From Obrimoposthia wandeli (Eukaryota): DNA of 64,000 bases. Location of the stretch: assembly GCA_977020255.1 (NCBI GenBank), contig CDROCS010000434.1:372001-436000 (forward strand). The letters are read 5' to 3'. A model generated the notes under the pieces. The model saw only the letters and a program-made list of their open reading frames with translations. It was not told the DNA's origin and did not search any database. The translations under genes and the position numbers were made by a program. This document shows, in pieces, positions 1 through 64,000 of the stretch; positions within the stretch are counted from its first letter, which is position 1, and every line of letters starts with the position of its first letter.

Positions 1-1399
1 CTGCTACAAAAAGTTTTAAAATACATCTAAGATATTGTAATTTTGTATGAAGGGCGTTAGAAGAATATTTTGATTTTGAACAAGTGATACAAATTTGTAG
101 TTTTCTTGTATGGCATTTCTGTTAATTCTAGCTGGCCAATGGATTTTAAAGTGATATTCTATTCTCGAGCTTCTTTCGAGCTATATTCTTTTATTTTTCT
201 TGAATAAGCTGATTATATGAACAGATTTGTGTTATCTTTTTGAAGGAGAACTGCTAAATCATTAATCTTTTTTTCCACCAGACTTTGTTCATAATTTTGT
301 AAGTTAATATGAAGCGGAACAGCAATACACAATTGTGAGTCTGAACTCTACTGAAAATTCAACATATTCACCGTCTCGTTGTCTATAATAAGTGTAAACC
401 CTGTATCTCGATCGAGTACTCCACATAATTTTAATATAGAACCAGCTACATATGTACAATGTTTTGCTAAAAGTAGAGTTTAAACGAACTTATCAACTTG
501 AGGTTGGTTTATCTCTCTAACATTATTTTCATCATTTTGCCATTAATATTCTTTTTGTCCTCTTCAGGTGGAGTTTTTAAATTATATCTACTGTTCATAT
601 ATATAAATTAAATGAGCCTATTTTGTATACGGTATGAGGTGAGAATGACTTTCTTTTATCTCATTATTCATTTCATGACATTGGTGAAACGCAATTTAAT
701 TTATTTAAATTTGATATTTTTTGCCATTTGAAATATTAGAATTTCTTTCTTTCTCAAAATTTTACAAAATTGGGTAAATAAAAGCATCAATTTACAAAAA
801 TTACATTTTCATGTAATATTATTTGGTTAAATATAAAACTACATTTAGAGTAAAAATAAGAAATTTATTAAAATAAACGATAAATAATTATTTTAACATT
901 AAACTGGTTTATATACCTAACTAATGAGGCATCTAATGTGTGAGTTCTTAAGACAAAGGACATTACAGAAGAGCGTAGCCTGGTTGATCTTAATATGAAG
1001 ATATATGTAATCTATCCCCAAAAACATACCCCCAAGTCAAATTTTAGAAATTTAAATATTTAAATGATATTTTATTAATGTAGACTGAAACAATTTCATT
1101 TTTTTACTTGATGCAATTAGAATATAAATTTGAAAGTAAAGTACTTATCAGTGATTCATAATTTTTCACTTTTATTTTGTTCCCAGATATGGTTACGCGT
1201 ACCGCTTATCACCGTACATCAAAATTAACCGTTGGGATTTTCAACAACATAAATAATAAATTTGCCACCTGAACAAATTGACTATAATACAGATGAAGAT
1301 GATATTGACGAATACCAAACTAGTGCCTAATTAGCCAGTGTGATATTGCTCCCACCTTTTAAATTTGGATATGATTGAAAGGATGAAATTAAAACAGAA

Positions 1400-1930
1400 C
1401 AACCTCTAAAATAAACAACCAAAGATAAAATCATCATAAAATGCTACATGGGAAAGCACAGATGAAAATACTCCTCAACCTGAAGGACTTAAAAAGTTAT
1501 ATTTTAATGAAAAGGCTTAGCTGGAAAGACTACATTGAGCTCTAGGAAGCAAGAAAATTGCTATTCAGTGAATGAAGGCAGGAGTTGATATAATTGGTAA
1601 CTTCTAAAAAATGTCTCATCACAAATCTAATCAATCTCTCTTGCCCAAATGCTCAGTTTATTATCAATGAATTCAGTTAAATCCAATGGATCAATGGCAA
1701 AAACTTTATTGCAAGAAAATATCATAAAGATGAAACTACATTGAAATTATGCCCACAGATACCAGTAACAATTCACACAACCCGTTTTGATGGTTTTGGT
1801 CACATAATGGATATATGCTGCTTAATGAAGGTGTGAGGGAGAAAACTATTTAGCTAAACAAAAGACATTTAGTGTGGAGTGTAACGAAAACTTTCATAAA
1901 TTTTGGTTTTTTCAAATAGCATGATCAAAA
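1400..1930 (+). mobile_element. Highly decayed piggyBac-like transposase C-terminal fragment (tentative)
   Basis: Broken frames give AGVDIIG (cf. piggyBac MGGVD) and RFDGFGH (cf. RYDGxGH before the C-terminal Cys-rich domain); many stops; boundaries approximate. Confidence 0.3.
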
Positions 1931-2006
1931 CAGACCCTTTTTGAAAGACATTCATTTACACCACTATATATGACAATGTATGGTATTTGTTGTATATGAC
2001 ACACTA

Positions 2007-2185
2007 CAGTAATTATTCACCTATAAGGGGTCCCACCTATAAGGGTGTCCGGTCACCGAAAATTTCACGCTTCACCTATAATAGTACCTTTCCAAGCTTT
2101 TAAATAATGCATCTATAAGTGATTCGGTGTCGGTCTCTCTCAAAAACATGTTTTAATGAATACCCTTACAGGTGAATAATTACTG
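2007..2185. mobile_element. 179-bp MITE, Tc1/mariner/pogo-type
   Basis: TIRs CAGTAATTATTCACCTATAAGGG / CCCTTACAGGTGAATAATTACTG (1 mismatch), flanked by TA at 2005-2006 and 2186-2187. Confidence 0.85.
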
Positions 2186-3429
2186 TATTGTCCTGTAAAT
2201 ATTTTTTTAATGATTTTACATGCATCTAAAGTGTTTTTTTAATTTATACAGTGTACATATTGCATGTATACCAGCGAAGAAACTGAAATAACGCCAATTT
2301 ATCATTTATGCATCGGTTAATATTTTTAGTCATATCTGAAAGCTTATTGGCGTCTTATAATAGGAAATATTTAAGTCACTCTATATAACATGTAAAAATA
2401 TTTTTGGAAATAACCTTTGACGTTTCTATTTATGAATTTTTTTTATTCAATATAGATATATATGTAATATTTTATGAATTGGTATTTGATGGGTTAATTT
2501 TGCATTAAAACAGTGAATATTGAAGCAAATACTTTTTGCGAAAATACACAACCATGATGTTCATGGACGAAATTATTTTATGAAAAATAAAAAAATTCTG
2601 TATATGCTTATTGTCAATTATTACCTTCATTTTGTTGAATTTCATTTATTGAAGTTCTTCTGCATATTTAAATGTATGACTGTTGATGTTGAAATTGTAT
2701 CAGGCTTTCTCCAGAAATAATTTCAAACTAATAACAACCATGAAGTTGGATGGCTCGCTTTTCGGGTGTGGTTGTATCTGGCAAAGAAAATTGTTATCAG
2801 TACCGATTGTAACGTCCAGAACTCCCTCAAATTGTAAATGAATACGATGTGTGGCTTTCTTCATTGAAGTTACACGATTTAATGCTAATGACTGGTGGAC
2901 TATTTTTGGGAAGCGGACTGGTGATAAAGGATGATATTCTTTTTACACAATTTAAATATTTTGATAGTAACTAACAGTCGTCTGATAACCATTTTTACAA
3001 TAGCTTTTTGAATTTCTGATAAGAGTTGCAGAATAAAAGTTTGCACTGTATTCTGCTTCTTTTTTTGTTGCTTTTTTCTGTTACGCAAATAATTTTCTAA
3101 CACTTGCATAAAATTGCTTTGTATTTCTTTCGACGCTCTCATAATCAATTTTTATAATATCAATTAATTTATAGTTCAAAAATAAATTTAAAAAAGCGTA
3201 TTGAGTTAACTTATTTTATGCGTTTCATCTAATGGAAACCTTTTATCAGGGCTTTAAAAAAAGCAAAGCAAATGTATTTGTAAAGTCATGTTATTACATA
3301 TATTACAAATATCTTTGAATTCATAACATGTGCTTGCATATAAAGTTGATAACGATTTATATGATTATCCTGAAAGGTAAGTCTAAAATTTATTATATAT
3401 CATTTATTTATTTATTTGAAATGTCAAAT

Positions 3430-4050
3430 TATGTGTGAACAAAATAACATTTGTGGGACCTTTTCTTCATCGTTTGCTCGTGTACATTTATGGTGAAAAC
3501 ACTCTATCTGAAAGAAAATTATTTTGATGTGAAAGAAAAGAACACTCTGATTCCCCAAAAATGTTTGAAGATGCGGAATTTGAAGAATTACTTGATAAAG
3601 ATCCATGTCAAACACTAAAATAACTCAATGATTCATTAACTGTTGATGGATTGACTGTAAGAAAACGTGTAAAGGCAGTAAGAATGATTCAAATACAGTA
3701 AAGTTGCCTACCAAAAGATTTGAAAGAAATATACATCGAAAGGCACTCAAGAATACATGCGTAGTCATTTTTGATCCAAACTGTTACTAGTGATGAAAAC
3801 TGGATTTATGACTAAAATTGAAAGAAAATAATGTATGAAACCAACATTCAGTCATCAACATCAGTACCAGAATCTTCATGCAATTAAGGTTATGCTGTGT
3901 ATTAAGTTGCATCAGAAAGACATTTTGAGGTATAAGTTGATCAAACCGTCTAAAACTACCACAGGTGATTGCTCCCGGTAATAATTAGTCAACTTGAGTC
4001 GTAGCTTAATGAAATACGTCCAGAATATGCCAAACACTATAAAAATTCAA
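3430..4050 (+). mobile_element. Decayed mariner (Mos1-like) transposase
   Basis: Hand translation FDVKEKEHSDSPKMFEDAEFEELLDKDPCQTLK..., TVTSDENWIY (cf. IVTGDEKWI), KVMLCI...; several stops. Confidence 0.75.
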
Positions 4051-6839
4051 AATGGAACTTCTAATATATTCCAAAAATTTCTGTTCTCTTTGTGTCGTCA
4101 AAAGCTTTTATCCTGGCCTTCTCCAAACACCTTCTTTATCCTTACAGCCTCCTAAGAAGTTGAAAAGTCCTTTAATAGGCGTAATAAATATCTCAAATAT
4201 CTGAAGTTAGATATAAAATGTAAAGAAGGGGTTTTTGTTAATTTATATCAGAAATTTACTTTATAAATTTGATTAATAAACTATAATGGAGACTAAAAGT
4301 CGTCTAAATCTGTTGACATCATTGTAGTAAAGAGGCAAAATTATCCAGAAATAATTGTAGGTATTATATAAATGATCATTTTAAAATCAGTTGTTTGACA
4401 ATGTATAATTTGTCTGTTTTAATCCCAGTTGGGAACACTTTATCTAACATCCTAATCGGAAATTTTCTAAAATTTGTCACGAAATTGCTATAAAGCCAGC
4501 TTTTGCAAGAATCGTAATTTTTGGACAAGAATATAAGATAACAAAAACATTTCGCTGACGTTTTTTCAGTAATCTAGATTAACGCACCTTAAAAGAAGAA
4601 TGTGCCATCATATTTGATATTTTCAAACACTTAAAATGCACATTTACAGATTCTAAAATAGTCAATACCATAAAAGCTCTACGATATGAATATTCCTTAT
4701 AAACATTAAAAATTGTATTACAGAGACTTTGAAACTATATGATATAAATTAAAACAATAAAACAAGGTATGTTTAAAAATGATTTTTTTAACAACAATTA
4801 AGTACAAAAATATATTTATTTATCATCTCAACTAATCAATAAAAGGTGATGTCAAAAGTTTACTTATTCCATTAATTTACACCAGGATGGCCAAACTACA
4901 GCCAAGATTAAGTCATATACTCACTTCATTAAGCGACGAAATATTAAAAATATTAACGTCCTACACGAATTTATTTTTTATTAACCAACTAAAAACAGAT
5001 TTCTTTTTCATATGACAATATCATTACAATATCATTATCAAACATTAAAAAATAATTTGAATAATTTTAGGCCTTCATTTCATTTGTAAATTTAATCATT
5101 TGCTTTACGGTTTCAAAAAACGAACTCTATTTTTAAAAATGTAGCTTATTGTTGAAATTTCCATTTAATTTATTTACAAAATTTGGATTCTTCATTAATT
5201 TCTTTAATTATTTCAAATTTTCATTTAATTTTAACTGAGATATATATTTTAAAACTATATTAAGTTCATTTTATTACATTCTACATCTAAAAACACTCCG
5301 AAATATGTTCAAATTAGAGGAAGTTCAAATTATAATTCGTAAATTTAAAGTTAAATCCAAGGAAATTTTCTAAGTTAAAATTAAATATTTTATTAAATTT
5401 TTGGTAGAATTTTTTTTTTCAGACTTATTGTGAAAATCAAAAAGAAATCATTTGTTAACCTGCTTTATATATCATTTTTACTTTTTATCCTTATAGTTAT
5501 ATAATGTTAAAATTAATATACAAGGCTTAACTAGTTTTAAGGTATTAGAACGCTCTACAAAATTAAAGGGTGGGGGGTTCTCACTAATTCTAAAGATTGT
5601 TTATTTTTACTAACTACATGCCAGTAAACTTTGTATATATCACAATGCACAATAAAGTATATTTAAATCAGAAAAGGTACATTTTTACTTGGGCCAGTCA
5701 TTAGCCAATTCAAATAGATCTACGTCATGATTCAACAAATCTTCAAATCTCCGGTCTGAAAATTTTTAAATTTTCAATTTTTAACATTGTCGGACAGTTA
5801 GAGCACATATACACGTTGACTATTTGTTTGGCTAAGGAAACAACAACTACACTTTGACTGGTACACTTAAAGTGGCTGCCTAATACATCATTGGTCCATA
5901 ACTACCTTAGCTTTAGTTTTGAAATTGTCATTCCCATATAATCAATATATTTCAAGTAATATAACCAGACACGTCATACACTGGTACACAAAAGCACTTT
6001 AAAGTTCATAATCACAACGCACAAATCCCAGCCTCGAATTTGCAAAATTCAAATATTTGCAAAATCTATACCTTTATCCCCTTTCATCTGTATATATACT
6101 TATTTATGCTATATAATTATTTAGTTAGTTTTACATTCTAAAACCGTTCGTGAAGTGCATTGATAATTGCGCTGTGATTTGCGTTTTGAAGTTTGACATT
6201 TTTGTTTAAATAATGCATACCAATGAGAAAAAGTGCATCGAAGATCATCGTCTAACTTTATGATTGATATCAAGTAAATATCGTTTAATAAAAGCTTGGT
6301 TGAATTTCAAAACTTTTTATTTGCACATACTAAAAATTCAGAATTAGTATGTGTACAGTAACAATGATTATATACCAATAAATTTACAGAAATCTTAAGA
6401 AAATTTATATTGTTTCTTAATATTTTCTGGATTATCCACGATTCCTGATTACTTTTCCCTGTATTATATTTTGTATCAATATTAGTTTATATTTAGATAT
6501 TTTATAATATGTCTAGAATCCAAGAAAAACTGAAAAACCAAACAATTTTATTCCGTAAGTATTTTCAAACAAAATTAATTTTATGCATCTTAATCAAGCT
6601 TTATTCAATAGATTTTAAACGACGTAATGATATAACATATTGTAAATACTGTTCAGTAAAAGTCATATATAAGAAGATGTATTGGATTATTTCACTTTAT
6701 CACAGTTAGTATGAAATCAATTTATTTTAAAATGGCCATTTGAGCCTAACAAACATCATGCATCTTAAATTGCTTTAAATGATAGCACGCATGTATGTGT
6801 GCGTGTGTGAATGTCTGGCTATATAAAACGGATACAGAT

Positions 6840-7440
6840 ACATTTTAACGAGCATTGATATATTTATCAGGTTGCTTGTGCAGTTCCAGTTTATGCAAAG
6901 TATTCAAATTTGATAAGCGAATACATTAAAGAAATATTAAAAGTGAAATGTGCAAAATAAGTAAATCAACATAGAAAAAGTATTATATGATCAACAAATT
7001 CAATTATTATTTAAACAAAATAATATAAATCACTACTCGGTATTTTAACTTTACAAAGCTGCATTAGTGAAAATATTTAATCGTACTTTATAAGATCGCT
7101 TAAAAAGGTATTTCACAATAGAATAAAAGATGGATCAAAGTTTTATACAAAATAATATATGCATATAACCACTTTGGATATCAAAGTATCAAGGGAATGA
7201 GACCAGTAGACGTACTAATAAACATTCAGTTGATATTTGAATAAATAAAAATATAATTGAAAATATTTGAAAGACAGAATTTTGATCAGAATTGAAGTAA
7301 TGAAATATTTTGTTTAACAAAAATTTATTAAAAGATTAAACCGATAACGTATATTATTAAATATGTTGACAATAATATCATCCACAAGGAATTCTACAAC
7401 AAAAACTACAAGTAATATAAAGTTAACCTAACGTATTTCG
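6840..7440 (+). pseudogene. Decayed Polinton/Maverick integrase
   Basis: Segments AVPVYAK..IKEILK, QQIQLLFKQNNINHYSVF, KAALVKIFNRTL*DRLKRYFT, GMRPVDV and IKPITYIIK; closely matches the integrase relic at 39050-39774. Confidence 0.75.
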
Positions 7441-9699
7441 TATTTAAAAATTATAAAAATATAAGGGTACTCCAATTACTATCATAAAATGAAATGTAAT
7501 ATGGTGAAGCAAATAATGCTGTGAAAAGGTTTTATAGTTGTTAGAAGACCGAAGTTCAGGCATAATTATATTGATAAATAAAAAGCATTCATTGTTATGC
7601 TGAGGATATATATAGATCATTATTGAGCAATACAAACATACCACACAATCACACTTTCACCAGCTTACAGATTACCTAAAGACTCGTAGGTTCGTAAACG
7701 ACTGTTTACACAACCTATTTTAATAGCTAAGGAAAATTATATTACAAGTGTTAAAATAAAATGTGAAAATGATATTAGAAAATGAAAAAGTTGTATTTAA
7801 AAATAGATTATAATATTTTCAGATGACATTTGAATCTCATAAAGAAGCTGTACAATTCGATTTAGTCGATCAACATGCAGTAGCTAAAGTAAAACGATAT
7901 ACAATTTTATTTATATCGGTTTAAAATGTTCCTGGTATAGTCTCAAGATGTTTTATTTTGCTGAAACTAGAACTAAAGATTTACTGGAACTGAAAAAAAA
8001 TCAAAGGATTTCAAAATAGATAACGAATATGATTTATGTAAATTCATAACGAAAAATTTAACGAATATTTAGATTAATGTGAAAGATAAGATAATGGAAA
8101 ACTGACGTTAACGGCAAAGAACAATAAAAAGATAAGCTCTCTAAAACCTCATGTCATACTTGTGAAATCCATGCAATAAAAACCATGGAAGGTAAAAATC
8201 TAGCGAAACTTTTAAATGCTATTTATCAATTATATATATACAAGGTGATGTGCGAGAACCACCTTGAGATCGATATGAATATCGAACAATATTGGCGACG
8301 TAATCGCTATTTTTATAGATCAACTGATGAATCTTCCGCTTGATCTCTCATCTATGGACAATATTGAGTCAAGAAAAGTTTTAAAATATATCTTAAAAAG
8401 AAATGGTGAATCTGACAAAATTTGAATGTTATAGTAAATATTATTTGTTAGCGAAAAACCATAAACAGTATGGGCTCAGTTAGCTTAGACTTAAAGAAAT
8501 ATATAGAAAACAGGAATATATCACCCGTAAAATATGATACCAGAATACAAAAAAGTCGTTTTTTTCAGAGGTGACTTTCAAAAATCTAAAGGTCTACAAA
8601 GGAGGAGTGAAAATGTGATTCTTACCATCCAGGCTCAGAACTAATTTAATATTTCCCATTCAATAATAAACCAATTTAAACTACTTTTATGTTGTTTCCT
8701 TGAATATTGTAATTCTCATTTGGGTCTATATTGCTGCGACCCTTTTTATGGCCCTTTTCGTTTTTCAGTTGTCAATCCGGGGTTAGAGTGTAAGGTAGAT
8801 TTTCCTTTCCACTCTGGCAGAGACTGTCGATTTATATTTGTATTAAGAAAGAACGATCTGAGAAGTAAAAAATGGTGGTTTGACGGCAGTTTTGTTTTGA
8901 AGTATCACCATCATAAAATGTATTAACCGCATCATTTATTGTAAAACATAATCCAATGATTGCATCTAATAGTTTTATTGATGATAATCCCTTAGATGTC
9001 CATAACCCATATTTGACAGTCAGTTTAAGCTGACACCAAAAAATATAAAAAGTATAGAGGCCGTAGATTTGAAGTATTTTGTTTTTTAATCATCTAATTT
9101 AGTCCGACATAACGTAGTTTCTTATTTTTTGTTAGTTTTCATTTGTTTAACTACGTTAATAGCTTCTTACCAAGGACATTTCGTCACCGTATTATGGTTG
9201 AATTATGATTAAAAATTCCGACTTGGGCAAATATGGGTTAAATAAATATCAACCGCTTTTTGATTTTAAATTTCATGTGGAGTGATACAGTTGAATGATA
9301 TTTTTGAAGAACCGCTAATTGTTAACCAGCAAATAGTACCATCGCCTAATAATGACGAATCAACAGACTAAAGCACAGTTTCTGATGAGATACTCTGATA
9401 TTTTAGACGCTACAATACTTGAATTGACAGACTATGATATTTAGATGTTTAGATCATAGTTTTTACAATGATTTTCTTGAAAACTCCCCAGAAATAAATC
9501 AGGTAGGCGTTCAAGCATATCTTAGTAGGTATAATTTATATAAATTTGAAGTGAATAAGAATATAAAATACGATCTAATTAATAATCCTTTGATAGTTGT
9601 AAGATTCCTTTTTTTGTCCGAGTTAAGTTTGTAGATAGTAATGGTTCACCATTTAATTAAATTTTGCAGTGATAAATTGAATGAATATATTGCAGTGCA

Positions 9700-10880
9700 G
9701 AAAATATTCCAAATTAGTTTCAAATTTTCAATTTTTCAACAATATCTGATTCAAAATGTATTCCAACTCTGCCGAACTTTTATCAAAACAGAGCAACAGT
9801 TAATGTGCAAAATGTAGACCATAACTGTTTTTACGTGTTGTGTTATTAAAGACCATCTTCGTATGAAATATTTATAAATGAATTAGATTGCATAAATTTT
9901 CCATTGTCTTTAGATCTTATTCTTAAATTTGAACATTACAATAAGATTACAGTCAGATTTTTAGACATGATGTAGATCAAATTTAAAAATTCAGATGTTG
10001 ATATAATATATAGATTTAGTCTAACTAATTATGAAAACGTTGTAAATTTGTTTTTCATCTGAGCAAGGTAACAATTATAATTTTATAGCAATTACAAATT
10101 TAATTCGTATTTTGAATAAAAGTAAATTTAATATTCGTTTAAAATTCTTTGAAACATGTTTGTTTGATTTTTGCCCAGCTTTAGGTTTAGAGAAGCATTT
10201 AGCACATTACAATTTGAAAACTGATACTACTACGCTTTTTACTTAACCTGAAGATGAGTTTTTTGTAATTGAGAAGTTTCCTTTAACATAACAGCTAAAA
10301 TTTGATCTCATTGCTTTGAGAAACTGCTTGAGTTGAATCCAGATTACAATCAGCAGCATGCACTTATTTTTGTTGGTTTATTACTTGAAAACAATTTTGA
10401 AGATGACACTTATTATTTTTATTTCTACGGTTGAGATTGTACAACTGAATTAATTAATAAATATATAAATTGGTAAATATCTAGGTGCAGAATGTAATAA
10501 ATGTAATCTTCGTCATAAATGTGTCTTAATTGGCTGTGGTATGTCATAATTTGATGGACTATGATATCCATCGATTTCTGAAATATGCAAACTTCAAGGT
10601 TAAAACTTATTCTACAATACCAAAATCTAATGAGAGATTTTTGGCTCTAATTATTAAAATACTCAAAGTAATATGAGATTCATTGATTCGTTGTTTTTTA
10701 CTAATACCAGTCTTGCAAAACTTGTTGGTTTTTTATTTGATATTACCTACAGTAAAAGTCATCTAAATTCGGAATTAATATCTAGTAAAGGAAGATTTCC
10801 TTATAACTACGTTACTATTGAATATAAACTACTTGAAACTGTGTTGCCACCTAAATTAGTTTTTTTCTAATTATGTAACA
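9700..10880 (+). pseudogene. Decayed Polinton-type protein-primed DNA polymerase B (N-terminal, endonuclease-VII-like and exonuclease regions)
   Basis: PTLPNFLSKQRATVNVQNVDHNCF; GKYLGAECNKCNL; VVCHNLMDYDIH; RFIDSLFF...LAKLV; KGRFPYNY...LETVLPPK. These match pPolB motifs of animal Polintons; frames are broken. Confidence 0.75.
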
Positions 10881-11591
10881 TATGAACAGTGTGCATTATG
10901 TATGTTTTTGTTTTTTTCTTGTTTTGATATATTGTTTATTCTTAATGTGTTACAAATGTCAAATTACTTGTTAGGAAAATTAAAATGTAATGGAAATTAA
11001 TGAAATAACGATTTTGTACAAATTGGATATACGGCTACCTGATACGTTGCCAGCGAGCAACACAGTACCATTAAAGATTGAAAACGTTTTAAAAATTTGC
11101 ATAAAAATCATTAGACGACTTCTTATCGCTCTTATCTTAACCCTCGATTCCCTCAACAAGACATCCTAACAGAACAGAATAAAAAGTTCAATTATAATGT
11201 GGAATAAATTTAATTGAAAAGTAGAATATATGAGACTAGAATTATATTTATTATCTGATGTATTTGAATAATTTGATAATTAAAGTTCTTGAATGCAACA
11301 ATAAATCACGAGGATAATCTTCTTGGTATGAGTTTTATTCACTATGACAATCTTGTTTTTCTGTATCTGTTTTTTAGATATATGGAGCTTTCTGAAACCT
11401 ATTTTCGTATATTGTTATTAATTATTAATAGCCACTTCTTTTTAAATTTATTATTCAAATACATTTAAGGTGTTAATAAATTATATTTACAACTACAAAT
11501 TGAGGTTTGAGCTTTAACTTTTTTAAAATGGTTGTGGAATAAATTCCACCACACATCATAATAATGTCTATTTAATTTATTCTTCATTTAG

Positions 11592-11647
11592 CACCAACTA
11601 CGATCTGCTACCTACCCTTGGGGAATCCTTCTGGAGCGTGTGGAGAT
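11592..11647 (+). CDS. STOM-like: Stomatin/band-7 (SPFH) family gene, internal exon
   Basis: ttag|CAC...GAG AT|gtgagt encodes HQLRSATYPWGILLERVE(I), cf. stomatin ATDPWGVKVERVEI; the split codon AT+A joins the exon at 25006. Confidence 0.88.
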
Positions 11648-13449
11648 GTGAGTTTTGCTTCGTTTTGATAAACCCCAAACATCAAATTTACTTGTATATA
11701 TGTCTCACTTGTCTATAATATAGACTCTAATTTAATCCGAGGTATACCAAACATTCGAAATTGTTTACAGCTGAAGTATCAAAATAACTTTTTTGAGCAC
11801 TTTTGATAGAAACCGAACGTGTATAATTTTTCATTTTTATAGTTTTTTTTAACGTTTTAACAACAGTGGTTAAAAACTTTAAATCCTTTTCCGCTATTTA
11901 TTATTTTATTTACATTAAAATATTTCTTGAAAATTCTGGCTGGTTTAAACAAACCGTATATCAATATTATTCAAAGATTTCATAGTAACCTAATTTTTAA
12001 AAAATGTAAGTGAATTTTCTTTTAATATTCCAAATTGAAATCTGACGAACTAGCTACTTTAGAAAATAAAAACTTGTAATAATTTTTCTTAGAAGCTCTC
12101 ACTTTTTTTAAATAAACATTTTATGCTGAGCAGAGATTATCAAAGAAAAATTATATCCTTGAAACGATATCTTCAAATGGTAAACGTAAAAATAAATGTT
12201 GTTTTCCGATTTCCAAGAATTTGTAAAATTTATAATGCAGCAAGCGAAACAAATTTCTATATTCTAAGTGCCATAATTTATTCATAGGAATTAATCGATA
12301 ACAACAAAATACCGAGAAGGTGTCTGTATACTGAAATGCCCCGAAGAACAGTAAAATTATCCATTTCGTAGAGATTCTAAGCAATATTGATTAAACTTTT
12401 CTTGGATTAAATGAAAAATGAATTTATACATAATTATCTTTTCTATCATATATCATATCAGCGTTATTTTTTAGAATTTAATTCAATAAAGTAGACAATT
12501 TTTCGTTCTTCTCCTTTAATTACTTTCTTTTTCAAAGAATAATTGGAATGTAAAATTAGCAGTCAAAGTTGACGAGAAAAACGAATTTTTGTTAATTGAT
12601 AAAGCACATATTTTATATATTTTTATAATCAAATATTTAATTATATTCATATATCTAAACCCTCTGGAAGTAAACACATGTTTATGTTGAATACCTCTAT
12701 AGATTAAAGACAACCTTTTTCATAATGACATACCTTTTATTAAAAGAAATACTGAACACCATCATTTGAACATTGAATTATATACATATATATATATATA
12801 TTGATCACTTAGATAGTTCGATCCAGCTTCTAGCTATTTATATTATCACAATTTTCTACTTAAATATCAGTCTCCATATCGCTCTTTTCATATTTAAAAA
12901 ATAACTTTTTTGTCAGGTTAACAATGACATATTAAGTAATAACTAATTGTCATTAATGAAGATTATTTTCGGACATATGAAGTACCACGGTGCTCTTTTC
13001 TATAGTATAAATCAATGAATAACACACCATTTGTCATAAATAATATTAGTTCTACTTTATATAATATAACTAATATATTTGTAATTTTCTTAATTAAACA
13101 TTTTAAGAATAAATTTGCTTATAGTATAGTTATGTTATGTAAATAAAATTCGTATTCGATTCATAGTTCATTTATGTTAATTCATTTTTAATAAATCAAA
13201 GAAGCGTCTTTAAACTGAACCAAAAATTTTAAATCATAAGTTATCCTTTTATCTTTTTATCTCTGTAGATGATATATTTAAGCAGCTAAATGAGGAAGAA
13301 AAATAAGTTACAATACTAAGGAATTAGAAAGGATAGAACAAGAAAGATTGCTCTGGGAATAGGAAAAGATCTGTCTAAACTATCGAGATAAATTTGAATT
13401 AACTAAAAACTAAAGATATCTAAATCAAGCTAAGTATTTTTTCAAAGTT

Positions 13450-13900
13450 ACGAAGAGGTTAAATTATCACAATAAAGCTACTCTGATCAAAGACAGAGGA
13501 TTCTGTAAAGTCTTAAGAGAAGTGGGAGAATGTTGATATTAATAATGAGGTTTCATTTTAATTTTAATATATTGAACGAAGATCAGTTATGTTTCTTGGT
13601 TCCATTGCAGTCGATAGAAGACGTATAATTGTACATTTTGGTAGCAGTGTCAACAATTAATTATGTTGTTATATTTTAAAATCCATTTTGTAGAATCACA
13701 TTTTATTCCAAGACAATGCCCAGCCAAATACATCTCGTTATACAAAACAATTTTGTAAAGTTGAAGGTTTAATATTATTGGAAACGTATTTACCTTTTTT
13801 ACAAGAATTGAAACATATAAAAAATATATATGGCTTTTAGGAAAACTATTGATAGATGTTGAAGCAATTATTGCCCTTAAATAAGTAGTTAATGCCGAAA
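13450..13900 (+). mobile_element. Decayed Tc1-like transposase fragment
   Basis: FQDNAQPNTSRYTKQF...LILLE... resembles Tc1 FQQDNAPCHT...WP; heavily mutated. Confidence 0.5.
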
Positions 13901-15299
13901 TTTAATAACATGATAATATATTTCGAAGCATACTGTGAAGAATATTTAAAAAGCTTACATAAAAGAATATTAATAATGTAATTTGATTAATTAAATATAC
14001 TTTCACATTTTTACTTTTGATTTCTTATAAGTTTTAGTTATATATTGCATTACAATGATATCCAAACTGAGGGGAATGCCTCCATGGAGAGGCACAGATT
14101 AGTGCAAAGGGAGGCGCCAAAGTTTTAACAGAAATATAATTTTCATAACAACGTATATAAAGAAAAGAAATTCACAGTCTCTAACATATTTTCCGATGAG
14201 ATTGTCTTCAGAGCCTTTCCTTCCAATGCTAATACAGAAATTCTTAAATGAATTGGTTACTATAGAAGAAGGAGGTTCAACTAATGCCTCTGAGACCTCC
14301 TTGCAAATATCAGTCATGACAGCTGTACGTATCAATTCCATCTTGTGCCAGGTGCAGCTTGCTTTTATGGACATATTTCATAACTTTACTTGCTTCAGTT
14401 TCACATCATACTCATACAGTGAAATAACACATTCAATGGCTCAAAAAAAACTGTGAGCAAATAATACTCACCGGCGAACAGCTCAACCCTTCGTTTGGTC
14501 TTCCTATATTACAGAAGACCCTTATTACAGACCGTGCAAAGAGAGTACATCGCGTATCTGGGCAGGGTACTCAAAAAGAACACATTTCAAAAATAATAAT
14601 TAAGGCATTTAGAATTTAAAATCAAAATTATGTAATTTTTAACTAACAATAAAATGTGCTGGTGCTGCCACTGATCTAATAAAACAATATTTTCTAGAAA
14701 CTTGTGATCTTTGTCATTTTAAAAAGCATGAAATTGTTTTTACAAGCTCACCGAAATATTTTGAAAATTTAAGTGGTTGAAAAATTGAACATGAATTTTT
14801 GAAAATACCTTCCTAAATCGACAGAGCCACGTGTTATTATTACCCAGTCCAATGGTTGCACTTTACCTTTAAATTGGCTCACTCAGATATCACAAGTTCT
14901 TTGCATTTTTAATTAACATTTTCACCAATTTCCATATTTTGTCCTTAAAAGCAGAAATTTGACAACGCTACAATATTTCACATCATTCATTTCCTATTTT
15001 TATCTGACTTTCAGATGAGAATGAAAGTTATTCTCAGTTCACTTTTATATTAACTTATATTTCATAAAGAAAAGCTAGACGTAATAAATTTTTTATCATG
15101 TTTTGATTACTTATTCTTGCTCATTCAAGAATGTACATAGTATCTTATTATAATTTATAAAATTTTTGCGCTTTACACACCCTGTATATTATGGCTGATA
15201 AAGGTGAGTTTTCATTTGAGATTATAGATTCCATTTATGGTCTAGAGCCGCATACATTGTTGACTATACGTGGGTGAATTCTCATTCTTCTGATGCTAA

Positions 15300-16200
15300 C
15301 TAAATTTAAGTCGCCAACAATCTGTACGTCGTAAATGTCCAGAAATCAATAAACCGAGTGAATGTACAAATCGAAATGGTTATCAGAAAATTTTCGAAAC
15401 AGGTTCAATCGTTCAAGCTACGATTGTCCTTAAATTGAAACAATTAAAATCCATTTTGAACAAAAACTTAGAAAAAGCATATTCGATCTTCATCGGAATT
15501 ACATATTCCATAAAGTACCTCGAGGTGGAAATTGAGATTTACTATTTCACTTTAAAGCATTACAAGATTGTTTGTCTTCACTCCCTCCTGGATGATTTCG
15601 AAAGTGAAAGGATAATTTCCATGGAATTTCTAATGGTGAAGCAAAAAAATGAGAAAATAGTTGATTTTCTTTCTCGGACAAATCACCCTTCAGATTGGAT
15701 AGCAGTATCAATGCATAAATATGGAAAGTTTTTAAGAAGCTCAAATAACGGTTCCTATTATATCAGCTTAGTACGCAATTTTTATGTTAAGATAAATGTG
15801 TCATACTCTGATCGAACCGTAATGTGTGAAAAGTATCCCAAAATACTATGTAACAATCTTCTCACGATACCAAAAATCAAAAGGCGGTATATACATCGTT
15901 GGGCACTTTGTATTAGAATCTAATTAAATATAAATTGCCAACTCGGTAAACATAGCATCCGAGACTCCCAAATTTAGCACTGTTAGATTTCTTTTATGGA
16001 GTCATATTAAAGATCAAATGTATGGATGAAGTTCAAAGGATAATATTGAAATTAGACTGGTTATTGGAAAATAAACAATACAAGAAGTTCTCAAAGAAAG
16101 GATTTGTAGCTAATTTCCGATCGTCTTTGCGTACTTAGCTGGGAAAGATGAATTAATTTCCCCATAACTGTCAAAATGTTCCGAAGAAAGTCATCGTTGA
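15300..16200 (+). mobile_element. Decayed Tc1/mariner-superfamily transposase
   Basis: YQKIFETGS near the 5' end; RLPNLALLDF(L)LWSHIKDQMY (cf. RSPDLTPLDFFLWGYLK) at about 15960-16025. Confidence 0.55.
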
Positions 16201-18799
16201 ATTGAAAGTCTCAATCACTATTAGAGTTTCTCACCCATTCAGATAATTGGAAAATCAGATTTTCCCATCTAAATATGTGGGCTTATCGTGAAAATCATTT
16301 ATCACTGTCAATTCTGTGACACTTTGGTGTATTTATTCTCAACCCAGAGAACATTTATAAGTCGAGTGCTATTTAAATGTTTAGAGCATTTATGTGTAAA
16401 ACTCAATGTACTTTTTTATAAATGATGTTTCCTTTTAAGAAATATTGTACTTTCTGCATTTATTTTGATATTAAAATAAAAGCTATTTCAATAAAGTCTC
16501 GTTGGTTAACATGAGGGTTATTTCTCAAAAGACATCACACGAACTAGTACCGGTTTGGCAAAATGTGCGTGTTATCTATGGAAAAAGGTTAGAATGAAAA
16601 TTATTTTAAAGTTGATATTCAAAAAGTCAAATCAAAACCACCAAAGTTCATCCAACAATAATTTCCAATTGTACATATGGATTTTTTTCTCATCTGCATC
16701 TGTATCTACATTTTCATCTGGTTCTTGGACTTCAATTATTGAATAATCCCAATTTTATTATCTTCTGAACCCTTTTAAATGCAGTCTATATTGACAGTGT
16801 GTTTTATTTTCTGTTTATCTGTAAAAATACATTTACATGTATTTCCATCAATATCTTAATATAATTTACATCAAATGTGAAGAATACTGTGGTGTGTTTG
16901 TGTATGTTTCCCGATGTGACATTACGATTTTAAAAGTTATCTCGCATTAAATAATTGCACGTCGACCTAAATAGCTAGGGAAGAAAAAAATCAATCAAAT
17001 TGGATTATAAATTGAATATTTTATATATACTTCTTCATTCATTGTTAGATCAGGTTTTCACCGTAATAATAAATAATAACCTCATTGATTTCCATAGACA
17101 TAATTCAGGTGTTCCTTTTTCATGAATTAAGTTTGGAAAGTGTTAATTTACCATGATAAAAGTTTATAAACTAATATAGAATTTAGTTTAATCTATGAAA
17201 AGATAAGATAAGATAAGAAACAATATTATTAGTAAGCACCTGCAGATAATTAAATTCTCCCTAGCAATACACATAACATCATATTTCTAGTCTAAATGTG
17301 TCAGCTTATTACAAAAGTGTCATCTCGTCAGGATTGTTAGATATTGACATGGTCAGAATACATATTAACATATAAATAAACTGTCCCATATGTCGCAGCA
17401 GTCATTTTTTAAAATAATTTTAAAAGGATTTTTAAATCGCAGCAATAAAATATCGTCGGTTGCTATAGGTTTTTGACTTCCCATGTATTCTTCTAGGAAT
17501 GTAAGACGTTTCGGACTAGGACGTTTCGGCGTGGCCTTTTTTAATAAGGTCGTTTTGGACTTACCAGTTTTAGGTAGAAAATTGTATTATTTCTATTAGG
17601 TTTTATTCAGGTCAATTTAAAAGAAATCCAGATTAGCAAGGTTCATTTTTTGACATATTGACTTCTTTGTCAAGTGGTAGAAACAGTACTGAATATGAAG
17701 GTTATCACCAAACACAGACTGGCAAGCATGCCCTACACCTACCTCGTTCAAAGTCAACTATCCCAAAAACGGATCACACCCTGTTTCCGACAAGTGTCAC
17801 AAGAGGCGAGACATTGCAAGTGGGAATCAGTGGCGGATACGACAACATGTTCTTCAAAATCTGGGCCGTTGTCGTACGTCAAGAAGTTAGTAGGGTTTTC
17901 ACCAGTGGTATAGCACTAATGGTCATCAATGGTCAGTTGCTGTAGAGTATGTGGAGCATTGGGACTATGAGCAGAACGGAGTACTCTTTTAACCTCGCCC
18001 GAAGCAGTTTCAGTGAAATATGAAGATTTGGTTGGTAAATAAGATAATGTATATAAATTAAATTTTATCTGATTTTAAGAAAGCATTTCTAAATTAAGTT
18101 CTTCAGAAATTGTAATTATTTTTATAAGTGAAATAAACTATTTATAATAAAATTGTTATATTTGAAAATTTTATTTAAAGATTCATTATTGAAAAAAAAC
18201 TTATTTTATTGAATTTAACGACATAAAACATGAATTATCTCGTTTTAAAGTTTTCATGCATTCTTTATTTTCCAGATAATTTAGATTGTTTCTCGCATAA
18301 TTTATTATTAATTTCATTGAAATTTTTTCCTATTGTTTCACACAACAATGGGAAGAGTTTTCAATTTTTTACATTGTAATAAAATGATATTTTCGAAAAG
18401 AAATAAATGAAAATTTTGTGTACTTCAAAATTTTTTATTTTATTTTTAAATTGGTCAGTTCAAAATTAGAAAGTTTATTATTTGTAAATTAGATTAGTTG
18501 TTGTACAAGGAGATTTATAAGTCACCAGACAATTCTAACTATTAAAAACTCCCTACAAAAAGATGATTAATAAATGTCTTACAGTTATATGAACACGTAG
18601 ACATCAACTTTTGTGTAAAGTGACTAAAATTAAAAAAATGCAATATACAATAGCTCCAATTTTAAATTAAATTATGAAAGAAACCTCATTAAAAAGTTGA
18701 AAAGTCAATAAATTATCCTGGACTGTGTAATTTCAAAAAAACATTTTTTTAAGGGTGCGTGTATAAATTTTTTAATACAATTTGAATGAGATTGTGGCT

Positions 18800-19250
18800 T
18801 AAAGAATGATATTGGACAGTTTCTCCCAATTTCATTGAACCACATTTGCAACAAAGTTTCATTAATCCATCGTTTCTTGTAGGCTTCAACAACTATACAT
18901 GTATGGAAATTTCCTTCGGTTTAGTTTTTCGTTTACAAATGTTCATCGGGTGAAGTTTCCTTCCATCGGCCGTAACAGAAAACTCCCCTCTAAGGTTGCA
19001 CTTTGCACTACCACACAAGTGTTAATTTAAACAATTTATGTGACTTTAATTTCAAAGGTAAAACGTCATTGCATGTCAGAACTCATAAGTACTTCGTCCA
19101 TGTTCCTTGTGTGTTGAGATACAGCTCTATTTTGCAAGCTTTTCCTCCTAGTCAGATGACAAAATTGGCCAACGAATAAATACTTGTTGTCTCCAATCGC
19201 GAAATCTGCATTCATCGACTTCACAATTACCATTCCTTTCTAATTCTTTC
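18800..19250 (-). mobile_element. Decayed pogo/Tigger-like DDE transposase fragment
   Basis: Minus strand NMDEVLMSSDM and VTADGRKLHPMNICKRKTKPK are typical pogo catalytic-core motifs. Confidence 0.7.
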
Positions 19251-22200
19251 ACGGTTATGTGCGTTCTTCTTCTTTTTCCATGTTTCAATTTCAAATCAAT
19301 TTAATAATTATGAAAGTTGATAAGAAGTAAAATAATAATCAATCAATTTATTTCAGCTGAAAAATAAAAACTCCGATTGACTTTAAAATCACAAAATGTA
19401 TTGGTTTAACCTTTTAAATGCAAACAACTTTTATATTTTTAAATGGCGACATAATTTTCAATGAGTATTATCATTGGTCCAAATTTCTGCAGAACAACCT
19501 TTATAGCATGTGCTCACGACAGTGCATGTAACTCAACTTAGCCCAAAGTATTCACAGTTTCGCAGAGCACCCATTGAAGGAGAGAGATATTATTATTATG
19601 TTGCCTTTAGATAACTCTTTTGAAGCAAATTAATCGAACAGGGACAGGCAAAGATCGACTGATTTTCTATCTGAGAAATGTGATCATTACTTGGAAGTCT
19701 CTGACTTCTGTGTCAATCAGCATGACAACCAATTTGTCCCTCCATTTCCCAGTAAGCCCCAATTAGCAGTTGCAATCTTCACCTAACCTCGACTTAGCTG
19801 GCGGGATGCTTCTATCTTCATCTAGCGAATATCCCTCTACTTTTTCTCGGATCGCTAATTTAGATGTTTTTGTAATATGCATAAAAGCTATTTTTAGTAA
19901 ACCAAATGAAATATTTTCAGAAATTTATCAGAAGTCAACTAACTTTCTCAGTGTAAATACTGAGCTTTCTTATCGCAGATTAATAGATAAGTGGGAAGCG
20001 TAAGGAAACCCGGATTTAAAAGTGTTTGTATTACAATTGTTAATGACTATTCAAGGAGGAGGTCTTCTTTAAACCTCATGAAGTCATATAAATAAACCCA
20101 ACAAGACGCGTCTTTAGATAATATATAGAGTATTAAAAACAACAACTAATTTTAACAGTTATGACAAATACAAGTTTCCAGAATGTCTAGGGCATGCCGC
20201 ATGATCACACATGCTACTCGACATTATCTGACATTCATATCAATGGTGTAGCTTAGCGGTATACATGGTGCCATCAACAACCGCGAGAGCAGATGAGCAC
20301 GTATAACCAACATTCTTCCTCACTGCCTAGTGTCATTACACGATATTTAATATTGCGCACTACCGCGACATGGGAACTGTCAGATTCTTCAAAGATGTGT
20401 GTACACACTTTATTCAAGCAAACATCAAAAGGTTAAACATTGACCATGGGTGGTTGGTCGTCGAATCGTTTAGTCATAGACACCAACATTCTATCTACTT
20501 CACCTTTACTTCAATTGTGGCCAATGAAAATAACATGTTTTCTATAATCTTTTTTGTCAATTATGAAACACTTTTGTTCTTGGTAATCTACGACATAATA
20601 ATCACTTTGTTATGTGCTCAATAAACTCTGTGTTCATCGACATACTCATCATCATCTCCCTCTTCATCTATTACATTTAATACTGATTCGCTGCTACTAA
20701 AGTCGTCATCAGCATTTTTATTTCAAAATTTACATCTTCATTTGGTTCATAACTTTCATCATATCCAATACTAAGTGTATGACAAGCTTGTTGAAACGTT
20801 AAACGGTGCATATAATTATTAGACATACTTAAAAACAGACAAAATTCGATAATAAATACACTACTAAAATGATTATCGAACACAAACAGGAGATATTAAA
20901 TTTTGATTACAATTTGTATATACGCGTCTGTCCTAACGAAGTAATGTGATATTTTATTACTTGTTGGGTTTTGTTGGCTAAAATAAGAATTATATTTATT
21001 TTACAATTATAAGGTCTAGCAATAATGTCGCAGTATATGGTTTATAAAGTCGATGTATGTATATTGTTTATAATTATTACATTCTGTATAGATAATCCTC
21101 GATGAGGGTTGACAGATTTTTATTTTAATAAAACAATGCAGCTATATAACAATGATATATTATTTCCCCATATTGCTGTCACGCTAATAAATTGTAGTAT
21201 CTAACGTTTTAAGCTTAACATGATATATGTATATAAAATCTCATATTCTTTCTTGTTAATTTAATTTCTTTTCGATTACTAAATCGTGCAAATTCTCTAA
21301 TACTTCTAATTGCAAACTTTTAAACTCACGACTATTTGTCAAGACAACAAAATCAAAAAAACCTATTATGTAATATCACGAAATTCAAATTCACATCACT
21401 GACATGTACTATCACAGCTACAGCCTTAACTAACGCCTTACCGCATACAAGCACATAAAGGTGCAACAATTATCAATTTGGCCAACGCTAGCCCATACAA
21501 ATAGCAACAAAGTGACTCAGCAGGTACATTTCATAATTTGACCTTCGCACTATACTAGTGCTACTAGATAATTTTTAATCATCCGGATATTATTCTTATG
21601 GATTTTCCACCACATAGTATGGATTAAAAATTTTGAAATATTTTCGAAATTTTAGGAAATGTGTTGAAAGAAGATATTTACATATATAGAGTTGAAAAGC
21701 GTTCTATTGTATAACTTTGTGTTGTATTATTATATAATATTTCTAAAACCAATAAACTAATCTTTTTTTCAAAAAACTTTCATGTTTTTAATTTAAAATA
21801 TTAATATGTTACAATTTATTTTCAAAAATATTATACGCTTTAAATATGAGAGTTTGAATTATTTTAACTTATTTTAGTCAACATTTTACTCATTAAATAT
21901 GAATAAAGTTTATTATTTATCATTTTCAATTTACCAGATAAACTTTCGATTGCTCAATATATAGCGTTTTTCTCTCTCTCAGTTCACCTAAATCACTGTA
22001 TAAAATCTTTGTAGTATACAATATGAGATTATAATGACTTTATATGGAAAGCATTATGAAGAGTTCGTGTTTTTTGGTTCAAGCTCAAATACATTGTGCC
22101 CTATCAGGTTCCAGTCCGAGAGATTATGAAAAAAATTGTTTGAATGCACCTCTTATGGAGGCAAAATGCTGTTTAATTTTACAGATGTTTTTTAATTATC

Positions 22201-22964
22201 ACATTGAAAAAAAATTAAAGAAAGGTCTTAGGAAATATAAAAATGATATTGTAATCACGATATAAAATTTGAGTAATCACGATATAAAATTTGAGTACAT
22301 ATTTCATGAATATGTTTAAAAATACAATTCCATATGGATTTACAGAAAATTCATCAGCAAAATAAAGTATGACGAAATCATAAATGACCGTTTGAAGCAG
22401 AAATTCTTATTGGGGGTGCAAAAAGATTTTTTTTAAAATTTGATTTCTTTATTTTATCATATAACAAAGTCTAGTCTCCTTTTAGTTTTAGAAAACAAAT
22501 GTAAAATTTAATTTTCATCCACTGTAACACCTTCATAAATATATAATAAAGCTAGTCCATTTAATCTTTCTTGTGCAATTGAATTTCTTCAATATGTTTT
22601 AATGTATTTAATTGTTGAAAAGGAAGATTTTTATAAACTTTAACTCTAAAATGTTGGGCGTGCAAATGCACCCTTGCACCCCTTAGTTGCGCCACTGGTC
22701 TGAAGATTACAAGTGAATGCATTAAAAAACATAAATGTTATATATATTTGTTTCTTAATCACAATAATCTCATACTAGAAGGTATACTCAACGAAATTTG
22801 TATCCAGCAATTGAACTTAGAATGATAAATGTTTTTCTTGCAAAACAAATATCGGTCAATAAAGTAACTTGTATACGCTTATTTGAAAAATGTGATCTGT
22901 TTTTTACTATCACATTTAGTTTTGATCTTTTAATTTGTTGTGAAGTCATGCTCCTTACTTTCCA

Positions 22965-23155
22965 ACCGTTTTAAAAATACATACACGATATTTCACTCCA
23001 CACACGTCCACGACATTTCACTCCACACACGTCCACGATATTTCACTCCACACACGTCCACGATATTTCACTCTACATACATACACGGTTTTAAAGGGCA
23101 GTGGTACATCTCCCCGGGAGGGAGGGGGTGGATTATACCGGACATATCCACTACT
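22965..23155. mobile_element. Orphan right terminus of a Polinton/Maverick-type TIR, containing a 25-bp tandem repeat (about 3.5 copies)
   Basis: Ends ...GGGGGTGGATTATACCGGACATATCCACTACT (reverse complement AGTAGTGGATATGTCCGG), homologous to the termini at 38183, 44382 and 45997; repeat unit GATATTTCACTCCACACACGTCCAC. Confidence 0.85.
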
Positions 23156-23494
23156 TAGAAAATTATTATTTTTAGAAATGGTGATTTTTAATTTATTCAG
23201 ATGCACAAATCTCTTATTAATGCCAAAAGAACAAAAGAAAATGATAAATTTTATCCTAATTCTATTGGCTACTTTTGTGTTGAATTTTTAATTGAAATAG
23301 AAGTCAACAAAATAACAGAAGTCCTCTAATTATACATGTAGACGTTGATCTATATTATTAAGTTTGTGATCAATAGACAAAATTAAATCAATGCATTTCA
23401 ATATACTCTTTATTTACACGAAGACCTTAATTTACCTTGAATGCTATTTTGTGTAACACATATCAAAGAGTTGAAGGTTTAGAAACCGCTATTA

Positions 23495-24980
23495 GATCAA
23501 GGACACAAATATTTGAAATTCATTTATCTCTGCATCTGAATATTGTGAATCGGATAAGATATTACACTATCCTTAAGTATCTCAACTTGGAACTGTGCTC
23601 CATAGCACATGACAATTGTTTCCAATTTACCCATGATGGACAATCCATCGAAATAGGTGACATTCAGCTTAGATATCGATGTTTTCGCATAATTCACTAA
23701 GTTGACTCGTATCTCGGTTGATGATGGCCATCAATTTTTTAGTAAAATTATAATTTCGTCGTTTATCGATGTAATCACACTTGGCGCGGATGATACTATT
23801 TCAGCATGATATTTTGGCTGGATTGAGTTGGTCGCTTGTTCTCTGATCATATTGATTCTTTGTGGTTTATTGTTAGCTTCCCACTTTCGGTATCCGATGT
23901 TAATGCGTAACTCTGCCGTTGCTTTAACGATTTTATTGTTTGTTACTTCCGGTTGTGTTGGCGAATGGAATCCTTCTATTACGCTCAACCTTACAGATAC
24001 TTCTGTTTGATCTGTTTTTAATTGGTGAGATACCGGTATATTACATACAATGGTCTTTCCATCAAAGTATTTAGTGTCCATCTGACAGATTATCTTTTTT
24101 GTGTCGGCGTCGATTAGATGAACTCTCATTATGTCTTTTTTCCCATGTGAATTACGTAATACCATTATCACATCATGGTATTCTTGTTTGAGTCTTTTTG
24201 GTGTACCATGAAGTATATGACCACCGGCCGGTTCTTTTTCTTCCTGACTGGCTAGTCCTGCTTTGGTACTGTCATAGTTCTGTCATGCAACTATATTTGG
24301 TGTCAATGTGATTTCTATTATCACTTTCTCAGTCGTAAACACATTGGAGTTTTGATGCAGTTCTGCGACTAGAGTATTTCCATCGAAGTATGACACTCTA
24401 AGTTCGCACAGAAATAGTATCTNNNNNNNNNNNNNNNNNNNNNNNNNNNNNNNNNNNNNNNNNNNNNNNNNNNNNNNNNNNNNNNNNNNNNNNNNNNNNN
24501 NNNNNNNNNNNNNNNNNNNNNNNNNNNNNNNNNNNNNNNNNNNNNNNNNNNNNNNNNNNNNNNNNNNNNNNNNNNNNNNNNNNNNNNNNNNNNNNNNNNN
24601 NNNNNNNNNNNNNNNNNNNNNNNNNNNNNNNNNNNNNNNNNNNNNNNNNNNNNNNNNNNNNNNNNNNNNNNNNNNNNNNNNNNNNNNNNNNNNNNNNNNN
24701 NNNNNNNNNNNNNNNNNNNNNNNNNNNNNNNNNNNNNNNNNNNNNNNNNNNNNNNNNNNNNNNNNNNNNNNNNNNNNNNNNNNNNNNNNNNNNNNNNNNN
24801 NNNNNNNNNNNNNNNNNNNNNNNNNNNNNNNNNNNNNNNNNNNNNNNNNNNNNNNNNNNNNNNNNNNNNNNNNNNNNNNNNNNNNNNNNNNNNGTTGATT
24901 GTTTCTTTCTTTCGAACGGTATTGTTTATTTTCGCTGTTGCAAGTGTTGTATAAATATCATCCATTAGATCTACAGGCAT
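23495..24980 (-). pseudogene. Disrupted ORF of unknown family with at least three YFDG-containing beta-rich repeats; spans the gap
   Basis: One frame from 24420 to 23731 with one stop, continuing by frameshift to about 23495; repeats LCELRVSYFDGNTL / ICQMDTKYFDGKTI / ISKLNVTYFDGLSI. Joining to the ATG at 24980 across the Ns is an assumption. Confidence 0.55.
24423..24893. other. Assembly gap (471 N)
   Basis: Run of N bases. Confidence 1.
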
Positions 24981-25005
24981 GAATTAAAATACTTTTACCA
25001 TTCAG

Positions 25006-25084
25006 AAAGGACTGTCGCCTCCCCAAAATGCTACAGAGGACGATGGCTGCCGAAGCAGAAGCTGCGAGGGAGGCTCGAGCAAAT
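25006..25084 (+). CDS. STOM-like: Stomatin/band-7 family gene, penultimate coding exon
   Basis: ttcag|A AAG GAC TGT...GCA AAT|gtagg encodes (I)KDCRLPKMLQRTMAAEAEAAREARAN; phases match both neighbouring exons. Confidence 0.92.
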
Positions 25085-25429
25085 GTAGGCTGATTATTTA
25101 CAGTTCTTCTTGAATTGAGTGTGTGCAGGGTGTATCGTAACTCCCTGCAATTTGTAAAGATATCAATAGTAGGTGTATGTAGCACTTCTGGAACAAGCCC
25201 CCCTGCTGAGGACAAAATGTCTTTGTTCTACTTTTTAGGTGACGTCATCGATGACTCATCGGACAAAGACATGACTCATTGATGACTCATATCCTTTGTT
25301 CTCCTAAAGTACACATGACTCATCACGTGTCCTCATGTGGTCATATTAAGGTCAAATTTCTCTCGAGTATACCTGATTTTCAAGGTCATGACTCATGTCC
25401 TTTGTTTTATTATACTATTTTAAGTTACT

Positions 25430-25762
25430 CATCGCTTGAGCTCATGTGCTTACCATGAGCCCAAGGTTATCGTCGAGGTCTAGGTTATGAGCTCATGTGC
25501 TGACTATGAGTCCAATGTTACTAATATATGATCATGAGCTCATGTGCTCACCATGAGCCCATGGTTATCGTCGAGGTCTAGGTTATGAACTCATGTGTCC
25601 ACCATGAGCCCAAGGTTATCCTCGGAGTCTAGGTTATGAGCTCATGTGCCCACCATGAGCCCAAGGTTATCGTGGAGGTCTAGGTTATGAGCTCATATGC
25701 TGACTATGAGCCCAAGGTTATCATAAAGTTCATGAGCCATGTGCTCACTATGAGCTCATGTC
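25430..25762. repeat. Subterminal tandem array (about 51-bp unit, TGAGCTCATGTGC..CATGAGCCCAAGGTTAT) in the left TIR; shorter copy at about 31620-31745
   Basis: Direct inspection; about 6-7 units on the left and 2-3 inverted units on the right. Confidence 0.85.
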
Positions 25763-26083
25763 ATGAAAGATAGACATCCAATCACATCACATCATCTAAA
25801 AGTATTATTAATCGAATATAAATTGATGATTATTCAAATAATGTTTGAAAAACACAATAGAAGGACTACAATCAATAGATATTTGTTCATCTATTGTGTT
25901 TTTCAAACATATTTATTGAAATTAAATCAATAAAAAATGAAACTTACTCGAGATTGGAAGCAGCAGAATAAAAATATAAATAAAAATAAAAATATTACCT
26001 GAATACTACAACTAAATCCATCCAGCATGGAATGAACTTGGAATGAGCTTGACGTACTTGTGATAATTGGTTGCGGTGAAAGT

Positions 26084-26181
26084 TTAGGGTTAGGGGTATG
26101 GCTTAGGGGTATGGCTTAGGGTTAGGGTTAGGGTTAGGGTTAGGGTTAGGGTTAGGGTTAGGGTTAGGGTTAGGGTTAGGG
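26084..26181 (+). repeat. Telomere-type array: 11 perfect TTAGGG (26116-26181) preceded by degenerate variants
   Basis: Direct inspection. Confidence 0.97.
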
Positions 26182-26256
26182 TGCTTTATAATTTGAGAGT
26201 TTCAATATGTCTTATTCATATATCCTTATATAGAACTCACATGAGATATAAACAAA

Positions 26257-26754
26257 ATGAGTAATAATAACATGCATTCATGAATACAACCAAACAAATC
26301 CTCATCAAATCAGCTGAGATTAGATAGAATATAAACAATTCAGGTGTTGACAAACATCGATAAGAAGACAGCAATATCAAAGAGGATTAATTCCATTGCA
26401 TTGAAGATAAGAATCAAGAAACAGTCTATGGATTTTATTCAACAATTAGATATCTCCAATGATTTCATCAAATTGAAGAAACCAAAATTTCAAGATTCTT
26501 ATCATAAATTTGGATGGGATATGTATTTACTCAAAAATCCTATAACATACCACTTCTCCAATCATGACAATGTAAAGAAAATCAAGTTTGATTATATCAT
26601 CAGATATATCCATGATGTTATACAATTGAATGAACTCATGCAACAATTGAATATTGGATATAAAATCCATAGAAATTATATATTGTTGAGAGCTGATGAA
26701 CGTATTTTTGCTGATTATTGGAATGTTGAAAAGGATATGAAAAATAGAAAATAG
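26257..26754 (+). pseudogene. Orphan ORF inside the non-autonomous element (137 open codons from 26344; upstream ATG at 26257 separated by two stops)
   Basis: ORF track 26344..26754 plus an in-frame upstream ATG; no recognisable motif. Confidence 0.35.
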
Positions 26755-29467
26755 AGCCTATTCATCATGATTCAAGGATTTATGACCAAATGTGATGGAA
26801 GTTTAAAACATATGGAAGATTACTGAAGGATGTATAATGTTATAGAAATTATTAATAAATATAGATGTTTTATCTTACGAATTTATCTCCTATCCACTTG
26901 GATATCATAATTTCCTGAAAATATCGTTAATTTCTCTATTTTTCTCTTCTTAAACATCTTAACCACCACGAGATGTCTCTCTACTTTAAGCGCAACTCTA
27001 TACTTTTCTTCTTAACCCACAATATTTCCCGATATTAAACCTCTTAACCACCACGTAATTTCTCTCTACTTTAAGCCCAACTCTATTCTTTTCCTTAAAC
27101 ATCTTAACCATCATGTAATTTCCCTTTCCTCTTCATAAACATCTTAACCACCATGAGATTTCTCTCTTCTTAACCCTATAAAAATAATCTATTTTAGTAA
27201 CATTGTATCATCCATTATTATTGGTTAATCTGAGTCTCAAAGATATATTTAAATAAACATGTAAGCTGATTAATAGTAACGTCACCATACCTTTCATGAA
27301 TATACATTTTCTCAAGAAGCCTTTCAATTTCATATATTGATGGGAAAATTACTGATATTACTAAAGAATCGATCAAATACTTACTAAAATCAATTTTATC
27401 ACCTACAAGAAGAAAAATCCAATATTATGATGTCATTTTCCGGAATATCAATGGATCAATGTCTACCCAACTGGATTACAATGGAATATACAAGATCTGA
27501 CCTTGTGGATTAGTGACTCCTGTTTGGAATCTATGGAATTAACAAATAAAGGTACGTATTTTCTCCTTTATATTTATTAATATTTTATAAGAAGTTCGAA
27601 AGTTAAGGATATATTGATGTGAATATTGATATTTATTGAATTAGATGATTTATGAAACGTTAGTAATGAATAGTAATATCTTAATAAAATGGTGAGAAAC
27701 TATGCTATCTTTAGAAATATTAAACCTTACCCTAGATTCAATAATCCCTAGCTACTTGATAAAATATATTAATCAATAAAATACTTATGATGAATTATTG
27801 TTAAGGTTTTATTAGGATTTACAACATGTGTTATGATATAGATGAAATATGTGCATTATCGATTATTTTGGTATAAGATTCTTTGTATGCAAGCTTGTAT
27901 GATAATCAATTTAACTTTCAAAACATCTAAGTCTTCTCCATATTTAACTATATTATCCCGTTTTATACTCTAAATCTCAATGACACATTAGAAAATCATT
28001 ATTCCTATTATCAGCCACTTTATGATGGTTGATGATAGTGAGATTAGATGTTGATAATATTGATAATTTCAGTTTTTCAATAATCAATATGTATGGAAAT
28101 ATATGAATTTATGGCATTTGGTAATTTCTCTGAAAGTTATGGATGAAAGTTTTTGAAAGAAGATTCATGATAGAGATGTTAGAAGACATGGATAGATGTG
28201 TCTCGATTTATTGAGTATTAGATTCATTCTTATAAAATTTCCATTATTTTCCTTTTACAGCCTAACCTGATTATCTAACTCAAAAGTCTTAATATCTTAG
28301 TTTTTACAACAAAATGCTTAAAGTTAAACAACTACAACGTAGAATATTTTAAACAACTGCAACGTAGAATATTTCAATCAATCAACATTGATGTATAAGT
28401 AATGTCAAATTATGAAAGTTATTTAAAAAACATCCATATATGACTGCTTTAATGAAAGAGGTAGGCTTGATATTGGTTTGATTCTATGCTATTCTTTCCT
28501 TAAACCCTAATACTTGTTATATTTTTTCCTCTTAAACCTCTTAACATTCATGAGATTTTCCTAACATCCATGAGTTTATCCTAACTACTACGTTATTTTC
28601 CTTCTTAAACCTCTCAACTACCTTGAGATTTCCCTAACTAGCATTAGATTTTCCTCTCAACTACCATGGGATTATCCTAACATCTACTAGATTATCCTAA
28701 CTTCCACGTTATTTTCCTCCTTAAACCACTCAACTTCCACGAGATTTTTCTAACTACCATGAGATTATACTCTAACTTCCACGTTATTTTCTTTCTTAAA
28801 CCACTGAACTTCCACGTGAGTTCCCTAATTCTCTTCTCGAACCATCTAAATATCGTAAATTTCCTGAACATATCATTAATTTCCTGAATACATCAATACT
28901 TTTAGAACATAATATAGAACATATACTTGTTATTATGATAAACAATATCGATTCGAATTGAAAAAGATAGAGATGTAATGATTAATAATTAGAGTTTTGT
29001 ATATACGTTGTATTTCTTGTAAGTATTCAGACATAAATGCATACACACACCCAATAGTCTCTATATTCTGTTTTTCTTGTTCTGTCAGCTTGTAAATTTT
29101 TGTAAGTATTCACACACACACAATATTACTATAGTCTATTCCCTGCTCAAGCAATCTTCCAACAATTAGAAGGAATTCCAGTGGATTACTATACTCCAAT
29201 TTCTCTCAACTAAGTTTACTATATGTGTTTGCTTGTTCAATCAATCTTCCACCAATCAGAATACACTCCAGTCGATTACTATTCTCCATCCTTCTAAGTA
29301 TGTTTGCTATATTTGCTATACGTTGCCATAAATACCCCGTTGATATTTAGTATCTACTTTAGCTATAATTTTCTAATGATAGTAATACATAACACTTTGT
29401 AAGCATGATAAAATCGATGAATACAAGCTATATTGATAAATTATTACGAATAACCTTAGTAGTCTTA

Positions 29468-29694
29468 TGATATATATATATATATATATATATATATTCC
29501 AAGATTCAATTCTACATTAGAAATATCAATATATTAATTGAGATTTAATATCTATAACCAATAACATGTAGAATATTGATCTATTTTTAATTTCAGTTTA
29601 ACATCTGATATTAAATAGTTTCTTTAGGAAACATTAGATGAGAAGAGAAGATGAAGTTATGAAGAGATAAGATGAAGTGATGCCTACATTTTAG

Positions 29695-29727
<33 letters not shown>
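29468..29727. repeat. Two (TA)n microsatellites (about 29468-29497 and 29698-29727)
   Basis: Direct inspection. Confidence 0.9.
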
Positions 29728-29733
<6 letters not shown>

Positions 29734-30229
29734 ATGATATAGCAAAATCACAAGTACTTGTAACCATAACAAACATATATTTGAATTTGCAGGCATTGAA
29801 ATTGATGCATTAAAACAAATTTTTGATATGATGTACTAAAATCATTATACATGAATAGCTTTACACATGTAATTAGATATCTGGTAATATACATAAGCTT
29901 TATTAAACACATGCATACCTGATTAAGCTTTACATACAAACATACACACACATACATTCATGATTAAGCTTTATTATATGCGTGCAAGGGATGTCATCTG
30001 ATGTTTTTGTTAATCTACTAGTAATCAAATATGCTCACATACATACATACATACAGTTAATTATGTTTCCAAGTGTCAACATCTGTCTAATTATTCACAC
30101 ACATATGTATGAGTGATGTAAACAAATGGAAAACATATTAAATGAAATTTACATAGCTTAGTTTAGGTAAATAAATTTTGTAAATATTTTATTACTTTGT
30201 TTTAAAAGTAATTGATTTTAAAGTAATAA

Positions 30230-31030
30230 AGTTTTGAATAAAATAAATTTTTGAAGAAAATAAGTTTTTGAAGAAAATACTTTTTTGAAGACAATAAGTT
30301 TTTGAAGAAAATACTTTTTTGAAGACAATAAGTTTTTGAAGAAAATACTTTTTTGAAGACAATAAGTTTTTGAAGAAAATAAGTTTTCAGGAAATAAAGT
30401 TTTGATGAAAAAATTTCACAGGCACAAATTTTCATGTACAAAACGTTTTTGGTGAAAATGATGTACAAGTGATTTAAAAACTTTTTAATTTTGACGCCAA
30501 AAAATTTTGAAAGTTAAACAAAATTTTTTGAAAAAATAATTTTTAAACTTTTTGGAAAAAATATATTTTTGAAGGTTTTGGACCCTTGAATGTGCACCCT
30601 CGAAGGTATAATCAAAGTCAGATCAATGCTATTATATATAACTTTGCAAAGTAGAAAAATAAAAAAGTTTGAAGATTTTGAACCCTTAAAGGTTAAGCGT
30701 CGAAGGTCTGACTAAGTTCTAGTCAAGTCCATTATATATAACTTTGAAATGTAGAAAAATAAATTTTTTGAAGGTTTGAACCCTTGAGGATTCCCCCTTG
30801 AAGGTTTTAGATCCTCTGAGAGAACCCTAATCGAATAAGCATATTAAAGAATAAGCTCAAAGTAGCAACTCGAAGAATCAGCAATAAGAAGTACCTTAAA
30901 AGAAGCAACTCAGAGAATTTCCTTAAAAGAAGCAAGTCAAAGAACTTCCTTTAAAGAAGCTACTCAAATAACTTCCTTAAAAGAAGCTACTCAAATAACT
31001 TCCTTAAAGAAGCAGCTCAAATAACCTGCT
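30230..31030. repeat. Cluster of tandem repeats: TTTTTGAAGA(C/A)AAT units, about 105-bp units (30560-30810) and about 27-bp AAAAGAAGCTACTCAAATAACTTCCTT units (30880-31030)
   Basis: Direct inspection; unit sizes approximate. Confidence 0.75.
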
Positions 31031-33169
31031 CAAAGAAGATCCATCAAGAGTGAGTAACCATGTGCTCATAGTCGTTGTCCTGAAAGGCTCATGTCCTCAA
31101 CATGTGAAAGAAAGGAAATAATTCACAAAGCACATTACGTGTACAAATGTTGCAAATAAGAGTAATTATTTGTAATTATTTGTAAATCACACACTCACAC
31201 AGTCACGTGACATTTTCATCACATCTGTGTGAGTGTGTGATTTTCTCTTCCCTACTGTACACTCCAATACAAGGCAGATATTTTCGCTGCCTTGTATTGA
31301 AGTATGTGTGCGGTTAATGCCATCAGTTGATGATGGCAGAATCGCATCACTCTACTGCTGAATTGGATTTAGCTGCTGTATTCAGGTAAATTTTTTATTT
31401 ATATTTATATTTTTATTCTGCTGCTTCCAATCTCGAGTAAGTTTTATTTTTTATTGATTTAATTTCAATATATATGTTTGAAAAACACAATAGAAGAACA
31501 AATATATATTGATTGTTGTCCTTCTATTGTGTTTTTCAAACATTATTTGAATAATCATCAATTTATATTCAATTAATAATACTTTTAGATGATGTGATGT
31601 GATTGGATGTCTATCTTTCATGACATGAGCTCATATTGAGCACATGGGCTCATGAACCTTATGATAACCTTGGGCTCATAGTCAGCACATGAGCTCAAAA
31701 TCTTATAATAATCTTGAGCTCATGGTAAGCACATGGGCTCAAGCGATGAGTAACTTAAAATAGTATAATAAAACAAAGGACATGAGTCATGACCTTGAAA
31801 TTCAGGTGTACTCGGGAGAAATTTGACCTTAACATGACCACATGAGGACACGTGATGAGTCATGTGTACTTTAGGAGAACAAAGGATATGAGTCATCGAT
31901 GAGTCATGTCTTTGTTCGTTGAGTCATCGACGAGTCACCTAAAAAGTAGAACAAACACATTTTGTCCTCAGCAGGGGGCTTTGTTCCAGAAGTGCTACAT
32001 CTACCTACTATCAATTTAATAAAAGCAAAAGATATTTATACTAAATAACGATTTAAATGACATTTATGTAATCAATCCAACAATTTCCCACCTAGAAACA
32101 AATACACTGCTTCAAATGTCTGAAATATAAACGTATTATTAAGTACATAGCGCAATATAGAATTGCAATGGATACAACTAGGCTATTTAAAACGTCAGTA
32201 AAGGTAGAAATAACCGGTTAAGATCCACTTATAAAGGTTCCAATGTTACCAAGTCAAATTAAAGGCGAATTTCTAGAAACTGAATTAAAGGTTTGAGGTC
32301 AAATTACTTGGGTCTGTCTGTATGAACTCAAGTGTATGGTGCTTATTCAAAATACAGAGGTAAATACGAATTATTGCCGTGCTGTCTTGCGATTAGTGTC
32401 GCAAGCTCAGAATTGATCTACTAAGCTGGGGAAGAAAAATCAGAATCATCAATGACCTTGACGAGGTTACAAGTAGACGGTCGTCTAAGCTGATGTGCCT
32501 TCTATTTCTTATCATTATCAGCAAATATCGGCGTCATTCACGCTCATTGCGCTCTAATCGCATCACTGACCCCTGCAAACTGGAAAATCCAATTTTTCCC
32601 CCAACCCAGGGAATTTTTTCACCCAGCTGTCTGAATATAAAACATTTCGAGGGAATTTTCGATTTTTGTTTTAAGGATAGGCTTTTCCTGACTATCGCAA
32701 ATGTAGACTACTAATATAAGCGATTTCATACAGTCAATGGTAATACAGTTAAATGTGAGGTAAGATAACATCAAATAGCATACTTCTATCTCGCGCCATA
32801 TTGATGATCTGATGATCACACATTATTCAAAGTCCATTAAAATACATGAACTTGATGGCACGCAATTTATTGTAGCTTGAATTTGATGTCATAGAAACTC
32901 TTCGTCGTGTTTTGCTATGAAATCACTAAAAATCGCCTTTTATGCTTACTGATCCGGTGATTAAATCTCCAGACCGGATGTGAGGATAATTGATCGGTAT
33001 TGAGATTTTATAAAATTGTCAAGTGCGGTTAAATTATTTTCATTTTGACTCTATTAAAATTGCTCAATTTTCTCCCTCGATTTCTTATAACTAAAGCATG
33101 ACAAAAATTTATAATGATCGACTGATAAGTATAGAATGATTAAAATGTAAATAAACAATGAAACAATGA

Positions 33170-33600
33170 TGTGTATTTGTTTTCTAGTGAAATATGGTCA
33201 TAGAAAGGTACGTATATACAAGTTCAGATTTACAATAGAATTACATTCATCACAAGCAAATCTACGGTTGGAAAGGTCTGTGCATGAAGTCATCCGTTCA
33301 ATTCGTTTTCGGCATCCATTGAGGAACGTCGACGCCGGGAAATTACATCTTCCGATTGGTAATTTTCCGGAAAATTGATATCTTTGCCCAAAATTGATCA
33401 GGTTCACTTTTGGATTCATTGATATGGTTAGCTACTATTCTTTGTTCTCTTTTGCATTGACTATTGAACCAATTTCCCATTGTATTAATTTCATTCTGAT
33501 GTTTTATTTTGATGTGTGCAAATCTATCGAATGCATCCAAAAATAAAATTTTGAAATTTTCTGAAAGTATTTCTTTAGCAAGCATTTTAATTTTTTTATA
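33170..33600 (-). mobile_element. Possible decayed hAT-type transposase C-terminus
   Basis: EPDQFWAKIS followed by a weak FP...CNSIVNL resembles the hAT dimerisation region; weak match. Confidence 0.3.
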
Positions 33601-33769
33601 ACTTTATTTAATGTAAGACTTCTTGGTACCGTCAATGCTACAGGAAATTCTAGTGAAATTCGTTTTAGTAAACAATGCAGTTTTTAGTTTCGAATCTTTG
33701 GATAATTTTTTCCTTTTTTTCGACATTTAAGAGAAGACTGTAAATAGTGAGACTTGCTGAAACATTCTA

Positions 33770-34140
33770 CATAACAAAGTTGGGCCCTTCGTTTCACGCA
33801 GATGTGGCTAGTCAATGATATACCTTCATTTTTCGTTGGAAGCAAGGCTGCTTTTGAATGATAACCTCGGTACGCGATGGATCGTTCGATGGGGTGCTGG
33901 AGAGTGGCCAGCTAGGTCACCTGATCTGAATGTATGTGGATATTTTACTTGGTAATATTTGAGAGATCAGGTGCATATCCCGGAATGAATTTTTTTCTAA
34001 CTATCAGGCTTTAAAGGTGAAGATCATTCTTGACCTTTGAAGCATACCCTCTGATATGTTTAATGCTGCCTTTTAATTGTTTCCATAACGAGTTGGTCTA
34101 TGTATGGAAAACAATAGTTTCCACTTTGAATAATTGTAAA
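33770..34140 (+). mobile_element. Decayed Tc1/mariner-superfamily transposase C-terminal fragment
   Basis: LNDNLGTRWIVRWGAGEWPARSPDLNVCGYFTW*YLRDQV. Confidence 0.8.
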
Positions 34141-34369
34141 TACGTCTTTTTTTACATTATTAGTGTTCTCTTTAATGTTCTTTTGTGAATATAAAGATGT
34201 TTTAAATAATATTTGAAAAACCCTTTGAAAAACCCTTTTTTATGTTTATTTTACATTTTGTAGCTTTGCTATATTATTGTAAATATTATTCTACTTGAAA
34301 TTCAGCTCTTTGTATGTATTAGAAGAAAAAAAATGTTTACATATTTCATAATATTTTCATGTGATACAA

Positions 34370-34760
34370 TCAATATGGAGTTTACAAGAGAAGAGCTACG
34401 ACAAATATTATAATTTATTTGATGTTGAGGTAGTCAACAAAATGAAACATCTAGTAAGATGCACAGTAAATATATGAACCTGTCAACAATATATGAGGAA
34501 TTTTAAAGAATGTATATGCATTGCTGAGGATACAGACAGTGGTGGTTAACCTTCCTTCGATTTAACGGATATCAGCAAATTGATGATAGTGAAAAATAGT
34601 AAATGGTATCTTGTAAAATTGCCGAAGAATTAAATGTGTGCACAACTATCTACAATACTTTGCATAAAATATCTGACGAATTACTCAATTCATACCACAC
34701 GAACGATTATCTTATGAAGTTAGTGACAGTGGACGAAACATGAACTTATTGGAAAAGTGA
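34370..34760 (+). mobile_element. Decayed mariner fragment
   Basis: FTREELRQIL.. N-terminus, SCKIAEELNV helix-turn-helix region and KLVTVDET* (cf. IVTGDETW). Confidence 0.55.
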
Positions 34761-35824
34761 TTGTCATACATCTTATCACACAGAATTTGGTGTTATCTGA
34801 ATTATCTGAAGATTCAAAACAAAAACGACATTTTCTACTGAAACGATATAGTTTTTATACGATATATACTAGGAGTCAAACAACACGTCAGACGAAAATG
34901 ATTAGTCAAATGTTGCGGATTTTTTCAAAATTTTTCGTTTCGATCTTTCAACGCGACACAAGAACGGTCTAAAAATAGGTCTTTTTTTTCAATCTCACTT
35001 TAAGCTCGGGGGAAATGTTTCACAGAAAATCCGAAATTCTGACGTCCTTCATTTAGCTTTTTATTTCCAAAAAATCGGTGGACCAAATTTGTAGGCTGGG
35101 TGGGGCTCAAAAGTTAACAAAAATGGAATTTTCTTGACTTTTTCGGTTAAAATGCATAAAGTGATAGACAAAGTTGTTCGAACATAATGACAATGACTTT
35201 AAGAAAGGTAGCTAACTTTACTGACTATAACATGGTGAAATTTTTTTTCAAAAATGAGCAAAATTCACATACTTATTCAAGTTATTCAGTTGATATTTTG
35301 GTTTTTCGAAACTATCAATCTTCCACTGCCAAGGAGTTTTATATTAAGTAATTGAGCACTGAGAAGAAAATAGATTTTAGTCCTTTTGGATAGCTCCTAT
35401 CTGCTAGATCAAAGCCTTAAATTAAATAATTCAGATTTATCGTTGTTTCAAATGTATAAGAAAATGTAAAGAGTAATAGATTTGTTTGCACCTATAGTTA
35501 TAAAAGAAACAAAAATGTATGCTGAAGAAACTTTCACAAATTTTTCAATGCTTCACACTTGAAATTTTAATTTATATATAAACTTGATTGATATTTCAAC
35601 TCCGATAACTAAAATGCTAACATAAGTAATTATTGCACCAAGGCTTGATTATCAATAAATTCGTTTATAAAACATTTTAAACCAAGCCTTGAGAATTATA
35701 TTCAAATTAAAGCAAAAATTCTAGTACAAGGGAAAATTTAACGAAGCTTCATTGGCTAAAATTGAATTCAAAATCCTACTTATGATCAAAAAATGCATTC
35801 TCTTATAAAAATCGAAATAAATAT

Positions 35825-36000
35825 CATCTTCTCGAGCCTGGTGCAGTGACCATGTATACGAATATAACTGCAAAGAGGTCAAGACATTCTTAAGTAACAA
35901 ACAGCGTTAGAATAATTGAATTCTATGCTCCGAATCTTTACAACATTTAAGGTAAGAAACTGTGACAATGTTGCGAAATTCAAGAAGCAGCTGAATAATT
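35825..36000 (+). mobile_element. 3' fragment of a CR1/L2-like LINE; related copies at about 63085-63240 and 63964-64000
   Basis: Shared TCTTCT(C/T)GA..C.GGTGCAGTGA and ACAATGTTG..AAATTCAAGAAGCAGCTGAA (CDNVAKFKKQL-like end of ORF2). Confidence 0.5.
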
Positions 36001-36209
36001 AAATATTATGAAAAAAATGAAACACATGAAGCGATTTTCAATAATAGATCAGAAATTTATTCGATATTAACGCTATATATTAAATATATTAAGGTTAGTG
36101 TTGTTATTATGAAACTGACGCTTTATTAAATATGTTATAGTAGAACTTTTTTTTAAATCTATGATAAACATTTATAAGTATGTAATGATCCGACGATTTC
36201 ACTGTACAG

Positions 36210-36470
36210 GAAATTGCTTCTGAAGGTGAGCGCAACGCCTCTGTGGCTCTCAAAGAGGCGAGCCTGTTGCTGAACAACTCTTCCACTGCGATTCAGTTAC
36301 GCTACCTTCAGACGCTGGTCAACGTATCGAGTGAGAGGACATCCACAATAATCTTCCCTCTGCCGATAGGCCTCATGGAGATGCTCATGCAGTCAAAGAG
36401 GACTCCAGTAACCGCAAAGAAAACTGCTACACCAATTCCTGAGTTCGACAAATCGAGAGACAGTAAGTGA
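36210..36470 (+). CDS. STOM-like: Stomatin/band-7 family gene, terminal coding exon
   Basis: gtacag|GAA ATT GCT...TAA encodes EIASEGERNASVALKEASLLLNNSSTAIQLRYLQTLVNVSSERTSTIIFPLPI..., the canonical stomatin C-terminus (LQLRYLQTL..STIIFPLP). Confidence 0.95.
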   Translation, partial: EIASEGERNASVALKEASLLLNNSSTAIQLRYLQTLVNVSSERTSTIIFPLPIGLMEMLMQSKRTPVTAKKTATPIPEFDKSRDSK

Positions 36471-38327
36471 AATTGAAGATATTCTTGAATTTGCTTGTTC
36501 ATTTCTGTTTTGTTCGACAAACAGTATTCTCAGTATTATATTCATAGTCAGTTCATTGACAATGACTCTACACAACTTAATATAATTTTTGGAAATTCTG
36601 ATAATTGACATTTTGCTTCTGTGATCCCTAATTGACTTTGGACCATAAGATTTAATTGATGTTGCTTAACTATTCGAATCTCTTAAATAATCTGATATTG
36701 TCGAATGATGTCTGTTGAGCTTTATGCAAATGCTTTACGAACTTTGTACACATATTTATAAGAATATTCATTTCTTATCATCAATTAAAAATGTATTATT
36801 TTGAAGAAACATCTTGTCTAAAAAACATATACAAATTTCATACTCATAACAAAGTCACTTTTGAAAATTTTATAAAACTGTCTATACAGTTTTGAAACTT
36901 TACAATTACGACAAAAAATTAAAATTATTAAAAAAGTAAATATAATTGATTTTTTTAAATCAATATTTAGAATTAATAATGCATATAAATTATAACGAAA
37001 GTTATAACGTTATAAAAGAAAATACAAGAGTTATTTATATTTTTTTGTGCTTATATAGTTTTTCAACATGGTATATAATTTATATTTATGTAGTCACAAT
37101 CTGTTTAAGTTTATTTTTTCTATAAATATGCTTATTATATTTCTATATTTTGTACTTCAAAATAATTCAAAATAATTAATATTAATAACTTTAGGTTAAT
37201 TTGTATGAAACCATTATCATGACTTATTTATTAATATAACCTAAATGCAAAAGTGTCGAAAAAGAATTCTTTCAAAACCAGTTTCAATTAAAATTTTAAC
37301 CATTCAAAGCATTTTAACAATATTAATTCTATGCTTTTTTTGAAGTTTTTACAGTTATTTAACAGTAAAGAATGATAAATTTGATATCTTATAAATATTT
37401 GCTTTTTGTCAAAAATTGGATATTTTTACATCCAGAGTTTCCCAGATGGGATTATTCCTTATACTAGTAACATATACTATAAATCTATTGATAGCTTAAT
37501 TTTCATGGTTACGTTTATTATTAGCTAATTTTATTCTATGATATCTTAGAGGTTCATGATTAATAATTGATTGAAGTTTTTCTATAGTGATATTCAATTT
37601 TTATTTTCACAATATTGTTTTCTGCAATTATTTAAGCTAAAACACAAAAATAGTACATGTAATTTTTTTTATTCTAACAGTAGTTAAAAATGACAACAGT
37701 GCAGTAACTTTTTAAAGAATTCAGGGGTGAAAACTGACCGAATTCAGCAAGACAAGAAATTTCAAAACGACCTCGGATTTCAAGAACATTGAAGAAACAC
37801 ATCTCTTCATTAAGTTCATTTCATTTGAGTTCTAAAGTGAAATGGCCGTGATATTAGGTCCTGTATGCTGCACATTTTGAAGCAATATCCTGGAAAGAAG
37901 TTGGAGGATGGTATGACTCAGTTTCTTCTGCGTGATGTCAAGGGAACGATCAGAGAGATAGATAAAAGTTGCTCTATCCTAGATCTCTACATCCACGACA
38001 GACTGGGAGCATGGGTTGATTCTATTGGAGATCGTCCGTCTGCGTTAAATCATCTCTGATTTCAAATTTCACACCATCGTTGCAATTAACTATCAAAGAG
38101 ACTCAATTTTGCTACAATACATTCAATTCTTGCCTAACTGATAACGTCATTAAACAGTAATACGCGATGATTATCTACCTACAGTAGGTGGATGTGTCCG
38201 GTCTAATCCACACCCCCTCCCCCCTGTCCTTTAAAACCGTGCATGTGTGGAGTGAAATTTCGTGTAGGTGTGTGGAGTGAAATTTCACTCCACACACATG
38301 CATGGTTTTAAAGGACAGGGGGCCTCG

Positions 38328-38840
38328 GGCTCGAGACTGGTGTATATCACAGACTTCCTTGGGTGATGGGCGAAAGGCTCGGAACTGGTGTATATCACAG
38401 ACTTCCTTGGGTGATGGGCGAAAGTCTCGGGACTGGTGTATATCACAGACTTCCTTGGGTGATGGGCGAAAGTCTCGGGACTGGTGTATATCACAGACTT
38501 CCTTGGGTGATGGGTGAAAGGCTCGAGACTGGTGTATATCACAGACTTCCTTGGGTGATGGGCGAAAGGCTCGGAACTGGTGTATATCACAGACTTCCTT
38601 GGGTGATGGGCGAAAGTCTCGGGACTGGTGTATATCACAGACTTCCTTGGGTGATGGGCGAAAGTCTCGGGACTGGTGTATATCACAGACTTCCTTGGGT
38701 GATGGGTGAAAGGCTCGAGACTGGTGTATATCACAGACTTCCTTGGGTGATGGGCGAAAGGCTCGGGACTGGTGTATATCAAAGACTTCCTTGGGTGATG
38801 GGCGAAAGGCTAGGGACTGGTGTATATCACAGACTTCCTT
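38328..38840. repeat. 48-bp tandem array (about 11 units) next to the left TIR
   Basis: CTGGTGTATATCA recurs every 48 bp from 38337 to 38817; variants repeat with a 4-unit (192-bp) period. Confidence 0.95.
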
Positions 38841-39049
38841 CGCAATACATTGACTTACATAGTCAAGACTCATCGGTGGTGAGTGAATGAGAAGCAGCAG
38901 CAAGAGCGGACCTGTTGGAAGAAGAAGCCTCATTGGCCAGCTCAACTCCAAGAGAACAACTAATGGACGTGAGAGGCGGGGTACAGAGATCCCAATATAT
39001 TGACCTGGCAAGTCAGGATTCGATGGAGAATTGGGGAGACTGTACTAAT

Positions 39050-39774
39050 TTTTGAGCTAATTTTCGAAATTCGAACATATTCGTTTTTCTTATATTTAGC
39101 TTTTTTAATATTTTCTTTTTTTATTTTTGTCCATCCAAATATCAATAGAGTTTTTATTAGTAACATCAACAGGTCTCATTCCCTCATGTTCAGAGTGATT
39201 ATATGCATGTATTATTTTAGGTAAAACTTAGATTCATTTTTTATTTCCTTCTTTTGTGAAATACATTTTTATTCGATCTCTTAAAGTACAATTAAATCTT
39301 TCTACTACTGCTGCTTTGTACTGTGAAAACACAGAGTAGTGATTTATATTATTTTGTTTAAATAATTATTGAATTTGCTGATTATAAATTTCTTTTCCTA
39401 AATCAGTTTGCACATTTTGTGGAATGTCCTCTTTTAATATTTCTTTAATGGCTTCAAGCATAGCTATTGAAGACTTTGCTTTAACTGGAATTGCACGAGC
39501 AAACCTGCTAAATACATCAATACATGTTAAAATATATCGATATCCCTTATTAATGGAGAATATGGTATCATCTCCATCAAATCCATTTGCCATAAATTAT
39601 TAGGACCGCTGGTTTTGTAAGCTCTAGTTGGAAACTTTCTTCTCATCGGCTTGTTCAGACTGTAGGCTAACTGATCGCTTAGCCATTTCTGCATTTATTG
39701 GTTATTTTGTTTTGTTCATTTTGCTAATTTTGAAACTCCTGTGGGTCTTTTGGATTGAACCATATCTTCTCCAT
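39050..39774 (-). pseudogene. Polinton retroviral-like (rve, DDE) integrase, frameshifted and 3'-truncated
   Basis: MEKIWFNPKDP..; KPMRRKFPTR..NNLWQMDL; GYRYILTCIDVFSRFARAIP; QNVQTDLGKE; KAAVVERFNCTLRDR; AYNHS..GMRPVDV; KYKKNEYVRISK; several stops and frameshifts. Confidence 0.92.
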
Positions 39775-39860
39775 TACAACAATTTGAATAGAAAGAAAAT
39801 TTAAATTTAGGTAAAGAAGGGTTAGCACCCATTTCTTTAGCTGATTTTTGAAATAATTGT

Positions 39861-40190
39861 TTATGTATGTGTCGCAGCTATAATACTACTGATAATTGAA
39901 GCAACAACTGGAATAACAGCCCCTATGAAACCACCATTATGTTTAAGAATAATATTTCGTTTTCTTTTTTTACTTTTTACATTAGCAATATCTAGAAGAG
40001 TTTTTCTATATTTCTTTTATATATTTTTCCGATTTCCAACTTTTACTCGTCCCAAAACTATATTATACAAAACTTCCAATAAATCATCTACAACAAAAGA
40101 TGGAAATGCTTTAGGAATAATCATTCTCTTATGAGAAGAGGCTTTGACTAAAGCTTTAAAATAGGGTATGCTTCTTTGTATTTTCTTCAT
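39861..40190 (-). pseudogene. 109-codon basic protein ending in GG-F plus a hydrophobic helix (adenovirus pX-like architecture); one nonsense codon at 40017-40019
   Basis: MKKIQRSIPYFKALVKASSHKRMIIPKAFPSFVVDDLLEVLYNIVLGRVKVGNRKNI*KKYRKTLLDIANVKSKKRKRNIILKHNGGFIGAVIPVVASIISSIIAATHT. Confidence 0.7.
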
Positions 40191-40221
40191 TTTAATAAAA
40201 AAGGTTCAATTTAAATATTGT

Positions 40222-40362
40222 TTATATTCGAAGCCATTTAAGTTTTTTTTTATTTTTAACTACAGATTTGATTAATTTTTTCACTTCTTTTTTCTTAATG
40301 ATTCTTTTTTTTGATTTCTTAGATTTTACTTTACGTTTTACTATCAACTTTGTAAAAGGCAT
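40222..40362 (-). CDS. 46-aa Lys-rich protein, putative DNA-packaging core protein
   Basis: MPFTKLIVKRKVKSKKSKKRIIKKKEVKKLIKSVVKNKKKLKWLRI; 22 of 46 residues K/R; sits tightly between the ATPase stop and the next ATG; below the ORF-track cutoff. Confidence 0.55.
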   Translation of the reverse strand: MPFTKLIVKRKVKSKKSKKRIIKKKEVKKLIKSVVKNKKKLKWLRI

Positions 40363-40369
40363 TGCGAAT

Positions 40370-41017
40370 TTATTTTTTATAATTGTTCTCTATTTGTTTA
40401 TAAACAGTTACTCCCTTAGAATTAAATATGTCTGTTAAAACACGTAAATCATCTGGGCAAGCTTGTGTAAAGTCAATAAATATATACCCATGTGCTTGTT
40501 TAGCAGCATCGTGGAATGAATCAACTAGAAAGTTCTTATTTTGAGGAAATGCCTGTCTGGCCACAAAATCAACAACTGTTTCATCTCTAGGATTTTTAAA
40601 TAAAACTAAGTAATGTACATTAAGATTTCTTGTTCTATGGTAACCTCCTTGGTGAAAAAGATTTTGAGTGATAAATATAACTGTTACTTCACGATGTCTT
40701 GCAATCTTTGTAAATAAATTATTAAAGTCCGATTTCTTGTTAGCTTCCTGATACAAATCATCAATTATTATTACATCTTCTTTTTTCAATCTTTCGCACC
40801 AATTTGCATCAAATCCTTCAATAAATTTTATTCCCTTCAACTTGCAAACTTCTGTTTTGGTTAATCCGCTTTTCCCTCCTCCACCATGATGCCAATAAAT
40901 ATTTTTGAAACTAGATTTGAAAATAGATTCATTTTGCAACAATTTACATACGAAATGTGTCTTTCCACTTCCACTGGGACCAACTATTTGAAATACAGCA
41001 TTATTATTTAGCACCAT
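40370..41017 (-). CDS. A32/FtsK-HerA-like genome-packaging ATPase of Polinton type (intact, 215 aa)
   Basis: Walker A GPSGSGKT, Walker B VIIIDD, ARHREVTVIFITQNLF and LVLFKNPRD motifs. Confidence 0.93.
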   Translation of the reverse strand: MVLNNNAVFQIVGPSGSGKTHFVCKLLQNESIFKSSFKNIYWHHGGGGKSGLTKTEVCKLKGIKFIEGFDANWCERLKKEDVIIIDDLYQEANKKSDFNNLFTKIARHREVTVIFITQNLFHQGGYHRTRNLNVHYLVLFKNPRDETVVDFVARQAFPQNKNFLVDSFHDAAKQAHGYIFIDFTQACPDDLRVLTDIFNSKGVTVYKQIENNYKK

Positions 41018-41054
41018 TGCATATACTCTTTCATTTTTAATATTGTTTATATTA

Positions 41055-41326
41055 TCATAGAAGTTTCTTTATTGAAATGTACAATGTTAGAGCTATTGTA
41101 GATGAAATAAAAAAATTAATTATTGAATATTTGGCTATAATTTTATTTATTTGTGTACGATTTCTAAATTCTCGAATAACGTGTGATCTAACCAATATTT
41201 CAATGTTATTACTTGTTATATCATTATTTTTTAATTCTGATAAAATTTCTTTACCCCTAATTTTCCAGAAAATATTTCGTCGGCAAGCCGATCCACTTCA
41301 TTGTCTCTATTTATAATATTATTCAT
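41055..41326 (-). pseudogene. About 90-aa orphan protein with a C-terminal hydrophobic segment; one frameshift
   Basis: MNNIINRDNEVDRLADEIF / WKIRGKEILSELKNNDITSNNIEILVRSHVIREFRNRTQINKIIAKYSIINFFISSTIALTLYISIKKLL*; fills the gap between the TBP-like gene and the ATPase. Confidence 0.45.
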
Positions 41327-41354
41327 TTGAGACAATAAGTTTAAACGGGTTTGT

Positions 41355-41855
41355 TTATAGAAAAGATAACAAGATGTAATAAGATATATTTTCTAAAATC
41401 AAATCAACAATGTATGGATAATCAAAATTTTTCAATCCCAATATCATAACTTTACCACAGGAAAATATATTTACACATAATGGTTTAAACTTCAAATAAC
41501 TGAGAGCAGAAAAAATTTCTGGTTCAAACATGCATTCTTCTTTTATTTTCTCTGCAGTTTTAAAAAGATTTATCTGTTTCCCAAGATTAGCCGAAATCGT
41601 GATTGATTGTATTGCAGTGATTCAAATTCCAAATGGTAAATTGAACCCAAGCATTGGTATTTTGCATCCCATAACACGACAATTTCCTAAAGAATTCAAT
41701 ATGAAAATAAAATAAAAAACTAACCTGTAGGAAAAATAACAACTGTGAAATTTTCAAAATTTTTCTACATATTGTCTCGGCTTCCATTCATTGAATGGTA
41801 AGTACGAAACATCATCTTCTGTTCTACCTTTATAATTTATATTTACGAGTTTCAT
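41355..41855 (-). pseudogene. TBP-like: TATA-binding-protein-like gene carried by the Polinton; two exons (41855-41725, 41686-41355), one frameshift (about 41758) and one nonsense codon (41622-41624)
   Basis: Reconstructed MKLVNINYKGRTEDDVSYLPFNEWKPRQYVE(K/N)FENFTVVIFPTGNCRVMGCK...*ITAIQSITISANLGKQINLFKTAEKIKEECMFEPEIFSALSYLKFKPLCVNIFSCGKVMILGLKNFDYPYIVDLILENISYYILLSFL shows both TBP repeats (cf. LQNIV..NPKRF..ALIFSSGKMVCTGAK and IQNIV..YEPELFPGL..LLIFVSGKVVLTGAK); 38-bp GT..AG intron at 41724-41687. Confidence 0.85.
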
Positions 41856-42071
41856 TAGACTGAAATTGTATTCTGTAAAATCTTCTTTATATATGTCTGA
41901 ACCTGCTTTTTTATTGCACGTTTCTTGTAATTATCTTGCAAACCTATTATAATTGGATGATATATTTAGTCCAATCAAATTCAATGCTTTTGTTTTATTA
42001 ACCAATGAGATTCATGTTTTTGTTAGAAATTAGTATAAAAGAATGCGCCATTGGAGGACAAATCACAGTAA
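41856..42071. promoter_or_regulatory. Divergent promoter region with TATA box and CAGT initiator on each strand
   Basis: Minus: TATATAAAG 41893-41885 and TCAGT 41863-41859 (TATA T to Inr A = 32 nt). Plus: TATAAAAG 42034-42041 and CAGT 42066-42069 (33 nt). Each is just upstream of an ATG. Confidence 0.65.
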
Positions 42072-42548
42072 ATGCATTCATATCAAAGACAATTATCAAC
42101 GATGGACGATAGCCAACGGGTATTAAGCGATGACGAAGAAATGTTTGAAGAATCGGATAAGGATATGTATGAAGAAGTGAAACAATATTTCAAATACAAA
42201 GTCAGATTCTTGAAGAAGGCTCAGCTGATTGCTTTAGTAAATCCTGTGACAATTGAAAGAAGAAAGTTCAGCTACTATCTATCAGGTATTCAAAAACCTG
42301 ATTTTCAATATCTTAAACAGAAAATAGAAAAGGCAGTTCCAAATTTTACTTTCAATAAGAACGAATTTTATATCCGAGGAGCCGATGAAGCATTTCTAGA
42401 TGACTATGGAAGATATGTTGATATTGATGCGTTTCCGAAAAAGAAGCAATGGACTCTAACAATTCGACTTTATGGTTACAAGAAAGATGAAATGGGAACA
42501 AAGTTGCCTATGTGGAAAATTGAACGTGCTCATATTTCTATGTTTTAA
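42072..42548 (+). CDS. 158-aa orphan Polinton protein, paralog A (acidic N-terminus)
   Basis: Intact ORF with TATA/Inr; aligns along its length with the ORF at 43333-43737. Confidence 0.75.
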   Translation: MHSYQRQLSTMDDSQRVLSDDEEMFEESDKDMYEEVKQYFKYKVRFLKKAQLIALVNPVTIERRKFSYYLSGIQKPDFQYLKQKIEKAVPNFTFNKNEFYIRGADEAFLDDYGRYVDIDAFPKKKQWTLTIRLYGYKKDEMGTKLPMWKIERAHISMF

Positions 42549-43059
42549 CTTTTGCTTTTAATAAATTGTAATCGGTTTTACTATGTTTCTTTCATTTAAT
42601 AATCAGTTTTATTTTTTAAATATTTGTATCATATATGTATTTTACTACTTGTACTTTAGAGCAACGCTCTGTGAACTGGCCGCAATTTTAGAGTGAAGAC
42701 TCTAGCGTCAACCAACCCTAAAACCTAAAATCGATACGTGGTTCATCCCCACTGGTGTAGAGACTTTCAGAAGTTTTAGGAATTTTACTACAACTTCTTA
42801 GAAAATACGTACGTAAACGTATTGTTTTGTTTTAGTCTAGTGTGTTAACAATAAACGATTTCCTACATTAGAAAGCATTGTTCTAAAAACCTTCAGATTA
42901 AGAGACATCGAAAAACAAACACCTTCAGATAAGCATTGAGACAGGCAACCATAACATTAAGTAGGCCACAACCATCTACAAGTCCTGCTTCTATAGAACT
43001 CACGTTGGGGCCCTCTACAGTCAAGAGGATCTATAAGTTTCATATAGAAACCTAAAAAC

Positions 43060-43293
43060 AAAAGGAAGCAATGGACTGTAACAATTCGACTATATGGTTA
43101 CAAGAAAGATGAAATAGGAACAAAGTTGCCTATGTGGAAAATTTAACGTGCTCATATTTATATGTTTTAACTTTTTTCTTTTGCGTGTAAAAAAATTGTA
43201 ATCGGTTTTACTATGTTTCTTTCATTTGGCAATTAATAATCAGTTTTATTTTTTCTAATATTTGTATCTTATTTGTATCTTATATGTATTTTT
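43060..43293 (+). repeat. Direct duplication of about 42438-42643 (3' end and trailer of paralog A)
   Basis: Near-identical GAAGCAATGGACT..ACAATTCGACT..ATGGTTACAAGAAAGATGAAAT..GGAACAAAGTTGCCTATGTGGAAAATT.. and downstream AT-rich trailer. Confidence 0.9.
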
Positions 43294-43332
43294 TTATAAA
43301 CATTGTTTTTTAATCAGTTTCCTTATTTTAGA

Positions 43333-43737
43333 ATGGATAAGAGATGTGTAGCAAATTTTTATTATCCAGAAAGAATTTCAAAAGAAAAACTATGTAATAT
43401 ATTAAAGAGGCATCAAATTATATGAGTTATGAATCCTGTGAAAATATCAAAAGTGGAGAATAAATATCTCATCGAAATTTTAACAACATCTGATTTTGAT
43501 CAATTGAAAAATATTTTGGGATTTTACATTCCTGATTATGTATATGAAGGAAATTGTTTCCAGCTTGAAACTGATCCCAGTCTGGATTTTAAAGATGATC
43601 TAGGATATTTGATTGCTCCAATTTTAGATGAAGAACTATGGAATATCTCAATACGTCTCAATGGATATTTTGCTGATGACGGGAAAATGCAGCCTCTTTG
43701 GACTTTGAGTGAAGCCAATATGTTGTTTTATGTTTAA
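43333..43737 (+). pseudogene. Orphan Polinton protein, paralog B (134 codons, one nonsense codon at 43423-43425)
   Basis: MDKRCVANFYYPERISKEKLCNILKRHQII*VMNPVKISK...LWNISIRLNGYFADDGKMQPLWTLSEANMLFYV. Confidence 0.7.
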
Positions 43738-43869
43738 TAAATGTTTTGAAAAATAATTTTGACTCGTATTTAGTTTTTTCACCTCTAAATTATATAGATC
43801 TGACCGTTTTTTATCCTATAAATTCTAAAACTGACATAGATATTTAACATGTAAGGATATTTGATCATT

Positions 43870-44184
43870 ACTTTCACCCATCACCCACCGATTTTCACCC
43901 AACACCCATCGACTTTCACCCAACACCCATCGACTTTCACCCATCACCCATCGACTTTCACCCAACACCCATCGACATTTACCCATCATCCAACGACTTT
44001 CACCCAACACCCGTCGACTTTCACCCAACACCCATCGACTTTCACCCAACACCCATCGACATTTACCCATCATCCAACGACTTTCACCCAACACCCGTCG
44101 ACTTTCACCCAACACCCATCGACTTTCACCCATCACCCGTCGACTTTCACCCAACACCCATCGACTTTCACCCATCACCCAAGG
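43870..44184. repeat. 21-bp tandem array (15 units) next to the right TIR
   Basis: ACTTTCACCCA(A/T)CACCCATCG units, followed by one inverted copy of the 48-bp unit. Confidence 0.95.
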
Positions 44185-45996
44185 AAGTCTGTGATATACA
44201 CCAGTCCCGAGCCTTTCGCGCCGACAAGCGACAAATTTTTTTTGGGGACCCCCCCTGTCCTTTAAAACCATGCATGTAAAACTCCACACACCTACACGAA
44301 ATTTCACTCCACACACAATCATGGTTTTAAAGGACAGGGAGGGGGGAGGGGGTGTGGATTAAACCGGACATATCCACCTACTACCTACAATGCATGTAAG
44401 TAAGCCATCGTGCAACTTACAGCATTCAATCAGAAGTACTTTCAGTTAATTTGCATTTATAAATGTTTAATTTATATTTAATTGTATAATAAATCGTATA
44501 AAAACAATATGCACCACTATCGCTCAGCGGATCTGCCATCTTCGATGAACAACGTTACTACGACTGAAGACGAAGGCAGAAGGGATCCCTCGACCCCATC
44601 AACACCGGCCTTCAGTGACCCTGGCAATACTTCCACTTCTTCAGAAGATCATTTTCCGGTGGCCACCAGCTGACTTGGGAGTAGATCTCACAGTCAGACA
44701 GAAAGAGAAGAACCCTGAGATATTCTATTTCTTTCATTAGTTTACTTTATGATTGAGATTGAGTGGACCTTATTCATTTCTGTGTGGTTTGTGGCTCAAT
44801 AAGTGCAAAGATATAGCTTTGTGTTGATAGACAGAAGATTTGGGCCGACAAAATGCAGATATGTCTGCTCAAAAAAATGTATTTGACATTTTTTTTCAAA
44901 TCCCATTTTTTTCTGGGATATCTATTGTATATAATTTTTTAAAGATAATGTAAATTGTAAGTTAAAATAACTATAAAAAATCATTTAATGTAGCGCTAAT
45001 ATCTAACAATTATATGATTTATTACTCAAAGCGCTGTTTGTTTTCCATTGTTCTTCGAAATATTTTCTGAATAGTAAAGTCTTCAGCTACATTGTTACAG
45101 ATTCGTATATCCATTGATAAAATGTAGTAAAGACTCAGAGCATAAATTACAAATATTATATCAATCAGTTTATTGTTTGAGAATTCTCTAATCAATCTTC
45201 GTTTATCATTGTTTTTCGTTAGATGCATTTACATGCTCACAGCATCAGATTCGAGAAGATCATATAAATATTTGGGTTTCTATGAGAGAATATATTTTTT
45301 TGAAAATAAGTTTTATCTTTAATTCAATTTTTGTATTGATCAGTAGCCAATGTAGTTTCATTAAATGTACACATAGTAATAAAATAATTACGATTTAAAA
45401 GCGTTGATTGTTATTTATTTAATTAGTTTAAAATTATAACTGTTACGAAATTGTTTAGCCATTTTATATTTTTTTTGATAAAATAGCAATAAATTTACAT
45501 CATTCATTATTCGATTACCAAATAAAAAAAATTATTGAATTTTTTTTTAATTATGAAGTTCAATGAAAGTTGGTTTCATATCTGAAAATCCGTAAGACCT
45601 GAATGGGTAAAATTCAACGATTTCAAAAATGCTTTTGACTAGCGAACAAGAAAATTCTGACAGGAAGTTAACAGTAGATGATAAATGTAAGAGAAGACGT
45701 AAATCCTCTTGAGAAGTCGCCAGAAGTTCAGATATAAGAATTGACCATATATGTGTTTGGTGATTAAAGCAACATTCAAGTTTTACATATGCTGTAATGC
45801 AGAAACAAATAAAACTTACACAACATAAAATTTCCAAGAAACTTATGTTAAACTTAATTGTACGGCTGATAAAGTTATCTTATTTATATTCCTGCTGGCT
45901 ATTAATATTATTAGAACGACTTGCAAAAAATTGAAAATTTTCTGATTTAAATACATACATGGGATAATGGTTTTGGATGCAAATTTTTATAATGGT

Positions 45997-47310
45997 AGTA
46001 GGTGGATATGTCCGGTCTAATCCACCCCCTCCCCCTCCCCAGGGGCTACCACTGTCCTTTAAAACCGTGCATGTGTGTGGAGTGAAATTTCGTGAGTGTA
46101 TAAAAATATATACATGTCCTGAGACGTGTATACACTTTTCAACTGCACAAGTGCAGTTTACTGGCGGTGGATGGTACGGTGGTCAAGGTGGGAAATGAAA
46201 TTGGAAAATTAAGTGCATGGGATACTTGAATTCAATCAAGAACGAATTCGAGTAGGTCCATGCGCTTCCTGGCTTACCATTTAACTTCAGAAATTCATCA
46301 ATTCGTCCGCACTTGTGCCGATCGTGCCATACCAATGCACTAAATCCCTATATATGACTGAAATATATAAAGTAACCCATACGTGTTTTTTCTATCTCTT
46401 CCCCACCCCAACACTGTAAAAAACTATTTAACTTAACGCTCTTTAAAATTGAAAATATCATAGTGCTCCCACAGAGTGAGGAAGTACCTGAGAGGCCATC
46501 TAAGGGCCAACGCGTCTTCCCATTCAATTAGAGGGAGGTTTGTCAGCAACTATAGAAAGAAAGAGGCGAGGACAAAATCTTAATAAGGTCCTACCAAAGA
46601 AACGTAGATAAAACGGTGCTACTATAGCGTGTCACCTAAATAATAAATATATTATAGTTAAGGTGCCATTAAGAAATATATTTTTTTAATAAACGTAGGT
46701 GTAGATTCAAATATTGAAAGTAGTTTAAAATCTGAAGTTACTAAATTAGCTCAGGCTAAGGTTCAATTTTGCGCAACAGTACAGTTTAAAATGTCAATGA
46801 GGAGTCTAAAACTTGGGTAATTTCACATAAAGCAACTGTTTTTTATGATAATTTTGTAACTGAAATTGGAAGAAACCTGGATGAAAACATTGCTAATTAT
46901 AGCGAGTTAAGTAGTGGATGGACTCTAGTTAGAATTCACGATGTTAGCTTTGTTCTAACAAAGTTCACTGACATGATATATCTTTCGGGGAGTTCATACA
47001 TTCCTTCACCTAGATCTCTTCAACTTTCACGTTCCATTGTTAACGTACAAAACAGTGATAACCTTTGCTTTCTGTATAGCGTGTTGGCCATCCTCAAAAG
47101 GGATGTAATTACTGAGCACAGAGAGCGTGTCAGTAAATATACCCCTTTTTTAAATGAATTGCAGTATCATGGAATAGATTTTCCTGTTAAATTAACTGCG
47201 ATATCAAGATTTGAACATCTTAATAACTTGAGTATTAATGTATTCAAATATAATACTGATATCCCAGCTAATGGAACAGATGAAAAACGTTTTAAAAATC
47301 CTTTTATTAA
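45997..47310 (+). mobile_element. Truncated Polinton: left TIR (45997 to about 46100) plus the 5' part of a pPolB-type gene (about 46690-47310)
   Basis: Starts AGTAGGTGGATATGTCCGGTCTAATCCACC; downstream NYSELSSGWTLVRI...LSGSSYIPSP..IVNVQNSDNLCFLYSVLA..FPVKL..FEHLNNLSINVF, typical of the N-terminal region of animal Polinton pPolB; no right end found. Confidence 0.8.
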
Positions 47311-50299
47311 ATAGGCGAAACAATTTAATTTTTTTTTCTACAAATATCAGTATTTAGGACAATTTTCTTTGAACTGACGTTTGAAATTTTAATGCTGAAA
47401 GTATTACAGTATTTTCGCCAATATCAACTTATATAAGACAATTTTTTAAACCTTTACTTTTATACGCAAATAATATTTGAATTGAAACTATTTGCTTATA
47501 TTTCCATATGTTCAGCAAAACAAAAAATAATTAAAAAAACAAACATTTAATTGAATTAGTACAGTAAAACAAAAGTTTGATAATAATTAGGTCACGTGAA
47601 TATTTTAAAAAGATTACTCGTAAGACAATTTAAAAACTTTAACAAAAAAAATTTCCAAAATTTATTTTTTTAAAAATTGCGATTTTTTGGGCGAGAGAAA
47701 ATGTAATTTGGTATAAATACACATGTTGAAATATATTCAAGGTTTTAAAAAATATTTAAACTCCATTTCTGATGAGGAAATCATGAGTATTAATCAGAAC
47801 AAGTTTTGACTCAATATTTACAGTTAATAACAGCATCATCAAAACCCAGAGCATGTCTGAAAATTTGGTTTCTCCCAATTAGATAATGAGTATTAATCAT
47901 GTAATAGTACAGTGATGGTTCCCGATCTTTGATTCAGAAGACCCCCTTGGTCATGAGCTGTGAGTTATGAGTCGGACCCTTATGAGCAAATGTCTTGACT
48001 TTTGGCACCACTGATAAGGGTTAAACTTATAACCCATATCTCATGGCTCAGGGTGCTCTGTTGAGTCCATGAGTGAGAACCGACACGTTACACTACTGAC
48101 ATTTGATTTACCATATTGAAATTTGGTATTTTGCACTAACCACTCTAGAAACTAACTCCAAGGAGGCATCGAAATCGTTATTCTCTATTTTTACATGCTT
48201 GGTCTTTGAAATGGCACGCCTGTCTGATCTCGAAGTACACAAGGAAACCAGTGATTCGTCCAAAGAACTTTCAATGGCACTTCAAAGCCAATGTATTTTC
48301 TATATCTACATCATCATTTTCATCTTAGACATTGATTATCATAAATGAGCAAGAAAACTTTGATCGAACACTGCAATTTTTTTCTATATTTAGACTAGGT
48401 TTTACTTTTTGCAAAAACACAGTACTTACACAGTACTTCACTGTCACTGCTTACTTCACAATTAATTTCATTTCTTGATATTATGATAGAAAGTTATAAT
48501 GTAGAAAACATATTCATCAGACATTACCGAATTTCTAAATTTTTAAACCGTCATAAATGATGTTATAAGTGTAATACAACAATATTTTTCAAAGAACTTC
48601 ATTAAATTAATCTCACAAAATAAATAAAATGTCTAACAATCAAATTTTATATCGAAAAAAATAAATAAAAAGAAGCAAGTATTATTTAGTGATTGAAGTA
48701 AAATTCTACCCAAACATAAATTACAACAACTTTTCCGAAAATAGGTTAATATTTAAAATCGATCATTTATAACATATTTTAAATCTTTTTACAGTTAACT
48801 AAATAATTTCACCAGATTCAAGTATTGCTAAACAATATTCTTTGTAAATCTGTTCTATGCGCTAATAAATAAACAAATATGCGATGTCATTGTCATGTTG
48901 TGGCAGTCAAATTGCAGTAGTTTGTGCAGTTGATTACTGTTTATGACGGTATGCGAATTATTTAATCAGTGCTGATTATTGTACTGCAGTGTCTAATTTT
49001 AAACTTTACTTCAATTGGTTCATATTAACGATCTCACAAGTAACTTTATTACTTCAATTCTTACTGCAAACCTTTGAATTTGTCGAATGATGAGTGAAAA
49101 TCACTTTGAACGGATTCTTTAGTTCGGGAATATTTTATGTGATTATTTTACGTTGATTTAAACTGCAATGGACGATAACACGGCAGCATCCAGTGAAAGT
49201 GAAGATGATGTGAGTAGCCATTATTTTAAAATTAAAGTAGTTTCTTTATTGATACTCATATGATAATTTAATTAATATAACCCACTTTTAATTCAAGTCT
49301 ATTTTACAATTTCCATTTCATATGTCGAAATTTTAAATGTCATTTCTGTACTTTGAACTCTGTTTAATTAATCTGCAGGATGCAGAATTTCTTTATGTAT
49401 CTTTAAAACATTAATATTCGCTTACAGCATATTAAAAATGAAGATTTGGACAAGTTAGAATAACTAATATGGATGTTTCTTACAAATCCGGGAAAACTAT
49501 GAAACAGAATCAGTAACTGTTAATTTTCTGTTTGATCGCCATTCCCGTGTTTCTCTTCAAATATTTATCGCAAGATTAATGTTATTGGGTTGCTTTACAT
49601 TATTTATAACAAAATACCAAAAGAAAAATAAGTGAAAGATAAAATGACAATTTTGTTTTCTCAATTTCAGCTAGTGATAGAAAAATGTTCCTCTAATAAA
49701 TATAAAAAACTTTCTTCTTGTCTGTTTTCATGGAAGATAGTTTCCTGATGTTATTAAGTCTTTGTCAAAATTTAAATATTTTGTGATTTTTAACTTATTA
49801 ATTATCATTACATCATATGTTAATAAATATTGATTTAAATACTAGAAGAAATATTTACTTTTCAACAATGTGATTTTCTTGTTTTGAAAGAGTCATTTAT
49901 AATAAAACAATAAGTGGTATTGTATTTAAAAAATGTTGAGTTATACGTTGGCAAAAGTTTTGTTTAAGATTTATTTCATTTTGTTTATTCCATGTAGACT
50001 TGGATAAACTAAAAGATATAATTTCAGATTGAAGTAGTCCTGTATTTTAGCGATGGCATTTGTTTAAACTAATTAGAATTATCGAGCCTCAATAGTACTA
50101 TGGAGGGGATTGAAAAATAGTGCGATTTTGTACGTGCTTGCGTAGGGACATAAAAAATTGATTTTTTCGACGAAAATTGACTATTTAAATAATTATTTTG
50201 TTGATATCCAGAAACGACAAAGCAATGTTTAAAAATAGCTCTTTTATAGTTCTGGTAAAGTGAATTAAAATTGAAGCCGAAGAAATAATCTTAAGACCC

Positions 50300-52000
50300 G
50301 GTAGAGAGAGAGTTATTTAGCCCTTCAAGTGAGTTAGGTCGACCCAGCCGACTTTATCAAGCAGTCACCTGAAGAATGACAGAAGAGTATTGGGGTACAG
50401 AAATGAGAGGGGAGACGAGAGGTCAGTGTATGCAGAAATCGGAAAAGTGGAAGAATCACGTGATTGACCCAACAACAGCAGAAGAGGCAAGATGCCATTG
50501 GCCACAGTCAACCCCATTAAAGTAATAGTGGATAGAAGAATAGCATAAATTTGAAGATATCAGTTGGTTCAATTGGAGGACAAGCGAAGAAGGAAAACCA
50601 TAATCTACAACCAGCCAATACAGAGAAATGTGAGTCAAATCACAATTAATGTGCTCCTAATTACGTTAACTTTGAAAATTTTATTCATTCTCTAAATTCT
50701 AAGACCCGACACACAAATTCATCAACAAAAGCTTTGCTACCAGCAGTAATAGCAATATCTAGAATTGTATTTTTACGATTACCATTAAATCGTGGAACTG
50801 TCACTACACATACTTGAAGATCTCGCTTCAGTTAATTCAAAACAAGAGCTGTTATTACTTCACCATCTACAATCAAACTTCAGAACTTCAATAAAGTCTA
50901 GTTTGTCATTTAATGTGTCTCCATCTTTAATAGAAGTATATGTATATGTCAGAAATAACAACACAAATACTATTATTCCCATTGACTGATATCACAACAA
51001 CTTATGCAATCTCTTCGAGGTTTGTAAATTATCTTAGCATAGAGACTTTGACTAACACTCTTCACAACCATCATATCAACATCTTGGACTCAATTTTGTG
51101 TAATAGTCTGAAATTTGTCTTTCAATTCAAAACCTTTGGACAATGCCCCACATGCTAGTGCATATACTCCAGCGGTTCCCAACCTTTCTGGTGCGGTGAC
51201 TCCTTGATAACATTTGCCAAGTTGCGGTGACCCCAAGGAATATGGGTTAATTGACTATTATAATTAGATAATAGTGATATTACCGGGAGAATACAACACA
51301 AGGACATTCAGTATCATAAAACAACTTTTTAAAAGGCCTTGCTGCCTTAGGCGACACCAGGCCAATTGTCAGGCGACCCCAGTTGGGGTCGCGACCCACA
51401 GGTTGGGAACCGCTGATCTACTCAAACGAGCATAACTGACCTAGCTTCAGCACTAAACTTTACATCTTCCTTGTCACAAGTGAACTTTTGTGGTACAACC
51501 ACGCTGCTAGCATTATTCCGCTTCGCATAAACATAATCGACTCTGTGCCGAACAATTATAAATCGCAAATTATCTTCATAATTCACAGAAACACCACACA
51601 TGATTATCGAGCACTTGCAGCTAAACAACCCTATATCTGCCTCTGATTGTTCCATTTGGTCAATTCAAATTTCTTTCCGATTAAGCAAATTTCTTAATTG
51701 GCAACTAATTATCAACAGACTTGGTACTGCACAAGCAACTCTTCACTATTTCTGAATAAAGTCGTAAAGTATCCATAAAGTTTATCGTATATGTTCGGAC
51801 TATATTATCAATCTCATTGTAAAGTCATGAAAATGAAACGTTGATAAAAACTGCTATGCCTGAACTTCACATATCATTTGTTTAAGAAATCCATGCAAAT
51901 ACTACAGTTTCTAATTGATATTCTTAGATCCACGATAACGATGTTCTTCCGGTAATATTAGGACACAACAATCCTCAATACCCCAGTGCTTGAAACACCG
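50300..52000 (-). mobile_element. Decayed CR1/L2-like LINE ORF2, interrupted by the hAT MITE at 51170
   Basis: Minus-strand fragments resembling post-endonuclease, RT C-terminal (WALSKGFEL) and 3' regions; many stops; boundaries approximate. Confidence 0.45.
51170..51415. mobile_element. 246-bp hAT MITE
   Basis: TIRs CAGCGGTTCCCAACCT / AGGTTGGGAACCGCTG; 8-bp TSD ATATACTC / ATCTACTC (1 mismatch). Confidence 0.9.
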
Positions 52001-53791
52001 TCACGTGGTTGTCCGTCGGCTGACGTACAGGTTAGAGATGTATACGTATATGTGGGTGCTGATTCGTAAGTCAACTATTTGGTTATTTAGGAAACAACAA
52101 ACATTTTTTCCACTACTTTACACAAACGGAACTTCTAACTTAACTAAATTACTTAAAACACCCCAAAATGGAGATGACACTCTACTATTCTCACTATACT
52201 CCTAAAAATTTATCTTTTCACAGTTATAATATTACACAAAACTTTACTTTAATCGATTCAAAATTAAGTTAAATTTCAAAATATGTTATTTTATTTCTCA
52301 CCGTTTTTACAAGTCAAAATTTGAAGATAATATGTTTTGTTCTCCACTCAATTCTGACAATAATATGTTTCTTTAGCACAGTTCAAACTCCGTCACTGCC
52401 CAATTCCGATTTTGAAAATGTTCTGCAATTATTAGGAAATAAATTCATTTTTATATCAAAATTTACCTCGGCTCTATCCACGGCCTCTAAGTGGTTCTGA
52501 GCTATCTTCTACGACTGTTGCTGAGGGCTTTGCGGATTTCTGAGAGTTTCTTCTAAACAGGTCGCTTAACTCAAATTACCTTTCAATTTTCGTTTATTAA
52601 CTGTTTTTCCGTTAATTAAAACTTAACTTAATATTTTCTCCTTGGCCCAATCTTTGTCTCCAACCTCTTTGAATCACCAAGGATTCTCAAGGTCATTTTT
52701 TAAACTTTTTTAAACAATTCTACATTTGCTTATCGAATTAAAACATTTTATAAACCTTCATCGCTACTCTCACTACCCACCCCTCACCGTGATCTCATTG
52801 CCCACTATTTAATTTATTTTACTAATTTAAAATATTTTAGTATTTAATTCCATTTGGTGATAATAATTAATTCTTCAACAATTATCAATATTAAAATGTT
52901 ATTTTTTATTTCAACTTGTTGCGTAACTGGATACTAGAGTTCTTTTCGATGACGTGATGACTAACTGTAGAATTCATTAAAATTTCAAAAAGTAATATGA
53001 AAGAGTTTAAACATAAATGAACAGACAGAATCCGTTACCCTTAATGTTTCTTCAAATTTCTAGTTAAAAAAATTAAATACCAATAATATTCTTAACAAAA
53101 TTTGAAAAATGTGAAAGTGAGACATGCTTAAAAAGAAATTAACTCTTATAATTTCAAGGGTTGTTATTTTTATTAATTTCGAGTTTGAAATCACAAAAAA
53201 AGTGTCTGTAAAAGTAAGCAATTTATTTATATTGTTAATAAAATTCTTAAAATCTGTAATTTGGTGAATAAATAGTTAAAAACTGTCTTGCTACATCAGC
53301 AATTTAAGAATGAAACTATTATATAAGATTAGGCCATAAATATATACTGAATGCTAGTGTTTATATTCAAAGCAGCGGTGTTCAAAATGTTTTAAATAAA
53401 AAAAGTAGTAATATTCAAACAATAGTTTTTTATTACTCAATCATGCATATTTTGTTAATTAAAATATTCATAGTTCTCTAACTACTTTAAAATAAAAATT
53501 ATTTATTTATCTATATACCAGGGAAGGTAACATACGGCCTGCAGGTCAAAGGGTTGCCCATCGAGGGTTTTGTGCAATCAATAAATACGGCCGGGTAACC
53601 CTCAATTTCATGGAACATGTGTTATTGATCAATAAAAAATATGAAAACTCATTAATTACAATAAATTAGATTTTTGGTTAATTTTTATAGCTTGAATAAG
53701 ATGTCCCATAAATCTCCACAATGCTTTTTAAATAGGAAAGCCGAAAGAGTTGTTTCTGGACATCTAAAATTGTTTCTCCCGGCTTTTGCAG

Positions 53792-53929
53792 ACGCTTGAA
53801 CAGTACGGTCGACGCGTGGATATGGTGATCGCTAAGTTCGAGAATATCGATGAAGTGCTGGACAACGCAGCCTATACTGCAGTGCTTATGCACTTCCTGC
53901 ATCAAACAAATAAAGACATTAATTCTCTG
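53792..53929 (+). CDS. Internal exon of an unidentified host gene
   Basis: ttttgcag|ACG...CTG|gtgagt; 138 nt, phase 0-0, only one frame open: TLEQYGRRVDMVIAKFENIDEVLDNAAYTAVLMHFLHQTNKDINSL; GC-rich like the stomatin exons. Confidence 0.65.
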
Positions 53930-55190
53930 GTGAGTGTGATAACCCATTTATTCTGAGGTGCTCCTCACCATTTCTTATTTTAGGGTTAGGTGCTCTGCTG
54001 AGCCCACAATAAATTCAATGTCGGAATAAAATTAATTTTCGAAATGGGGTTATTTTTAAAAGATTGATAGATAGTATAATATCTGCTTCATGGTCTGCAG
54101 TTCGTTATCTTCGGCCATAGACCGCAGTAAACCATTTCATTACCGCATTTAATGTAATTATCTAAAAAAAAAAATTTGTTTACTTTGTTATGTGCTCGTT
54201 AATATGAATATTTTTTACTACCACAAATGTCACAGATTTCAACATTGTTCTATTTTATTGCATCAGATATAAAAAATATTCCAAAACTTTCTTCATTTTA
54301 TTTCACGTTAAAAATATGTTGTAAGGTAATATTTCAGAGTGGAAAGCAAAATAACAAATTGTGTATATAAAATATGATAGAGTACTTTAATAATCGAATT
54401 CTTACTTTGATATTGTTTATTAATTTATGTATATATCTTGAAAGAGCACGGTATTCATCCGCTTCACACCACTGATATGAACGTCTCATATTGTTGTACT
54501 TTATCCACTTTTTTTCACAAATTATAAAATGTGACAAGACCTAAATTCATTTTGCATACTAGAAGTGACGAAATTTAGTTTTTAAATTTCGGTTAATACA
54601 CGGGGTAGCAATTTTTCTAACTCTAACGTCATATTCATTGCATTCAAATGCCTGATAATGGACGACTTCTCGACATGTACTAAAATAATTTGATTTGACA
54701 GCTTTCTTTGGGTAATATTTTTCTGGGGCAATAAAAGCTACACAACTTACTTAAAGCTCTCAATTGATCTTCGAGCTGTTCTTTCATTTTAGAATGCTTC
54801 GGGTCCAATATGACCTAATATTCATTAAAAAAATAATCCATTGTTGGTTCTGATCTCCATCAAATTCTGAGTCATTTTTCTAATACGAAAAATCATAGAA
54901 AAATTTTACTTATTATACAAATTTTAAAAATGTGCAATAAATGAATAATGCTGGTACAAAATTTGATTCAAGAAAACTAGGAAAACGATGTATTTAAATT
55001 CTGACAATGCTAACCAACATTAATTATGCAACAATCTAATATAATCAATTTGAAAATTTAAATTTTTGAAAAACATGACCCACGGTGCCGTGTTTTTGAA
55101 GATTTAACTATATTTTGTTATAATTTTTTGTAAATTACGTAAAAATCATTGATAGCAGATTGAAGAAAAAAAATTCTATTTCCCGTGCAG

Positions 55191-55304
55191 TTGTTCTATG
55201 CGGTGGTGAAAAAGTACCAGAAAGTGACCCAGGTGAAGAATAGTATGCATAATTTCAACCACTCCAACAACGAGATCCTCACAGTGTTCGTGCATCCCAA
55301 CTCC
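55191..55304 (+). CDS. Next internal exon of the same unidentified host gene
   Basis: ccgtgcag|TTG...TCC|gtgagt; 114 nt, phase 0-0: LFYAVVKKYQKVTQVKNSMHNFNHSNNEILTVFVHPNS; in frame with the 53792 exon. Confidence 0.65.
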
Positions 55305-55449
55305 GTGAGTTGCTGGGAGCTAGCCAATGATCCTCTTCGTTCTTGAGCCCTAAGACAGGAAGAACGCAGCAGAATTTATATAGGCATCTGCTGAGCAGAT
55401 AATGTTTAATTAGAATTATTATTGTCATTTCCTGATGCCAGCTGTTTCC

Positions 55450-56050
55450 TACCGCTCAGAAGTTGCCTCCGGATTAGCCAGTCGATTTACAGTGCTCCAT
55501 AAATATTGGTTTAGCGGGATTTGCCATTTATTTACAATCTGCTCAATTTCGTTTATTGGAATTTATCGAGTATTACTGGCATATGTTCTATATAGGTTGA
55601 CAATAGACTAATTATAAACACTTAAGCATTAATATTGTACCATAGATAAATCTGTAATTCTTCACCATTTGCCTACATGCATGTTTTTTTCAATTGGGTA
55701 TTTAGCAAGATTAAACGTGGTGAAAAAATTGTCTGTTGTTATGGTTCCACAGAAATCAAAAATGCCCTCATAAATCTTTTACCACTCTTTCACATTGATT
55801 TTTGTCAATGTAGCCATTGCTTTTTTTACAATATATTTGAACGTTACACATAGATGTTGTCCTTGCATCACAGACTGTCGATACCTTTATCCCATACTTA
55901 CCCGGTTTACTGGGAATATCTACTTTGAAGGGACACCTTTCTCTAAGCACAACAAGCTGCTAATCATCGATAATTTGTTGAGAGTCGACAAATTAATAGA
56001 AAAGTCGTTTTAAAAAATTATATAGGCTAGCTTATTATTTCGATCTCTGA
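55450..56050 (-). mobile_element. piggyBac transposase fragment
   Basis: RCPFKVDIPSKPGKYGIKV..CDART...QIYC...ERVVKDL, ITTDNFFTT; broken frames. Confidence 0.88.
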
Positions 56051-56699
56051 CAGTTTTTATCAAATCCCAAAATAGGTTTTATACTTGTAGATAGTCATGG
56101 TATTTTTCACAAATGTTTGACCACATTTATCTACCTAAAGATCTTCCAAATTCTTCCCGTTTTAGAAAGTTCAAAGAAAAATGTTTAGCATAATCCAGTT
56201 TTACAAACCTTTTTTAATAGAGAGTTTATTGAGAGAGTTTATTGAACTTAACGTGGTCATTTGATCATAAATGATCAAATTTACAATCTTTGTAGCAAAA
56301 ATACAATTCAAATGCCTCTACGCACCAAGAATTTTATTAGGATTACTATTCATGTTTTTCCCATTTGAATTTGGCCATATGTATATTCAATTTTAGCAGC
56401 GTTTGAAAAAAATGGGCATCGATTGCTGGCAGGAATGAAATCATTTTCTTCAACTTCATTATAATATTTGTAGGAGAAATATTTTATTGAAGATACGCAA
56501 GAACTTATGTTACAAGTAAACATTTAAATATATGATTGATCTCATTATCATTCAATTTTGAAAATTTTGTAAAAAAACTTTTAAACGTCAAAAAGTAAAA
56601 CTATATTTATTGATTAAAATTAACTATATATATAAATAAATCATTGAAAAATATGTTTATCCTCATGCGTTCTTGAATTTGTAACACAATTTTATTATC

Positions 56700-57080
56700 T
56701 CTCTTTAGAATGTTATGTAGACCTCGATAGTATTTAGAAATATTTTTAAGATACATGTTGGGAGTGTTTCTTTTAAATCTTCGATATTTATAACATGAGT
56801 TCCATAAAGTTTGATGGTCAATTGAATATACAATCTCGACCTATTCATTGCGAGTCAAATGTATCTAGATCAACAACCCACTGCCGCACATTCATATCCC
56901 AATGATATGATTCACCATCTTGCATAAACCAAAGTTTTCCTTCTTGAAACACTGATTATTTCTTCAATTGTTGGAGTAAACAGTTTTGAAATGTATCGTA
57001 ATATTTTTCTTTAGTTACTGCTCTGTAGAAAAAGGCGGTTCCATAATTCCATAAAATTAAACTCTAGCCCGAACTAATAC
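56700..57080 (-). mobile_element. Decayed Tc1/mariner-superfamily transposase fragment
   Basis: KLWFMQDGESYHWDMNVRQW...IGR (cf. WFQQDGAPAH..VRQWL..WIGR). Confidence 0.65.
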
Positions 57081-60000
57081 TTTTTCAGAATTAAGTGAAA
57101 TTTCAAAAATATGCAAATTTGTTGGTCTCTTATCACTCCAGTGAACACAATTTTGCTTGTTAACTTCTCCATTTAAATAAAGATGGACATAATCACTGAA
57201 TAATATCTCTCTAATAACTCATTCATTTTTATTAACATATAGGATGATATAGGATTTTTAATTTTCTGTTGGGACCAGAGTTGAAACACTGCTTGAGGAA
57301 GTATCTAGTGCGTGAGTTCTTAAAGGTTTTATAATTGTGTGGAAGGCTTATCCTGGTTAGTCTCAATTATCTGGTTATTGAAAATATTTAATGTAACTTT
57401 TAACATGTAACTTAGTTTATAGCTAGATGCCTCACAAGTATGATTACCAACTGTATCTTTCAATGTGGTTAACGATCTGATTTTCCTATACATTTAAATT
57501 TTATAAAATGTAAATAGCAAAATAAATTTATTTAAATTAACAGGTCAGTTTACAGTTCGTTATAATTTCAAAATGTATAAGTAACGAAAAGGCAAAACAG
57601 CAATATTAAAATAAAATTAATTATAGATATGGAGTCAAGTCCTAGTCCTTCTGTTGATTTTTTATATTTTATAAATAAGCTATGACTGATACAGGTCAGT
57701 GATTTTATTTTATTCGACGAAAAATGAACCGATACAGGCTGATACCATATCAATGAGAGTTATGGTCAAAATTACACACATTAAAAAAGAGTTCATGATT
57801 TGAATTTATTATTTTTAGCTTACGTTAGCAAACTGTCCGTTTGATTTCAAATTAACTTGTGTAATCAGCAATATTTTGTTGTCACTCTGAAAAAAACGTA
57901 GATTGAAAGTTAGAGCAGCCTTCTTTTATGAGATGGATTCCGGCCAATTAGGTTGAAACAGTTTTGGGATTTTTCTGGGATCTAGCTTATTCTTAATTCT
58001 GCCACTCACCGGTGACTGTGTAATTTAACTTTCTCATGAATCTGTGATTATGTGACTAATCCTCCTTGTCTCTGTAACTGATATTACTCTATTAATATTT
58101 TATTCTAATTTAATTGTCTGTTTCTGAACCTTATTAATTATTTTAAAACTCTATATATTGAAACGTCACCAATAATAATTTACGTTTCTGTTTGTTATGT
58201 AGAAGTTATTTGTTAATTATAATTGGTTAATTTTTAAACATATTTACTTTTTTTCTCGTTTTCTCAACTTGTATATGAGTGAGAACAATCACCTCCTTGC
58301 TTTTGACCAACAACTTTACAGTCATTTATATTATTTGCATGAATTCGTAGAAAAGTTCAATAATAAAAAAAACTTTTATACCTCTTTCATAGCTGTCTCT
58401 TAATAAGAGAAATTCAGTGATTCTCAGTTGAAGAAATTCCAAAGAAAGAAGAGAAATATCTGAACGTTTTATGGCGTCTTGTGGCGAATTGCCAAAATGA
58501 CATCATCAATGAATAGTACTCCAGCTTAGTTTATGTTTTCCAGAGAAATAAGCCATTCGCTACTCAGTTTTCAAACGAATCATCTGAAATATACCCACAA
58601 ACCTGGCAGAAAGTTTACTTCTGGTAAGTTTATAGTTCAGAATCCTTGCAGGAATGATGAACATGAAACAACATTGATGGAAACACAAGTGCATAAGAAG
58701 ACACGAATAAGTCCAAGCAGAACACAATATGGACCTATACGAGTACCACTACAATGGCTTTATGAAAATGAAATTACATCATTACTCCTTTTGATGCGTG
58801 TTGGCATGTTTCATATTTGATTAACTAGATTACAAAATTTTATTTAAATCATCTTACTTTTTTAATACATTCTTATAGTTAGCAGTATTGACAGTCTCAC
58901 ATCACGCTCAAAATCGGGAGTCCTGTAGAGAAGTTCATTTCTCCAATAATAAAACTCAGTCCTTTATTAAATATATTAATTCTTAGAAATAAGTTTTTAG
59001 ACCTATTACAGTAATAATTGGTGAAGTTTAATACTTTTTACAAAGTAAATTTATAAATTATTTCAAGCACAAATTAATAAAAATAATTATAATTTTTTAA
59101 AATGGGTAGTTACAAATTTATATTCAACTTTATCATTTTCACCGAAATATTTAAATTTAAAATTACTAAACTTATCTTTATCTTTGGGAATTTTTGCCAA
59201 ATGTTTATTGGAAAAAGTTGCTGAGAAATAATTTTAGGTTATCATTACCATTATCAGGTGTAAATTTTAGTTCATATAATTTCTCGTATAATTTAAAATA
59301 AGTATAACTAAACCCGACATGCTTTTTCCTTAATTCATCCCTTTAAAATATTGGTTTAAAAATAGATACTCTTAAATTTACCCTACATCTCCAAAGGAAC
59401 TTGCCCAAATAAGAATGTATCATGCAGCGAAGAGTCCCGAATATCAAAATTTCCTTCATTTTAGTGTTCTGTCAAATACTTGCGATTGCTTACGGATGTG
59501 CTGATGTTCTTGGTCTACAAAATACATACTATGATTTACTGTCAGATGAATATAATTTGTATCATCCTTCAAAGATAGTCCAATAATGGGGAGACTATTC
59601 TACTTTTTAGTCAATAATATTTTTGATTTATAATTCCATGGAGTGGATTAATATTTATGGCAAATACATTTACATAATTTGGGGTGAATGAACAGAAAAT
59701 AATCCAAGAAGAATTACTTCGTCTAAATTTGAATAACATTTATTTTAAAATCCTCAAATAGTTTTGGAAATAAAATTACTATGCCTAAAGTAGCGGCCTA
59801 AAACATATAATTGAAAACTTATGTGAAAAACTCGTAATAAATATATGAAATTTTCATTCTTAATTTGTTTTTTCTTAAATTCCTATCATTAATAACAATA
59901 TGCATTTAATTGTAATTCAATTTCTTTGATCATGTGAAAACAAATAACTTTGTTAAATTTACCTTTGACCTTGAATAATCAATAAATCAATGTTATACTG

Positions 60001-60243
60001 AAACGGTTTTCAGCCAAATTCTTCACCAGTTTTGATTTCTTGAGGTTATTTATTTTTTCTTTCTATCAAAATCAATCTCACAATCTTATACTTTGTAGCT
60101 TCAGATATAAATTGTTTGACTGTTTATTTAAAACCACTTAGAAAAACATTTTTAAGCGAAAATTCAACGTAGAGTTCAAAATATAGAAGATTGTGTGTTG
60201 AAATTATAGACAGTATACTGTATTTTTCATGATAACTCTAAGG

Positions 60244-60932
60244 CAGTGGTTTTCAACCACGGTTCCGCCAGTACAGTCCAGGGGTTCCACAATTTCTAAA
60301 TTAGAACAACGAACAAATAAACGACATTTTAAATTCAAATTCGAAAATCTATTTTATTTGAATTTGAGCCATCTGCAGAACAGTTCACATTAACAGAAGA
60401 AGAAGAACTTGCCAGTGTTCTAAATGACAGGACATTAAAGTTGAAGCATTCTGATCTTAACCTGAATGCATTTTGGTTCCTGGTTGAAAAGGAATATCCT
60501 GCATTTGCCCAGAAAGCGCTAACAACTCTTGTGCAATTTTCAACCTCCTACTTGTGTGAATTTGGATTTTCAGCTCTGACAACCATCAAGCACAAGAAGC
60601 GAGCAAAATTGCTGTCTGTGGAAGATGAACTTCGTGTGTGTCTGTCAAAAACACGACCCAATCTTAAAGAGTTGTGCAAGAAACACCAGGCTCACGTTTC
60701 TCATTGAGTTTTTGATGAGAATAAATGTAATCTATTCAAATTTGTACAATTTTTTTTTAACAGTTTGTGTTTTTATTGTAAATAAATACTCTGAACATGA
60801 GTACTTTCATTTCATTTTATAATTTAAATGCTGTTTTTTGCATAAGACAATTAAATTATTGCACAGGGGTTCCTCCAGCCAGTGGAATGTTTCCATGGGG
60901 TTCCGCTCCAGCAAAAAGGTTGAAAAGCACTG
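60244..60932 (+). mobile_element. 689-bp internally deleted hAT (Buster/Charlie-like) element retaining the C-terminal dimerisation domain
   Basis: TIRs CAGTGGTTTTCAACC / GGTTGAAAAGCACTG; perfect 8-bp TSD CTCTAAGG; ORF FWFLVEKEYP...FSTSYLCEFGFSALTTIKHKKR...LRVCLS. Confidence 0.95.
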
Positions 60933-62199
60933 CTCTAAGGTGTATACAAAAATAATAATGAAAATTATATTATTAAATATAATATTAAACGATTAGATAA
61001 GCATTGGATTCATTTTGAAAGTTGTCACGAAAAAGAAACTCTTCATCTATCAGATTTACGTTTAAATACTATTTCTCAATTAATTATTCAATATTGAATC
61101 TATGTTTTAATACTCAAATGGGCTTCATATTTTTCAAGGTCGAAATTATTCGTAATATTTTCTGAATACCAAAGTCAACTACTTATTGAATTTTTCAACA
61201 TTTATCCCTAAGGTTTGCTAAGGATTGTCTGGATATTAGCGTCGCAAGTCCAATAACAATGTACTCAGGGTATGAGCTGATGTTTCGTTGTTACATTTTC
61301 ACTTTTCAAACGATATATTTCAATCTAGCAGACTTTTAAGAAAGTCAAGATCTTGAATAATCCTAGGCCAATCAGGCACCCTTACACGCTTGTCTTTCTG
61401 ATAGTTTGGTGTGATCTTAGCCGTATGGCGGTGAAATCAAGCATGAATAAATATGTCATTTCCTTTGGGACCCCACTCTCCCATCTGTCTTTTCATGTGA
61501 CACTCCAAACGGTCAAGTACTGCTCTTTTACCATGGTACCCTCTACCAAACGGACCACACCATAGAGTGTATCTCTATTACGTTTTCTGATAATGACAAA
61601 ATAGCCAGATATCATTGATTATTACTTTATTATATAATATTGCTGTAACAAATTACGGTATGTTTAATTTCAAAAGTAGTTTATAAATATGAAGTGTTAA
61701 ATTTATTTCCTGTAATTTTTACGGATTCTATCAATGCTTATATTTTGAGAATGTAATATAACAATTCCCCTGTGGGAAAAACGAAGAAAAACAAAATTAC
61801 TGTATATGTATATCCCTAATTGAAACATATTCTCTTAATCAACATTTGATATAACGAACATGACAGATTCAAGTATATGCATCAAGGTCATGTTATGCTA
61901 ATTTTCTTTGAATATGTTTATGTCTATAGTATTCTTCCTTTATTAATGTAATTCCTAAGAAGATAATTTAGTCAATTATATATTCTGTTTGGATATTTTT
62001 AGAGGGAAACATCCTGAGAGCATTTTCATCCCATTGTGAGTTAAATTGATCTTTAAATTACTTTTCATAGACATAGATTATTGTTTAACTGGACAGCAAA
62101 ATAAACATTACAATAATATATTTAATCATTTTTTTAAATGTTTGTTAGTAATATATATACTTAGAAATGCAGGGTGCTTCTAGAATACTTTAAGTGTTT

Positions 62200-63240
62200 G
62201 ATTGAATATAGATATACATAAAATTCGAATAAATCATTTCGCAGCTTATTCAAGATGTTATTATTCAACTGAAACAACATTGCTTAGTGATAAATAGTTT
62301 GCATTGAAATATTTAAATAAGGGAAAATGTGTACTTAAGATCCTTTTTTATAAATATTCAGCTTTTGACACTGTTAATAGAAAAAATATTATTAGAATAT
62401 TTGAAAATATTGTAATCGATGGAAAGGAGCTGAATTGGGTTAGAATATATTTAGTTTTATGCAAATGCTATGTTATAATTGATGACACTGTTTCAAATCC
62501 AGAATACTTTAAATATTGTTTGAATATTGCTCCAATTATATTTTTGATTTATACATTGTGAAATATAATATTTATTTCCACTTTTTGATTCTAGTGACTA
62601 TAAAATCACATTTTCTGATATGGAGATTCTTATACATGAAATATCTATATGGAAGAAATCAAGACAATTGAAGATGAATGAAAATAGAACTGAAAGTATT
62701 ATTTGCATCTAAGAATAATTTTAAAAAATTGATAAAAAAATGAAATTTCATATTTTTTAGTGAAAATACTATTCGCTTGATAATTAAAATAAATAAAATT
62801 GCATACTTGATGAAAAGATTACAATTAATTGTCAAATTAATAAAGTGATAAGAACATACAGTGGTGCCATTAAAAATATTTATCTAATAAATAGATTTTC
62901 AAAATGCTTTAATGATTAATATTCCAGCTTTTCAGTTAAATCGCTTACAGAAAATGTTAAACAAATATGTCAAAATTATTTTCAAATTAAAGAAATGGAC
63001 ATTAAATGAAGTTCCATTGGTTACTGTTCAATGCCGGAATATTATCAACAACAAAAATCTCGCGAAAGCCCAAATATTTATATGATCTTCTCGAGGCTGC
63101 TGCAGTGAGTATGCATCTTAGGAGTAACGATGAAGACAGCGGACTTGAAATTTATGCTTAAAACTTTACAAAAATCTATCAAAGAAAATAAATATCCTAT
63201 AACAATGTTGATAAATTCAAGAAGCAGCTGAAGCCTTTAC
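62200..63240 (+). mobile_element. Decayed CR1/L2-like LINE reverse-transcriptase region
   Basis: SAFDTVNRK.II..GKELNWVRIYL...APIIFLIY (cf. KAFDTVDH..WF.SYL..GP.LF.IY); 3' end KFKKQL. Confidence 0.65.
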
Positions 63241-64000
63241 TATTCAGAAAATGAGACGAAAGATGATATCTACCTTGGAAACAAGAAGCGCTTTTGAGTA
63301 ATGAATTGTAGATTTATTATATATTGGCTTTATATAAGATATAGCAATGTTATTGTTACAGGCGCCCAGTTTCCAAAGAAATTTAAAGAAATTTTCAACT
63401 AATCTATAGCTTAACTTTAAAAAATTATTAATCTCATTTTTAGTTTACAATTTAATATATATACTCAATACTTTTCAACAGGAATGTTTATATTCCAGCA
63501 TGTCTTGTTTAAGTTTTACACAGTTTAATCAAGATGTAATCCGAAAACAACCTGATTATAACTAATTAAAGATTCGAATAAAGAATAGTGAAATATAAAT
63601 GTACAATGTATAACCTTTCTAAGGAAATATAGCTTAATTCATTTCAGGATTAAAGTGTACGTTTCATAAATAAGTAACATTGAGTTTAATAAAAACATTT
63701 AAATAAATATATACATTTTTGACGTAATAACCTTCGATAGTGATGTCTAATATTAATTACAATTTCGTATTTAACCGGTTTGTTTACACATTATGATGTA
63801 TATCCGGACTAGTCAAGTTTAATCAAGTTAATGATCGCGTTATATTCGATCTGTAATTAAAGTGTGTAGCAGACGGTCTATCAATAGTCTTTCATACCTT
63901 AGATATCCATATGATTCAATATAGCTGTCACAACTTCAATATTTAGTAAATTAGATCTTTAGATCTTCTTGAACCTGGTGCAGTGAGCATGTATAATATA

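Follow-up and report, generated by a model that had tools for sequence, protein, structure and literature searches.

The window analyzed here, a 64,000-nucleotide stretch of the Obrimoposthia wandeli assembly (GCA_977020255.1, contig CDROCS010000434.1, positions 372,001 to 436,000), contains a 6,200-bp element that opens with an AGTAGG terminus at 38183 and closes with CCTACT at 44382 (Table 1). An exact ACCTAC duplication flanks both ends; among the lengths of 4-11 bp tested, only 6 bp matched, and the chance of an exact 6-bp duplication is about 6e-4. The termini and perfect duplication reported in an earlier note on this DNA are therefore borne out, and the duplication, being of the integrase type, agrees with its suggestion of insertion through the integrase pathway. 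The outer TIRs (about 140 bp) align with 121 matches, 5 substitutions, and 4 gaps, and the 48-bp unit common to both matches at 55 of 57 positions; overall, the arms carry 7 substitutions in 183 aligned bases, or about 2% per arm. The inner arrays are unlike, 48 bp × ~11 on the left and 21 bp × ~15 on the right. TIRs with AGT-type termini, a 6-bp target-site duplication (TSD), an rve integrase, and an A32/FtsK packaging ATPase are marks of the Polintons/Mavericks (Polintoviricetes); the terminus pattern, searched in 44 relative loci, matched none of them.

Table 1. Features of the 6,200-bp element and its flanks (positions in the window).
Feature	Positions	Strand
Left target-site duplication, ACCTAC	38177..38182	.
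Left outer TIR: AGTAGG terminus and subterminal hairpin (arms 38220-38249 / 38293-38322)	38183..38322	+
Array, ~11 units of 48 bp; one unit also in right TIR	38328..38840	+
Inner left segment: family sequence, deep in host-sample contigs; low-complexity frame, one stop (38888)	38841..39053	+
rve integrase remnant, cut at deletion junction near 39054	39054..39774	-
Small MG...CC ORF overlapping integrase start; kept in relatives	39716..39832	-
GGF protein, adenovirus pX-like tail; stop at 40019	39861..40190	-
Lys-rich peptide, 46 aa, open	40222..40362	-
A32/FtsK-like packaging ATPase, 215 aa, open	40370..41017	-
Small membrane-tailed ORF, frameshifted near 41260	41055..41326	-
TBP-like gene; broken near 41756 and at 41624	41355..41855	-
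GT-AG intron, 38 nt, in TBP-like gene	41687..41724	-
SSB-A: predicted T7 gp2.5 / giant-virus-type OB-fold single-stranded-DNA-binding protein, 158 aa, open	42072..42548	+
Partial duplicate of SSB-A 3' end, 110/116 nt identical	43060..43175	+
SSB-B paralog, 27-28% identical to SSB-A; stop at 43423	43333..43737	+
Array, ~15 units of 21 bp and one 48-bp unit	43870..44219	-
Right outer TIR with hairpin and terminus	44251..44382	-
Right target-site duplication, ACCTAC	44383..44388	.

Both gene blocks described earlier, one with a TBP-like gene, a membrane-tailed ORF, an ATPase, a Lys-rich peptide, a GGF protein, and an integrase, the other with two orphan paralogs, were found with every listed gene, with profile matches to TBP (PF00352, E 3.7e-10), Pox_A32 ATPase (1.5e-6), rve (2.1e-6), and, for the GGF protein, Adeno_PX (0.0023), its pX-like tail being a weak match. 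The MG...CC ORF, the partial third orphan copy (43060-43175), and the intron in the TBP-like gene had been overlooked. Of the genes described earlier, just three have kept an open frame: the ATPase, the Lys-rich peptide, and SSB-A, the first orphan. The integrase, the TBP-like gene, the membrane ORF, the GGF protein, and SSB-B, the second orphan, are broken. We infer that the GGF protein occupies the PZ / GasderminX position and the Lys-rich peptide, which 13 of the 16 loci examined carry at the matching place, the PM position. The integrase remnant is short of about 93 of 348 residues, its last quarter, the chromodomain among them; its frame changes near 39742-39774, 39551-39557, and 39106-39117, and stops fall at 39718, 39697, 39368, 39236, and 39230. 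Damage is concentrated in the integrase, with the ATPase and SSB-A still intact frames, an uneven distribution for pure neutral decay. Across the junction, the inner left segment is probably where the lost pPolB-side arm began; no homology was found between its frame and the relatives' PolB leaders (best E 0.77). Penton, PW, capsid, and PolB profiles made from close relatives matched nothing in 38183-44382, although in other parts of the window they pick up relics in a much worse state of decay; the earlier note likewise recognized neither pPolB nor capsids in the copy. The ORFs of the 44 relative loci matched nothing in the element beyond the genes listed.

The TBP-like protein, about 145 aa in relatives, is a two-repeat saddle (PF00352) with a shortened first repeat, and its gene is clade-wide among relatives. 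One of them (L003) has a 40-nt GT-AG intron at the codon position of the 38-nt intron in the window copy; simple decay was considered for the stop near 41756 and the extra residues of the gene, and was rejected because part of this is the shared intron. No deep 38-nt joint at the intron was among the best-supported contig joints listed. Judging by its fold, the protein would act at element promoters. In the Polinton literature searched, TBP was found only in figure legends of Starrett et al. (2021; PMC8502044), whose accessible text names it in the Fig. 5 legend alone (MELD viruses, non-animal datasets) and leaves SSB unmentioned; figures and supplements elsewhere may bear on this claim. Here a TBP-like gene, spliceosomal intron included, belongs to the standard set of an animal Polinton clade, so that a small virus of the integrating kind may control its own transcription in the nucleus.

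The two supposed orphan paralogs are indeed paralogs, at the identity given in Table 1, but not orphans, since their fold resembles that of T7 gp2.5 and giant-virus SSBs. The top four matches in structure comparison all belong to the T7 gp2.5, Enc34, and ASFV SSB group (Z 7.7, 7.6, 7.3, and 6.7, the next row 5.7; rmsd 3.0-3.4, 105-123 of 128 residues aligned), a Z under 8 denoting a moderate structural match, and Foldseek ranks the identical proteins first, but with E>=0.05. SSB-A shares the OB fold with T7 gp2.5, ASFV CP312R, and the giant-virus SSBs; unlike them, it is a predicted binder, with a compact core of 110-130 aa and 11-14% identity. As a gp2.5-type SSB it would, from its fold, coat the displaced strand. 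A word-based homolog search with SSB-A confirmed 0 of 13 candidates, and neither Pfam on 85 SSB-family members nor an HMM search of PDB sequences gave anything meaningful. Such SSBs are known in phages and Megavirales, Polintons being unmentioned in the accessible part of that account (PMC4889955); no SSB in Polintons was found in the searchable literature, and figures, supplements, and subscription papers may bear on this.

Metagenome relatives, with ATPases 71-78% identical to that of the window copy, keep the same gene order. Two (L025 and L017) are colinear and full-length and run on into capsid, protease, and pPolB genes, the PolB motifs having been identified by eye. The relatives' capsid has a double jelly-roll fold (best E 8e-17, to PBCV-1), and a Peptidase_C5 protease was detected in another locus (L029). 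pPolB, double jelly-roll capsid, and protease are linked to the cassette in these relatives, and are known from them, not from the host. The cassette, previously called unusual, corresponds to one arm of the full-length Polinton and is ordinary there. Nor is the special regulatory or accessory module once proposed supported: ATPase-Lys-GGF-integrase occupies the atp-pm-pz and int core positions of vertebrate Mavericks as described in PMC8097293, and a penton-like gene follows the integrase in 13 of 13 loci that are longer than 2.9 kb and reach beyond the stop of the integrase, several of them near-duplicates. The idea of a possibly undescribed adintovirus-like family fared better, as the parent clade appears undescribed in searchable papers. 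IMG/VR scans with the ATPase, an ATPase alignment, and a capsid alignment confirmed no relatives.

Relative to the full-length loci, the copy has half the length, being short of about 7-8.5 kb at the junction near 39054 that cuts its integrase, and it is a Polinton deletion derivative, as the earlier note held. Contigs were compared over 38840-43860 in four of the five sequencing runs listed as containing the sequence, three host-sample runs from one sample and one independent (X5). No RNA data set was among those listed, which has no bearing on expression. In the former, 86, 118, and 95 contigs leave the window copy at 39054, their loose letters reading as integrase, and X5 likewise leaves there into integrase. 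This is the best-supported loose end among the joints listed and, since it continues as integrase, many copies are undeleted at 39054. On the side of the left segment, the joints listed (9,477 further, counts saturated) include no loose end that is both strong and matching, so some copies may share the junction. The window copy differs from X5 contigs by 2.9%, and the divergence per TIR arm is close to this, so that decay in place fits; nearly all depth carries another letter at 40 of 40 substitution sites listed, which points to private decay.

Contig depth suggests that the family has at least ~10^3 copies, a rough bound. Over the 5 kb compared, the contigs show some 1,960 distinct joints, and other internal deletions of the family appear multi-copy, at ~15-60 times unique-contig depth: joints 41313-41883 (31, 26, and 15 times in the three runs), 41431-41489 (20, 18, and 10), 42609-43259 (45, 61, and 30), and, in one run only, 40428-42459, which removes the ATPase (35 times).

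The window copy is probably dead and internally deleted, and its family an autonomous, capsid-encoding Polinton (adintovirus-like) one that is very abundant in the host. The parent order would be SSB - TBP-like - membrane ORF - ATPase - Lys - GGF - MG - integrase - penton - PW - capsid - protease, facing pPolB, a layout seen in relatives that we infer for the parent in the host. Copying would proceed by protein-primed strand displacement, with SSB on the displaced strand and the TBP-like protein at promoters. An intact integrase would have inserted the element, leaving the observed duplication; one deletion of ~7-8.5 kb, during or after insertion, would have joined the 3' part of the integrase to the inner left end; and the copy would then have decayed in place by ~2-3%. 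The 6.2-kb layout would be the result of deletion, like many others, rather than a module kept by selection. The colinear L025 and L017, the loose ends at 39054, the truncated and multiply broken integrase, the abundance of joints, and a second TSD-bounded derivative in the window (6.8 kb, another family, different gene content) all argue for this reading, as does the degradation of 96% of vertebrate Maverick loci described in PMC8097293. The uneven spread of lesions, the high depth of several other deletions, and the chance that some copies share the junction weigh against it.

It is possible, if rather doubtful, that a single deletion event produced a 6.2-kb form that then spread as a non-autonomous subfamily, helpers' pPolB and integrase acting on its TIRs, which is the helper-dependent form of the earlier note. 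Both termini and hairpins are retained, other deletion joints look multi-copy (three in all three runs), and two TSD-bounded derivatives of 6-7 kb lie within 64 kb; zebrafish offers a precedent in name, Polinton-1N1_DR (as given in PMC9341505). However, the best-supported loose end among the joints listed is the undeleted one, the copy is privately decayed at the substitution sites listed, the three runs are one sample, and multi-copy joints could reflect segmental duplication or small deletions in autonomous copies. The TSD is no proof that the 6.2-kb form transposed, since it is equally expected if deletion followed insertion.

The depth could instead come from replicating free virus and defective genomes, the window copy being among few integrated relics. 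Contigs cannot tell episomal from chromosomal DNA, most of the stretch occurs at depth 1-23 in a marine metagenome of another study, and relatives encode a full virion module; but long contigs that are no more than 82-88% alike share a single, uniformly low depth, the pattern expected of old genomic copies, and five Polinton relics cover ~29% of the window, which makes this explanation improbable. An assembly chimera fusing the ends of two neighboring copies is more improbable still: high-copy families do mis-assemble, no contig spanning the whole of 38840-43860 was seen, and the hexamer of the duplication is similar to the terminus of the element itself, yet the 6-bp duplication is exact and the two TIRs are only a few percent apart.

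The copy itself is a fossil, and its importance rests with the family behind it. The analysis suggests that gp2.5-like SSBs, a clade-wide TBP-like gene with an intron shared between the window copy and one relative, and at least ~10^3 copies with some deletions multi-copy are newly seen. A larger reading, which we hold to be unlikely, is an undescribed aquatic-animal Polinton clade with its own TBP (intron in one branch) and gp2.5-like SSB, one family of which has thousands to tens of thousands of host copies, far beyond the reported vertebrate maximum of 287, and helper-mobilised deletion subfamilies including the 6.2-kb element. A host that carries at least ~10^3 copies, in many deleted forms, would offer a direct test of how Polintons spread, whether as in-genome transposons with helper-dependent derivatives or as viruses by reinfection only.

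In non-autonomous Polinton families, such as Polinton-1N1_DR (N for non-autonomous), intact ends surround a deleted interior. The window copy resembles them in this, although its own deletion may not have been amplified. Vertebrate Mavericks, as described by Barreat and Katzourakis (2021; PMC8097293), share the 6-bp TSD, AGT-type ends, TIRs, the runs atp-pm-pz and int-mcp-pw-Mcp-pro, and mostly degraded copies; their intact elements showed no introns, and copies numbered at most 287 per genome. Here, by contrast, a single strand carries both runs, which face pPolB; the terminus reads AGTAGG rather than (AGT)2, and TBP-like and SSB genes are present. Beta adintoviruses likewise have an FtsK ATPase, rve integrase, hexon, adenain, and pX-tailed protein, and the relatives' PolB has no PF03175 match at E<=0.01, as the Beta class is described (Starrett et al., 2021; PMC8502044), a likeness of description rather than of sequences set beside those of named adintoviruses. 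The Beta class is further marked by an OTU domain in its PolB and by GasderminX and cupiennin genes. In its apparently massive expansion, the family recalls the Mavericks of Trichomonas vaginalis, reported at >30% of the genome (bioRxiv 2023.08.22.554363), although that host is a protist, the present one presumably an animal, and the copy number here a rough bound. Elsewhere in the window, at 45997, lies a terminus nearly identical to that of the element, and it continues into a fragment of pPolB.

The Polinton derivative under study (the window copy; first row of the table) is a fossil, and elements of its type are already known. ACCTAC borders it at both sides, six being the sole matching length among lengths of 4–11 (chance ~6e-4), and this exact duplication confirms an earlier note that had described a TSD-bounded element with an AGTAGG end. 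The true TIR is ~140 bp long, subterminal hairpin included; one 48-bp unit is additionally common to both ends, and the arrays internal to the two TIRs are dissimilar. A Pfam search matched the TBP-like piece, the A32 ATPase and the rve integrase, and weakly the pX-like tail, in agreement with the genes previously listed for the cassette. Open frames survive just for the ATPase, the Lys-rich peptide and the first rightward ORF. Breaks affect the TBP-like, membrane, GGF and second rightward genes, and the integrase, interrupted by five stops and three frame changes, ends abruptly near 39054 where it was cut. As it now stands, the window copy could not supply integrase. It differs from metagenome contigs at 86 of 2,960 bases (2.9%), and its TIR arms differ at 7 of 183, values that fit post-insertion decay in place. 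Between the outer TIRs, five of five substitutions are transitions, several at CpG-like sites, which suggests methylation-driven decay. Two likenesses were seen post hoc: reverse-complementing bases 2–7 of the element gives the duplicated hexamer, and the 11 bases up to the left border agree at 10 positions with the right end of the element itself. A preferred target, an old terminus that served as insertion site, or chance may account for this.

Features of the element and its neighbours, in window coordinates
Feature	Position	Description
Element	38183–44382	6,200 bp; termini AGTAGG (left), CCTACT (right)
Outer TIRs	38183–38322; 44251–44382	
Hexamer comparison	38172–38189; 44376–44388	
TBP-skipping joint	41313–41883	whole TBP-like gene skipped; in all three host runs, 15–31x unique-contig depth
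GT-AG segment	41724–41687	38 nt, in TBP-like gene
Upstream box	42036–42043	TATAAAAG; directly upstream of SSB-A, within spacer between divergent TBP-like and SSB genes
SSB-A	42072–42548	rightward
SSB-B	43333–43737	rightward
Second complete derivative	25168–32009	6,842 bp; other family; AGTAGG ends; TSD ATCAAT
TTAGGG-type run	26107–26180	in second derivative
SSB-like remnant	26458–26799	in second derivative
Left terminus	45997–47311	near-identical to element's, then pPolB fragment
pPolB N-terminal fragment	46787–47308	
Older relic	6743–10855	strongly decayed; integrase, penton trace, pPolB
Lone related right terminus	22979–23155	AGTAGT-type end
183-aa frame	23731–24957	adjoins 471-base N gap
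ORF	36189–36470	1.7 kb left of element
hAT-like transposase fragment	60333–60707	

The cassette, formerly read as a regulatory or accessory module, is, by gene order in related loci, one arm of a full-length Polinton. Homologs of the ATPase number 793 among 1,813 candidates (best 75–80% identical; nearly all unnamed metagenomic proteins). A metagenome scan gave 44 loci, many too short to reveal more genes and several near-duplicates, and among these the GGF gene follows the ATPase in 33, with integrase in 25, the TBP-like gene in 14 and a homolog of the orphans (the two rightward paralogs, here SSB-A and SSB-B) in 7. The full-length relatives L025 (13.9 kb) and L017 (12.9 kb) have the order orphan–TBP–(membrane ORF)–ATPase–Lys–GGF–integrase–penton-like–PW-like–capsid, opposing pPolB, the penton-like and PW-like genes being named for their position. 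A penton-like gene comes next after the integrase in 13 of 13 loci longer than 2.9 kb that reach past the integrase stop. The capsid model of relatives (pLDDT 67) resembles the double jelly-rolls of PBCV-1, iridovirus and mavirus, and their protease, seen in locus L029, is a Peptidase_C5. Vertebrate Mavericks have the gene runs atp-pm-pz and int-mcp-pw-Mcp-pro (PMC8097293); because these have matching positions, ATPase–Lys–GGF–integrase would be core, not accessory, on positional grounds. Judged by relatives, 6.8–8.5 kb is missing from the window copy, from 93 residues before the integrase end, and profiles built from relatives detected nothing left of capsid, penton, PW or PolB genes within its bounds, in accord with the lack of pPolB and capsid genes noted previously. 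At L025:225–719 and L025:5616–7684, this relative additionally encodes a ubiquitin-conjugating enzyme (E2) and a tandem pair of penton-like genes. The pPolB of both L025 and L017 has an Endonuclease VII/HNH-like insert, akin to the pPolB2 insert of nematode and oomycete Polintons (bioRxiv 2023.08.22.554363).

What is new lies in the TBP, the putative intron and the SSB of the clade, together with the apparent abundance in the host. The orphans (108 representatives at 50% identity) had been considered to lack known relatives, a view overturned by structural matches. Among 48,161 chains, the SSB-A model (pLDDT 95.5) best matches T7 gp2.5 (Z 7.7, rmsd 3.3, 110 aligned), followed by DUF2815 (Z 7.6), Enc34 SSB (7.3) and ASFV CP312R (6.7), with a drop to 5.7 at the fifth match. 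Foldseek ranks CP312R and Enc34 SSB first in the PDB, yet at E 0.05–0.1, and gives 21 viral proteins at E<=0.001, those named being of giant-virus origin; the Atlas hints at clusters of Nucleocytoviricota in which 10–12% of members bear DUF2738 and Pox_I3, at a low recognition score. An OB-fold SSB of gp2.5 type is well supported as the predicted fold of SSB-A, and we infer that the orphans may function as SSBs. Such SSBs are known in phages and Megavirales (PMC4889955); within the parts of the literature searched, no report of one in Polintons was found.

The TBP-like gene (133 homologs among 150 candidates) resembles archaeal and eukaryotic TBPs, with both repeats kept and the first shortened. 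A 40-nt GT-AG segment in the related locus L003, unlike the 38-nt one of the window in sequence, occupies the identical codon position; the segment is missing from 13 of the 14 loci that have a TBP-like gene. Because two lengths, neither a multiple of three, occupy one site, they indicate a putative intron; one study reportedly treats introners in such viruses. Intact vertebrate Mavericks are reported as intronless (PMC8097293). Starrett et al. (PMC8502044) name TBP-like genes of MELD viruses in the legend to their Fig. 5, which belongs to the non-animal-datasets section, and the term is absent from one supplement of that paper.

Five public runs contain the stretch, four from one sample and one a marine metagenome of another study; contig matching covered 38840–43860 only, using four of the five. 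In three host runs, 167,240, 284,907 and 273,930 contigs matched on these 5 kb, with a summed depth, which is no copy number, of 56,000–180,000x that of long unique contigs. Division by 31, the value assumed for contig overlap in the worst case, and by a ploidy of 2 leaves ~900–2,900, or very roughly 10^3 family copies in the host as a lower bound, against a maximum of 287 Maverick copies in any vertebrate (PMC8097293). It is improbable that this extreme depth represents free virus. At 39054, where the integrase remnant abuts the inner left segment, 86, 118 and 95 contigs of the three host runs diverge from the window copy into integrase-coding letters, and the marine contig's match likewise begins there; the junction is therefore real and many copies are without this deletion; other copies may share it. 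That the element is an artefact seems highly improbable.

We lean towards a deletion that is unique, or nearly so, to the window copy. Its membership in an amplified, helper-dependent subfamily, as the earlier note's satellite-like form implied, is rather unlikely and draws on the family's other joints (~1,960): nine of the 15 listed were scaled, at 15–45x unique depth in the deepest run, and three recur in all three host runs. Given this multi-fold depth, deleted forms of the host family can be multi-copy, and so the satellite idea stays alive, though for the family only. The joint that skips the TBP-like gene probably marks a TBP-less subfamily. The earlier interpretation is thus partly supported: the Polinton deletion derivative stands, and the special accessory cassette gives way to the core arm shown by relatives. 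The data directly show that the window copy, with its probably singular deletion, bears an insertion signature of the integrase type, has lost one large segment and has decayed, and that its full-length relatives encode a virion module. The parent would integrate through its rve integrase and copy itself by protein-primed strand displacement, using its own SSB, and the TBP-like protein may serve the parent's transcription.

Polinton relics sum to ~18.6 kb, or 29% of the window. The second complete derivative has TIRs of ~650–860 bp (618 matches, 35 mismatches) and, its SSB-like remnant aside, no recognisable gene; the left terminus near-identical to the element's has no right end within the window. 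The ORF to the left of the element gave no Pfam match and looks like the terminal exon of a host gene of the stomatin/band-7 type.

Follow-up and report, generated by a model that had tools for sequence, protein, structure and literature searches.

A conserved TBP-fold gene of Polintons and its candidate late-promoter word

The stretch of Obrimoposthia wandeli DNA analysed here (the window; 64,000 nucleotides of contig CDROCS010000434.1, positions 372,001 to 436,000) contains, in decayed form, a conserved Polinton gene that specifies a minimal TBP-fold protein, hereafter mini-TBP. Mini-TBP is real, conserved and more than cargo; it belongs to the theme of viral TBPs and has a testable promoter partner. 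Our analysis suggests that it is probably the element's own late-gene initiation factor and the predicted reader of an upstream word, YATAAAC(A/G).

The window gene and its Polinton

The TBP-like gene runs on the minus strand from an ATG at 41855-41853 to a final stop at 41357-41355 and specifies a product of about 150 aa. Two lesions break the window copy: a frameshift near 41757-41766 and an in-frame stop at 41624-41622. An initial annotation had reported these lesions, both stops, the ATG, a 38-nt GT..AG intron and the TBP-type motifs, and all were found at the positions given. The unbroken piece 41358-41621 matches Pfam TBP (PF00352) with E 3.7e-10 and 39.9 bits against a cut-off of 22.9; the 33-aa N-terminal piece, scanned alone, yielded no Pfam match. 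Unbroken relatives of the protein score 45-65 bits against the same cut-off.

The gene resides in a 6.2 kb Polinton (38183-44382) with AG..CT termini and the 6-bp target-site duplication (TSD) ACCTAC on both sides. Its position between inverted termini with this TSD, and its linkage to Polinton genes, bear out the view that it is carried by the element. The features are as follows.

38183-38225, plus strand: terminal inverted repeat end (AGTAGG...), preceded by ACCTAC at 38177-38182
39099-39774, minus strand: rve integrase, broken and truncated by an internal deletion (tblastn E 5e-75; the relative L098 matches Pfam rve)
39850-40190, minus strand: broken gene for what we take, from resemblance and position, to be a pVII-like core protein (tblastn with the ORF of a second family; reading frames)
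40370-41017, minus strand: A32-like packaging ATPase (Pfam Pox_A32, E 1.2e-6, over the cut-off)
41055-41326, minus strand: small gene between the TBP-like and ATPase genes, 90 aa in sister copies, frameshifted in the window
41355-41855, minus strand: TBP-like gene (mini-TBP), two exons (Pfam match on the exon-2 piece; reading frames; unbroken relatives fold as TBP)
41687-41724, minus strand: putative 38-nt phase-1 GT..AG intron (variable length in sister copies, with exon frames preserved; same-site introns elsewhere)
41886-41893, minus strand: canonical TATA box (TATATAAA) 38 nt 5′ of the TBP-like ATG, a predicted host-type early promoter (sequence; TATAWAWR is frequent before TBP-like genes)
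42072-42548, plus strand: OB-fold single-stranded-DNA-binding (SSB)-like gene, divergent from the TBP-like gene (model pLDDT 87.7; structure matches)
43335-43737, plus strand: second SSB-like paralogue, broken in the window (28% identity to the first, E 6e-10; sister-copy alignment)
44340-44382, minus strand: opposite terminal inverted repeat end (...CCTACT), followed by ACCTAC at 44383-44388

The minus-strand order is thus TBP-like gene, small gene, A32-like ATPase, pVII-like gene and truncated integrase, with both SSB-like genes oriented opposite to this run. The first SSB-like gene is preceded by a canonical TATAAAAG at 42034-42041. Its model is best matched, with middling Z-scores, by T7 gp2.5 (Z 7.7), Enc34 SSB (Z 7.1) and ASFV CP312R (Z 6.5), and its comparison with NCLDV proteins gave E 1.6e-5. 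SSB-like relatives flank the TBP-like gene in many elements; the upstream word is canonical TATA for the first SSB-like gene and TATAAACA for the second.

The window element is devoid of pPolB and, among ATPase, protease and capsid genes, keeps the ATPase alone. Views of 20 kb around 10 sister copies show the run going on, if uninterrupted, to penton, capsid and an opposite-strand pPolB; pPolB lies beside six of the copies and integrase beside nine, some of these genes belonging to neighbouring elements. The full run in sister copies indicates that the window copy is an internal-deletion derivative of a full Polinton. Relatives of the window element show Pfam matches for pPolB and rve integrase, and the major capsid protein (MCP) of the family matches double-jelly-roll clusters at 0.97; a capsid profile compared with PDB sequences found no match. 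The penton label is our assumption from position and resemblance only. Following the MCP in sister copies and relatives is a His/Asp/Gln/Cys pattern, a pattern only, which we take from the motif to be a cysteine protease. The idea that these elements are without a protease (Pfam Peptidase_C5 gave no match) was dropped because this pattern follows the capsid gene.

Several other features of the region were recorded. Differences between copies over 40300-42600 are mostly C>T and G>A, the pattern that deamination would produce in copies once inserted. Subterminal tandem arrays at 38232-38951 and 43807-44247, with 48-bp and 21-bp units, have in common an inverted segment of 57-62 bp. The stretch 45997-47314 is the remnant of another copy, with a second Polinton terminus (AGTAGG at 45997) and then a pPolB fragment (tblastn E 4e-36), and 22979-23106 holds 25-bp repeats and a stretch resembling the subterminal sequence of the element. 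Finally, 25166-32011 (6.8 kb) is likely another transposon: it is bounded by inverted arms of about 850 bp (gaps included, 93-95%), between which lie several tandem arrays and, at about 26107-26190, a TTAGGG run.

The GT..AG intron pattern was matched in 27 of 30 sister loci, with intron lengths of 34-39 nt. Twenty-four of the 30 could be parsed, 22 with a 130-nt first exon and 18 with both exons open, the open-exon counts being biased by the choice of these loci as the best exon-2 matches. Indels per copy per 100 nt amount to 1.37 in the intron and 0.05-0.06 in the exons, a difference to which T-runs may contribute. Introns of different sequence occupy the same site and phase in L064, from another family of the same genome (43 nt), and in L121, a metagenome contig (40 nt). 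Most metagenome loci of the gene are intronless, reading through the site, and host TBP genes contain no intron at this site. Reads of four runs of unspecified type from one sample gave flat coverage, with no intron joint among the joints listed, and speak neither for nor against splicing. Judged from these sequences, the intron is a sub-lineage trait and not a family feature, its gain in one sub-lineage appearing the simplest reading. The description of the gene as intron-containing thus holds for the window lineage, and same-site introns in two divergent relatives favour it; it does not extend to the mostly intronless family.

Fold and conserved residues of mini-TBP

An unbroken, intronless relative from the same genome (P0153) yielded an AlphaFold2 model with a pLDDT of 96.4, which Foldseek matched to human TBP at E 1.3e-9. 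Together with the Pfam match on the window piece, these results uphold the TBP fold proposed in the initial annotation. The model is a TBP saddle, aligning with 1cdw at Z 13.3 and rmsd 2.4 over 147 residues (next unrelated structure, Z 6.7); human, yeast, plant and archaeal TBPs all give Z of about 13 over about 147 residues. It has no helix before residue 82, so that the N-lobe is without both its helices, and the alignment shows a gap there. The shortness previously ascribed to the linker between the repeats is real, the missing part being the two N-lobe helices and therefore more than the linker alone.

Like cellular and archaeal TBPs (PF00352; 1cdw, 1mp9), mini-TBP is a two-lobed saddle retaining three of the four phenylalanines and a C-lobe (Y/F)EPE(L/I)F stirrup. 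Unlike them, it spans only about 150 aa, has no N-lobe helices in the model and carries changed but invariant residues on the DNA face, with about 22% identity in the structural alignment. In 64 relatives F100 and F116 are present in 64/64 and F39 in 63/64, in agreement with the three phenylalanines noted before. The fourth position, noted as Tyr, turned out to be variable: its six commonest residues are L (11), Y (10), F (7), C (7), K (6) and A (6), with an uncertain loop register. The column is thus aromatic in the Y10 and F7 of 64, and the two Phe pairs of TBP are not both present. This variability could weaken DNA bending.

The stirrup glutamates E96 and E98 are each conserved in 63/64 relatives. 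Among changed DNA-face residues, N114 and M47 occur in 64/64, R45 in 63/64, S69 in 61/64 and N6 in 54/64. Canonical V71, V122, T124, N159, V161 and L205 correspond to N6, R45, M47, S69, T71 and N114, each strongly conserved; the equivalences come from sequence alignment, read against the yeast TBP numbering and structure, not from residue-level superposition. In TBP, the C-lobe glutamates serve TFIIB binding, and an N-lobe basic cluster, largely in helix H2, binds TFIIA, Mot1, Brf1 and TAF1 (Ravarani et al. 2020, PMC7221094, available part). The H2 basic cluster, a feature of eukaryotic TBP, is missing from mini-TBP.

A Pfam scan of 23 element proteins found no element-encoded TFIIB, although a very divergent one could escape the profile. 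Over the genome, Pfam TFIIB gave 12 matches from 29 candidates (compared with 19,768 candidates for TBP), and those inspected were intron-split host-like genes. The host TFIIB gene is intron-split in the region relevant to a complex with mini-TBP.

Upstream words and the proposed role

An unbiased k-mer count over the 150 nt 5′ of gene starts placed TATAAAC/ATAAACA at the top for ATPase, capsid, pVII-like, integrase and penton genes. The same words were not at the top for TBP-like, SSB-like or pPolB genes. Some gene starts were script-assigned, and broken fragments are present among the upstream sets of pPolB and SSB-like genes. Among 48 de-replicated upstream regions of ATPase, pVII-like, integrase, penton and MCP genes, ATAAAC is found in 43 and TATAAACA in 32 in sense and 1 in antisense orientation (shuffles, <1 per class). 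TBP-like genes form the other class: TATAAACA precedes 0/32 of them, and canonical TATAWAWR 16/32, against 5.5 in shuffles.

YATAAAC(A/G) lies mostly 30-57 nt 5′ of ATPase, capsid, pVII-like and integrase genes, and near-complete elements have a separate copy for almost every gene of the virion run. It also precedes non-structural genes (exonuclease-like, second SSB-like, IAP-like and KilA-N). In 23 elements or loci an ORF starts 28-60 nt 3′ of 89/147 sites. The corresponding figures for position-7 variants are 6/57 (A), 13/80 (T) and 10/35 (G), and for the comparison word AATAAA 54/491. Word sites fall in two reading frames of the upstream genes, and Ile-Asn pairs are coded ATA AAC in 8/23 cases, against about 6% from codon use. 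The window element contains the word five times on the minus strand and once before the second SSB-like gene. The 8-mer has 22 sites in the whole AT-rich window, equal to the chance prediction, and is common in host DNA.

41352-41359, minus strand: TATAAACA box over the TBP-like stop codon; the small gene starting at 41326 follows after 33 nt (same place in sister copy C5444)
41044-41051, minus strand: TATAAACA box about 34 nt before the packaging ATPase start
40395-40402, minus strand: TATAAACA box in the ATPase 3′ end; a small basic ORF follows after 40 nt
40219-40226, minus strand: TATAAACA box 36 nt before the pVII-like gene
39858-39865, minus strand: CATAAACA box 5′ of the integrase region
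43295-43302, plus strand: TATAAACA box before the second SSB-like gene

In L131, a distant member of 18.4 kb, the word is mostly CATAAAC(A/G) and not TATAAACA, which offers a chance to test protein-word co-variation.

Since virion, packaging and integrase genes stand mostly behind one TATA-like word, the element likely brings its own late-gene switch. We propose that host TBP/TFIID would transcribe the TBP-like gene early from its canonical TATA promoter, the host spliceosome removing the intron where present. Mini-TBP would then sit on YATAAAC(A/G) through its re-tooled concave face, and its intact C-lobe E-P-E stirrup would recruit host TFIIB, hence Pol II; host TFIIB is the candidate partner because the scans found no TFIIB in the elements. 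Having lost its N-lobe helices, mini-TBP may be free from contacts with Mot1/BTAF1, TFIIA, TAF1 and Brf1. The outcome would be an early-to-late switch like the one that herpesvirus vTBPs provide on TATT boxes, and would turn on virion and integrase genes. The link between protein and word is a co-occurrence within one clade, which shared ancestry alone could give. Of two roles suggested in the initial annotation, redirecting Pol II gains from the presence of YATAAAC(A/G) before virion genes, while competition with host TBP stays among the rivals.

The main rival, which we consider unlikely, holds that host TBP reads the word as a weak TATA box, or that a host factor (e.g., Forkhead) binds there, and that mini-TBP helps loosely or acts otherwise on element DNA. 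The C(-25) variant of the adenovirus major-late TATA box presumably reads TATAAAC. Wild-type TBP has been crystallised on this variant (1qn3, by its title), so host TBP may use the word itself; moreover, the consensus for FoxM1 is TAAACA (PMC2910063, available part). Neither host reading sits well with the strict strand and distance of the word or with an invariant C at position 7 in AT-rich DNA. GTAAACA has an ORF start at the same distance in 1/33 cases only. This rival is further at odds with the clean split between the word and the canonical TATA of the TBP-like gene and with the rarity of the word in TBP-negative contigs: it precedes 8/220 ORFs in 15 viral contigs without a TBP-like match, against 48/88 in 7 chosen TBP-bearing metagenome loci. 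These control contigs, distant loci from ATPase (6) and pPolB (9) scans of IMG/VR, are partial and remote (pPolB 28-33% identity) and do not represent animal Polintons without the gene.

It is rather improbable that mini-TBP is a decoy or repressor, sequestering host TFIIB or occupying host TATA boxes and so damping host transcription, with late promoters read otherwise. A kept TFIIB stirrup, a lost N-lobe surface for TFIIA and co-factors and one variable Phe position would all suit a decoy. However, a decoy has no need for invariant non-host residues facing the DNA, and a private word before element genes is left unexplained.

We give little credence to a third alternative, in which the word acts independently of the TBP-like protein as a polyadenylation or termination signal of the upstream gene in the head-to-tail run. 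The word does resemble AATAAA, and 58/147 sites lie near an upstream stop codon; yet 40/147 fall more than 30 nt inside the upstream ORF, 34 well past its stop and 15 have no upstream ORF. Furthermore, the distance from the word to the next ATG peaks at 30-39 nt (57/131) whatever the distance to the upstream stop, a pattern that suits an element in TATA position ahead of a very short 5′ UTR and does not suit a poly(A) signal.

Spread, selection and viral precedents

A 26-base stretch across exon 1 and the intron has 6,016 exact occurrences in the 1.35-Gb genome, and 150/150 exon 2 matches scored (best candidates only) are 94-100% identical. In a second family of this genome an intronless TBP-like ORF stands head to head with pPolB, in 5/5 neighbourhoods chosen for pPolB alone, and further families (L064, L155-type) also bear the gene. 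A phmmer search of 1.84 billion representatives gave 315 matches at E ≤0.001, the best 150 being short family members mixed with full-length TBPs; a profile built from 64 members retrieved 152 proteins at E ≤1e-10. Scans of IMG/VR with TBP-like, integrase and capsid alignments found no relatives.

In 63 metagenome loci with the TBP-like gene, a core Polinton gene adjoins in 30, accessory genes only in 16 and neither in 17, 16 of which are under 2 kb; among loci of at least 3 kb, 22/23 have a core or accessory Polinton gene. The place of the TBP-like gene varies: before the ATPase, or after capsid, protease and exonuclease-like genes. The occurrence in several families of the genome and in these metagenome loci substantiates the claim that the gene is lineage-wide, and the 30 loci provide the copies beside core genes that the initial annotation proposed to look for. 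Two further analyses proposed there also came out in favour. The family is, on sequence comparison, under purifying selection: dN/dS is 0.12-0.36 in 18/18 estimable pairs, which are not independent of one another, 8 more pairs being saturated. And in a quick tree of 93 rows, unrooted and with no donor inferred, a branch of SH-aLRT 99 separates 31 element rows and 12 short proteins from 3 host TBP rows and 47 longer TBPs. One-off capture of a host TBP pseudogene, passively carried, is hardly credible: the window copy is indeed broken and private exon-1 changes of sister copies look neutral (pN/pS 1.32), but the gene is kept in divergent families and the 63 loci with the dN/dS values above, 31/31 element rows lie across that branch from the host rows, and host TBP genes lack the intron. 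Recent or one-off host capture is thus refuted by distribution, selection and tree. The host TBP paralogues (L076-L084; G000 C238, C968, C60, C1092) comprise two divergently arranged genes, one intron-split divergent gene and two intronless divergent genes.

Returning to mini-TBP as a late-gene factor, the closest working analogy is the vTBP of beta- and gammaherpesviruses (KSHV ORF24, EBV BcRF1), a TBP mimic that picks out viral late promoters for host Pol II and has conserved Phe and a polar interface with DNA (PMC12529657, available part). ORF24 is multidomain, works in a multi-protein viral complex and, in a section heading of that paper, is modelled as incompatible with direct TFIIB binding. 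By contrast, mini-TBP is a bare single-domain saddle that keeps the TFIIB stirrup, and its word is YATAAACR, not TATT. BcRF1 ranks 25 among matches to the mini-TBP fold with a TM of 0.32, no close homology.

Viral TBPs are known from giant viruses and poxviruses, and NCLDV TBP-like proteins have lost the N-lobe regulator signature, a proposed escape from Mot1/BTAF1 (Ravarani et al. 2020, PMC7221094, available part). NCLDV TBP-like proteins are among the fold matches of mini-TBP in BFVD. According to the same part of that paper, NCLDVs mostly have their own TFIIB and divergent stirrups, whereas mini-TBP keeps the stirrup glutamates and no element TFIIB was found. The words "Polinton" and "transpos" are absent from its main text.

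The elements resemble Polintons, Mavericks, adintoviruses and MELD viruses in having TIRs, a 6-bp TSD, pPolB, rve integrase, ATPase, protease and a double-jelly-roll capsid. The novelty of the gene, left in the initial annotation to a literature check, is partly lost, since the Fig. 5 legend of Starrett et al. 2021 (PMC8502044, available part) already lists a TBP-like gene in related viruses. The animal adintovirus maps in the available text of Fig. S2 of that paper have no TBP label. The available parts of Starrett 2021, Jeong 2023 and Krupovic 2024 describe no conserved TBP family or late promoter word, "TATA" and "TBP" being absent from the latter two as available, and neither "TBP" nor "TATA" occurs in the main text of Buck 2024 or of a 2026 PLV framework preprint. 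None of the matches listed in a literature search for TATAAACA plus promoter concerned Polintons. Apart from the TBP-like gene in the Starrett legend, the mini-TBP family and its word were not found in the literature covered, which excludes Repbase, subscription papers, figures and part of the Starrett supplement.

In a broader form, about which our opinion is evenly balanced, a widespread Polinton clade would run two-tier transcription with the smallest known kind of viral TBP. This TBP would have a helix-less N-lobe and altered specificity for YATAAAC(A/G), and would work with host TFIIB and without any other viral initiation factor. If true, animal-type Polintons would have their first defined late-promoter system; such a system would point to a regulated virion-producing cycle and would be an orthogonal TBP-promoter pair of natural origin. 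According to Jeong et al. 2023 (available part), no Polinton virions have been observed; a dedicated factor and a defined word make the switching of a Polinton virion cycle testable, and late genes could be annotated by means of the word. The system would, moreover, demonstrate that a TBP of about 150 aa is able to function and to alter its specificity without helices in the N-lobe, a point relevant to TBP evolution and to orthogonal promoters. As the genome has thousands of copies and the 8-mer is common in host DNA, expression of mini-TBP could touch host genes.

TBP-bearing elements also carry accessory cargo (L172:2452-3351, minus strand; L121:1710-2168, plus; L098:222-719, minus; L131:7136-7996 and 9080-9481, plus). 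This includes a ubiquitin-conjugating enzyme, KilA-N and a parvovirus-type PLA2, all identified by Pfam, and ORFs that we take from their motifs to be IAP-like and RING-like. YATAAAC(A/G) precedes several of these genes. The pPolBs of L098 (10209-12698, minus strand) and L131 (222-4439, plus strand) contain an endonuclease VII-like insert slightly under the Pfam cut-off, which recalls the HNH insert of pPolB2 of nematodes and oomycetes (Jeong et al. 2023, available part).
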